Assembly: GCF_964204645.1 (NCBI RefSeq)
Contig: NC_134032.1
Location: 4,674,175-4,738,174 of the forward strand
DNA: 64,000 bases
Origin: Tubulanus polymorphus
Taxonomy: Eukaryota; Animalia; Nemertea
Direction of reading: 5' to 3'
The translations under genes were made by a program, and so were the position numbers. Under the pieces are notes generated by a model. It ran no database searches. It was not told the DNA's origin and saw only the letters and a list, made by a program, of their open reading frames with translations. Within the stretch, counting starts at the first letter, position 1. The number at the start of each line of letters is the position of its first letter. Positions 1 to 64,000 of the stretch are shown here, one piece after another.

Positions 1-59
1 AGGCATTCTCTCTCAGTCGTTGATAGGTTACGTTCTGCGGCCGAGAGAGTTCGCGTGCC

Positions 60-1960
60 TTAGCAAATCACTCTCTCAGATCCATCATGAATCTGTGCCA
101 GAACAGAACCTATAGCTTCTGAGATAAATGGCATTTCAAAGTTTGGATACGCAAAAATTGGACCGGTTGTTAACTTATTCTTCATTGTGTCAAAAGCTAA
201 TTGACAAGATTCAGACAAAATAGATGGAACGCTTTTCTTAGTTAGGTCTATCAATGGCTGAGCTATGTGTGCAAAGTCTTCTATAAATTTCCGATAGAAG
301 AACACAGACCTAGAAATCCTCTTAGTTTCTTAATGGTTAATGGTTGGGGATATTCTTGAACAGCGACTATTTGATCCATATCAACCGAAATTCCTTCCGC
401 CGAAATAATATGTCCTAAATATTTTACAGACTTCAAACCAAATTTGCATTTTGAGGATTTCAATCTTAGTCCTGCCTGTCGCAATCTATCAAATACACAT
501 CTTAAATTATCTAGATGTTGTTGCCATGTACTACCAAAGCATATGATATCATCCATATAAACCATACAGATGTCATTAGTCAAGCCATGTAAGACCTTAT
601 CCATCAGTCTGGAAAAGATTCCTGGACTGTTGGCCATGCCTTGAGGCATTACCTTCCATCTATAAAGTCCTCTTTGAGTACAAAATGAAGTAATATCTCT
701 ACTCCCTTCTTCTAATTCAGTTTGAAAGAATCCTGATAATAAATCAAGAGTAGTGAAAATGATTGGTTTGCTTTGACCCAATGAAGATAAAATTCTTTCG
801 ATTCTAGGCAGAGGATATGCATCCTTCCTAATTACGGCGTTTACTTTTCTATAGTCTACACAAAATCTATAAGAACCATCTGGTTTCTTAAAAGGAACCA
901 CTGGAGATGCCCACGCGGCATCTGATGGTTCAACTAAATCCATATCAACCATTTTTGATACTTGTCTATCTATTTCTCTTTCAAGAATCGGTGCAGGTCG
1001 ATAAGGGCACGACCTAATTGGGGGATGTCCTTCAACATCAATTGAGGCTCTTATTAAATTAGTTCTACCAATCTCTTCCGGGGAATTTGCAAAGCAATCC
1101 CTATATTCCTTTAATAAATTCGTTAATTCATTTTTCTGTTCATTAGTTAAATCAGACTCACTTAAATCAACATTTGGAGCTCCCAATAATTCATCATTTT
1201 CTATGAATGGGCTTGCAGTTTGATTAAATGGTGACCTTATTCCACTTATTTCTGGTTTATCTTCCGTGTTGGAAGATTCCAATAGAAAATATTTCCTTAC
1301 CCGTATTACTTTACTGTGGTAGGAAATAACCTAATGTGGTCCCTTTACGTATAATTACATCCTCGTCATTAAGATTCATTAATCGAACCGGTATATAAAG
1401 TTCATTAACAGTTCCTAATGTTTGACCACATAATATTTTATATTTAGCTGGTAATTTATAATCAGAATTTACTATCCCTTGAGTGCCATTCGATATAGGT
1501 GCTTGAACACTTCTCATAATAGAAATTTCAGAATTTGCTGGTATTTTCTCACTTTGTCTTGCTGCAATTTTACTACTTCCGTCTAAACTAACTTGACCAA
1601 CAAGTGGTGCTACCACTCCTATTTTTGTTTAAGTCAATAATCTATTCTCAAAATCAATAAATGCTTTATATTTTTCTAGATAATCGCTTCCCAAAAAAAC
1701 ATCATGAATAAGATTATCAACTATGTAAAAATCATGAGTGGTTGTATCGTCATATATATCGAAATTAATCGAGGTCAATCCTAATAATTTGAAATTACTT
1801 CCCTGTACTGAAATTGCTTCTTCAAAACTTCCCTTTTAAAATGCGGGCTTTTCACTTAAACTATTGTATACTTTCAAGCTCAAAACCGAAATTCCAGCAC
1901 CCGTATCAATAAGGCATTCAACTGATTGGCCATTAATTTTAGCGTTTATTGTCATCGCTA
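60..1960 (-). pseudogene. pol: Gypsy pol: aspartic protease, reverse transcriptase, start of RNase H (frameshifted)
   Basis: CLIDTGAG protease motif near 1890-1915. ORF 281..1282 has WASPVV, RFCVDYRKVN, LDLLSGFFQ, MPQGMANSP, YMDD, YLGH. ORF 60..305 has FYRKFI..FA.IA.PL and AIGSVLAQ. Confidence 0.92.
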
Positions 1961-2217
1961 ACGATGTCATAAATGGACATGGGGGTAATTTAGTTGCATT
2001 GATGGATACACGATTGTTTGACTCTTTTGAATTAAATGTTGTTTTGCCCGAAATAATGGGTGAACTTCGCTTGCAGAGGAAACCGGGTTTTTGACAAATG
2101 TGATTAGATTTTTTTAGAATTACTTTTTGTAATTATATCTTCATCAGAGTTCGTGTATTCATCATTTTTTTTCTAAGCTAATTGTCGTGGTTGTATTCTC
2201 TCTGTTAGACCTAGAGT

Positions 2218-3135
2218 CTACCCCTTGAACCCAGGTCTGTTTTGGTTTTCCGAGTTCGAATTTGACCTGTCATTTTGACGTGGGTTATTTCTATTATACT
2301 GGTAATTATTGTTAGGATTCTGATAGCACGTGCGCTCATGGTGCCCAGTTTTACCACAACGCTGACAAATGATTCGGCCTTGATAGTTTCTTTGGTCTCT
2401 TGTAGGCAAATTTTTGTGCATTCTTTCAGTTTGAATTTTGAGACGCAATAATTCTCTCTGAAAACTGTCCATCTGTTTGGTTAAGAGTTTTGTTATTTCC
2501 TTCATTTCCGAAACATCTTGCGAAACAGTGTTTAATTTAGAATCAGAAGGTGAAGATATTACCGCAATCGGAACTGTGTTTTGAAGTGAATTGACAGATT
2601 CATAAAGGCGCGCAAAACCCTCAGCCTCATCAATGGTTGATGGACCTTTAGCGATAACGAACATCTTCATGCCATTTTGCATACCCGAAATAAATGGCAT
2701 TAATCGTTCACTTGACGTTTTTCCCAAGGACGAGCAAATGGCATGAATGTCTGTTATGAAATCATCTAAACTTTCTCAAAAACGATGATGGCGTGCACTT
2801 AATTTTTGTTCTTTTAACCATCTCGTCTGTTTAGAATCAAAATTTTCCAAAAAATCAGTTTTCAAATCTGCCAAATTCTTCCATTTTGGTGCATTTCTGA
2901 TTAAGACAACCTCACCGTCTTCATTCCCATATTCTGCTTCCCCTAAACGATTAATCCAATACCACTCGGATGCTAGGCCCTCCATATACAAAGGGAATGC
3001 TTTCAATTTTTTTTCCTCAGCCCAATTTGCAAAAAGTGCATATTGCTCGAATTTTGTAAACCAAGTTCTAGCATCTTCGTGTGTTATACCCGCAAAAGTA
3101 CATTGTTTAAAACAAGCCGTCTTCAACATCTTCAA
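2218..3135 (-). pseudogene. gag: Gypsy gag with CCHC zinc knuckle (split ORFs)
   Basis: Capsid-like W..KFE.YA...W....L.G.A.EWY in 2776..3135. CQRCGKTGHHERTC (CX2CX4HX4C) in 2218..2727. Confidence 0.85.
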
Positions 3136-3233
3136 AATTTGCTGCTTCTACAACCACTGTTAACATCCGTGGAATTGTCTTCTGATCCTTGGTTGATCTT
3201 CTGATGAGAGAAATCTCTTGTCGATTTATTTCG

Positions 3234-3252
3234 GTGCCCGGGTTCTCCACCA
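3234..3252 (-). promoter_or_regulatory. Primer-binding site, probably tRNA-Ala
   Basis: Minus strand TGGTGGAGAACCCGGGCAC, 1 nt after the LTR end ...TGTTACA. It is complementary to a ...UCUCCACCA tRNA 3' end. Confidence 0.7.
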
Positions 3253-3253
3253 G

Positions 3254-3814
3254 TGTAACAACTGTCTTCTTCTTGTTGTCCCTTTCTCATCTGATCAACA
3301 CCAAGTGCAAGTTTAATCCATCATGAATTTTATTGATGACTTTTCTTTTTGCTGCAGCTTACAAAATATATTTCTATCCAGAGAGTTTGGTCAGAACTCT
3401 TCTCTAAAATGTAAAATTTTGGCCTATTTATACTAATCTATCTTCCTGGTATCTAAGTTATGATTCAATTTTTCCCAGAAAACAATAATTTGAATAGAAA
3501 CGTCCGCATGGGGAAAACCAAAGTTCGATGGAGAAAACCAAACTTCGATGGGGAAAACCAATCTTCGATGGGGAAAACCAGAACAATTATTTTTTGATAG
3601 ACAACTCTACCCGGAAAAACCTGAGAGTGAAATTACAATTTTTTGAGAGAACTAATTTTTGTGAGCATGATTTATGATAGGGAAGTTGATAATATTTAAG
3701 AGCTTTATATTTTTGTGAACATGATTTATGATAGGGCCCTAAGATATTTAATTATTTAATGAATTTATACCAGGATGATAGATTTAGTAATGTGACGATG
3801 ACCGCGTCGTCACA
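3254..3814 (-). repeat. 5' LTR of Gypsy element 1 (~561 bp)
   Basis: TG...CA termini (TGTGAC...GTTACA) next to the PBS. Contains ~3.5 copies of a 20-bp repeat (GGGAAAACCAAACTTCGATG, ~3510-3580) and a terminal palindrome at 3791-3814. Confidence 0.75.
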
Positions 3815-6800
3815 CTTACACCCAACATAAGATATTACGCATTGTTTTAGAATAACAGATTACCGGAAATATGAAACATTATATAAAATTGATCAATATC
3901 CAGTAACTATAAAAATGTTTCCAAAAATAGAAAAAGTTAATAATTTAAAAATAAATGTATTCGAATTAATACAATTACCAAAGACAAAAGGTGAAAATAT
4001 TAAAGATTATACATTAGAAGCTTTATATTTAACAGAATATTATGATGATGAAAATGCTATAGATTTGTTATATTACAAAAAAGATGAAAATGAACATTAT
4101 ATGTGGTTAAAACAAATTGATTCATTCTTTAGAACAACAGAAAGTGATCACCATCGTAAAATTTATCTGTGTAGAAAATGTTTATCTAAATTTATGACTG
4201 AGAATGCGTTACTAAAACTTAAAGAATAATGTGATAATAAAGATTTTTGTTAATTAATAATTCCAACAGAAAAAGATTATAAATTGAAATTTACTAATCA
4301 TAAATTTAAAAATATTGTTCCATTTGTAATTTATGGGGATTTTGAATCGTTGAATAAAGAATTAACTGATCAAGATAGAAAAGAAATATATAACAAAAAG
4401 CAATTTTTAAAATCAATGGATAAAGGAAATGAATTAAATAAATTAATTAAGATATAATTCAAGATCCACCAATTATAAACACAATTAAAAAAGTTCATCA
4501 AAGAGCTGCTGCTTATGGAATTTACATAAAATCAAATTATCCCGAATTATATGAAAGTCAATATATTTCTTTCAGAGGTGAAGATGTAGTTAATGAATTT
4601 TGTAATAAAATAATTGAATTAGAAAATGATTTTGCAAAATTATTAAACAAAAATAAAAGAATAGTTATGACAAAAGAAGATGAAATTGATTTTAATTATG
4701 CAACTCATTGTTGTTACTGTGAAAAACGTTTTTATTCATTCAATAAAAAAGTTAGAGATCATGATCATTTAAATTCAAAATACCGCGGAGCTGCTCAGGA
4801 AGATTGTAATTTACAAGCTAAGAAAGTTAATTTCGTACCAATATTATTTCATAATTTATCAGGCTATGATACCCATCTATTTATAAGACAATTATCAGGA
4901 AAATTGGGTGCAATTAATCAAGAAATAGAAGAATATAATGCTATGAATGGTACAAATGTAAGAAAGTATGATTTTAAACTATTAGCTAAAACATCTGAAA
5001 ATTATATTTCATTTCAATTTGGTTGCATTAGATTTTTATAGATTTCTTGCAAGGTCATTAGATAATTTAGCAAAAAGTTTAGTTGATAATGATTGTGTTA
5101 TAACTCGATATTATTATCCAGATGAACAAGATTTTAAATTATTGAGATATAAAGGTGCAATTCCTTATTCATTTTATAAAACACACAATGATTTTAATGA
5201 AAGAGAATTATTAAAAGATCAATTTTATGATCAATTAAAAGAGGAGTATCTGAAAGATGAAGTGTTTAATAGAACATAAAATATTTGGAATCACTTTAAG
5301 ATAGAAAATCATGGTGAATTAGTAGATTTATACTTAAAATCAGATGTTATGATAGTGGCTGACATATTTGAAAAATTTAGAGAAGTTAATTTGAATCATT
5401 TTAATGTTGATCCCTGCTATTGCTACTCTAGTCCTGGTTTAACCTGGCAATGTGGTTTAAAATATACTAATGTAGAATTGGATTTATTTAAAGAACCAGA
5501 CATGGTTTTATTATTTGAAAAATCAATTAGAGGTGGAATTAGTATGTGTTATGGGACATTTTAAAGCAAATGATGAATGTAAATTATTATATATCGACGC
5601 CAATAATTTATATGGTTGGGCAATGATGCAACCTCAACCATACAAAAATTTTATATTAATAGAAGTTCAAAATGATTATAAAACTGATTGGGAAAGTGCA
5701 ATTAAGAGTTTAAAAGATGGAGCACCAATTGGTTATTTCTTTGTAGTTGATTTGGAATATCCTGATAACATAAAATTAAAAACAAGAAACTTACCATATT
5801 GCCCAGAACACTTAACCGAAGATGATAGTTATTTAAGTAAATACCAGAAAAAAATAAAACCGAAATATCTTTAAAATTGAAAGATTTTTACAGAAAAATT
5901 GATATTAACACAAAATAATAAATATAATTATACTGTTCATTATAGAATGTTTATGTTAATTTTATCTAAAACAAGGAATGAAAATAAAGAAAGTACATAG
6001 ATATATTGAATTTAATCAATCGAAGTGGTTAGAAAAATATATAGATTTTAATACTCAACAGAGAACCATATAAAAAACAGATTTTGAAAAAGATTTCTTC
6101 AAATTTATGAATAATAGTTTTTATGGTAAAACATGTGGAAATATTAGAAATAGAAATGATATTGAATCAGTAAATAATTCGGAACGATTAAGACATTTAC
6201 AATCAAGTCCTAGACATTTAGGAAATAAAAGATTTGAAGATTATTTAACAGCAGTTAAATTAAAAAGAACGTCAATGAAATTTAATAGACCTATATTCAT
6301 TGGTTCAACTGTTTTAGAAGTATCAAAATTATTAATGTATGATTTTTATTATAATGTTTTACAACCGCTTTTTGGGGAAAAGCATATTGAAATATTATAT
6401 TTTGATTCTGTAACAGCTGACACCCCAATATTAATAAAATGTAATGATAAAATATTGATAAGAAGAATTTCAAAAATAATTCCAAAACAAAATAAATGTT
6501 ATATTTCATATGGTGAAAAAGAATTAATGCAAATAAATGGATTAATGGATGTTTGGACAAGAAATGGATGGAAAAAATTAAAGAATATTAATAGGCATAA
6601 AACAAATAAGAAAATCTATAGAGTTAGAACTAAATTAGGGTTTGTAGATGTTACAGAAGATCATAGTTTAATTAAACGAAATGGTAATGAAATAAAACCA
6701 ACTGATATAAAAATTGGAGATGAATTATTACATAAAAGATTTTTCCAAAGAATGAATCATATGTCATTTGATGAAATAATTGATAATATTTATAATATAG

Positions 6801-7852
6801 AACCTGAAACATTAGTAGAAAAAGAATATTTTATCAAAGGATTTTTTATGGGAGATGGTTCAGCAGGTGTGTATAAATATGTTTGGGGTAATAAATATTG
6901 TTGGTATTTATGCAATCAAGATTTGATATTATTAGAAAGAATAAAGAAATATTGTGAAGAAGTTTATCCAAATAAAGCATTTAAAATCATGGATGTTATG
7001 AAATCGTCAGCAGTTTATAGAATACTTGTAAATAATCCTAAAGACTTTGCTATAAAATATAATGATGAATTCTATATTCATGCAATAGTGAAAAGTAATA
7101 CTTCAACCAAAGAAAAGATGGTTCCAGATTATGTATTAAATGTAAAATATAATTTAAGAAAATGGTTCTTCATTGGATTTTATGCAGCAGATGGTTCAAA
7201 AAAGTATCAAAAACCGCAAAACAATATCTTTAGCTCGGAAAGGAAAATGTGCAATAAGTGGGTTAAATGTGTTATGTAGTTCATTAGGTTTTGATATGAA
7301 TATTGCATGGATTAAATCTAAACCAAATTGCTTTAATTTAAGCCATGTAGAAAATGAGTTAACTGAAGAAGTTAGAGATTTATTCGAAATACATAATCCA
7401 TCAGATTATATTTATGATTTATCAACTGAAGATGGCACATTTAACATTAAAACATCATTTTAATTTTAGCAATTACCCAAAAGATCATGAACTATTTAGC
7501 AATGATTATAAAATATTCCTGGTAAGTTTAAAGATGAATTAGGGGGTGATGAAATGATTGAATTTGTTGGGATAAGGAGTAAAACGTATAGTTGTAGAAC
7601 AAAAGATCATGAAGCTTAAAAGTTAAAAGGAATAACAAAACATGTGGTTGATAAACATATAGAATTTCAAGATTGCCTATAGTGTTTATATAACTCAATT
7701 GTTATGAAACATAAAATGAATTGTTTAAGATCAGAAGATCACGAGATGTATATTAATGTTGAATTAAAGTTGAAAAATCTAGTTTGAATCCATTTGATGA
7801 TAAAAGGCATATTTTAGATGATGGTATAAAAACATTACCTTATGGTTATTAA
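3815..7852 (+). pseudogene. polB: Protein-primed family B DNA polymerase (vOTU-like N-terminus, EndoVII-like insert, intein), disrupted
   Basis: LHP...YPV..FPKIEK.NNLKINVF...HY (OTU-like); FVIYGDFES (Exo I); RDHDHL..KYRGAA...CN; FHNLSGYD (Exo II); YLKSDV (Exo III); YIDANNLYGWAM; K.MNNSFYGK; YFD|intein; GKFKDE; FDDKR...TLPYG. Several stops and frameshifts. Confidence 0.95.
6407..7445 (+). other. Intein with LAGLIDADG homing endonuclease in pPolB motif C (copy A; C-terminal splice junction deleted)
   Basis: Starts right after YFD with SVTADTPILIK. Block B DVTEDHSL; LAGLIDADG motifs FIKGFFMGDGS and FFIGFYAADGS; block F YIYDLSTEDGTFN. An 83-bp deletion relative to copy B removes block G and TDS. 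Confidence 0.92.
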
Positions 7853-7854
7853 AA

Positions 7855-10119
7855 TGGATCTATATCATCAAACTCGAAATCACTATTGGCTTCTTCATAT
7901 TGATCAAATTGTTTTCCTATTATTTCTTTGGGTTCTTCCATTTAATTTTTGTCATATAAATAAAGTTCTATATTGTACCACATTTCATCTCGCTCTCTTT
8001 GTTTCTTTTTGTTTGTTAATTCATCAAATGGAATTATAATATCGATGTTTAAAAAATGTACAATCTTATTTAAAAAGAATTCATAATTAATTGAATCTGT
8101 TATTCTATTATCCACATAATATCTTAATATTTTTTTGAATGTTTCTTTTATATTTTCCATATCTTCTTCTGTTAATTTAGGTTTTTTATAATAATCGTTA
8201 AATAATAGATATAAATACATTTTCTTTTTAGCTTACTTGGGACTATAGTCCCAGTGGGCTATTGCGTTCACTTTTCGTCCGTCGTCCGTCCATCCGTCCG
8301 TTCGTCCGTCCGTAGACGGAATCCAGTTATTTTGGGAAGTTTTGAAGACGCTTCAAGGTAATGTCTTGATATTTGGGTTACACATGTATCTACCCTAGAC
8401 ACATCTTCAGCCCAAAAACTGGCCTTGTCAGATTCAAGATGGCCGACTGGCAGCCATTGTTGTTCGCCAAAATCAGCACTTTTTACACATTTTTTAACTT
8501 TTTGAAGGACATTTTGAAGACGCTTTGATCAGTTACCTTGATCTCTCGGATATATGTGAATTCCCCCAGGGCCCATCAGCATAACAAAAATTGGGTCGAT
8601 CGGACTCAAGATGGCCGTCTTGGTGTCAGCAGTACTCATCCGTAAGTGGGAAAAAGTTTTTCCACATTATATGGATACCTAAGCGTATTTTGTTACCACA
8701 ATCATAAAGAAAGTTGTAGCTCATAACATGTTCTATGATTGTGGTGAGTTTCAAGGTCATTGGTTTTTGTATATGGCCACCAGGGGGCGTTAAATAATGC
8801 AATATCTTAGTATTTCTATATTATATTCGTATCAATGCATATTTTGTAACCACAGTCAATTGCAAAGTTGTAGCTCATGACATCATCTATGATTGTTGCA
8901 AGTTTTAAGGCCATTAGTTATTCTATATGGTCACCAGGGCGCGTTGAATAGTAGAATAACTTAGTATTTCCTTATTATATTAGTACCTAGGCATATTTTG
9001 TTACCAAGATCAATTACAAAGTTATAGTTCGTGACATGTTCTATGATTGTGGCGAGTTTTATGGTCATTGGATTCTGTATATGGTCACCAGGGGGCGTTG
9101 AATATTGAAATTGTTAGGTTGTTGAGCATTTGGAACCACTTCCCAAGTGGGCATGGTGTCCCTAGACCCCTAGTTTTGTGTGTTAGATGTTGACGGAATA
9201 ATTGTTTTTATTATATCTTTTTTAGTTATTTCACCATTTTTATTTTCTATAATTTTCATTTTCAAGCCATTGCTTATATTCTGGTGTATGATCTTCCGTA
9301 GAAAATATCTTAAAAATTTCATCCAGATATTTTAATTTTGGTTCTAAAAGAATATCTCTAGTTTTTTCATCAGCCCATAAATTTCTTTGCCATCCACATT
9401 CATTACAAAATTTCGCAGGACCCTCTTGAATTAAATACCTATAAATACATTGTGGGCATTTTTTTTCTATCATAGCTTGGTAAAAGATCTTCATTAAGCT
9501 CTTGGTATTTCTTACGTTTTCTTTATGTTTTATTGTTCTATTATGTAGATTTAAATTACTTGTTGTAATAATCAATTTACAATATTTACAATAATATGTT
9601 TTTCTTACTAATTCATTATATTGTTTTTCTACCTTTTCAACTGTTTCTTCATTATCTGGTAACGTTTTCTCATATTTCATTTTTTCTAATATTTTATTTT
9701 TTCTTTCATTGAATTCAGTTTCAAATTTTATTAGAAATTGTATCTATATGTGCTTTACGAAATTGATGATTCTCCCAATCTTCTATATTTTCAGGGCTAT
9801 ATTTTATTCGACAAGGCTCACAGAAATAATCTTTTATATTATCCTTATCATATAATAAGAAAGGTCTTTTCCAAATAATTTCAGGTTCAGTTTCAACAGA
9901 ATTACTATTACTTTCATTACTATCAACATTAACCGTTGTGTCATTAATTTTACACTTCTCTCAATGTTTTTTAACATAATTTCTTGAGAATAATTTATTA
10001 CAATTTGGGCAGTTTAGTTTAGGGGGTTTATAATTTTTATCATGTTTTTTCATATTTCGAGCCATATTACTTTTTCTTGGAAGTTCACCACAAATTTCAC
10101 ATGCTATCTTCTCCTCCAT
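7855..10119 (-). pseudogene. Three small Polinton genes convergent on pPolB (two with C2H2/C4 zinc-finger-like motifs), partly disrupted
   Basis: ORFs 7942..8220 (split by the 8230-9174 insertion), 9240..9680 (CKYC...H.RT.KH; CPQC...CNEC) and ~9700-10119 (CEIC...; CPNC...; CEPC). Orthologous to 61859-63184. Confidence 0.7.
8230..9174 (+). mobile_element. DINE-1/HINE-like non-autonomous Helentron-type element
   Basis: 5' hairpin AGCTTACTTGGGA-ctatag-TCCCAGTGGGCT followed by a (GTCC)n microsatellite, three ~153-bp internal tandem repeats, 3' subterminal IR TCCCAAGTGGGC and end ...CCCTAGT. Inserted in a T-run. The empty site is visible in copy B at ~62240. Confidence 0.8.
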
Positions 10120-10187
10120 TTATTAGGGAACAATTTTATTAAAATTAATTTTTAGTGATGAGCGGTAATTTTTTTGGGTTATAAATA

Positions 10188-10908
10188 ATGGGTGAATTAA
10201 AACAATATAGAATATTTGTTGATTCTAGAAGACTTACATTATAATTTAAAAATTGTGTAGATTTAAAATTAGTAAATGTTAGTTTATGTAACTCTTTTTA
10301 TAATATATCGAACATAACTATTGAATATAGAGCCTTTTTAATTTTTGATAAAGGTAAAAATGAATGGTCCTATATCTATTTAAAACCGGGGTTATATAAT
10401 TTAGATACATTATCGCAAGAACTTAATAGTAAAGCCTGGCGCAAGTTAGGTACTAATTCCGGCTTTAGTATTAGATTTTTAAAAAGTAATAGTTCTGATA
10501 GAATAAAGATAAGGTTGTCTAATAGTGAAAAACATAAATTTATGGTAAAAAACCTATAGCTAAAATGTTAGGAATTCCTCCAGATAGATCTTTAACAAAT
10601 ATTGATGCTACAACAAACTTAATACCTTACACGCATTTTTATATTTATTGCAATTTAATTGATCCTACAAATACATTCGAAGCAACTAATGATATAACTT
10701 GTAATTCTGGTTTATTAAACGTTTTACCATTGACGAATGTTAAAGAATTTGGAACGCAAATAAATTATAATTTAGCTGAGTGTGATTTCAAACCATGCAT
10801 TCCTAAATTTGCTAATTTTAGATCAGAAATTAGAAATCATAATGGATATTTAATGATTTAAATAATTTCCCTGTAACTTATGAATTAGTTATAAGATGTA
10901 GAGAGTAA
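10188..10908 (+). pseudogene. Minor capsid (penton)-like protein of Polinton/adintovirus
   Basis: IFVDSR...NSFYNIS...KPGLYNLDTL..E.N...FYIYCNLID...LLNVLPL...EIRNHNG...NNFPVTYEL. This pattern fits single jelly-roll minor capsid proteins (recognised from memory). Frameshifted; ortholog at 63254-64000. Confidence 0.65.
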
Positions 10909-10923
10909 TTTTTTGATATATAA

Positions 10924-11235
10924 ATGAATATAACAGTAGGACCGAGCATATGTTTTGGGTTTGATTTTAAACATGGTAAAGAAATTAGAATTAAACTAAA
11001 TGATGTAATTACTGATATTAAACGTAAATCATTTAATAATGCATCAATGATTAATAAAGAAAATTATGATATAGAAAAAGTAATTGATTTAATTAAAACA
11101 CCTTTAGAATATAATGAATTAAATGAAGATGGAATTATCGATGATATTAAAGATATATTATCGAAAATATATGATAATCATAAAAGTAGTAATGAAATAA
11201 ATGTTGAAATAATTATAACTAAGATAACTAAATAG
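10924..11235 (+). CDS. Hypothetical Polinton protein (103 aa)
   Basis: Intact ORF with the TAAATG start context shared by neighbouring viral genes. Confidence 0.55.
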   Translation: MNITVGPSICFGFDFKHGKEIRIKLNDVITDIKRKSFNNASMINKENYDIEKVIDLIKTPLEYNELNEDGIIDDIKDILSKIYDNHKSSNEINVEIIITKITK

Positions 11236-11265
11236 TTTGAAGATAGTAAATTTTTTTCTTAATAA

Positions 11266-11484
11266 ATGGCGGATCAGAAGTGGATAATAACTGGATTATA
11301 TAATGGAGCATTATTATCAGTTGGAACTGTTGGTTATTCAATGGTATTAAAAAAGTATTTAAAATGGGAAGTGTTAATGTTGATAGATATTAATGGTATT
11401 CTAAAATTAACACTAGCAGTTACTTTATCTAATTTAACTATTGATTATTTGGAAAAACAAAAATATAATCCTCCTACTAAATAA
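11266..11484 (+). CDS. Small hydrophobic Polinton membrane protein
   Basis: 72 aa, two hydrophobic segments, C-terminal DYLEKQK..P, TAAATG start. Confidence 0.6.
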   Translation: MADQKWIITGLYNGALLSVGTVGYSMVLKKYLKWEVLMLIDINGILKLTLAVTLSNLTIDYLEKQKYNPPTK

Positions 11485-11905
11485 ATGGCTTCTGCAATTA
11501 TATCTATTATAATCGGCAATTGTTAACGCTTTAGCATTTACAGGTGGTGGTTATTTATTTAAGCATATTGATAATAATAGTTCATTATCAGAACAAAAAA
11601 GACATAACTTAGCATTAGAAAAATATAAGAAGGCTGCAGAAGAATATAGAGAAAAAAGAGAAAATTACATAGAGAATATTAACAAAGAATTATATGATCA
11701 GAAAATTTCACATAGAGATTTTCAATCAGTTGATGATGCAATGAGTTTATATAATGCGGTAACCAATAAAGAAAAATTACATCTATACAAACCTAAATTA
11801 TCAGATTATTATACCCCAAGTAAAGAACAACAGAAATATGAAATAATTTGGATTTAAGGTGGAACAGTTATTGTTGTATTTGTAGCGTATAGATTTACTA
11901 ATTAG
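11485..11905 (+). pseudogene. Conserved Polinton/adintovirus small membrane/coiled-coil protein, frameshifted
   Basis: MASAIISIIIG..VNALAFTGGGYLF...EQKRHNLALEKY...PKLSDYY.PSKEQQKYE plus a hydrophobic tail. The ATG directly follows the upstream stop (TAAATG). Confidence 0.6.
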
Positions 11906-11924
11906 TAATTTTTTTGCTAAATAA

Positions 11925-12350
11925 ATGGATGATAAAGTTGATAATATTGATATTATTCCTCATGATATAAATAAAACTAAATTAAAATTATATTTGGAAA
12001 AACAAATATTAGAATTTGAAAGTGACGATAAAAAAGAAAAATATTTAAAATCTAAAATTATATATTATTTTATTATAAGTGGTTCAGTTACAATTAGTTC
12101 TGTAATAACATTTTTAGCAATATTCAGCCCATTAACACCTTTAGCTATCTCAATTGGTGTTTTAGGATTATCATCAAGTGTTTTAATAGGTATAAGTTCA
12201 AAATTAAATATAAAAAGTAATAAAGAAAAAATTTAAACTGATATAAAGAAATTAATAAATTAAAAAATACACTAGATTATATAATAAGTTTAAATGGTCA
12301 TATAAAAGTTGAAGAACAAGATAAATTATTAAAAGAATTAGTTAATTATT
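11925..12350 (+). pseudogene. Polinton membrane protein with hydrophobic hairpin
   Basis: ORF 11925..12236 with a long hydrophobic stretch FIISGSVTISSVITFLAIFSPLTPLAISIGVLGLSSSVL. The frame continues in disrupted form to ~12350. Confidence 0.55.
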
Positions 12351-12479
12351 AATTTTTTTATGATATTAATGGTAGATAGTTTTCCAAAAGCTTTTCAATA
12401 TAATAAATCAATTTAATATAAAATTCCTGCAATAGATTTTAATAAAGATATTTCATATAGAAATGAAGTTTTAAATTCA

Positions 12480-13880
12480 TTAATTAAAATCAAATTTATC
12501 ATTATTTTCATGTTGTAAAACTTCACTTATTTCAAATACTCCATAAGGCTGTGGTTCCATCATTGCCCAACCATATAGATTATTTGCATCTATATATAAT
12601 AACTTATATCCAGGGTTATCATTTACATTGAAATATATATCACCTAATACACCTGAAACACCTCCTCTTATAGATTTTTCAAATAATAATAATTGATCTA
12701 TATTTCTTAACAAATCCATTTTTATATCTGTAAATTTTAAACCACAATCCCAAGTTAATCCTGGTGATGAATAACAATGGCAAGGATCAATATTAAAATA
12801 TTTTAGGTTTACATTTCTAAACCTTTCGAATATATCAGTTAATAATAATACATCAGATTTTAAATATAAAACTACTAATTGTCCACGATTTACTATTTTG
12901 AAATGATTCCAAATATTCAATGTTCTATTATAGACTCTATCTTTAACGTATTCTTTTTTTAATTCATCATAGAACTGTTCTTTTAATAATTCAGTTATAT
13001 TGAAATCATTATGCGATTTATAAAATGAATATGGAATTGCGCCTTTATATCTCATTAATTGAAAATCATCATTATTTGGATAGTGTTGCTTTAATATTCT
13101 TAATTCATCATCAACTAATGATTTTGATAAATTATCTAGTGAACTACCTAGAAATCTATATGAATCTATAAATCTTAGACACCCAAATTGGAATGATATA
13201 TAATTCTCAGATGTTTTAGCTAACATTTTAAATTTATAAGTTGGTATTTTATCTTTTGATCTATTTGAATTTAATCTTTCTATTTCATTATTGATTTCTT
13301 CTATTTTATGACATAGCTGTTTGATGAATAAATGAGCATTATATCCTGATAAATTATGAAATATTACTGGAACAAAATTGATTTTCTTAGCTTGTTAGTT
13401 ACAATTCGCATGCACCGCGCCTCCATTTTCCTTTCCATTCAAATGATCATGGTCTCTTACTTTTTTATCTTTATAATTAAATATCTTTTCTCAATAATAA
13501 CATTTATCTGCAAACCAAATGCTTCTTTATCTTCTTCTGTCATAATTATTTCTTTATTTTCATTTAACTTTTCATTAAATTCTATTTCATATTCGATTAA
13601 TAAGTCACAACAATGATTGACAACATTTTCATTTCTATAATTATAATATTCACTTTCAATCAGTTCTGGATAATCAGATTTTATATATGACCTGCAAGCT
13701 GCAGCTGATTGATGAATCTTTTTAATTGTATTTGTTATTAGAGGATCTGAATAATCAATTATATCAGAATTTAATTTCTTTCTTTTATGAAATATTTCTT
13801 TTCTATCTTGATCCGTTAATTCTTTATTTAACGATTCAAAATCTCCATATATTACAAATGGTACTTTATGTCCAATAAAA
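12480..13880 (-). pseudogene. polB: Inverted, more divergent pPolB fragment (Exo I to polymerase motif A)
   Basis: HKVPFVIYGDFES, DHDHL...CN, HNLSGYNAHLFI, FIDSYRFL..SLDNL, YLKSDV, SIRGGVS, YIDANNLYGWAM. Many amino-acid differences from copies A and B; truncated at both ends. Confidence 0.92.
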
Positions 13881-15585
13881 TCCTTGTGAAAATATTTCAC
13901 TTTACATACATCAGACGAGCACATAATCTGTGACATCGTCGGGTCGTTTTTCCGACAGAAACATATACCTGCATCATTTGAACCAGAGATATTTTGAATA
14001 GAGGGCACTTCGTTTTCCCTAGTGAAGTAATTCCCAATAAGTTCAGGCAGCAGACATTTTTGGAAAAACTGTCGAGCAATGTTAACCTGTAAACTGAAAA
14101 ATTCTTGGTTAAATCCTATCTTTTCAATTGCCATCGCGTTATTTGCCCATACAACAAAATCACATTGCTTAAATCCTGTTGCATGGAGTTGAGTTTGTAT
14201 CTGATAATAATATGCGTGATCTCGTTTTAAAGTTAAAGCTCTATTGGAGTCAATTTCCATGCAGAAATTATGGTCGTTACGTGCCGATTCCTCAGCAGTT
14301 TTATCTCCGAGGCAGAATCGGCACTTGATTTCAATAAGCTGTATTCCGCAACAATCACAGGACACTACGCCATCGGGGGATGCTCCAAGAAAAGGATAAC
14401 ACTTATCTATGTAGAATCCACTTTCCTTCACTTTGCAATTGATGTGTGTTTGATTCATGAGCTGCTCATAATTGCTTCGTGCAGTCTCCTCGTGCTTGCA
14501 ACCCCATTTGGGAGGAAATTTTTAAAGTAAATATATTTCATTTAGAACTAGAAAAATATGGGTATCTTTAGAGAGAATTTTATGACCGGCAATTGGTAGG
14601 CCTAGTTTGCATATTTTTTACCTTGTTGCATTCGTTGAGAAAGAGTACGCCTTTGGATAACAGATCCGCTTTATCAATGACAGGGAAGATTTATCAATTG
14701 ATGTTCTTGTAACAAATTTCAGGATAGAAGCTGTTATCCTTCCAGCTCTGTGCGAAAACCATACTGGACTTTCACTCTGCTTCCTGGTCAGCAATTCAAC
14801 GTTTTGGATCTGTAAATATATAATTATATAAGCCAATATGCTCGAAAACCAGAGCTACCTGTCTTATTACAATTTGAAAAATATATAGCATAAATAAACC
14901 TATATGAACATTTTACTATACCTGTTCATCTGTGATGGCTAGTTGATCTAGAACCTCTTTTGAATAGTCCTGTAATCTGTCAAGTGATGCTGTCAACTTG
15001 CTACTCTGGAAAAGTTCTGACAGTGGTTGTGGGAGATTCAATTGTGCTCCTTTTGGTACATAGGCATCCGAAAATCCTGGTAAAACTGATAACACTGATA
15101 ATTTTGAACCTGTGCCAAACATACTTTTGTAGAAATTATCAGCTTCTGCTGGAGTGACCATAGGGTACGATTTCACAGTATTAGTAGTTGGTTGATCGTT
15201 GTTCGTGTGTCGCGATGTTCCAGTAATATCCTTTTGTTCCGGCCTTGAAAAGTCAATGTTCAATGCTTCTGAGTATTAAATGTTCATATTCGTAGTGGTG
15301 GGTTCGAGCCATGAACATGCCATCGAAGTGCATGTCACTGAATTTTTCAATTTGACCGCTGCTTCCAATGCAAAACAGACTGTGGCCACATGAGAACAAA
15401 CTTCATTCAGCCCAGCCATGCAATTAAAGTGGGCAAATTCAATACAACCATCATCTTTAACAGCGACCCAGGCTCTCAGCGGAGTCTCGTTAATCCGTTG
15501 CGAGTGAGCTACCTGAAAAAATAATTAAAATGAGTACGGTAGGCCTATAAACACTCTTAAGATTTTTTTTAAACCTGATCACCCA

Positions 15586-15706
15586 GGGGCTGGTTGCATA
15601 GTCATGGCTTAATACCAGTCTAAGACCAAAGTTCTATACCCAATCTAACAACTAAGATCAGTCTTAAGATTTAAGACCACTTTCGGACTTAAGTCACGAC
15701 CGGGCC
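15586..15706. mobile_element. Short MITE remnant (Harbinger-like termini)
   Basis: GGGGCTGGTTGCA start and ..ACCGGGCCC end, with internal TTAAGAC/GTCTTAA inverted motifs. Confidence 0.4.
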
Positions 15707-15818
15707 CAGTGTAGTAGAGTTGAGGCAATCAGCTGTTTTTCTACATCCTGCAGTCTAGCAACGTAGCTAACTCCCCTCCCCTAAAATAAACCCTACCACC
15801 AAATGAACTCCTACCCTC

Positions 15819-16660
15819 TGATACACCGGTCACAATCCTCTCTTTAATCGTTATCTATAAAATACTTGAGTAAGGCCCTGGCGAGAGAACGTGTCCGTGC
15901 ACAAATCCGAATGAATAAACTGAAATACCGGATGATAATATTGAAGATAATATATTTCATTTACCTTGAACCTGAGAATGATTTTCCTAATCCCTATTAT
16001 ATGAATCCCTATCGTTCCGAAGCTTCTCCTGTCCTGCTGTCGACACTCGTCTTACTAAAGTACAGATTCTCCCGATTGATTGCTCTCTCAAGATGCGGGT
16101 CCCTTTTACAGAAAGAATCATTCATTTTTTCTTTTTTTAATTATTATAATTAACTACGATTCGGAATACATAGTGATTGATTATCAATTCTTAAATTATT
16201 TGAAATACTTATACTAATTATTTTATGTACAATTTAACTAATTCTATTTTAATACAGGATAAGCAAAACAACCACATCTTCCTAAACTTCCGGTTTTTCC
16301 TTTTACGGAAAGTAGCCGGGAATATCATCAAGTATCAGCGTGATCCCTTCACGAGCCTCATTATAAATACACTCCATTGTTCCGACCCAACCAAATATGG
16401 TTCCAACTATTTAAAAGTTTTATATAAAGATTTTCTGAATGTTTGCCAGATCTCACAGCAGAAGAACCGAGAAAGAATTGTTGTTTATAGACTGATTTAT
16501 GGTTTGCGTTGGTAGATGAAAGCATCAAACAAGAACTTTCGTAATTCTTACTACTAGTACGTTCTTGTCTGACGGCTCCCACGCATACAGAAACAACATT
16601 AAGAACATTTCTAAATACTACGAACATTTTCAAATACTACGAAAATCTAGCCGTGGATCA
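15819..16660 (-). repeat. 3' LTR (842 bp; ~410-bp internal deletion relative to the 5' LTR)
   Basis: Near-identical to 22519-22819 joined to ~23229-23768. Confidence 0.92.
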
Positions 16661-18118
16661 ACACTCCCTATCCAGTTTAAATTTCGGCCCGAAATTTTGA
16701 ATTTAAACCAACTCGTGAATATCCCGCTGATACCTCTAGAACAAATCCTGAAAAAGAACATTTAGTAAACAATTCATTATAACGAGTAACTATTTCTTAG
16801 AGTTCGACACTACAACGCATAAAGTTCGTGATATAGTTTATCATAAAACCGTATTTAAAGTTCTGGATACCCAATCGGAAAAAGTTCATTCGAGACCGCT
16901 GTCCCCGCACACTAAACAGTCGAAAGTTAAGCACAAAACAGTTCACAGTTAGAGTTTAGAATTTACCGCGAAGTGACGCAACAGCTACCAGACACAACAA
17001 GGTACGTCATGGACGGACGAATGACGTCATCCACCGCAGTTCCTCGGAGCGCGTACTGCTACGTTGATAGTACGGCAAAACGCATTTATGTTCAGCTGAT
17101 ACTTGCTCGTTATTCATAGACGCTATAGTACTACGGTTACTATATCGGAGTCTTTTCTCCACAGTTAATATAGAAACGGAACAGTAATGTATTCGCATCT
17201 TACGGCTTGAGCGAACAACATTCCATCGAATGTTAATGTAACTACACGGGAGCCATCTTGAACACACTCGGCTTTACTCCGCTAAAATGTCTACGGAAAT
17301 TATCACTTTTCTTCATATTTCGTATCGCATTGGCCAGGTGTCTTTGTCCACCCTTCATCACTTAAGTTTGTGAGTATATAACAGGTCTTCGAGAGTGACA
17401 AACACCACTAACAATGGCCAGAATCGCATGACTAATCATCGAGCATGATTCCATCCCGTTTAAACCAACGCCCAAAGTTCGCTGTTGTATGTCGTATATT
17501 CGCTCCGTTTCTTCGTTATTTGACGAATCGGCAAATTAATATCACTCATCTCGACCAGAGCATACCAGTTGCTGGTTTATCATACTATCAGTTGCGTCGA
17601 ATAGAGTTTCAGGATACCTCCCAACAAGTCCCCATCTCCATATGGTCACTATCAGGGGGGTACCCGTCAACATCTATTGCGGTTGACAGAAGAAGACATT
17701 CTTCCATCGTAGTGCTGTCATATCCCGACGGTCTCATCTTCACAAATCCGATAAGGGTACCTTACAATGAAATAAAAACACAGAGATTATATAAAAATTT
17801 CATAACTCTTTCTTTTCTAACTGACAATCAATGACATCCATTCAGACTACAGATAATAAACCCTAGAGACTAGTGATATTTCAGCAAAAAAAAACCAATA
17901 TCACGACAATCAAGCTATTATTCACTTTTATTTATGGTTGTCTTTATCTCCTATATTAGATTAAACCCAGATCAGGAGTTAACTCATTGGCAACAATGCG
18001 TTATATATACTTCAGTTTCACAACACTTATGTAATTATATTTCGATAACTTACTGAAGAGACGCTTACCGTATACAATTCATAATTTTCAATAGGACGTA
18101 TGCATCTTGATCCAAACT

Positions 18119-20106
18119 CTAAATAATTCGATTATACTTACAAATTTCGTCTGACGTCTGAGGGTCTTCCACATGTGTGATAGACACCTCCGGTGGCCGA
18201 GGAAGCTGTCCTGACTTCGCCTCTGTTTTGAGTGATCGGTCAAGTGACCACCCATCTGTCCACGAATCACTACGACACGTATCTTCAAAGAGGGTGACGT
18301 GTCGTGACGTAGGGTTCGTGACTCGAAGCCTATGCCTTGATGGCATGACGCTAACAACTGACCTTGCGCTCATGAGATCACGCATTCTCAAATAATGTAC
18401 TGGCACAAAGGCTGCAATCGAAGACTGAGACTTGTCAATTAGCCACTTACGGTCGACGGTGACATCGCATGAAGGGGGAATAACAGTCATACGTGTGACT
18501 TTAACCGACGAAGATTTCCCCAAAATGACATCATTACTAAAGTAAATTATGTCGGCGCCTGGCAACAAGAGAGCCTTTTTAGCATAATCGATAACTGCCT
18601 GGTTTCGTTCCAGGAAATCAACTCCGAGATTACATCGGACGTGATACCGTCTACCACGTACATAGATTGCGTAATTTCCAAATTGCCTAACACAAAATCC
18701 ACAGAAATAACTCCTTTCAAATCAAACTTAGTACCATCTACCCCACGGGCGGACTGAAATTGTCCCTCCTGATAAGGGTCATTCGATATCTGAGGATGAT
18801 TGATGAAGTAATTGTTTGACACTACAGAAATATCGGCACCCGTATCAATCAAAATGTTTAACGGTGTCCCTAAATGACTACCTGTCACTCGGTTGGCGGC
18901 AGTTGCCATGATTGACGGGGAATAAGCCTCCTGTCCAATAGTGTTGTTCTGACTGGAAAGGGACCCTATGTCGTTGGTTGGCGTGTCACCTAAAGTCGTC
19001 GTAACAGGTGGAAGTTGTTCCTGACAGTGAACAGTTGGTTGACAATCGGAGTTCGAATCTCCTATCCCAACATTTTCGAAGATTGGCATAATCGGTTTAG
19101 ACGTGAGGACAACTTGACCTCTGTCCTGTTCGTGGGACATTCCATCCCCAACTGGATGGTGGAAACTGCTGGCATTTGAGGTGACAGGAAAGTTCTGTCC
19201 TCTTTCAAACGAGTGACACAAATTCTCCGACATTGACTCCCGACTAGATATCTTTGACAAAATAGTTTCCATATTACTCTGATCATTAAGACATTCCGAT
19301 CGTGAATTATTACTACTACTTGAACCTGATGACACAAGATCACATTGTATTGCTGATTCGGAGGTTGCTGGGTACCTATACCGATCAAAAGCGCCTTCGT
19401 GACAATCTAAATGAGACTTCCTATCTCTAAAAAGGTCATCTTCTGCCGAATCCGTCGGACCATTAACCCCTCTAGGGTGTGACCTATCAATACTAATATT
19501 GTCACCCGAGCACGCCATATCAGCACGTACCTCCTGCAATTTAACCGGATCGCTAAACGTAACCCTCCTGTGTCTTTTTATATGCTCGTAAGTAGCCGAC
19601 AACTGGGAATTGTCCCTCCAGATGTCCTCAAAATTGGATCCCTGATCCATATAAAAATTTCCATCTAACGACAACTGGGAATTGTCCCTCCAGCTATCCC
19701 CAAAGTTACGATCTTGAATGTCATAAACGTCATCAGCACCCCATGAAGGAGTGTGATGGCCGGCAAACCTATCTAAATTCAGAGACTCATTGTTATGAAA
19801 GTAATACGCAGTACAATTTTCCTCAGGTCCAAAATAATCGTCAACTGAATCAGCTAGCATGTCGCCCTGATCAAATGACATGTCAAATATATCATCCCTA
19901 TCGTCCTCTAAATAATCATCATCATCATCATCAAAAATATAATCATCAATTACCGGACTATCATCATCATAACCATGATAACCCGAATATGTGTCATCCC
20001 ACCAATAATCACTCCTTATTAACGAGTCCGGCGAGGGCTCAGTTGACCATTCATTGCGCGACCCCACCCTTATCGGTCCATAGGATGAGGTCTCCGGTCG
20101 TTTCCC
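18119..20106 (-). pseudogene. Gag-fused (-1 frame) acidic low-complexity region + aspartic protease
   Basis: ORF 18547..20067 is Asp-rich, then has LIDTGADISVV...F.LG....Q.MYVV (retropepsin). It is entered through the slippery site at 20100-20106; a frameshift near 18620 leads into 18119..18568. Confidence 0.75.
20061..20106 (-). promoter_or_regulatory. Programmed -1 ribosomal frameshift signal
   Basis: G GGA AAC heptamer in the gag frame, a 7-nt spacer, then an 11-bp stem GACCTCATCCT/AGGGTGGGGTC. The -1 frame is open into the protease ORF. Confidence 0.75.
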
Positions 20107-21915
20107 TGACCAAATGTTCGATTAGCCCCTTGGGAGCCACGCCCAATTTTCTGTGGCCGAAACTGACCCCTACTAGCATTTTGGGGACGGCGATTATCAC
20201 GCTGAAATGCGTCCCGGTTTGGTGACCTTTGTTGGTCGTAACGCCACGTCGGGCAATTCCTGGCGTAATGACCAGGGGCGTGACATTGAAAGCACACCAC
20301 CTGGCCATCCTGTGCGGTATTCGAAAAACGCCTAATGAAAAACACCGAATCGGAAAACGCATAACGCCTAATTCAAGTAACATCCAAGAAATTGACCTAA
20401 ATCCCTACGTGAACTATGTACACAACGCTACATAGTTCACGTCGGAGTGCGTGGAGCGCCGCCTGTTCCATCTTCGTTTCTACTGTCTTTGGTTACGCAG
20501 GCTTATCTGTGTTATTATTTCATATTAAGACAGAGTATTATGATAATAAAAGACATCATTTTATGGAACATATAGTTTATTATTTTTGTTCAAGGAAGTT
20601 CAGGGGCTGGACATTATTTAGTCTCTCATTGGTTCGGTAGGTTCGGAAGATTAGCGTGGTTGTGAACATTTTTGGAGGATAATTTTGAGAATGGCTATTT
20701 TATCAGTCTCTGTGTGCGTTGTACCTACGAGCGAAGGTTGTACCATATTTATGCATTCCGGTTTCAAAATTCAAGAAAGCCGGTTTATAACCGCGGCGTT
20801 TGTTTTCGCGTTATCATAGAAGTGTAAACTGTTTCAGTTTACACTTCTATGGCGTTATGTGATTGATCGCTTGCACGGCGGACATTCTATCATCATCCTA
20901 TAATGAAGTTTATTAGAGTAGTAGTCTCGTTTCGTGAAGCGTAAAACACATGTATTTTCAAACTGTTCCGTTGATGAGTTGGATTGTGAGTCTCAGTAGA
21001 TGGTGCAATTACGAAATTAGGTCATTTTCTAGGAATTAGGCGTTATGCGTTTTCCGATTCGGTGTATTTCATTAGGCGTTTTTCGAGTACCGCATCCTGT
21101 GACCTTTGTAACGGGCGGCTTTCGCTATAAAATGTGGCTCTATCATTCCGCTGAGTACGGGTAGACTTCTGGATGTCCATAATTTGGCGGAACATGTCCC
21201 GTAATTCAGCCATAACGTCACCCATCGCTTTATTTGGTTCGGTCCCAATTTGCGATACCTTGGGAGACGACAGAGCTTTACGTTGTTCGATATGCTCCGC
21301 CATTCTGGCTGCCTCCCATGCATCCCTAAATGTCGTCGGACGCTGTGACAACAGGTAGACAGAGATGTCAGGGCGTGAGTTGTTAATTAGTAACATCTTT
21401 TTCTGGTGGTCCGAAAATTTCAAACTCGAGGCCACACGATCAATCTCTTCCGCAAACCTATCGACCGGTTGTGTCTCCCCCTGTCGCATCGTCGTCAAAG
21501 CCGACTCCTTGACCAAAGCCCACGAGGTGGGGCTAAATTGCGCGCAAAACGCACGGACAATATTTCCCCAGGGAGTGACAACTTTGCCACCGGTCGCATC
21601 GGTTCCCTGATCAATTCGAAGATCATTAAATAAGATTAGGGCCGGGCCAGCCAAAAACCAATACAACTGTTTCTTTTTAGCGTCATCGTTCCAACCCCTT
21701 AGATCGGCCAAACGGTCAAATCCTTTGAACCAATCAGAGACGCACTGGTCGTCTCGTCCCGTAAATTTAGGGAGCAAAGAGAAATTCATGAACGCCGTGG
21801 CTGTGTCCACCTGTTCGCGAAGGCCAGAGAGGGCCTGCAGAACAGTGTCGTTGCTTACAGCGGATCGTTCCCGTGAGCCACCCGCACCGTACGTCGTCTC
21901 CCCTCCAGTCGACAT
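20070..21915 (-). pseudogene. gag: gag (capsid + CCHC knuckle) interrupted by a MITE
   Basis: PKFTG...W...F...A...W......L.GPA and RQGE..PV..F. Removing 20315-21092 plus one TSD restores in-frame QRSQDGQVVCFQCHAPGHYARNC. Confidence 0.88.
20315..21092. mobile_element. MITE with ~60-bp TIRs and 9-bp TSD (Mutator-like)
   Basis: TIR CGGTAYTCGAAAAACGCCTAATGAAA...; TSD CATCCTGTG at 20306-20314 and 21093-21101. Confidence 0.9.
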
Positions 21916-21979
21916 TGTATATCTTTAAACGAATACTAATCTAAAATAACATTTTTAAAAATTTCCAACCCAAAAAACA

Positions 21980-22346
21980 GATGTAGGTTCGATTCCCCAT
22001 CCTGGCTGGACGGTTTTGGCAATTCACAAGGTGGAGGGTTCGAACCCCTCAATGGCTGTAGTGCAGCCCCATCGGTGTCGACCTGCATGGCGAGTGGGTT
22101 AGAATCCCACAGAGGTCCCCGACACTCCTCCGGTATTACACATGAGCGTGCAGTGGTGGGTTCGAATCCCACGACGGCTCTCGAAGTTCCTCCGGAATCT
22201 CAAATGGTCGTGCACTTCGCGGGTTCGGATCCCGCAATGTCTCAACAGGGACGACCGGAGTTGGCAGTGGGTTCGAATCCCACAATGGTTCCCGAAACTC
22301 CACCGGAATTTCAAATGGTTTCGTTTGAGGTGGGCTCGACTCCCAC
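21980..22346 (+). repeat. Array of 6-7 tRNA T-arm/B-box-like hairpins in the LTR-element leader (antisense to the element)
   Basis: GNGGG-TTCGAAT-CCCNC units at 22034, 22094, 22156, 22219, 22267 and 22330, plus a degenerate unit at ~21983. Spacing 48-63 bp. Confidence 0.85.
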
Positions 22347-22499
22347 AATAGCTTTTCGAATGTCGGGCTGGTTGTAGCGCGGCGCTTCTTAGAAAATGCG
22401 TTCTTCGCACCACAGTGGGAGCATACGAAAATATGTACCATTTGAACAAAACTAAACAATTAATGTAAAAAGTTTATCGTAAACCGAAGATTATTGATT

Positions 22500-22517
22500 T
22501 CCCGGGTTTCGGCACCA
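22500..22517 (-). promoter_or_regulatory. Primer-binding site, tRNA-Phe
   Basis: Minus strand TGGTGCCGAAACCCGGGA is the 18-nt complement of the animal tRNA-Phe(GAA) 3' end, 1 nt from the LTR. Confidence 0.85.
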
Positions 22518-22518
22518 G

Positions 22519-23768
22519 TGATACACCGGTCACAATCCTCTCTTTAATCGTTATCTATAAAATACTTGAGTAAGGCCCTGGCGAGAGAACGTGTCCGTGC
22601 ACAAATCCGAATGAATAAACTGAAATACCGGATGATGATATTGAAGATAATATATTTTATTTACCTTGAACCTGAGAATGATTTTCCTAATCCCTATTAT
22701 ATGAATCCCTATCGTTCCGAAGCTTCTCCTGTCCTGCTGTCGACACTCGTCTTACTAAGGTACAGATTCTCCCGATTGACTGCTCTCTCAAGATGCGGGT
22801 CCCTTTTACAGAAAGAATCGGCATTCTTAAAATACCGACTCTCCCACTCGACTTTTGGCAAGGAGCAGCAACCTTACTGTCATGACTGTTTTGGTCATAT
22901 AGAATTTGGCCTTAATGATTCGCTGATCTAAAATTATTTTCAAAACTGATTTGCTAAACTAACTTTTTCCTTCCAACCCTCCTGTCATGACGCGTTGTGA
23001 TTTAGTCACTCCTTGCTAGTCGTTGTTGAGAGAGCAGCTATTGTCTGTGAATTACCAACGAGCGCATACAGACAACAGAAACTTCAGACAGCTAGTTTTA
23101 ACATTTAAAACAAATTAATTTTCCTAAAACATTAGCGGTTATTAACAATTTGTTCTTAAACAACATCTAGATTACTCAAATTAAATATCTTTTCAAAACT
23201 TTGTTTTCTTTTCTAATTACAGTACAAATTCATTGTTTCTTTTTTGAATTATTATAATAAACTACGATTCGGAATACATTGTGATTGATTATCAATTCTT
23301 AAATTATTTGAAATACTTATACTAATTATTTTATGTACAATTTAACTAATTCTATTTTAATACAGGATAAGCAAAACAACCACATCTTCCTAAACTTCCG
23401 GTTTTTCCTTTTACGGAAAGTAGCCGGGAATATCATCAAGTATCAGCGTGATCCCTTCACGAGCCTCATTATAAATACACTCCATTGTTCCGACCCAACC
23501 AAATATGGTTCCAACTATTTAAAAGTTTTATATAAAGATTTTCTGAATGTTTGCCAGATCTCACAGCAGAAGAACCGAGAAAGAATTGTTGTTTATAGAC
23601 TGATTTATGGTTTGCGTTGGTAGATGAAAGCATCAAACAAGAACTTTCGTAATTCTTACTACTAGTACGTTCTTGTCTGACGGCTCCCACGCATACAGAA
23701 ACAACATTAAGAACATTTCTAAATACTACGAACATTTTCAAATACTACGAAAATCTAGCCGTGGATCA
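22519..23768 (-). repeat. 5' LTR (1250 bp)
   Basis: Direct repeat of 15819-16660, bounded by the PBS and the TSD. Confidence 0.92.
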
Positions 23769-23861
23769 CCTCCCTTTTAAAATGGAACTTGATCTCAATT
23801 AACGTAGTTAAGTGGAATTCTTTATTTATTTCAGGGTAAATTAGCTTTATATGGGCCTATA

Positions 23862-24030
23862 CAGTAGACTCTGCCCGAGTCCGGACCCATCAACTCACAC
23901 GACCGTTCAACTCGATATTCTTTGTGACACTATGTAATACATAACATCCAACTCGGATAGGCTATCACTCTACAAGTCGGGCACACTTAAAACACGGTCC
24001 CAAAATATAAGGCTTGAGCGAAGTCTACTG
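23862..24030. mobile_element. Tc1/mariner(Tigger)-like MITE
   Basis: TA|CAGTAGACT...AGTCTACTG termini. Confidence 0.6.
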
Positions 24031-24841
24031 TTCCGGTACAATGATTTATGGAAAATAGTTCTTACCTTTGCACGGAAAAGATAGACGTTTTGATCCGTTA
24101 TTTTGTGCACTAAAATCTCTCTAACCCATCCTGATGTAAATTATTGTAGGGTTCGAGGCTTTTCCATGCTTGCACACAACGTTCATACAACATTCGGAAA
24201 CGTTCGTGAAAGTTGTGTGATAGTTTATAATGTAACGTTCGCAATAACGTTTTCTGAAGGTTTTCTAAACGTTATCATCCAAGAGCCTGCAGTAAATTAT
24301 TAGTTAAGTCAGATATCATCAATACAGCCCGTTTTAAGCAAATCCCGACGTGGATTCCTACGTTTTAATACCATTGGAAAGCATGATTCAATCTTTCTGG
24401 AGTAAAGAAAAATATGGGATTCGAAACCGATGGATATCGTGACATATCAAAAAAGGAAGTGTTCGCCATTGTTCAGCAATCAGCTTTAAACGGCGTGTTT
24501 AAGGGATTTAATAATCGTTTATTTACTAAGGTACGTTATTCAATCCACAAATTTTGATACTTCCAATATATGGAAAAATACCGATAGAATGTTTTTGAAA
24601 CAATCTTTTATGTAGAAACCCATGTTAGAGACCTTTTCGTCGGGTTTTATATCAATGAAATGACCTAACTGTTGTTCTCCAATAACAAGCATGAGAATCC
24701 CTGTATGTATGGACCACAGGGGCTTGTCACAATTTGATGATGAATGGATGATACCAGTATCCCTGTATAAAAACGAAAAGGGAGCTAACTAAATCGACTA
24801 TCTGTACATTACCTTCCCAATTACTTTTATTTCGTAACTAC

Positions 24842-24842
<1 letters not shown>

Positions 24843-24891
<49 letters not shown>
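24843..24891. repeat. (TA)n microsatellite
   Basis: Uninterrupted TA run of about 24 units. Confidence 0.97.
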
Positions 24892-24893
<2 letters not shown>

Positions 24894-25039
24894 GAATTAT
24901 TCACTCGTAAGTTAGTTTTCCAATGCACCAGTCGTCGTCGTTACATCGTAGCTGGCAGCCCTTGTGATTCCTAAAATAAAAAGGAAATAATAAAGAAACT
25001 TCAATTTTCATAGTTGTGTTAAGCCTTGAAGTTTCTTTT

Positions 25040-25362
25040 AACCGTCCGGTACAGTTATCACCTTATCGAGGGTGTCTACCTGTCATCCATCCTGTGCGAT
25101 CATCACCTAACTGTTGTGTAGGGTGTCTACCTGTCAACCGTCCTATGCAGTCATCACCTAACTGTTGTATTGGGTGTCTACCGGTTAACCGTTCTGTGCA
25201 GTCATTACCTAACTGTTGTATACAGTGTCTACCTGTCGTCCGTCCTGTGCAGTCATCACCTAACTGTTATGTAGGGTGTCAGCTGTCAACCGTCCTGTGC
25301 AGTCATCACCTAACTGTTATGTAGGGTGTCATCTGTCAACCGTCATTTAGAGTCATCACCCT
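25040..25362. repeat. 51-bp minisatellite, ~6 copies
   Basis: Unit approximately GGGTGTCTACCTGTCAACCGTCCTGTGCAGTCATCACCTAACTGTTGTGTA. Confidence 0.9.
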
Positions 25363-25937
25363 AGTATGTAAGGCGTATTACTACGCTTTTATATTTGAGC
25401 TTGCGCATTAATTCCCCGATTTACTCCAAAAGTATCTCTACACGTTGCACTATAATGTCGTATATCGGACTTGGGCCTGTACCCCTCAACCTGTTTAATC
25501 GAATATTCGGTTTAATCGCAGGGACTGTATGTAGCGAGTCTGACGAATTCTGAAAAGTGGCCACTTTCGGAAAAATTTATATCAAGCTCTGATTAGTGCT
25601 TAATGTTTAGGTAAATCCTGGTAATGTTTGAAAAATTCCCATCGGATTAAAGAATATAACGCATTTAAAAGTTAGAAATTCCGTTGTTTTAATTTTTGCC
25701 GCAAAAAGCTACTACGATTTTTCTAGCAAGGTCTATGGTTGGTATATTCATACTTCAATTATTACGTCAAATATGAGAAGATAAATTTATAATACAAATA
25801 TTTAAATCTTAGTGGACCCATTATTTGTTATCAATTTTCAATAATTGTTCGTATGAAATTATGATTAAATGTATTACCAAGTTTGTTCCCGGCGTTATTA
25901 TGAAATTAACTTACATTACCAAGTTAGCAATGATAGA

Positions 25938-26040
25938 CTGGGATATTTTCCGGGGACATATTTTCCAGGACATTTTTTCCGGGGACATTTTTCCCATTGA
26001 CATATTTTCCAGGACATTTCTTTTCGGAAGATTTTACCGT
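25938..26040. repeat. Repetitive transposon terminus (GGACATTTTTCC repeats ending ...TTTTACCG), Mutator/foldback-like
   Basis: About six tandem ~15-bp GGACAT(A)TTTTCC motifs. The partner terminus was not identified. Confidence 0.45.
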
Positions 26041-26503
26041 ATACCAAATCCAACATTCGGCTTCCGTCGGATTTCTCGGTGAATGAACCAATCAGCGAAC
26101 ACAACAACAAATGCCTACTCGTCTGGAAGAAAATTGTCAGAATCATCATCATCGATATCGATTTGTTTTAACTTAAAAAACAGATGATCATCATATAAAT
26201 GTATCTAAATTCAACTTCGAAATATCGATGACGCTTTTTTAAACGTACAAATATTTCGAGCGTTGAGGAACAGGTAACTATTTCTCCATTGAATCCATAC
26301 GATGATTTACACAAATATGATGAACTGAAATAGCGTCAAAATAATAACGAAGATTGTAATGTTTGCAAGATTGGAATTTCAGAAAGATTTTTATTTCGGA
26401 TATCCAATTGACTTCATTTAATTGTTCCTTTTCTCGTCCTGTCTAAATTTCGATGAACATCCTCCGGGATCGAATCCCCCCCCCCTGTCTGGTTTTGTTT
26501 CAG

Positions 26504-29500
26504 AAATGGACGGCGCGTCACGAGACGTTTTGACAAAAATCGTCAACAGTTTTAGAACTCTGAAAATGACCCGCGATCGGAACAGATACATGTTCCGTAT
26601 GGTAAGCTAGTAGTAACAATGACAAAAAATATAATAATTATAATTATCAAAGCGATTTATAAAGAGCTTCACCAGAGCGATTTACATGTTAAAAATGCCT
26701 CCACAAAGAAAGCATTTTAACTGCTCCATCGATGGAAGTGACTGCCCGGCTGTGATAGGAAACTCGTCCCACTTTGGGGCACTGTTGGAAAATGCACGAC
26801 CACCATTATACTGTGACTATGAACAACCTACGAGCAATTATCTGAAAGATTAGATAATTGCTCGTAGGAACAACTAATGAAACTTGATTAGCTGATCGAA
26901 TTGCACGTGTGTGCTGCTTGTTATAGTTGGATAGTCAGTGTTAACTTATGATGTTACTCGCAGGTCCTAAGTAGAGCCGGTTTTTGACTCTAAGTGACAG
27001 GTTTTGTGCTTGGTGTCAAATCCATTGCATATGGAAGACAGACGATGGAAGTCAGTCCATGTGGACGTAACGCTTAAAAATGGGCACATTTCGCGCGCGT
27101 TATGAACAGCCCACGATTTTGTTAGGAACCATTTAATAACCGGGAGCCAGACACTTAAATGATGATTTTCTCTTCTCATTACACGTAAAATCGATATTGC
27201 CGATGTTATTGTGTTTCAGTATTGGGATACTGTATTGAGTCGTATGGCTGAAAACTACGCGTCCACTTGTCCCGATACCGTCATATCCGAAACGAGGAAC
27301 TATATACCAGGTAATACACAACCATCCAGAAACAAAACAAGAGACCTCCCTCCGTACAACCCTAATGACGTCATCATCCAATACTATAATCTATACGATT
27401 CAGGTCGAGGTCGCGTGGATCAGTTGGTGTTAGTAATGGCGGATGAGGTGATGAACGTCTAGCGGAATTACGTCACTGCGGCTGAGTCACGTGACTACGC
27501 GGGTATTCTCATGGATGTGGCTGGAGAACTCAGTGACGGAACGACGGATCAGTTTCTGTCGATGTTCCTCTCCCCGGATAATGCGGTGAAAGTAAGAGCT
27601 TATAGCACCTCCCGTCGATTCGAAAAAAAAGTTTTGTATTACCAAAACAAATTCGTTTATTCAAAAACTAATTATCTTATTTTTCAATTTTTAAAAGTTT
27701 TATTTTAAAGTTTTCCACAAACTCAAGATGTAACGCGCTATGTCAATCATGTCAGGGATTTGATTCTGAAGATGGCTTGATTTCTATGATTATATTTTCT
27801 TGTTTCAATGTTATAGTTTGAACATGCTACTGCTATGAAGTTGGGCTGCGGTCTGAAGGCGTGTTCACCGCAAAAGAACGTGCTCGTTTGTAACATAGCC
27901 CCCAGGTATTTAGCATTTCACTCAAGTTTAGAATTGATCATGGAGTCACCCGCATGGAGCTTGCAGAATTGGTGTCTAATGTCAATATCAAATTGCTCCG
28001 GGTCGGGTTCCTGCTGAGCTGTCTTTTCAGTAGTACATACCTGATAAAGTTGTTTAGTAGGACAAGCACAGATGAGCAGCTTAACTAAAAACATCGACCA
28101 TTTCATTGAAATGTTACCGAAAATTCTCCTTTAGAATTGGGTTGTCTTCAAAGAGACTTTTTGGTAATCCTTCATTACAGCATAAAATGGATTTTAAAGG
28201 TTGATGTTTCAGTTCAGCTGCCTCAATCTGTGCTGGTTCGATAAACATCTATCAAGTTTGTTCCACTAAAACTGGCTGAGCTAGGCCACCCAACTGACGT
28301 CCTCTCACGCAAAAGTTTAAACAAATATTAACTAAACGAATATTTGAAAAAATCTCAAGAGCTTTAAACCGACCTAATAAGCAGATTATCATAATCAGGC
28401 TGTCCCGGGTTCGAAACCGAGTTGATTCCGAGTTGGTCTCAGATGCTGAATCGATGATAAGAGAGGTCCTAGGTTCGAACCCATTGAGTGTAAATTCTAA
28501 TTGGTTCCTAATTGAACACAAATCATTAATTCGGGAATGATCCTACCTTTTGGATTTTCGTTTAACTTAACAATTCCGGACATTCTGTAATTTTTGGAAA
28601 GTTCCAAAAGATGGCGAGCTATGATTATGGTCTTTTCGAACAACATGTCTTTAGTAGCTCCATCGGAATTCAGTCATTTCCGGTAAATTCTGATAGATGA
28701 CGATCCATGATTCCAGGAACATCTGCAAATTTTAATTCATCCTGATTATTTTTGCTTTACCATAGGAAAGTTCGTCAAGTGAGCGAATGTCGAGTGCGGA
28801 ACCTTCACTGGATTGTCCCGACAACTTCAACGCAGAATATCAGTTAGGCTATGTGATGAGTTTCAAGTAACGCATTGGGCGGGGGAATATATAATAAATG
28901 AAGGAAAAAGACATTATTTCTTATGACTGGATGATTCTTTGGTCGTTTTCTTACTCCGATGGACAGGGGTTGGGGTGGTTCAATGTAGACATTTATATGT
29001 GGACATGGGGGAGGGAGGTCAAAATTTTGAAATTTAGCGTGGACGTCTTTTGTTGAAACTCCTTAAGTTGTTTCAGTCGGTAGATCCACATTATAAACAA
29101 CAATTTTATTCTGGTTGTTTTTATTTGATTGTTTTCAGATTGTGGTGACAGGAATGTGTGCAGCTATAACGCTTTACTTTATCCGGTCACCTGTAGTTGT
29201 TGGTGCGATAGAGTTTTCGTATCTTCCGTCAAACCGTACGTTAACAGAGACGATTCATGTTCGCGTAAGTGTCTCGAAGGTTCTCACGAGATCCCGCCGC
29301 GTTTCCCGAAGTTTCTAGCGAGGATCTCGTATGTTCCTCGCGAGAACCTTTGAGAAACGATACAGGATCTCGCGAGATCCTTCGAGAAACAATATGGGAT
29401 CACTTATCGTTTCTCAAATGTTATCGCGAGATCTCGTAATTTTCTCGAGGGTTCTCGCGAGATCCATCTGTACAAATACAATATTATCCTTAACATACAA

Positions 29501-29867
29501 TTTGTATCACATAATTCGTTATCGACAACATTACGAAATATGTTTTATTTTTCAAGGCGTTGATTAACTTCATTTTCTCGTTTGTTCTGTAGTAAATTGT
29601 ACGAAAGTGAGAACGGATGAAAGTGTGACGCAACAGTTTGACGGGATCGATTCTAAGCTGGAGATGAAGGATTTAAAAGCGTCTTGTATGACACCGGATA
29701 CATCTCCAACAACTCCAGCTCCAACGACTCTCGTTCCAACATCAACAACGACTCATAATTCGAAGATAACTTCGACTCCAAGTACCAGGACTCCAGCTCC
29801 AAGTGCGCCACATCCAGACGAGTCAAACGGTAGGGTATCTCTAGCAGCCAGTGAAGATAGTCACTGA
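26504..29867 (+). pseudogene. Possible degraded spliced host gene (Cys-rich and Thr/Pro-rich exons)
   Basis: AG/GT-bounded exon-like blocks at ~26504-26601, 27220-27591 (one in-frame stop), 29139-29235 (CGDRNVCSYNALLYPVTCSCWC) and ~29592-29832 (TPDTSPTTPAPTT). Product not recognised. Confidence 0.35.
29262..29465. repeat. Palindrome-rich CTCGCGAGAT repeat (probable MITE remnant)
   Basis: Repeated (T)CTCGCGAGA(T) / TCTCGAG motifs in both orientations. Confidence 0.5.
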
Positions 29868-30689
29868 AAATTTGTCAAATGCCACGTGAAAAAATTTGCT
29901 CAACACAACCATTCAGCTGGAGACAGGGTCTCAAGTCGACTTTCCCAAGTGAACATTCAAACTAAAACGGTTTTTCGATTTGTTTCTAGGACGACAGAAA
30001 TTTGTTATCTGCAAGATACACTGTTAAAAATAACTGCAATTTTACAGCAAAATTGTAACAAGATATCTTGTAATGTACATAATTTATGTAAAATTTACAA
30101 TCACGCTGTCAATTTACAAAATAGTATTTGACAATTACAGTTTATGCTGTTATTCTCTGTAAATCTACAAGAAATCCTTGTTATGTTACATTACTGATTA
30201 CAGGCCAAGTGTTGGCTAAGGTACCATGAGCCATTACTTAAGAAATAATTTTTAATGGTTTGATACAAAGCCACAGAGGGTATTTAAAAAAGATTGTAGT
30301 GTAATTGATTAATATACATCGGTGAATTAATCATGGGATTCGAACCTCACAACGATACTGAATGAATTTTGGGATTCGAACGTAATGATATTGAACGTCT
30401 ATTTACGGGACTCGAACATCACAGTGAGTAACCTTACTCTCGCTACTTTCGTTGAATAAACACCTGTTGGAAAGCGTGGTAAGCGTGGAAGTGGAAACGT
30501 GAAGTGGATCGAATTAGCATTCGTTTGGATTAAATAAGGATAGATCGAGCAACCTCAGTGTAAGTATATGATGTAGGCCTATGTTGTGATAACAAGTTTA
30601 GTTGAATTCTCTATATATTTGATAAAACAGTTCTTGTTAAAGAATGAGGCCCAAAAAATTGCCGTGGCTACCACCAACTCTACTCTCTC

Positions 30690-30957
30690 GCCACCACACC
30701 AGGGGGCGTTGAATATTGAATTATATACAATTTGCCTATTTATATTGGTACCTATGAATATTTTCTAACCACAATCAATTACAAAGTTGTAGCTTATGAC
30801 ATGTTGTATATGTTGAGTTTCAAGGTCATTAGTCCTTGTAGAACTTGTAGGCATATGTCATGGTCCAACCATCATGGGGCGTTGAATATTGAAATTTTCT
30901 GTTTGTTCGGCATTTCAAACCACTTCCCGAGTGGACATGGTGTCCCTGGACCCCTAG
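30690..30957 (+). mobile_element. 3' fragment of the same DINE/HINE-like family as 8230-9174
   Basis: Shares CAGGGGGCGTTGAATATTGAA, CAAAGTTGTAGCT and the end CACTTCCCGAGTGG.CATGGTGTCCCTGGACCCCTAG. Confidence 0.8.
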
Positions 30958-31036
30958 CTTATGAAGACGATCATATTTTATCTAGTGCCTTAGTGGAGAA
31001 TCTTACTAAGTTTTGATTAATTTTTTCAGTTTTCCC

Positions 31037-33685
31037 ATGCGATATCAATGTAAAGAATGTGCATACACGTCTGCCTCGTTGAAGAGATATGTCCAACATT
31101 ATAGGCTTCATAGGAATGTCCCTAATTTACTCTTTCCGTGTGGTGTACCAGGCTGTTCTCAGGAATTTAGAAACTATTCAACTTTCAATAGTCATGTATC
31201 AACCAATCACCTTGAGTATAGAAGGAGAGTTAAACTGTCATGTGTTGATCGAAGTGAAAGAGATAGGCTCATATGCTCTTTCGATTTCTGCGAACAAAAT
31301 TGTATAGATGTACTTGAACTTGTTAGTCACTTGAAGAAACATATAAGAGAAGGTAGAGAAGTAAATTGCCCATTCGCCAACTGCACTTTTAAGTACAATA
31401 AATATCGATATCATGTAAATTGGGCACAGGAAGAAATAGCTGCTGTTTATCTTCAAGCTGAACCAGATCCCTTTGGAATACGAGAAAATGATAGGCAAAT
31501 AGATGTTAATGATCAGTTAAATGAAGATTGTGTGTATGACTTAGAAGATAATGATGAAATAGATGTAGATGTAGAGGATCAACAATTTCTTGACCATTTT
31601 GCTTTATTGTTACTCCGTCTTCAAGCAAAACATCATTTGCCTGAATCAGTTATTCAAGTCATTGTAGATTCATTCAATGATTTTGGTAATCTGCATAACC
31701 AAAAATTAAGACATGATTTAAAGTTGAATCTTGCAAGTCATAATATTCCAAATGACACCATAGAAACTGTTGTTGAGACCTTGGCAAGTGCGGACTGTTT
31801 TAAACCTCTTAAATCGGAGCTTAAAAGTACTTACAAAAGAAAAAGATATTTCAAAGAAAATTTTAATTATGTTGAACCAGTATCACTTCGGTTAGGTGTG
31901 AATTCAAATAACAAAGAACAATTTTGCCATTATGTTCCAATCAAAGACAAATTATCTGCCATGCTCAGTGATAGGACTGTGGTTGATCAGTTGGAAAATT
32001 ATCATCAGTCAATCAATGAAACTTATAGAGATATATTTGATGGACGTGTTTACAAAAACATTGAGCTATTCCAACGTTTGCAAGTCTCCCTAAAGATTAT
32101 CTTATATCAGGATTCATTTGAAGTAGTTAATCCATTAGGGAGTGCAAAGACCAAGCACAAAATTTTAGCAGTTTATTTCAACTTAGCAAATTTCTTGCCT
32201 CACCATCGTTCTAAGATAGATCCTATGCAATTAGTGCTCTTGTGTACCGAAAAGAATGTAAAAGAGTTTGGATTTGATAATGTTCTCAGTGTTTTAGTGA
32301 ATGATTTAAAAGACCTGGAAACAAATGGCATCAGTTATAGGGATGGGAAGATTTTTGGAGCTGTAGTAAATATCACAGGTGACAACCTTGGCAGCCACGC
32401 CATTGGAGGGTTTGTAGAAAACTTTAGTGGTGAATACTTCTGTAGATATTGCTTAATTACCAGAGCTGATCTTCTAGAAAACAAACATCATGCCATGCTC
32501 CGTACCCCTTTAAGCTATGATTCTTCACTTGAAACTCTTAAAGATATGCCAGAAGCTACTCATCACCAGGGTGTAAAAAAGAATAGCATATTTAATAATC
32601 TACCAAACTTTCATGTGTGTGAACCAAGGCTTCCACCTTGTTTGGGTCACGACCTTTTTGAAGGAGTTGTTACTTACGATCTAGCAAAAGTGTTCTCTCA
32701 CATGATCAAAACTAAGAAATGGTTTACATACGATTACCTCAACAATAAGATCAAAAAATTTGCTTTTCAAAGTTATGATGCTGCTGACAGACCATCTATT
32801 GTAGACAGCAAAAAAGAAAAAGTTGGTGGGCATGCTGTACAAACATGGTGCCTCTTGCGAAATCTACCTTATTTGATTGGCTCTAAGGTGGTTAAGGATG
32901 ATCAATTATGGGAAATGGTAATATTGTTGCGTAGAATTGTAGAATATATTTGTGCTCCTGTAATAATGGAATATCAACTGAATTACTTACAGACTATCAT
33001 AGATGAATATTTACAGATTGTTAATACCATAACTACCCTTCGACCGAAACACCACTTTCTCTTCCATTATCCGTATCTTATCCGTTGCTTTGGGCCTTTA
33101 ATGCGCGTTTGGGCTATGCGTTTTGAGCAAAAGCACAAATATTTCAAAACAGCAGTGAGGCAGATCCAGAATTTTATTAACATAACTAAGTCTCTGAGTG
33201 AACGACATGAACTATTCCAAGCTTATCTAATGAAAGGTTCTTTGTTCCCTGTTGAGACTTATTTAGAAAAATCTATACCGTTCAGTAGGGAACTCTATAA
33301 TGATAGCATTAGGGGCTGCATTGAAATCTTTGAGCAACAAACTGGTCAAAATATTCCACCTCATGCTTCCATTTCTGATCGAGTATGTTACAATAGTATT
33401 GTATATAGTAAGGGATTGTTAGTTATGATAAAGTACAGAATTGCGGAAGCAGAATTTGGTCGAATTGTGCAGTGTTTAATGTTTGAAAAGAAAATACTGT
33501 TAATTGTTGAATGTCTGGTAGGAGAACATGATCCCAATCTTGGATTATATGAGCTTAGTTATATTCCAAATAGTTTCCTGTGTATGGATATTCAAAGTTT
33601 AATTGATTATCAGCCATTGGTCACTTACCCATTTGATGGAAAAAAGTATGTCGCTCTTAAACATGCCATTCAGGAATCTGCATAG
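31037..33685 (+). CDS. EnSpm-type DDE transposase with N-terminal C2H2 zinc fingers (~882 aa)
   Basis: Uninterrupted ORF; ATG at 31037 follows a splice acceptor at 31029. ILYQDSFE..NPLG, GDNLG, CRYC, GHDLFEG, PKHHFL.HY, W.MRFEQKH. Confidence 0.9.
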   Translation: MRYQCKECAYTSASLKRYVQHYRLHRNVPNLLFPCGVPGCSQEFRNYSTFNSHVSTNHLEYRRRVKLSCVDRSERDRLICSFDFCEQNCIDVLELVSHLKKHIREGREVNCPFANCTFKYNKYRYHVNWAQEEIAAVYLQAEPDPFGIRENDRQIDVNDQLNEDCVYDLEDNDEIDVDVEDQQFLDHFALLLLRLQAKHHLPESVIQVIVDSFNDFGNLHNQKLRHDLKLNLASHNIPNDTIETVVETLASADCFKPLKSELKSTYKRKRYFKENFNYVEPVSLRLGVNSNNKEQFCHYVPIKDKLSAMLSDRTVVDQLENYHQSINETYRDIFDGRVYKNIELFQRLQVSLKIILYQDSFEVVNPLGSAKTKHKILAVYFNLANFLPHHRSKIDPMQLVLLCTEKNVKEFGFDNVLSVLVNDLKDLETNGISYRDGKIFGAVVNITGDNLGSHAIGGFVENFSGEYFCRYCLITRADLLENKHHAMLRTPLSYDSSLETLKDMPEATHHQGVKKNSIFNNLPNFHVCEPRLPPCLGHDLFEGVVTYDLAKVFSHMIKTKKWFTYDYLNNKIKKFAFQSYDAADRPSIVDSKKEKVGGHAVQTWCLLRNLPYLIGSKVVKDDQLWEMVILLRRIVEYICAPVIMEYQLNYLQTIIDEYLQIVNTITTLRPKHHFLFHYPYLIRCFGPLMRVWAMRFEQKHKYFKTAVRQIQNFINITKSLSERHELFQAYLMKGSLFPVETYLEKSIPFSRELYNDSIRGCIEIFEQQTGQNIPPHASISDRVCYNSIVYSKGLLVMIKYRIAEAEFGRIVQCLMFEKKILLIVECLVGEHDPNLGLYELSYIPNSFLCMDIQSLIDYQPLVTYPFDGKKYVALKHAIQESA

Positions 33686-33711
33686 ATTAGATAGAGGTAA
33701 CTGAAATTCAT

Positions 33712-34051
33712 AGGCGTTTTAACGAGCATCCGATTTTTGCGATCGATCGGAGAAACGCATTTACGAGCACCGATTTTTGCGATCGATTTCAAGATCTGCG
33801 TTTTTACGAACACGATTTTCCGATCGATTTTTGCGATCGAACAACTCGCTCCACGATCGATTTGGCGATTTGATTTCCAAGATGGCGGCACTTTGTAGTG
33901 GATAAAGATATTATCTTTCCACGTCGCCATGTTTATGTCATGTGATTTACCTAAACTGTCATCGTTTTTACGAACATTCGATTCGATCGCACGATCGACG
34001 CAAATCGTTCACGAAATCGATCGCAAAAATCGGATGCTCGTAAAAACGCCT
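33712..34051. mobile_element. MITE (AGGCG termini, Harbinger-like) between the two EnSpm genes
   Basis: ~35-bp TIR AGGCGTTTTWACGAGCATCCGATTTTTGCGATCGAT with internal CGATCG repeats. Confidence 0.8.
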
Positions 34052-34257
34052 CTGATTTAGTGGATTTTTAACAATTTTATCCATTTGTCTGATTTAAAAG
34101 AATTTATTGGTTTGCTGACTATTGAATTTAAAAAATAAAAAAGATAGTAGCCATGATCACAAACATTTTTGGGACAAGCCAAATTCTGAAATACCCCAGT
34201 TCCTCCATTTGTAAGGATATTAATTGCATTAAAATGAATTAGTTCTTTATTTTACAG

Positions 34258-37200
34258 ATGGATGACCGTGATACTGAATTTGATTTTGAGGCGTGGTGTA
34301 TATCTAATAGTATCACTGAAAATACGAAAGAAATTTTATTGCACGAAGATTTGGCTAGAAAAGACTGTTTGAAAATGTTGGAACCGGACATCGTTAAAGA
34401 ATTAAAACTATCAATTGGTCAACGACTGGCACTTATGAATGGCGTTGCAAAACTTCAATGTTATAATAGAAATTCACCACAAACTCAATTTCCCAAAAGT
34501 TCTCAATCGTCTAGTTCATTTACCAGTAATCAGTCTTTCACTGTAAGTGAATTTGATGATTCAGCTGATGAAATGGAGGTTTTCAAAATTCCTTATGATA
34601 AGATTGATTCTTCAACTCTGGAGTTATTACGAAGTAATACTAAACGAAATTCCGCTGGCATGAAAGAATTAATCCGCAACATTACAGCCCAAATTGTATA
34701 TCAGAAGATTCCTACAGCCAAATCAAGCATTGAACGAGTCGCTAGAAAATTAACCTCGAAATTTCCTTGTCTAAAGGAAACCGACTTAAGCGGTAGGCCA
34801 ATTGGTAACGGTATACAATCACTCGTATCTAGCATTCAGTGGAGACTTATTAATCAAAGGAGACTTTGTACTAAACCGACCGTGTACACTTCGAAAAAAC
34901 GAGTTGGAGGAGGTGATCTTGAAGGAACATCATGCGTTTCTTCTAGTAATCGTGATAGTTACGGTTGTATCAACTGGTCAGTTAGACATGCAGAAGGTGA
35001 AACGCCAGTTTCACAAGTTATGAAACAGGAGTTTTTAAAAAGTGAATTTATAAAAGGTGTATATAATGCAGAGATTGACGAAGCCATGCGTCTAATATAC
35101 TCGTCTCAAAGGCATATGATAAATAGTCATGAGCCGTTGTCAGAAATCCGCAATGCATGGCCATATTTAATGACATACAAATATCTGATGGCGCATTTTG
35201 ATACTCTTATGCATTTATCGACTCATGACTTATTTGATGAAGCAATAATGGCCAACAACAAAGCAGGTAGTTTATATAATTTTATAATGCGAAAGAGTAA
35301 AAATGCTAAGTGCAGCAGCTGGGTGGCGGAAATGGATAAACATATTGCACAAAAAAGGAATAAAGAGGCGCTGACAATTGGATTCTTGCCACTTCTGGTA
35401 AGCTACTTCGAAGAAGATGTCGATTTTGTGTTTCGTGTTTTTAGTGTAAGTATTGATTTTAAAAGGGTTCTTCTGCACTGTATCTATCAAGTATAATTAT
35501 ATGTATTTTAAGTGAAATGACAATAATCTTGTATCTTTCCTGAATAACGTTGCTGGAAATGGGTAGATTGGGCTCAGTTCATACATAAAAAACTATGCCA
35601 TTTTGTCGATGATTTCCACAAAATTTTCAGATAGCATAAGTTGTGAATTTGAAAAACTAGACTTTGCTCTATGTTGTTATTACCTCAAAAAGATTCCATT
35701 CGTGCTGCTGGGATATTATATTCTTGATTGAACTTCATTTGGACTAAAAATTACATGTATAAGCAGAATCAAAATGGCATACTGTTGACTTGTTAAAAAT
35801 AGATATTGAATATTTCTTGTATTTTTTTATTTTTAGGAGAGAAACGCTATCAGAAATCTAGGAAATTCTGCAATAATTATTGCTCTAGGTAAGATTAATC
35901 AAATTTGTTTATGTGATGATGAGGAAATTTTATTTCACAAAAGAAAAATCTACCACATCATTCCTTTACCATTTTCGAAATGTTTTTCGTTCTGAATGTG
36001 ATTCTTATCTGTATAAAAATTGACATGTGACTTTATTTTGCAGCTCTTTCATGTTGTTTGTACATATTACAAACATATTTACTTCATATTGTTTGTACGT
36101 ATTGTTTTCTTATGGCAGTCTTACGTAACCCTGCAACTTTTAAAGGCTAGCTTAGGTCGACTTGCTACGCAAGGGATACATAACAACTGTCAGGAACCAG
36201 TGGTGTTCCATGCACCACGTAAGCTTGCCTGAACTCAATCTATTAAGGCTAAAAATGTGATACCTTGTTTCACGCTTCACTATCGACTGGGTCACTAGTA
36301 GGCAATTCAATTTATCATGATTTCGGAAATAAAAATCATCTGGGTAGATAGAATAAGAGATTCAATTTGGCAAGTTATAGAGGAATGCGATATAATATTT
36401 TAGCCTATAAGATTTTGAATTTTTGATATTTTGCATATACACACTGAAATTTTCCTTGCAGGTGAAAATATCTTTGAATCAACGGAGTTTCTTATTGCTG
36501 TGGAAAGCAGAATTTTGATAGAGTGTTTAAGTACATGGCAACAGGCTGTAGAGGCATGGTTTTCTGTGCATTATGTTTTTAATCTCGCATATGATGACAA
36601 CTGCAAGACCACTTTGGAATTTATTCAGAGGTATAATCCTTCATATTTCATGAAATTGAATGAAAATAGTGATAAGACCGCTTTTTAGGGAATTAGAGAT
36701 CAAAGTGGTACCCGCATTGATCTCTAAGGCAATCAAGGATTCCATGTTTGCAGGCAAGGATCCACCAGGTGTCACTAGTAGACAGTTTGTCTTCTGCGTT
36801 AAGAGTTCTACATTTTAATTAAGGCTGAATGAACTTTACTCTTAAATGAATCAATTTTAATGAAAACTATACCGATATCTCATTGGAAGAATGAAAGTAT
36901 TTGATGAGTCCTGCGACTATATTTATTCGGTGCAAACTAATTTTGACAACTGACGACCTACGGCGTGTCACGTTGCGAGTTCCCCATTGTTAAATTCAGT
37001 CATACCCTATTCCAAGGTGAACTATAAAGGACCAAAATTCAAGTCAAAAGTGTTAAGATGAGAAGTACTAAATATTTATAAAAAAATTGATTTCATATGA
37101 TTACAAGCACTTTAGTTATGAGACTCATTATCCCGATGAAGCTATTATGCATTAGTTGCAGACTTGTAATCTCCTAGGTGAGACAATTTTTTAGAAAGAT

Positions 37201-37360
37201 TAAAGGTTGATACTTACCCTTTTTTTCTTACAGGTGTGTCATGAATATAAACCCTGACAAAGGTTCAAAATCGTTGAAGAAACGCAAGTATTCAGTGGAC
37301 CCAAGGATAATTAGACTCGTGAACGACTTGAAGGAAATGGATTCAGATTGGGGCATTTAG
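34258..37360 (+). CDS. SAMD3-like accessory protein of the EnSpm element (4 exons)
   Basis: Exons 34258-35445, 35837-35888, 36462-36630 and 37234-37360, all GT-AG with compatible phases. SAM-like N-terminus (L.LSIGQR), D.YGC.NW, WPYL, HF..L, YVFNLAY....TLEFIQR....INP.KGSK. Confidence 0.82.
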
Positions 37361-39334
37361 AGTAACCACTTGTAAACCTTGCATAATTAATTAATAGTAC
37401 ATTTATATAAGCATATAAAATATGGCAGGAAACTGGTCTCATCCATTAATTGATGCACTTGTATGGTCGGAATTCAAGTGAATTCATAATCTTTTGATTT
37501 TAAAGTTTAAAGATTTTTGTTTTAATATCAAATATTAACTTTTATTATATATGGTGTTAAGAGTTTCAAAAGTTTATGAAATGTTTTGTGTGGAATGTGA
37601 TTTTCATTTCTTATATTAGATTTCGTCGCGTCTGACGCTTGACACTCCACTAGAGCATGGTTCCCACAGTACAGGGAAAAACTTGGGAATTTTTAATTCT
37701 TGTAAGTGTGAGAACCATGCCAGAGGAGCTTTAAGTTAAGTCAGGTTAAAATTCTATGATGTGTATTAGATAATTTTGAACTTGTTCTTCTCTGTTAAAG
37801 AGTTTTATTTTCTCATAAAATCTCTTTTGATTGTATTATGTTTTGACATCATTGTTCAAAACATTCATCTGCTCAAATTTTTGACAATTTTCTTTGAAAA
37901 TGTGGATATGAGTGCGTCAAAAGTTTTGACTTAAATTTAGTCACTCGTTTTTCATTAATTCATGTGAAGTAGATCTTAATTCGTATCATTTTCGATTGAT
38001 TATAACTATGATTACATGTAAGGACATATAGATTAAGTTCATGTACAAGTAATCTAAACTAAGTTGTGTCACATAGATGAAAGCTGGTCTAACTAAGTCG
38101 TTTTGGGCAGCAGTGAACTTGTTAACTGTTTTTCAATTTGTCTTTCCTTTGTGCAAGCTAAAATAATTTGAGAGAGTGGCAAAACAATTATTTTTTTAAA
38201 ATCATGACATAAAGATTTTTAATATCTTTGAATGTAATGAGAACTTGTTAAATGAAAATCTTGTTGCAACGAAACCTCCCAGAACAATGAATTTAATAGT
38301 TCATATGCGGTTTGTGAATTTTCTCTTTGGTCAGGCAGGATTGTCAGGATTTTCTAGTGTTCATTATACCAGTGTTTCTTAAAACATTGGGTAATCATAC
38401 AAGGTTGTGACGTGGTTACACTGTACATGTGTTAAAAGTAACCAATTTGGGACATTGATGTCTAACAAGAATCTGAAATACGGACATGTAAATATTTGAA
38501 GTTCTACCATGAAATGTTACTTGCTTGTTTATACATTGAGTATGTATGACAGCTTTTTTGGTTTCGTAGAAGAATTAATTCAAATTTAAACTTTAGGAGT
38601 ATTTTCTAAGAATAAATCATCTATGTTATATTGTTACATGTAAAATCTGTTGTTATTGTTTTTACATATTTGTCTTGTGAAATGAAATCAAATCTTGTAA
38701 ATTTACTGAAAATTCCTGGCAGCAAAGTTGACTGGGAAAAGTTGTATTTCTACAATTGAATCTTGTAGTATTACAAGTTATTGTACTGGTTACAAGTGCA
38801 TGTAATTTTACAACTTTTGCTAGTCAACTTTGCTGCCAGGATTTTTTAGTAAATTTACAAGATTTTTTCTAACAGTGTACGTTTTACAAAGAAAAATGGC
38901 CGCTCTCCGGCGCGACGCCGCAAGAAGAGGAGATACATGTGTAGGCGGCCTACAAACTCCAGAATATTGAAACATTTATTCGGGCGACTGGCAAATAACA
39001 CCGCACAGGTGAATATAGCGCCATCTAGTGGACGACTCCGTGACTAAACAGGCGAAATCAAATGTCGTAGATTTATTGATGTAGGCGTATGTATGTATAT
39101 ATGTATATGTATGCCAAATATAGCAAGAAATACATGAACTGCAGCCTACACAAACTATATTAGTTTGATTTCTTACAATGGGCGACACGTAATGAGAGAG
39201 GGTTTAGGTCCGATAAGGTACTGCAGTAACCATAGAATGAGCGGGCCGTAGAAACGGCAACAGTCACCATGCACCAAGTCACTTCATCTGAATGTTCACT
39301 AGTCACTTCAATCGCTAGACAAACTTCGTCAGTC

Positions 39335-39470
39335 GCTACTGGTCTATGGTCGAGAGATTAGCGTGCTCGTCTGGCGCGCGCTGGAGGTCGCAGGTTCGAG
39401 TCCATCTTAAGGCGTATCTTAAGGTTATCGGCATTTTTGTCGTTTATTTAATTCTCGTGTTCCAACCTAG
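39335..39470 (+). mobile_element. tRNA-derived SINE head
   Basis: A-box-like TGGTCGAGAGA and B-box GGTTCGAGTCC; no closing acceptor stem. Confidence 0.5.
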
Positions 39471-39686
39471 TCACTCTTGAAGGTCTAGGATTTTTAGGAG
39501 ATTATCCCTCATGAAATAAAGAAGCGTCTTTAACCATTTCTGGTCGTTGATTTTACAACTTATGACGTTATTCAATGAAATTAATTTATTGCTAATTTCA
39601 CCGATCGATTCCGGCGCCCAATTAGCGACAACGGGACGAAAACAAAACAGGGAGTTGGAAACACAGGAATCAATTCTAATTCGATC

Positions 39687-39687
<1 letters not shown>

Positions 39688-39750
<63 letters not shown>
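39688..39750. repeat. (CAG)n trinucleotide repeat
   Basis: CAA(CAG)19CAA. Confidence 0.95.
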
Positions 39751-39751
<1 letters not shown>

Positions 39752-40713
39752 CTCCTCTTATCGTCGCTTTTGTTAGATCTTCGGCGCGACTACGCAATCT
39801 ATTATCGGGAGCGTTAGATTGGCGGCAGCTCGTCCAGTTATATATAATTGCTGCGAGGTGACACTAGTGCAGATAATTGAAAAGAAAATTAGCAACTCGG
39901 GATGCAACACTGTTTGTTGTCTAACGCTCTGGAGCAGGTTCTTCACCTGTACCACTGAAATACTGTTTTAGAATCGTCGGTGATTTCTTAGTGAAACTCT
40001 CTGAAGTCGTCATCGGATGAGTCACGTCAATTGAAATCGTTTGTCTCATCGCTCTTAACTAACTGTAAGTCGTATTTTCTTTTCTCGATACACTCAAATC
40101 ACCACTTCTTCCAATTCAATTTATTAAGTGTATGTTATACGCATTTGGATTAGTCGTCATATTACTGAAGTCATCCGATGGGTTTCCTCCGCTGCCTGCG
40201 CGTTGCAGTTTTGGCAAGGATGTTATTAATCAAAGAGATATTGACACGAGAGATATTGTCAATGGCATTTGTAATTTCTGACTGGATATCCGCAGCAGAG
40301 GGAGCAGTTATATATCTTGCGACATCAGAACAAGGCTCACAAAAATCCAACTGGTAGGGCGTTGTCCGAGATGGAATTGTAAGCAACCGTGAGGGGGATA
40401 TGGAAGGAACCAGTTTAGATTAGAGTAGATAGCTTACAATGAATAGAGTGCGCAGATGGTGGATTAATATACAACATTTCAACATTACAAAATAATCTCC
40501 CATTCCAACTAAATAACCAATTGTACTTGGTGCACCGTGGTGGTTGTAACAAGCAGATTTACCCGTGGATTCAGCTGAAACACGACCATTGGTGATTCTG
40601 AAGTTTTACATAGACCTAGGAGCTTCACCCCAAAAGCATCAACAGCATGGTTGCCACTTGGGTTTCCCAGTTAAGAGGCTATCACACCCAACCCATAAAC
40701 TAGATCATTAATA

Positions 40714-41470
40714 CTATAATTTAATACGATACATGAATTGTCCAATTTGAAAATTGTTTATATCTGCCAATTTAAGAATTTTTGCAGACTTAAATAATGG
40801 TGAGGTATGGGCTCTAATATCGGTTTTAAAGATAATGCGGAACGCTTTCTTCTGGAGAAGTTCAAGCTTTCTTAAGTTCGAAGGATAAGTATTACCCCAT
40901 ACAATATAACAATAGGGGAGATGGCAATAAATGAAAGAATAATACAACTGCAGTAAAGTTGTTTTTGACAAAATTTCATAAAGTCTACCCATTATACCAA
41001 TGAACCGTAATAGTTGACCGTAATAAATGCTTGATGCGTTTACAAGGTCAGTTATATATAATAAGAAAAGGATCGGCACCAAAATAGATCCTCGAGGCAC
41101 ACCACAGAGTACAGGATAGGTAGTGGTAGTAGTCTCTTTAAAAAGAACAGTCGGAAAACGGTTTGAAAGATAATTTCTAAACCAGAGTAATGGCGTACCT
41201 CTGATGCCATAATGGCAAAGTTTAGACAATAGAATTTCATTATTCACCCTATCAAATGCACGCGAAATGTCTAGAAATATTCCAATAGTAGATTTGCCAT
41301 TGTCTAAATTATTGATAATTTTATCTATGAGTAATAGCCATGTTGGCTAATCTGGAGATGTTTCACATTTTTTAAACTACAGACCTACACAATATCAATA
41401 CTCCCATGTATTTCCAAGATCTTAGAAAAAGTAGTTTACAAAAGAGTTATAAGTTTTTTCGACAAGTATA
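40714..41470 (-). pseudogene. CR1/L2-type non-LTR reverse transcriptase fragments, with an inverted piece
   Basis: Minus strand: GIFLDISRAFD.V...ILL.KL.HYGIRG...GVP.GSIL.P.LFLLYI.D and LYYSFI..HL.YC..VWG. Plus strand ~41397-41470: YRP.ISILPCISKILEK.VY.R. Confidence 0.85.
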
Positions 41471-41481
41471 AAATGTATAAC

Positions 41482-41688
41482 GTATTCATCGTTACGACGA
41501 TGCCTGATAAGGCTTTACGTGTCTAGAGCGATCGAAACGACGGGGCATTTTATGGCGGATTTGTTGAGGTTTTGGGGCCGCTTTTGCAGCTACTGGAGTA
41601 CACGAACAGTGCTATCAATTTCGTTCTGTACATGCTGTGCGGTTCGAGACTTAGACGGGAATTCGCGAAAATGTTCGAACAGAAATGA
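41482..41688 (+). pseudogene. Class A (peptide-receptor-like) GPCR fragment, TM6-TM7-helix 8
   Basis: A frame missing from the ORF track reads VFIVTTMP...*...LLQLLEYTNSAINFVLYMLCGSRLRREF..MF*. A probable upstream ICL3 exon ends at 40064 (ESRQLKSFVSSLLTN|gtaagt). Confidence 0.65.
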
Positions 41689-43082
41689 CCACTATTTTTT
41701 AAAGTCCCGAATCAGAAATTTAACGATGAAAATAAATGGTCACAGCCAGACGTGATTTTATCCTTCTAGATTTTGACACATGAAACGACAATATTAGACA
41801 GAAATGGACTTTTTGTCCTATCTTTCTTCAAAAATTAAATTTCCGGATAGAAATTCCATATTTCGAGACACATGTATAGACTTAAACATTCCACGTTTTC
41901 TAGGACACAGTTGAACTAATTTCGAATCAAATACGTACTAGGATAAAATGAATGAATCAGATAGAGATGATTCAATGAAAAGTTCTCAATCAAAAGCTAA
42001 ATAATCTTTTTGTTAAGCGATTTTCAGCATTTTTTTCTAGCTATATTAAGTAAACACAGAATAGATATTATACATTGTACGTCAATGAAAGGTATTATCC
42101 GTATCATGTCGTTTTCACGACTTGTAGTTTCCTTCTCTATGTAAGATCTGTTTCCATTTATATGAACAGCGGCCCAATATATTTCACCGACCTCCACTGG
42201 CGGAGAGACAACACACGAAGTCGCACTACCGAATGAAGGAGACATAAATAACGAGAGAGATTATAAACCCAGGGCAATATACACAATTTGTAACGCGAAA
42301 GGGATACACTGAATTATCAGGAATTCCTCAGCAAATTATAATAAGATAATGAATTAATAATAAAATTTTGAAATAAAAACCAAATACCAAATAATAATAA
42401 TCTATGTTATAACTTCAAAAAAGATGAAAATAATACGATAGTAAGTCAAATCCATTCAATGTCGACCGCAAAATGTTGCTGCAAAAATGCTTCTCCAATA
42501 TAAATATCTTCTCTACTCTGAGTGTTACTTAAACATAATTTTGATTTCATAGTGTTAGTAAGGCCAAGGAAAAATTCAGTTTTTTGAAAAACTTAATATT
42601 CGGGGAATCGCTATGAACCCATTCATCGACCGAGACAAACTTCGGTTATCGAGGTTAGTCGACTTTTTGCAAACTTCAGAACGAATATTGTCAGTTGAAT
42701 TTGAGCACGTTCGCCGTAGGTCGGGCCGTATTTTTACGTGGTTGCAATCATGAGATCCTAGGACCAAACAAGTACCGATTAAGTACCAATGAGATTCTTA
42801 TTTGATCCAAATAATCAGTTCGTTGGAACAAATATATAATAGCAGTCATTAAGATAACATCTTAAAAAACGAAACCATTTTTCAATTTCTAATATCATTT
42901 AATTGTCATGATATGTCCCAGATTCACTACTTTTGCTTATAACAATGTAGAAACACAACACGCAAGAATAATCCTAAAACCAGAATGAAATATACATAAC
43001 GTCTATTTATTCATTTACCAACATTTCATTTGATTCCTTCAGATTAAGTTGTTGACTGGCGATATAATGAATTATCACATAG

Positions 43083-43295
43083 GCCTACTGGTACCCGTTT
43101 ATGATAACATGTGTCCGATGCCTTGTCCGACAGTTGGTAACCCCGCGGGAAAGCCCATTACTACTTATAGTGAAAATGAGAGAGAGAGGCAGTGACGATA
43201 AGTCTCTTGGCCGACGACTCCACGGCAATGTACGGGTTTCGAACCAACGACCTGGCTTCCCTGAGCCGAACGCTCTTACCACACCGCTGCACAAA
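43083..43295 (-). mobile_element. tRNA-derived SINE (CORE-like)
   Basis: Minus strand: A-box GTGTGGTAAGAGCG, B-box GGTTCGAAACC, then GGCCAAGAGACTT..CACTGCCTCTC. Confidence 0.6.
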
Positions 43296-43654
43296 TAATC
43301 CAATAATAGATAGATATAGAAATTAAACGAGTAAAACGCAGTCTCAAAAGTTTTGTGACTTTCTCAAAATGTATCAAAAATTTAAGTAATTTTTATTTCA
43401 TAAGTCTTCAAATATTCATAAATGAACAGTTAAAAATTGTTGAAACATGTCGACTCAGCCGTAAAATCAACCCATTCACAGTCCCGAATGTGGGATAATG
43501 TCGGGCTTTAGAGAACATAATGATCCCGAGGTCTTCACATTTACAGATAAGATTATGTAAGCGTGTCGCGCGTTACACCGGATAGGCACACAATAGAAAT
43601 ATGAGCCGCACGTTCATTTGATTATCACCAATTAAGAGGACCGCTATTGTGAAA

Positions 43655-43900
43655 ATTGACTGCGGGAGGAATATTCCTCCCAAAGTCAATCGATGGAAAC
43701 TTGACCAAGGGGTCTGATATTCAAACAATTGACTTTGGGAGGAATATTCCTCCCAAGGTCAAACGAAGAGAATTTGACCTTCAGTTCTGATATTCAAAGT
43801 ATCGACTTCGGGAGGAATATTCCTCCGACTGTCAAACGAAGGAAAATGGACCTAGGTCTGATATTCGAAATATTGACTTTGGGATGAATATTCGTCCAAA
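43655..43900. repeat. ~72-bp tandem repeat x4 carrying the palindrome GGGAGGAATATTCCTCCC (mirrored at ~50285-50530)
   Basis: Palindrome at ~43665, 43737, 43810 and 43880. Confidence 0.85.
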
Positions 43901-45751
43901 CCTCTAACGCTAAAAACCTGAGCTTTTAGAATGATAGGTCTACATAAATGATATTGATGTAATTGTTTTTAATAAATAGTATACTAAAGCGACGAAACCA
44001 GACGTATTTAGGCAATTTGATTGTTAATATACACTGTATTTGAGGGTCTGCGACAAATAATTGTAGAAAGTTAAATAGCTGTAGTACAGCTTCTTATAAT
44101 GAGCCTAATATAGTCTTCACATCGCAATCAGTTGTTAGAATGCATCTTCCTTTTTCTGGTTTTGATCTGAGACGACTAGTTAAATTTTTTTCTTGATTGA
44201 TTCACGCTGGGAGGTCTACATCAAATTATATTGTTGATCAAATCAATTATGTTTCAACTGCGAATTCACATTTGATATTGATATTAATAATCAATATTAC
44301 TCATCATTATATAGCGCACTGCTGCAAATTGTAACCAGTGTGCTTTTCACGGGTATAAAATTAACACAAGTTGAAGAAATCGAATTTGAAATACGAGGAT
44401 AATAAAGAATAAGTTGAAGGTAGGGCGGAGAGATCTGACGAAAAGAAACAACAAACGATATGGGCGCCAAATTGACCCATGCCTAATTGCCCGACCAAAT
44501 AGTCCGACCTGACCTGAGTCAAATTAAGCCGAGTCAAATTAGAGCTGGTTAATTTAAACTGGTTCTGGAAGTCAGTCACTTCGCTTTGCTTAAGTATGGA
44601 CTCGTTTTAGAGTCTCTTCAAGCATTGTTTAGTATCGAATGAATGGTTTTGCATTTGAATGTGAAATAAATTTGAACATGAAAATCAGCGCGCTCTTTGG
44701 TAAGCCATGAAAACAATTAAAGTCGGACGCTGATTCGAGCAAATTTTTTTGCAAATTAGCCATTGTCCTAGTTTTAACTTCTGATTTGTACCCTGTATAG
44801 GCCGGTTTATATTGCTGTTTGTACTCTTTCATACAAATTCGACAGATATCAAATGGCATCTTTGATTACAGACACTGTTGACCGGTACACACCAATATGT
44901 CCATCCATCCGACATACGAGCAATTATCTCATTAATGAGATAATTGCTCGTAGATCCGACAGCTACGTTTTACAACTAGAAGTGCATAAAATCAGATTCC
45001 TAATGATATTACATGTATTACTATTAAGAATAAGCTATTAATATATGAATAAATTCAAAAAGAATTTAAAAAATATCTTGCTTTGAATGGCTTTTAATTA
45101 AATATTGGAAAGGGCGATTTTGAAGGGGGAATTTTTTCTGCGGTGTCACTGCTAATCGAGTAATCAAGAAGCACAAACTCCCTAAGGTGATAAAGTGTTT
45201 TAAGCAGATCTTTTCCGATTGTGATCCCAATATATGAATTGCACATGGAACTATTATGTATAAACACCTCTCACAATTTACGTAACGACTGAGTGGCGTC
45301 CTTTTGCACAAGCTATATTACACCATGATGAAAAGCCTTTTATAGTTTAGAGTTGGATTTCTCGATGTATAAATGCAAGGAGGGTCAGAAGCTTTATGCT
45401 CAATAACATTAGGTTCCTATAAATGTTTGCTATGGATTTCAAAATAAAAGAATTTCTACGTTTAAATGAGATATCTGTTTCATTACTCGTGATATATCGA
45501 GGAATCTCTGCAATAAAATTTGACGATTTCAAAATTATTACAAAATGAGCAAACTTTGTGATATCTGCTAACAGTATAAATTCAAGCGTACATGCGGATT
45601 TGCGTGATATGTAATAAATATCGTAGCGAATAATCAAAGTGAGAAAAGTATCTACCGTAGCTAGAGATGATAATGAGTCCCATATCCAGAATGTCTGAAC
45701 CAAAATATCTCCCTAAAAAACCTTCAACCATTCAAAAAAACATAGGAATAT

Positions 45752-46511
45752 GGTTGTAGGTAAAAATCTCCCTGGTAAAAATCCCCTAGGTAAATATCCC
45801 CTGTGTAAAAACCCAAAATATTCTAGGTAGGTAAAACTCCCCATTCGGTGATTTTCAAAGACATTTCAAAGCAAAATGTTTCTCCAATTTTATTAATTTG
45901 CTATGAGACTGAAATATGTTAGAACTGTGCATTGAAATCTTTCGTTGCGATAAATCCTTAAGTAAAACTCTTAGCATAAAATAAATTGTTAGAATTGATA
46001 AGAATAATACATTTTTATTTGTAATATCTAAAGATTCGAACAGGAGTATTTTTGAACTGCGGACTCTTGTTAACTGTGGTATATTTCAGCTGTTCGATGC
46101 CAAAAATTATTAGAAATAATGTTGTTTTGATTTGAAATATTTTAGATTCAAGCTAGTGTAATATATTTGCAATGTGCGATGAACCCTTTCATTAAGCTGT
46201 GCGATCACTTTATTTACCAATTTAGTAGTAATGAACAATGTTAATTTTGTAGTATGTTTTAATTCAAATTGTATATACTATAGTTTGTATACTCATGATA
46301 TCATTATGGTGTTTCACAGTAAAATATGAATACATTGGATATATGTATCAATAATATGAATTAATTGACCTTAAGATTGTATCTACAATCCATTCAAAAG
46401 GAGGGGGATTTCTACCTACACTAAAGAATCGGGGATTTTTACCGAGAGGATTTTAACCTAGGGGATTGTTACCTAGGGTATTTTTTACCCAGATGATTTT
46501 TGCCGCTAACC
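45752..46511. mobile_element. MITE with repetitive TIRs (Mutator/Phantom-like)
   Basis: Left GGTT..GGTAAAAATCCCC repeats; right GGGGATTTTTACC repeats ending ..AACC. Confidence 0.65.
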
Positions 46512-48936
46512 ATAGATGTAGTTTGTAATTTTGAATAATGGTCTCGGCAATGCACTAATTATGAACAACTTACTTTGTTTTGTTGAATTAACTACTTTTA
46601 ATCAATTCACTATAGAACTATGGTGGATCCTAACAATGAGTCTGGCCTGCTATTCTAAACTCTTTCCGAAAATTATATTGCTAAGATATTCCTAGTCTTC
46701 ATCATTTAGTATGAACTCTAGATGTTGGGCCTGGATATATTTCGGATTTATTAAATGGTATCATGGGCGTGGAATGTTTGGGCGGAGGTATTATGCTCCA
46801 GTTTCACGCGTAAAACAAAAAAAAAATATCCATACATAGGTCATTGCATTATAGAAATTAAACTGTTGACAAGTTGTAATAAATCTCTATAGATGAAACA
46901 ATTTTAAAGAAAATGCATAATGTTTGTAGTTTCTATTCAACTACTATTGACTGTGCGCCTCCAGCTCAATCAACTCGTCATCTCCATGATTTCTATCACA
47001 CATCATCAGCTGCCATTGAAATATTTGATTAGGCAGTCCTATCAAAAGTAGCGTAAATTGATACATGCGAATAATTGATGTTTCCAAAGGGTTTTTGTTA
47101 CTGGCTCGTTTACATGGGAATGGTCGAAATTCCCCGTTCAGATTCCCCCGAGAAATCCCATTGAAGAGGTTATGATTTGCTGCTGTTGGCCTGTTTTTTC
47201 GTTTGTATTGCAAAATTTAGTCCAAACTAACTGGAATCGTTTTAAATTGATTTCTGTGAAAATTTTCAATTTTTCCCCACATGTCAACAAGTGCCTTTCA
47301 AATCAGGATAGATTCCGATTTCGAAATAATGATTGTAGCAATTTTTTTAGTATTATTTATCTATGGTTTGATACATCAAGATTTCAGTAAAAAGGACAAC
47401 TTTATCGTTTATGTTAGCGAAGCTTGGTATACAAGCAGGCTGACAATAACAAGCCACTGAATTTTATGGGGTTAGTCTTTGTATAGCTCTTTATCTATAG
47501 ACAGTCAGTGATTAAGCCCTAAGTAAATATTGCTTAATTTAAGAGAATTCATTATGACAATGTACAAGCGATGACAGGCCTATGAGGCACCCGTAAATCA
47601 AAAATATATTTCGCTGTGCGATGCGAAAATTATTGAAAATAATAAAACTTTTAATTTGAAATCGCTTAAATCAAAGCTAGTGTAATATATTTGAACGTCC
47701 TAGCGATATATTTGTCCTGTGCGATAACTTTTAGTATTAATTTAGTATTAATGAAGTATATCAATCTTTGGGTGAACGGAAAAAATGGCCTAAAGAAAAA
47801 TTGGGAAAAATTGCCGCTAAATAAATATTAGAATTTGCTCCTTTTGTAATAACTTTGAATTGTCAAATTCAACTGGACATTGGTGTATGCTGAATATCAC
47901 GAACAACGAAACATTTATCCTTAAAAACGTTGATTTTCTTTTTCATCTTTCTTTATTTCAATAATAATCAATCGATTTTTAAGTCGAATTAATAACCAGG
48001 ATAGCGACTTAATGTGTATGTGCTTATAAGTCAACTAGTTTCCGAACCCATGGTATGTCAATCAAGACAGATCTTCGTCTAGAAAAAGTAGGATGCATTC
48101 TATCATGGACTCTAAAACGATTGATTCGTTTTAGAGTCCATGATTCTATCCACTAATTTCAATGTAAGGACTATATAAGGCTACATGAATCAATACGAAA
48201 GCATGTATACCGCAGGTCACTTAATCTTAAGCTTGATTGTGAGAGTTGTTTAAACACAATGGTCACATGAGTAATTATTGGTTGTGCGACAATGGGAGAA
48301 ATCTGCCTTAGACATCTCATCCCGATATCCGAAGTCCTGGGCTTAGTAACTTATGTTTAGAATAAATTTTATCCGATATTTTTATAACAATGTTTTTCTC
48401 TCTCTCTTTCTCTCCGTAAATTCCGAACGTTTTCTGGGTGCTAACGTTCAGTGGCCAGTAGGCTGGATTGTATTTTCTCTTATTTCCTAAATCACAATGC
48501 ATATAAACTAAAACTGAACTGAATTGAAACTGAGTTCGGTTAGCAGTATAAACCTCCTAACTTTCGGAATTATATATAAAAGAGTGAAGAGTGAAACATC
48601 AACCCTTATACCGAATACACTTGTATAAATGAGAAAATGCACACTAGGACAATGGCTAATTTGCGACCTTAAAATGAAAGAAAGACTCGAATTTCTTTTA
48701 TCACACGTGACACGCGAATCTCCTTAATTACTCTAATAATGAGAGAAAACTTCAGACGAATTAAATGTATCAGCTTTATAATTGAATGATGATTATGTAA
48801 GCGTAACTTCAATGATTTGTATCGATCGGTAAATGAAATTTCCATTTAAAGAATGCATTTATCAAATTACGTCCATTGAAAATGAAATTAGCTAAACTCG
48901 AGCCATATTACTATTTAGATTTATCGCAGTTGTCTT

Positions 48937-49967
48937 GTGAAAAGTCATTTATTCAAGTCATTTATCGAAAAACTGAATCTTAATTGTGATCCAGAACTAG
49001 GGACTTTACTTAACTTATTCATTATCCTTTATGCAGATGACACAGTCATTCTTGCTGAAGATGAAAAATCTCTCCAGTTACATTTAGATACACTATTTGA
49101 ATATTGCGCCGACAATGGCCTTTCAGTGAATGTTGATAAAACTAAAATATTAGTCTTCGCTAGAAGTAAAAGTAGGATCAAGAAAATTTCTAGAAAATTT
49201 ATGTTTGGTAACCAAGAGTTAGAGGTAGTTGGAGATTATTTGTATCTTGGAGTAAAATTCAACTGGAATGACAGTTTCGCTAAAGCAAAAAAATGTCTTT
49301 ATGATAAAGCTATGAGAGCCATGTTTTCTATTATTCAGAAGGGTAGACGTTTGAAACTTCCGATAGATGTAATGCTTAAACTATTTGACATGTGTGTCGC
49401 TCCTGTAGATCTATACGGCTGCGAAATCTAGGGTTATGAGAATCTCGATTTACTAGAAAACCTCCACTGCTTATTCTTAAAAATTATTATGAAAGTTACG
49501 AAATATTCCCATAATGTGCAAGTGCTGGCAGAGCTAGGGCGTTATCCTATGTATATTGACGTAAAGCGTAGAATGATCAATTTTTGGGCTAAAACGGTAT
49601 CGTGCAAGCAAACTAAACTAAGTTCAATCCTTTATAAAATATCTCTCAATTTATATATTAATGACAGGTTTAAGAGCCCCTGGCTGTTATTTATTAAGAA
49701 GATTTTTGATGACTGCGGTCTATCGTATATTTGGACGCAGCAATTAATGGTTAACTCTATGACTCTCTCAAAGAAATTAAAATGTGTACTCTGAGACCAG
49801 CACGTACAAGAGATAGATTTTAAGTTGAATAATAACTCGCTATACACTAATTTTAGGCAATATAAGAATGATATTAAATTTGAAAACTATATTAATCAGC
49901 TTGATGACGATTTAGTGACCAGTTTATTCCAGTTCAGGATTGGGTCTTATCTCCTACCTGTAAATAG
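48937..49967 (+). pseudogene. Non-LTR retrotransposon RT C-terminal fragment
   Basis: LYADDTV, L.VN..KTK, YLYLGV.F, LFD..V.P...YG.EI, AELGRYP. Stops at 49429 and 49792. Confidence 0.88.
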
Positions 49968-51687
49968 ATATAATTTGATGTAGACCTCCCAGCGTGAATC
50001 AATCAAGAAAAAAATTTAACTAGTCGTCTTAGATCAAAACAAGAAAAAGGAAGATGCATTCTAACAACTGATTGCGATGTGAAGACTATTTAGGCTCATT
50101 ATTAGAACCTGTACTACAGCTATTTAACTTTCTAAAATTATTTGTCGCAGACCCTCAAATACAGTGTATATTAACAATCAAATTGCCTAAATATGTCTGG
50201 TTTCGTCGCTATAGTATACTATCTATTAAAAACAATTACATCAATATCATTTATGTAGACCTATCATTCTTAGCGTTAGAGGTTTGGACGAATATTCATC
50301 CCAAAGTCAATATTTCGAATATCAGACCTAGGTCCATTTTCCTTCGTTTGACAGTCGGAGGAATATTCCTCCCGAAGTCGATACTTTGAATATCAGAACT
50401 GAAGGTCAAATTCTCTTCGTTTGACCTTGGGAGGAATATTCCTCCCAAAGTCAATTGTTTGAATATCAGACCCCTTGGTCAAGTTTCCATCGATTGACTT
50501 TGGGAGGAATATTCCTCCCGCAGTCAATTTTCACAATAGCGGTCCTCTTAATTGGTGATGATCAAATGAACGTGCGGCTCATATTTCTATTGTGTGCCTA
50601 TCCGGTGTAACGCGCGACACGCTTACATAATCTTATCTGTAAATGTGAAGACCTCGGGGGCATTATGTTCTCTAAAGCCCGACATTATCCCACATTCGGG
50701 ACTGTGAATGGGTTGATTTTACGGCTGAGTCGACATGTTTCAACAATTTTTAACTGTTCTTTTATGAATATTTGAAGACTTATGAACTAAAAATTACTTA
50801 AATTTTTGATACATTTTGAGAAAGCCACTAAACATTTGAGACTGCGTTGTAATTCAACGAAGTTATCACCGTGAACATCGTATAGAAATAATCTACAATA
50901 TGTTTGGGAATCGGAAGAAAAGACGTGATCGTGTTTGGCAATGTGGTACAGAGCCGTCGGAACAGGGGCGGCACTTTTTTGCTTAACAAAAATCTTTTCA
51001 TGCCTATTTTCAAAAGCATGCTCTACCGCGTAGCAGCTCGTCATTCTCAGTACTATGTGGTGCGCTCGCGACTTCTCATGTTTCTGTGAATGAGACCGTG
51101 AAATGGCCCCAAAACGCATCTCCGGCGATTGAATTTTCAAAATTTTTCTGGGGGAGTAATGGTCCCCAGACCCCCTTTCAGAAATAAGCCTCGCCACTGA
51201 AAAATTCCTTCCGACGCCTCTACACACGCACACGCTCGCACGTGTATATGAATACGCAATATTGAGTTCGATTTAACCGATCGCTCACTCACTCGCTTAC
51301 ACACACTCGCATAAGAGTGAATTACGAAAATGTCTGGCGAATTTTTTACCGTTAAAAAAAAAAACCTTAAAAAACTACGTAGTGTCCGCAAAGGTTCGTC
51401 TTGCATCTCTGTTTTCGGATTTTGAATATATTTTTGGTCTAAAGTCAATTCCAGCTTCGCTTTCGATCTAATTCCTGATATCTAATTCGGTTAATGTCAA
51501 CAAATCAGATTGAGTGTAATCGTTTGAGTGGGCTTGACATCTATTCGGAAATACCATTGTATTTCCCGATTTATGCCCAGACTATCTGAAACACGTCACC
51601 CGGACCTTTTAGACTCCAAGATGAACCGATTATCGATAATTTCCGTAAACATCAGAAATTCAACAAACTATGCACGTTTTTGCAGGA

Positions 51688-54600
51688 ATGATTACTGAAA
51701 TGAAGCTGCAAGCTTTATGTATAGTTTTGTTATCAGTAGCAGCAGCAGCAACAGCAGCAGCGGCGGCAGCACAAGCATCAGGTAATAAGTCCCTTACGAT
51801 TCATCTGCATTGCGCTGACGTCCTTATTACATTATTTCTAAACCCATGCTTCCAATTTTAGTTCAAATTAAAAGGGTACTTACTATGTATTTTTCCTGTA
51901 AAAACCTAAAATTGTTTAAAAAAAGCATCGAACGATTGAACAAACTCGTTGCAGGGGTCGATCCAGAGGCCAATTTTGAATGACTTGTTTCCACCCGAAA
52001 ATAAACTCCAAAATCTTTTCAATTTATCTGGGTCAGCCCTTCTGCATTTGGCGATGTACGTATAGAAAAGGTTTGCAATTATGTTATTTGCAAATATTAT
52101 TACTATTTATGATATTTGAAAAACATGAACAAGTAAGACATAAACGAAACTGCAATATGGTAATTAACCATAGCGACTTCACCGCCCCCTACAGGTAAAA
52201 CTATGTGGACCCCAGAGTGGCAACAGGTATTTTTATAAACTATGCTGATCTGATCTATCGATTGATGTATGTTGCCAAAAATTTACAAAAAAATGCCGTA
52301 ATATCCAATTTTTGAACCTTCGGCAGGCCGACTATTATTTATATCTGTCATGTTCGCCGTACTGTTGTTATGTGTTGGCGCGGTTATTGGGTTTTTCCTT
52401 TTTTCTTTCCATAAATATATTGTATTGTTTGTTCATTATTATTCATTCATAATTGCAGCTATGATTTCCTATGTATTTATGTGCGTCAATCCAACTCATT
52501 TAATCTATTCACATTTATGCGAGTTTTAACATTACAGCAGCCATGCGAATAAGTAATTCCGTGTCCCGGTGAGTGTTTCATTGCATTGGTCGCCGACTTA
52601 TGAAATTAGTGAATTCAGTTACTGAAACGTTGGTTAACCGGTGGATAAATACCGTAGAAACAATGAACTTAATTGTCACTATGTCAGCTATCCACTGGTT
52701 AACCCTGAACAATCTTTTAGGCCTTTTTTAATTGCTTGGTTTACGGGAACCGCCTCCGAAATTTGAAGAAAAGTCAAATGAAAATAATATATTTTTCTTA
52801 TTCCTGTGCGTGGGACAAGTTCAGTGAAAAATTGAGCAAAAAAAGTTTTTTTCACCTCCGCCGAACAAGAATCCTGGCTGGAATGATAAAAACATTGAAA
52901 AATGCGAGGTTCTTTTTTGATCACACTGTGCAGAATACGAACTTCCCATGATTTGTTTGGACGTATGTACAATGCCCTATCGATAGTTCCCTCTTCCTTC
53001 AGAAAGTGATTTCATTTTATTTTTCTTTAAATTCCATTTCCTCCTCCGAAATGATAATTGAATAGGTCTACCGCCTAAACTGATCAATTAAAATAGGCCC
53101 CAGGAACTGACTCCAGGGAATCCGAATTGGTTATTGCTTATTTCACCCAGAGTGTGTAACCTGCACTGAAAAGATTGGCCCTAGCTAGTTTGTCTTCATA
53201 TTGATACAGACTATGTATTTGTGTGTGTGTCAATCAGACTTATCTTAATTCAGATATTCAGATAATAATTCAGAATTCGGATAAGGCCGAATCATCCTTT
53301 GCAGTCGCTACTCTTTACCGTAAAAACCAGCTTAGATTATTTGGCCAGCTGAGATTTTAGCCAGCCCCGATTATATCACTTGTTGACCTCGAGTTTACTG
53401 AGTACGGGAGCTTCAATCACAGTCGCAAGAAAAATTGACGACGAAGTAGAACTTTCATTAGGATGAGGTTAGAAGCGGGTGAGGTCATGGTTTAGGAATG
53501 GTATAAATGTACAAATTAGTATATAAATCTAAGGTTTTGGTTCAGGGAGAAAAGAGAACAGGAGGGAGCTAATAATTTAACAATATGAAGAAGAATAACA
53601 GCAACAGTGTGATCATATAAGCAAAACGTGTTAGCACTTTATATCTGCCTGATCGAGGAAAGAGGAAGATCCAGCGGTACGAGATTAATTAGAACAACAA
53701 TAGAGGAGAGTCAGAGGACACAACACTGGTGGAGAACTTCGTGACACAACAAGTGGAGGGGAATCTAGTGGAATAATTAGTGGTACAGATTGTTAAGTGA
53801 CATATCAGTGGTTGAGATTGTAGTCTGAAAACCGGCATATATATGAGTACGAATGAAGTAGAACTTTAGAAGAAGTAGAATTTTTAAGATACGTAGTAGG
53901 TAAGCCTTCAAATAGACTGCTAGATGGCCGATATGTTTTATGAGATGAGGGGGGAAGAATTTCGTATGGAGGAATGGAATGAGGGAAATTACAATGTATC
54001 AGTTTCTTGATCATATTTCAAAAGTTATCTTAATGTTGGCTATATAAAAGGTCTTTCGGAGAAATAGTGAGCGAGTTTCTCGGAACGGAACTTTACAAAA
54101 TACGTGTATCGTTCGTCGTGGTAGTCGTCGTTGTTGTCAATGAAGATCGAAATAATCATTATCTTTATTTCCAGCTCAAAACTTTTGTGACTCGACCAAC
54201 GACTGCGGAGTGGGAGTCGATTGCGTCGATACAGAGTTTTCTTATTATTGTAAATGTCGGGATGGTTTTGTGCTCAGCGCCGATCGAAAACTGTGCAAAG
54301 GTAAGCAGGCATGCAATCTCTTATTACCGACTGCCCCCGTGTGCCATTAGCTATCAATCCAGGGGGGCGTATTAGACGATTGTTTTTTCCAGTAATTTTT
54401 TTGTTTGTTTATTTCTAACAAGGATTTAGGCATTTATTTGTTTGATTGGTAGATTTCGTTTGGTTTGCCTTGATTTGGTCTCCCTCACAAACCCATCACT
54501 CACACCTGCATTTTCATTCAAACAATCTTCCAACCAGCCCGAATCGACAAGTGACACATCGGGGTCAATTTTGTTGGCTGCCTGATTTAATACATCGAGA

Positions 54601-55312
54601 TCTTGGTAATAACGGTTCTACAAGGTTGAAGATCATAACATTTTAGCCACCATTTTCCACCGATTATAGTTCGTTTTGACGCGATTGAAAAAACAAATTT
54701 TGAAACGCAAATAATCTATCTACACATGTCGATTATGCCATACGATTGCTTAAACATTTCCGTGAAAGTTCCTACCTTTTGTAGTTATGAACAACCTAAT
54801 AATTACCAGATGAAATTAGCAGCGATGAGGGGCAAGATTCTAAAATTTTCAAATATTTCACATTACCATTTTCCACTTTTCCACATTTCTTAAAACAAAA
54901 AAAAACAGGTTTTTTCACAATTTTTTCTATTCATACGAAAAACATATTTTTTCACATTTTTTTAACACAACCAGTCAATGGTGACATACTTATAGATGTC
55001 TTCTTTTTCTACGTGATTTTATGCAAGAGGGAAGTTTCCAGTTACCAGGCGCCATTTTTTGTCCCGCATAGTTGGGGGGATTTTAAAAGTTTTACAGTAA
55101 AACCTTTAGCGCGATGTGTTTTAACAATATGTATGTTTCTTAGCCGTTCTATAGTTCTTTTTCCATTTACACAGAATTGAATTGCGTTTGCGATAGCGGT
55201 TGGACGCGAGCCTCGCCAGGCAAATGCTTCAAATACACTGCGTCGGGCCGGGATGATATTCGCTCACAATTGGCCAAGATCGACAACGCAAACGAAAACG
55301 AGGTGGTCGGAA
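51688..55312 (+). pseudogene. Host secreted-protein gene remnant: signal peptide, EGF-like, C-type lectin-like exons
   Basis: Exon ~51688-51781 MKLQALCIVLLSVAAA; phase 1-1 exon 54175-54300 QNFCDSTNDCGVGVDCVDTEFSYYCKCRDGFVLSADRKLCK (EGF); exon 55175-55312 CDSGW....GKCFKY...SQLAKID...EN (start of a CTL domain, internally shortened). Cut off by Polinton DNA at 55344. Confidence 0.7.
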
Positions 55313-55343
55313 GTAAGTATGTCAAAAAATCTTTTTTTAATCT

Positions 55344-56515
55344 CGTTTTTATTCATTCGATAAAAAAGTTAGAGATCATGATCATTTAAATTCAAAATAT
55401 CGTGGAGCTGCTGATGAAGATTGTAATTTACAAGCTAAAAAAGTAAATTTCGATCCAATATTATTTCATAATTTATCAGGCTATGATACCCATCTATTTA
55501 TAAAACAATTATCAAGGAAATTGGGCACAATTAATCAAGAAATAGAAGAATATAATGCTATGAATGGTGTAAATGTAAGAAAATATGATTTTAAACTATT
55601 AGCTAAAACATCCGAAAATTATATTTCATTTCAATTTGGTTGCATTGGATTTTTAGATTCTTATAGATTTCTAGCAAGTTCATTAGATAATTTATCAAAA
55701 AGTTTAGTTGATAATGATTTTATAATAACTCGATATTATTACCCAAATGAACAAGATTTTAAATTATTGAGATATAAAGGTGCAATTCCTTATGATTTTA
55801 TAAAACACGCAATGATTTTAATGTAACAGAATTATTTAAAGATCAATTTTATGATCAATTTAAAGAGGAGTATGAGAAAGATGAAGTGTTTGATAGAACA
55901 TTAAATATTTGGAACCATTTTAAGATGAAAAGTCATGGTGAATTAGTTGATTTATAATTAAAATCAGATGTTATGATATTGGCTGACATATTTGAAAAAT
56001 TTAGAGAAGTTAATTTGAATCATTTCAATTTTGATCCTTGTTATTGCTACTCTAGTCCTGGTTTAACCTGGCAATGTGGTTTAAAATACAGAAATGTAGA
56101 ATTAGATTTATTAAAAGAACCAGACATGGTTTTATTATTTGAAAAATCAATTAGAGGTGGAATTAGTGGTGTTATGGGAGATAGGTATTTTAAAGCAAAT
56201 GATGAATATAAATTATTATATATTGACGCCAATAATTTATATGGTTGGGCAATGATGCAACCTCAACCATATAAAAATTTTATATTAACAGAAGTTGAAA
56301 ATGGTGATAAAACTGATTGGGAAAGCGCAATTGCGAGTTTAAAAGATGAAGCACCAATTGGTTATTTCTTTGTAGCTGATTTAGAATATCCTGAAAATAT
56401 AAAGTTTAAAACAAGAAACTTACCTTATTGCCCAGAACATTTAACTGTAGATGATAGTTATTTAAGTGAATACCAGAAGAAAAATAAAACCGAAAGATCC
56501 TGTTTTTACAGAAAA
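55344..56515 (+). pseudogene. polB: Duplicated pPolB fragment (EndoVII insert to motif A region)
   Basis: Copy of 58671-59842. Confidence 0.92.
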
Positions 56516-57501
56516 CTAGTTTGTCTTCATATTGATACAGACTATGTATTTGTGTGTGTGTCAATCAGACTTATCTTAATTCAGATATTCAGATAATAAT
56601 TCAGAATTCGGATAAGGCCGAATCATCCTTTGCAGTCGCTACTCTTTACCGTAAAAACCAGCTTAGATTATTTGGCCAGCTGAGATTTCAGCCCCGATTA
56701 TATCACTTGTTGACCTCGAGTTTACTGAGTACGGGAGCTTCAATCACAGTCGCAAGAAAAATTGACGACGAAGTAGAACTTTCATTAGGATGAGGTTAGA
56801 AGCGGGTGAGGTCATGGTTTAGGAATGGTATAAATGTACAAATTAGTATATAAATCTAAGGTTTTGGTTCAGGGAGAAAAGAGAACAGGAGGGAGCTAAT
56901 AATTTAACAATATGAAGAAGAATAACAGCAACAGTGTGATCATATAAGCAAAACGTGTTAGCACTTTATATCTGCCTGATCGAGGAAAGAGGAAGATCCA
57001 GCGGTACGAGATTAATTAGAACAACAATAGAGGAGAGTCAGAGGACACAACACTGGTGGAGAACTTCGTGACACGACAAGTGGAGGGGAATCTAGTGGAA
57101 TAATTAGTGGTACAGATTGTTAAGTGACATATCAGTGGTTGAGATTGTAGTCTGAAAACCGGCATATATATGAGTACGAATGAAGTAGAACTTTAGAAGA
57201 AGTAGAATTTTTAAGATACGTAGTAGGTACGCCTTCAAATAGACTGCTAGATGGCCGATATGTTTTATGAGATGAGGGGGGAAGAATTTCGTATGGAGGA
57301 ATGGAATGAGGGAAATTACAATGTATCAGTTTCTTGATCATATTTCAAAAGTTATCTTAATGTTGGCTATATAAAAGGTCTTTCGGAGAAATAGTGAGCG
57401 AGTTTCTCGGAACGGAACTTTACAAAAGACGTGTATCGTTCGTCGTCGTAGTCGTCGTTGTTGTCAATGAAGATCGAAATAATCATTATCTTTATTTCCA
57501 G

Positions 57502-58639
57502 CTCAAAACTTTTGTGACTCGACCAACGACTGCGGAGTGGGAGTCGATTGCGTCGATACAGAGTTTTCTTATTATTGTAAATGTCGGGATGGTTTTGTGC
57601 TCAGCGCCGATCGAAAACTGTGCAAAGGTAAGCAGGCATGCAATCTCTTATTACCGACTGCCCCCGTGTGCCATTAGCTATCAATCCAGGGGGGCGTATT
57701 AGACGATTGTTTTTTCCAGTAATTTTTTTGTTTGTTTATTTCTAACAAGGATTTAGGCATTTATTTGTTTGATTGGTAGATTTCGTTTGGTTTGCCTTGA
57801 TTTGGTCTCCCTCACAAACCCATCACTCACACCTGCATTTTCATTCAAACAATCTTCCAACCAGCCCGAATCGACAAGTGACACATCGGGGTCAATTTTG
57901 TTGGCTGCCTGATTTAATACATCGAGATCTTGGTAATAACGGTTCTACAAGGTTGAAGATCATAACATTTTAGCCACCATTTTCCACCGATTATAGTTCG
58001 TTTTGACGCGATTGAAAAAACAAATTTTGAAACGCAAATAATCTATCTACACATGTCGATTATGCCATACGATTGCTTAAACATTTCCGTGAAAGTTCCT
58101 ACCTTTTGTAGTTATGAACAACCTAATAATTACCAGATGAAATTAGCAGCGATGAGGGGCAAGATTCTAAAATTTTCAAATATTTCACATTACCATTTTC
58201 CACTTTTCCACATTTCTTAAAACAAAAAAAAACAGGTTTTTTCACAATTTTTTCTATTCATACGAAAAACATATTTTTTCACATTTTTTTAACACAACCA
58301 GTCAATGGTGACATACTTATAGATGTCTTCTTTTTCTACGTGATTTTATGCAAGAGGGAAGTTTCCAGTTACCAGGCGCCATTTTTTGTCCCGCATAGTT
58401 GGGGGGATTTTAAAAGTTTTACAGTAAAACCTTTAGCGCGATGTGTTTTAAAAATATGTATGTTTCTTAGCCGTTCTATAGTTCTTTTTCCATTTACACA
58501 GAATTGAATTGCGTTTGCGATAGCGGTTGGACGCGAGCCTCGCCAGGCAAATGCTTCAAATACACTGCGTCGGGCCGGGATGATATTCGCTCACAATTGG
58601 CCAAGATCGACAACGCAAACGAAAACGAGGTGGTCGGAA
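57502..58639 (+). pseudogene. Duplicated EGF (57502-57627) and CTL-like (58502-58639) exons
   Basis: Second-unit copies of 54175-54300 and 55175-55312. Confidence 0.7.
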
Positions 58640-58670
58640 GTAAGTATGTCAAAAAATCTTTTTTTAATCT

Positions 58671-61600
58671 CGTTTTTATTCATTCGATAAAAAAGTTAGA
58701 GATCATGATCATTTAAATTCAAAATATCGTGGAGCTGCTGATGAAGATTGTAATTTACAAGCTAAAAAAGTAAATTTCGATCCAATATTATTTCATAATT
58801 TATCAGGCTATGATACCCATCTATTTATAAAACAATTATCAAGGAAATTGGGCACAATTAATCAAGAAATAGAAGAATATAATGCTATGAATGGTGTAAA
58901 TGTAAGAAAATATGATTTTAAACTATTAGCTAAAACATCCGAAAATTATATTTCATTTCAATTTGGTTGCATTGGATTTTTAGATTCTTATAGATTTCTA
59001 GCAAGTTCATTAGATAATTTATCAAAAAGTTTAGTTGATAATGATTTTATAATAACTCGATATTATTACCCAAATGAACAAGATTTTAAATTATTGAGAT
59101 ATAAAGGTGCAATTCCTTATGATTTTATAAAACACGCAATGATTTTAATGTAACAGAATTATTTAAAGATCAATTTTATGATCAATTAAAAGAGGAGTAT
59201 GAGAAAGATGAAGTGTTTGATAGAACATTAAATATTTGGAACCATTTTAAGATGAAAAGTCATGGTGAATTAGTTGATTTATAATTAAAATCAGATGTTA
59301 TGATATTGGCTGACATATTTGAAAAATTTAGAGAAGTTAATTTGAATCATTTTAATTTTGATCCTTGTTATTGCTACTCTAGTCCTGGTTTAACCTGGCA
59401 ATGTGGTTTAAAATACAGAAATGTAGAATTAGATTTATTAAAAGAACCAGACATGGTTTTATTATTTGAAAAATCAATTAGAGGTGGAATTAGTGGTGTT
59501 ATGGGAGATAGGTATTTTAAAGCAAATGATGAATATAAATTATTATATATTGACGCCAATAATTTATATGGTTGGGCAATGATGCAACCTCAACCATATA
59601 AAAATTTTATATTAACAGAAGTTGAAAATGGTGATAAAACTGATTGGGAAAGCGCAATTGCGAGTTTAAAAGATGAAGCACCAATTGGTTATTTCTTTGT
59701 AGCTGATTTAGAATATCCTGAAAATATAAAGTTTAAAACAAGAAACTTACCTTATTGCCCAGAACATTTAACTGTAGATGATAGTTATTTAAGTGAATAC
59801 CAGAAGAAAAATAAAACCGAAAGATCCTGTTTTTACAGAAAAATTAATACTTACTCAATATAATAAATACAATTATATCGTTCATTATAGAATGTTAAAA
59901 ATTTATCTAAAACAAGGAATGAAATTAAAGAAAGGACATAGATATATTGAATTTAATCAATCGAAGTGGTTGGAAAAATATATAGATTTCAATACTCAAC
60001 AGAGAACCATATCAAAAACAGATTTTGAAAAAGATTTCTTCAAATTAATGAATAATAGTTTTTATGGTAAAACATGTGAAAATATTAGAAATAGAAATGA
60101 TATTGAATTAGTAAATAATTCTGAAAGATTAAGACATTTACAATCAAGTCCTAGACATTTAGGAAATAAAAGATTTGAAGATTATTTAACAGCACTTTAA
60201 TTAAAAAGAACGTCAATGAAATTTAATAAACCTATATTCATTGGTTCAACTGTTTTAGAAGTATCAAAATTATTAATGTATGATTTTTATTATAATGTTT
60301 TACAACCACTTTTTGGGGAAAAGCATATCGAAATATTATATTTTGATTCTGTAACAGCTGACACCCCAATATTATTAAAATGTAATGATAAAATATTGAT
60401 AAGAAGAATTTCAGAAATAATTCCAAAACAAAATGAATGTTATATTTCATATGGTGAAAAAGATTTAATACAAATAAATGGTTTAATGGATGTTTGGACA
60501 AGAAATGGATGGAAAAAATTAAAGAATATTATTAGGCATAAAACAAATAAGAAAAGCTGTAGAGTTAGAACTAAATTAGGGTTTGTAGATGTTACAGACG
60601 ACCATAGTTTAATTAAACGAAATGGCTATGAAATAAAACCAACTGATATAAAAATTGGAGATGAATTATTACATAAAAGATTTTTCCAAAGAATGAATCA
60701 TATGTCATTTGATAAAATTATTGATAATATTTATAATATAGAACCTGAAACATTAGAAGAAAAAGAATATTTTATCAAAGGATTTTTCATGGGTGATGGT
60801 TCAGCAGGTGTGTATAATTATGTTTGGGGTAATAAATATTGTTGGTATTTATGCAATCAAGATTTAAAATTATTAGAAAGAATTAAGAAATTCTGTGAAG
60901 AAGTTTATTCTCATAAAACTTTTAAAATCATAGATGTTATAAAATCATCAGAAGTTTATAGAATACTTGTAAATAATCCTAAAGATTGAGCTATAAAATA
61001 TAATGATGAATTCTATATTCATGCAATAGTGAAAATTAATACTTCAACAAAAGAAAAGATAGTTCCAGATTATGTATTAAATGCAAAAAATAATTTCAAG
61101 AAAGTGGTTCTTCATTGGATTCTATGCCGCAGATGGCACTAAAAAATCTACATAGGATAAACAGATAACCTTTGCACAGAAAGGTTGCTATTTTAGGATT
61201 AAATATATTATGCAGTTCATTAGGATTTAATATGAATATAGAATCAATTAAATCTAAACCAAATTGTTTTAATTTAAGGCATGTAGAAAAAGAATTAACA
61301 GAAGAAGTTAAAGATTTATTTGAAACATATAACCCATCAGATTATGTTTATAATTTATCAACTGAAGATGGTACATTTAACTGTGGATTTCCATTAATTG
61401 CAAAAAATACTGACAGTTACATACTAAAAATCAAGACAAATGACATAACAAAAGACTTAAAAACATTAAAACATCATTTTGATTTTAGCAATTATCCCAA
61501 AGATCATGAACTATTTAGCAATGACAATAAAAAGATTCCTGGTAAGTTTAAAGATGAATTAGGGGGTGATGAAATGATTGAATTTGTTGGGATAAGAAGT

Positions 61601-61862
61601 AAAATGTATTACAGAACATAAGATCATGAAGCTAAAAAGTTAAAAGGAATAACAAAACATGTGGTTGATAAACATATAGAATTTCAAGATTATATAAAGT
61701 GTTTATATAACTCAATTGTAATGAAACATAAAATGAATTGTTTAAGATCAGAAAATCACGAGATGTACATTAATGAAGTTGAAAAAAACTAGTCTGAATC
61801 CATTTGATGATAAAAGGCATATTTTAGATGATGGTATAAAAACATTACCTTATGGCCATTAA
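58671..61862 (+). pseudogene. polB: Intein-containing pPolB, copy B, disrupted
   Basis: RDHDHL, FHNLSGYD, YIDANNLYG, KLMNNSFYGKT, YFD|intein|TDSYI, PGKFKDE, IRSKMY, FDDKR, TLPYGH*. Stops and frameshifts. Confidence 0.95.
60348..61408 (+). other. Full-length (~353 aa) LAGLIDADG intein, both splice junctions present
   Basis: YFD|SVTADTP ... DVTDDHSL ... GFFMGDGS ... GFYAADGT ... YVYNLSTEDGTFNCGFPLIAKN|TDS. Excision restores the YFDTDS catalytic motif. Internal TGA at 60987 and two small indels. Confidence 0.95.
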
Positions 61863-63184
61863 AACAGAAAATCAATATCACCATACTCGAAATCACTATT
61901 GGCTTCTTCATTTTCATTTAATTGTTCTTGTATAATTTGTTTAGGATCTTCCATTTCATTTTTCTCATTTAAATAACGTGTTATATTGTGCCACATTTCA
62001 TCTCGCTCTCTTTGTTTCTTTTTGTTTGTTAATTCATCAAATGGAATTATAATATCTAGGTTTAAATAATTTACAATCTTATTTAAAAAGAATTCATAAT
62101 TAATTGAATCTGTTATTCTATTTTCCAAATGATACATTAATATTTGTTTGAATGTTTTTTTAATATCTTCCATATCTTCTTCTTTTAATTTAGGTTTTTC
62201 ATATTAATAGTTAAATAATAAATATAAATACATTTTCTTTTGTTTTGTGTTAAATGTTGATGGAATAATTCTTTTTGTAATATCTTTTTTAGTTATTTCA
62301 CCATTTTTATTTTCTATTATTTTCATTTTTCAAGCCATTGCATATATTCTGGTGTATGATCTTCTATAGAAAATATTTTAAAAATTTCATCTAGATAATT
62401 TAATTTTGGTTCTATGAGAAAATCTCTAGTTTTTTCTTCACCCCATAAATTCCTTTGCCATCCACAATCAACACAAAATATCTCAGTACCCTCTTCTCTT
62501 AAGGTCGCATAATAACATTGTGGGCATTTTTGTTTATAATTTCTTGGTAATAGATCTTCATTAAGCTCTTGGTATTTACTTACGTTTTCTTTATGTTTTA
62601 TTGTTCTATTATGTAGATTTGAATTACTTGCTGTAATAATCAATTTACAATATTTACAATAATATGTTTTTCTTGTTAATTCATTATATTGTTTTTCTAA
62701 CTTTTCAACTGTTTCTTCATTATCTGGTAACGTTTTCTCATATTTTATTTTTTCTAATAAACTTTTTTTTCATTCATTGAATTCAGTTTCAAATTTATTA
62801 GAAATTTTATCTATATGTATTTTACGAAATTGATGATTCTCCCAAGCTTCTATATTTTCAGGACTAAATTTCATTCGACAAGGCTCGCAGAAATGATCTT
62901 TCATATTATCCTTGTCATAGAATATGAAAGGTCTTTTCCAAATAATTTCAGGTTCAACTTCAGAATTACTATTACTTTCATTACTATCAACATTAGCCGT
63001 TGCGCCATTAATTTTACACTTCTCTGAATGTTTTTTAACATAATTTCTTGAGAATAATTTATTACATTTTGGGCAGTTTATTTTAGGGGGTTTTATAATT
63101 TTCATCGTGTTTTTTCATATGTCGAGCCATATTACTTTTTCTTAGAAGTTCACCACAAATTTCGCATGGTATCTTCTCATCCAT
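61859..63184 (-). pseudogene. Three small Polinton genes (zinc-finger-like), copy B
   Basis: ORFs 61859..62173, 62323..62643 and 62770..63105, orthologous to 7855-10119. Confidence 0.7.
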
Positions 63185-63253
63185 TTATTAAGGAAAAAGT
63201 TTATTAAAATTAATTTTTAGTGATGAGCGGTAATTTTTTTATGTTATAAATAA

Positions 63254-64000
63254 ATGGTAGAATTAAAAGAATACAGAATATTTGTTGATTCTAGAAAACT
63301 TACAAATTATAAATCACATAATTTATTAGTACAATCAGATAGAGATTTTAAGAATTTTGTTGATTTAAAATTGTATTTAAAAGTTAATATAAGTTTATGT
63401 AATTCTTTTTATAATGTATCGGATAAAAGTTTAGAACATTTAATTTTTTCAATCTTTTACAAAAAAAGGAATAAATGGTTTTTTATACATTTAAAACCAG
63501 GATTATATAATTTAGATACATTAGCACAAGAAATTAATAGAAAAGCTCGAGCTAAATTAGGAAGCGATTCCGGATTTAGTATTAGAATTTGTGGTAGTTC
63601 TAATAAAATAAAGATTAGGTTAGCTCATGACGAACAATTTAAATTTACAGTAAGAAAACCTTCAGGTAAACTGTTAGGAATTAACCCAGATATTGTTACA
63701 GCATACGCAGAAGGTAGATCAAACTTAATACCTTACACACATTTCTATATTTATTGTAATTTAATTGATCCTACAAAAACATTTGAAGCAACTAAAGATA
63801 AAACTTGCAATTCTAGTATACTAAATATTTTACCATTAAAAAATGTTAAACAATTTTGAACTCAAATAAATTATAATTTAACAGAATGTGATTTTAATCC
63901 TTGCATTCCACATTTCAATAATTTGAAATTAGAAATAAGAAATTATAATGGTTATTTAATTGATTTGAATAACTTTCCTGTGATATATGAATTAGTTATA
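63254..64000 (+). pseudogene. Minor capsid (penton)-like protein, copy B (one premature TGA at 63857)
   Basis: MVELKEYRIFVDSR...SFYNVS...PGLYNLDTL...FYIYCNLID...ILPL; the frame continues after the stop as LKLEIRNYNGYLIDLNNFPVIYELVI. Confidence 0.68.

Follow-up and report, generated by a model that had tools for sequence, protein, structure and literature searches.

A predicted homing-endonuclease intein that interrupts motif C in the protein-primed DNA polymerase of a Polinton-like element from a very likely animal genome

The broken polymerase gene near the 3' end of the window (by which we mean the whole stretch of 64,000 nucleotides analysed here) very probably contains a homing-endonuclease intein in motif C of a Polinton-type protein-primed polymerase (pPolB), with predicted protein splicing, likely spread by homing and an old gain from the viral pol-c intein family. 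The intein is apparently undescribed and would extend a known intein family to a new class of host. Two copies lie in the window, A towards its start and B towards its end. Both are broken and, as read from their sequences, able neither to splice nor to home. Copy B has the following parts.

60348..61408, plus strand: intein, copy B, broken by two stops and two frameshift regions (six-frame translation, motif scan, TIGR01445, empty-site joints in reads)
60348..60677, end approximate, plus strand: N-terminal splicing (Hint) region with Ser1, block A and block B TxDH at 60594-60605 (TIGR01445 above cut-off)
60780..60800, plus strand: first LAGLIDADG motif, GFFMGDG (motif scan)
61117..61137, plus strand: second LAGLIDADG motif, GFYAADG, past a frameshift (motif scan)
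61346..61408, plus strand: C-terminal splicing region, block F and block G with the Lys-Asn end (motif scan)

By six-frame translation and motif scan, the 1061-nt insert of copy B splits polymerase motif C as YFD/S...KN/TDS (slashes mark the junctions). It starts with SVTADTP and ends with GFPLIAKN; TxDH stands at residue 83, GFFMGDG at 145, GFYAADG at 256 and block F at 331. The reading frame is interrupted by two in-frame stops (60987, 61153) and by frameshifts, which lie near 61097 and within 61146-61185. The preliminary description had claimed an insert at 60348..61408 with Ser1, block B, two LAGLIDADG motifs, block F, a Lys-Asn end and Thr at +1, and its coordinates proved exact. Both copies have the nucleophile Ser at intein position 1 (60348 and 6407) and keep the TxxH of block B, and in the motif scan each has two LAGLIDADG motifs with both acidic residues present. 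The terminal Asn and the Thr at +1 are found in copy B (KN/TDS) and are deleted in copy A. The acidic position of block F is substituted in copy B, and the penultimate residue of the intein is Lys, not the usual (non-obligatory) His; the penultimate-terminal pair in 216 non-redundant relatives is HN in 116, KN in 87 and SN in 13.

The NCBIfam intein N-terminal model TIGR01445 scored 25.2 on copy B and 29.7 on copy A with a cut-off of 24.5, and the Hint-domain match whose absence was to speak against an intein was thus found in both copies. The Pfam model Intein_splicing stayed below cut-off on the window fragments (20.2 and 20.7 vs 35.8) and was passed by one of the five intact pPolB-type relatives scanned (P0026, 37.7); PF14528 was above cut-off in P0023, P0026, P0028 and P0003. 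Because copy B, with its breaks read as X, matches the intein of P0023 with 61% identity (E 9e-140), chance resemblance is excluded. The Hint and LAGLIDADG fold was read from the predicted model of P0003, an intact relative 49% identical to the open stretch of copy A (pLDDT 92, pTM 0.91), and not from a window copy. The best PDB matches of this model were TliVMA (E 7e-17), PI-PkoII, PI-PfuI and PI-SceI, all endonuclease-bearing inteins, together with I-DmoI (TM about 0.7 on the target, rmsd about 3 A), and its best named viral matches were the phycodnavirus, Pandoravirus, Megavirus and Marseillevirus PolB inteins of BFVD. The claim that the pol-c site holds a true intein whose LAGLIDADG endonuclease has two motifs is supported, with TIGR01445 passed and the fold of P0003 in agreement.

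It is hardly credible that the insert is instead an intron, self-splicing or spliceosomal, that harbours an endonuclease ORF, or a Hint domain that does not splice. Intact relatives have an open and continuous frame across both junctions, the endonuclease of the P0003 model is flanked by Hint halves, and removal of the insert gives back YxDTDS exactly; without ligation, the only polymerase of the element would be dead. Intein chemistry as outlined in PMC549080 starts with an acyl shift at Ser1 and is aided by block B; the Asn at the end of the intein undergoes cyclisation, and Thr+1 takes the N-extein. In intact elements, predicted splicing through Ser1, the block B His, the terminal Asn and Thr+1 would restore the catalytic motif C. 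The endonuclease would cut the empty motif-C sequence in other copies, repair would copy the intein and some of its flank, and homing would take place between element copies within one nucleus.

The gene around the insert and its neighbours in copy B are as follows.

58671..60347, plus strand: N-extein, a broken, 5'-truncated pPolB with an endonuclease-VII-like HNH region, exonuclease, polymerase motifs A and B, and YFD (tblastn with P0023 and P0153; PF03175)
61409..61862, plus strand: C-extein, first residue Thr+1 (TDS), broken further 3' (translation, tblastn)
61862..62203, minus strand: VLTF3-like ORF fragment of the element (PF04947, E 1.9e-6, above cut-off)
62326..63114, minus strand: broken zinc-finger gene of the element (PF06220)
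63254..64000, plus strand: possible penton (minor capsid) gene, a lead only, broken and cut by the window end (viral Atlas look-alikes)

The intact relative P0023 (1693 residues) aligned by tblastn along copy B from 58692 to 61859 in six pieces with 53-69% identity. PF03175 was just below cut-off on a 161-aa window fragment (E 1.3e-5) and was passed by P0023, to which the polymerase of the element is 52-62% identical. The relatives P0023, P0026 and P0028 match PF03175 without PF00136; P0030 and P0031 match PF00136 and PF03104. PF00136, the RNA-primed PolB model, had no match in the window ORFs or the pPolB relatives, and the window-type pPolB exteins are about 20% identical to RNA-primed PolB exteins. 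The extein is thus protein-primed as had been claimed, with PF03175-type relatives, and is not an RNA-primed giant-virus PolB. We label pPolBs with PF02945 matches as HNH-type, and P0028, from its motifs, we take to be a VSR-type pPolB. For the putative penton ORF at 63254..64000 the Atlas look-alikes are viral, with one cluster 18% Adeno_Penton_B; a homologue search came back empty and the predicted model has a pLDDT of 41. No integrase, ATPase, protease or major capsid gene was found among the window ORFs scanned, the copies being truncated and copy B running off the window, and no inverted repeat pair bounding either element copy was found in the window, which does not take in both element ends. 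VLTF3 is known from a polintovirus subgroup (PMC11131425). We therefore call the element Polinton-like because of its polymerase, its neighbour genes and its copy number. A third pPolB fragment lies on the minus strand at 12480-13960; it is more diverged (72-74% DNA identity) and does not extend to motif C, and a YqaJ/PHD-like ORF at 13460-14521 continues its reading frame as a fusion.

Copy B is preceded by two host exons.

57502..57627, plus strand: host exon, cEGF module, AG/GT bounded (PF12662 above cut-off; spliced joint in a run X3 contig)
58502..58639, plus strand: next host exon, AG/GT bounded; the element starts 31 bases into the following intron (run X3 contig)

These exons are joined in a contig of run X3 (57625 to 58500, GT..AG), and contigs of runs X2-X4 cover the intein. 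In raw DNA reads from another study that bear the same species label, of which about 12% of the run was used for the depth comparison, depth was about 250-350 over the element vs 21-37 in four bins of adjacent host DNA. The spliced cEGF exons and the multicopy depth bear out that the element lies in a chromosome of a eukaryote, and an animal host is in our judgement very likely. The look-alike clusters of a neighbouring ORF are all Chordata or Arthropoda, and are weak by the tool's own measure. The junction at 58671 has no demonstrated bridging read and GC falls there from 38% to 25%, as might be expected if the element were symbiont or protist-virus DNA co-assembled with the animal chromosome, or if its host were not an animal. 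We regard this as quite improbable, since within 64 kb there are two independently decayed copies and a third, diverged pPolB fragment amid LTR, LINE and DNA-transposon remains, the element is about ten times as deep as the adjacent host DNA in the reads of the other study, and the flanking exons carry a cEGF module with GT-AG splicing. Bacterial or archaeal contamination was considered and rejected, the best prokaryotic MAG matches being 34-38% and in RNA-primed PolBs.

Several other features of the window were observed. A 3.3-kb tandem duplication (53185-56515 and 56516-59842, 99.7% identity) holds two host exons and the 5' polymerase fragment and stops before the intein; it is either a recent duplication or an assembly artefact. 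Two long open frames at 31010-35496 (891 and 417 codons) look like an intact CACTA/EnSpm-like transposon with a SAM-domain partner, with weak Pfam support. Inverted repeats of about 900 bp (43332-44231 and 49968-50851, 96%) have internal 73-bp units and a LINE fragment between them. LTR-retrotransposon remains are found at 1-3256 and 15819-23768, the latter with near-identical direct repeats at 15819-16660 and 22519-23768.

Copy A allows a comparison within the window.

3738..7849, plus strand: broken pPolB gene of copy A (tblastn)
6407..7443, plus strand: intein, copy A, with a frameshift near 7200 and an 83-bp deletion at the C-terminal junction (tblastn, motif scan, alignment)

Through the 83-bp deletion, copy A has lost its C-terminal junction together with block G and the terminal Asn. 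The same insert had been claimed for this second copy: its presence at 6407 and its separate decay were confirmed, but the C-terminal junction was not, KN/TDS being found only in copy B. The two copies are 94.5% identical over 60348-61000 and 86.2% over 61001-61381 (p 8e-6), the 3' part of the intein diverging more steeply, as a mosaic would. Between A and B, dN/dS was 0.27 (p 0.002) over the 133 codons of the linker and endonuclease, 0.20 (p 1e-4) over the last 64 shared C-terminal codons, 0.78 (p 0.72; 13 changes) over the first 115 codons, which are the N-terminal Hint part, and 0.27 (p 0.06) over 110 extein codons; neutral decay after insertion would have raised these values. As far as the codons tell, this shows purifying selection on the endonuclease part, a signal that folding instead of cutting could also cause.

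In order to describe alleles with and without the intein, we used raw DNA reads with the same species label. A total of 40 reads with 28 starts skip exactly from 60345 to 61407 (1061 bases), 42 reads with 27 starts join 60347 to 61417 via eight other letters, and 8 further reads have two similar joints. Because reads join exactly across the insert, intein-free alleles exist in the species of the window, with flanking codons like those of the full allele in some and different in others. At 82% likeness, the reads reached a depth of about 220-270 over the 5' intein half vs 530-680 just beyond both ends. The tabulated stop and frameshift of copy B are absent from most reads and are therefore private to copy B; whole copies are beyond the reach of short reads. 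Runs X6, X2 and X4 also contain an allele in which 346 intein bases (61055-61402) are swapped for a few letters, which looks like a further decayed variant.

Full and empty alleles were also found among relatives. The P0026 cluster has 136 members, of which 15 were listed and 13 compared: six are full, six are without exactly 346 residues, and one is short of the site. Eight of the 121 members of the P0027 cluster were compared, and one, P0163, is without exactly 339 residues. In the P0026 family, 9-11 of the 30 residues nearest the site are changed in empty alleles, vs 1-5% of residues elsewhere (p 2e-5 to 7e-12), and 1-2 of these 30 are changed in full alleles. Such diverged flanks may be either a footprint of copying or an escape from cutting. 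P0163, the sole empty allele of the P0027 family, has zero flank difference within 60 residues, a pattern that fits precise loss and homing equally. Proteins of the P0026 and P0027 types are encoded on long contigs in ENA (up to 1 Mb), which is what integration would give. Motif C, elsewhere D-T-D-S, reads D-C-D-S in the empty alleles P0149 and P0151 and D-T-D-A in four more.

These alleles bear on whether the intein still moves. One account would have a true intein that no longer homes and is inherited with its Polinton lineage, the empty alleles being older lineages or precise losses that ordinary recombination has reshuffled. It agrees with the flanks of P0163, with the identical GC of intein and extein (24.7%), and with the HNH-type pPolBs, where intein identity follows extein identity (44-65% vs 38-72%). 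We nevertheless judge it improbable, as both LAGLIDADG acidic residues are retained, dN/dS is low in the endonuclease part, the divergence peak lies exactly at the site in six of six empty P0026-family alleles, and the intein has jumped to P0028. We lean somewhat, and not strongly, towards the bolder view that homing inteins are actively spreading among Polinton copies in animal genomes as a natural gene drive, in which the endonuclease converts empty copies, empties with altered targets persist, and the intein has passed from one polymerase type to an unrelated one. If this is true, protein splicing would occur in animal cells whenever the elements replicate.

In order to place the intein among its relatives, we searched with copy A, which matched 22 of 567 candidates of about its own length and 129 of 2067 that were longer, and with a profile, which gave 2799 representatives at E 0.001, the best 150 of 2799 being used. 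Both junctions were found in 201 of 335 proteins, with 13 pPolB, 178 RNA-primed-like and 10 unclassified exteins. The 15 best matches of copy B are all pPolB-type (43-61%), and the next are RNA-primed (40%). Single-protein scans for close relatives in viral contigs and metagenome contigs found none. Alignment-based scans of contigs found both junctions in at least 126 of at least 164 loci, all of them RNA-primed PolB inteins among the matches listed, and no pPolB intein in viral or metagenome contigs was among those matches. The same intein family was observed at D/TD motifs of an ADP-ribosylglycohydrolase (P0036) and of type II topoisomerases (P0090, P0099, P0103, P0111); as their sequences read, D/TD-site inteins have spread among unrelated genes with a common short target.

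For phylogenetic trees, 294 inteins were reduced to 216 at 88% identity, and careful trees were calculated on subsets of 44 and 42 with all pPolB representatives, part of the group with a GFPL end, the top matches and a sample of the rest. The pPolB inteins are monophyletic (98/87), and with two archaeal pol-c inteins as outgroup the support is 100/100. Rooting in this way makes the GFPL group their sister (85/91); it includes GVMAG inteins and two inteins with T4-like phage exteins. The sister group shifts between trees with moderate support, and an AU test did not reject pPolB and the GFPL group as one clade (p 0.24), which is no proof of the clade. FastTree and a quick tree placed the pPolB clade with four long-branched phage-like inteins. 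We rejected this grouping, which is gone under the whole-intein mixture model and with the outgroup and persists in the Hint-only tree. In the Hint-only tree, calculated with no distant outgroup, the pPolB clade is not recovered; the pPolB inteins separate the four phage-like inteins from all others.

In HNH-type pPolBs, the identity of the inteins parallels that of the exteins (for example 62 vs 61/57%; 49 vs 48/44%). Since intein divergence tracks extein divergence, the gain would be old and may predate the animal host. The intein of P0028 is 44-47% identical to those of other pPolBs vs 17-26% for the exteins. The pattern reads as one old gain, after which the intein stayed for long, was lost and re-invaded, and jumped once from one pPolB type to another. 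We propose that the source of the gain was the pol-c intein family found in large DNA viruses, with giant viruses the most likely, and that the jump into the second pPolB type came later.

The preliminary description had proposed kinship with giant-virus PolB inteins, and identity, the trees of the pol-c family and the structural matches agree with it. It had also named a giant virus as donor. This is the likeliest donor, and we would put good though not high confidence in it, but the sister group (85/91) mixes GVMAG and T4-like phage inteins and leaves the donor unfixed. Co-infection in an animal, which the description took to be implied, need not follow, as the gain looks old and maybe pre-animal. 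For the origin step only, it is possible, though unlikely, that the donor was a large bacteriophage or that the transfer went from Polintons to giant viruses. On this side are P0209 and P0211 of the sister group, whose exteins match the phage polymerase family phrog_262 (E 2e-77 and 2e-163), and the Hint-only tree without a distant outgroup, which joins the pPolB inteins to the four phage- or archaeal-virus-like ones (95/96). With the archaeal pol-c outgroup, however, those four move off and the pPolB clade lies among mostly giant-virus-type inteins (85/91, 85/93); 8 of 20 non-pPolB members with a GFPL-type end are on GVMAG contigs, and annotated phages gave just two weak matches. As an observation in its own right, P0209 and P0211 are T4-like phage polymerases whose inteins group with giant-virus inteins (97/97), so that exchange between phages and giant viruses is probable. 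The close pol-c inteins L165 and L166 (37-38%) are in PolB genes on archaeal MAG contigs, one labelled Promethearchaeota, which are possibly viral contigs.

Inteins are stated to be absent from metazoan genomes (PMC8529194); this rule is to be qualified, as the intein described here is in an integrated virus-like element and not in a host gene. It ties Polintons to the mobile elements of large DNA viruses and is a marker whose movement needs shared cells. Near-identical full and empty alleles make homing and target-site escape directly testable, and the pPolB inteins and nucleases are potential tools for work in animal cells. The insert would mask such polymerases from annotation based on length or motifs. 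In the literature searched, which did not extend to most subscription journals, Repbase reports and preprint supplements, there was no earlier report of an intein in a pPolB or Polinton. A survey of viral inteins lists them from Nucleocytoviricota families and unclassified viruses, with zero for Metazoa in its supplement (PMC5784728); PMC12220804, PMC13768754, PMC3671162 and PMC5718144 treat inteins in general terms only, and the accessible part of bioRxiv 10.64898/2026.10.13.758929 does not mention them.

Compared with known systems, the element resembles Polintons, Mavericks and adintoviruses (PMC8502044, PMC11131425) in its PF03175-type pPolB, its VLTF3-like gene, and in being multicopy and integrated, and differs in its intein, which is absent from the main texts of these two sources as far as available. 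HNH and VSR domains are inserted in Polinton pPolBs (PMC10748475, where the word intein is absent from the accessible text), and such endonuclease insertions have been suggested to stem from intein invasions (PMC11071308, citing PMC10748475). They are likewise nuclease domains in a pPolB, and the extein of the window has such an endonuclease-VII-like region, but they are fixed and have no Hint domain described, whereas the window insert is separate from that region, lies in the catalytic motif, has splicing motifs and is polymorphic for presence and absence. Insect iridovirus inteins (cited in PMC549080 and PMC5784728) are alike in being inteins of animal-infecting viruses. The available part of PMC10710043 (two supplements of which have no mention of polinton or maverick) describes PolB inteins of viral kind on scaffolds from the nuclei of Klebsormidium, Tetrabaena and a labyrinthulid, likewise viral polymerase inteins in endogenous viral elements of eukaryotic nuclear genomes. 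Their hosts are algae and a protist and the genes are discussed there as derived from giant viruses, whereas the intein of the window has a very likely animal host and a carrier that is Polinton-like and multicopy, and its full and empty alleles coexist. The pol-c inteins of giant-virus PolBs (Mimivirus R322, PMC549080; BFVD entries) share the motif C site, a length of about 350 residues, Ser1, the terminal Asn, Thr+1 and two LAGLIDADG motifs, and the identity of the window-type intein is up to about 40% with giant-virus-type metagenomic members and 20-32% with named entries via the relative P0003. Unlike those inteins, the one described here has a protein-primed extein, is carried by a multicopy element in a nuclear genome, and belongs to a separate clade.
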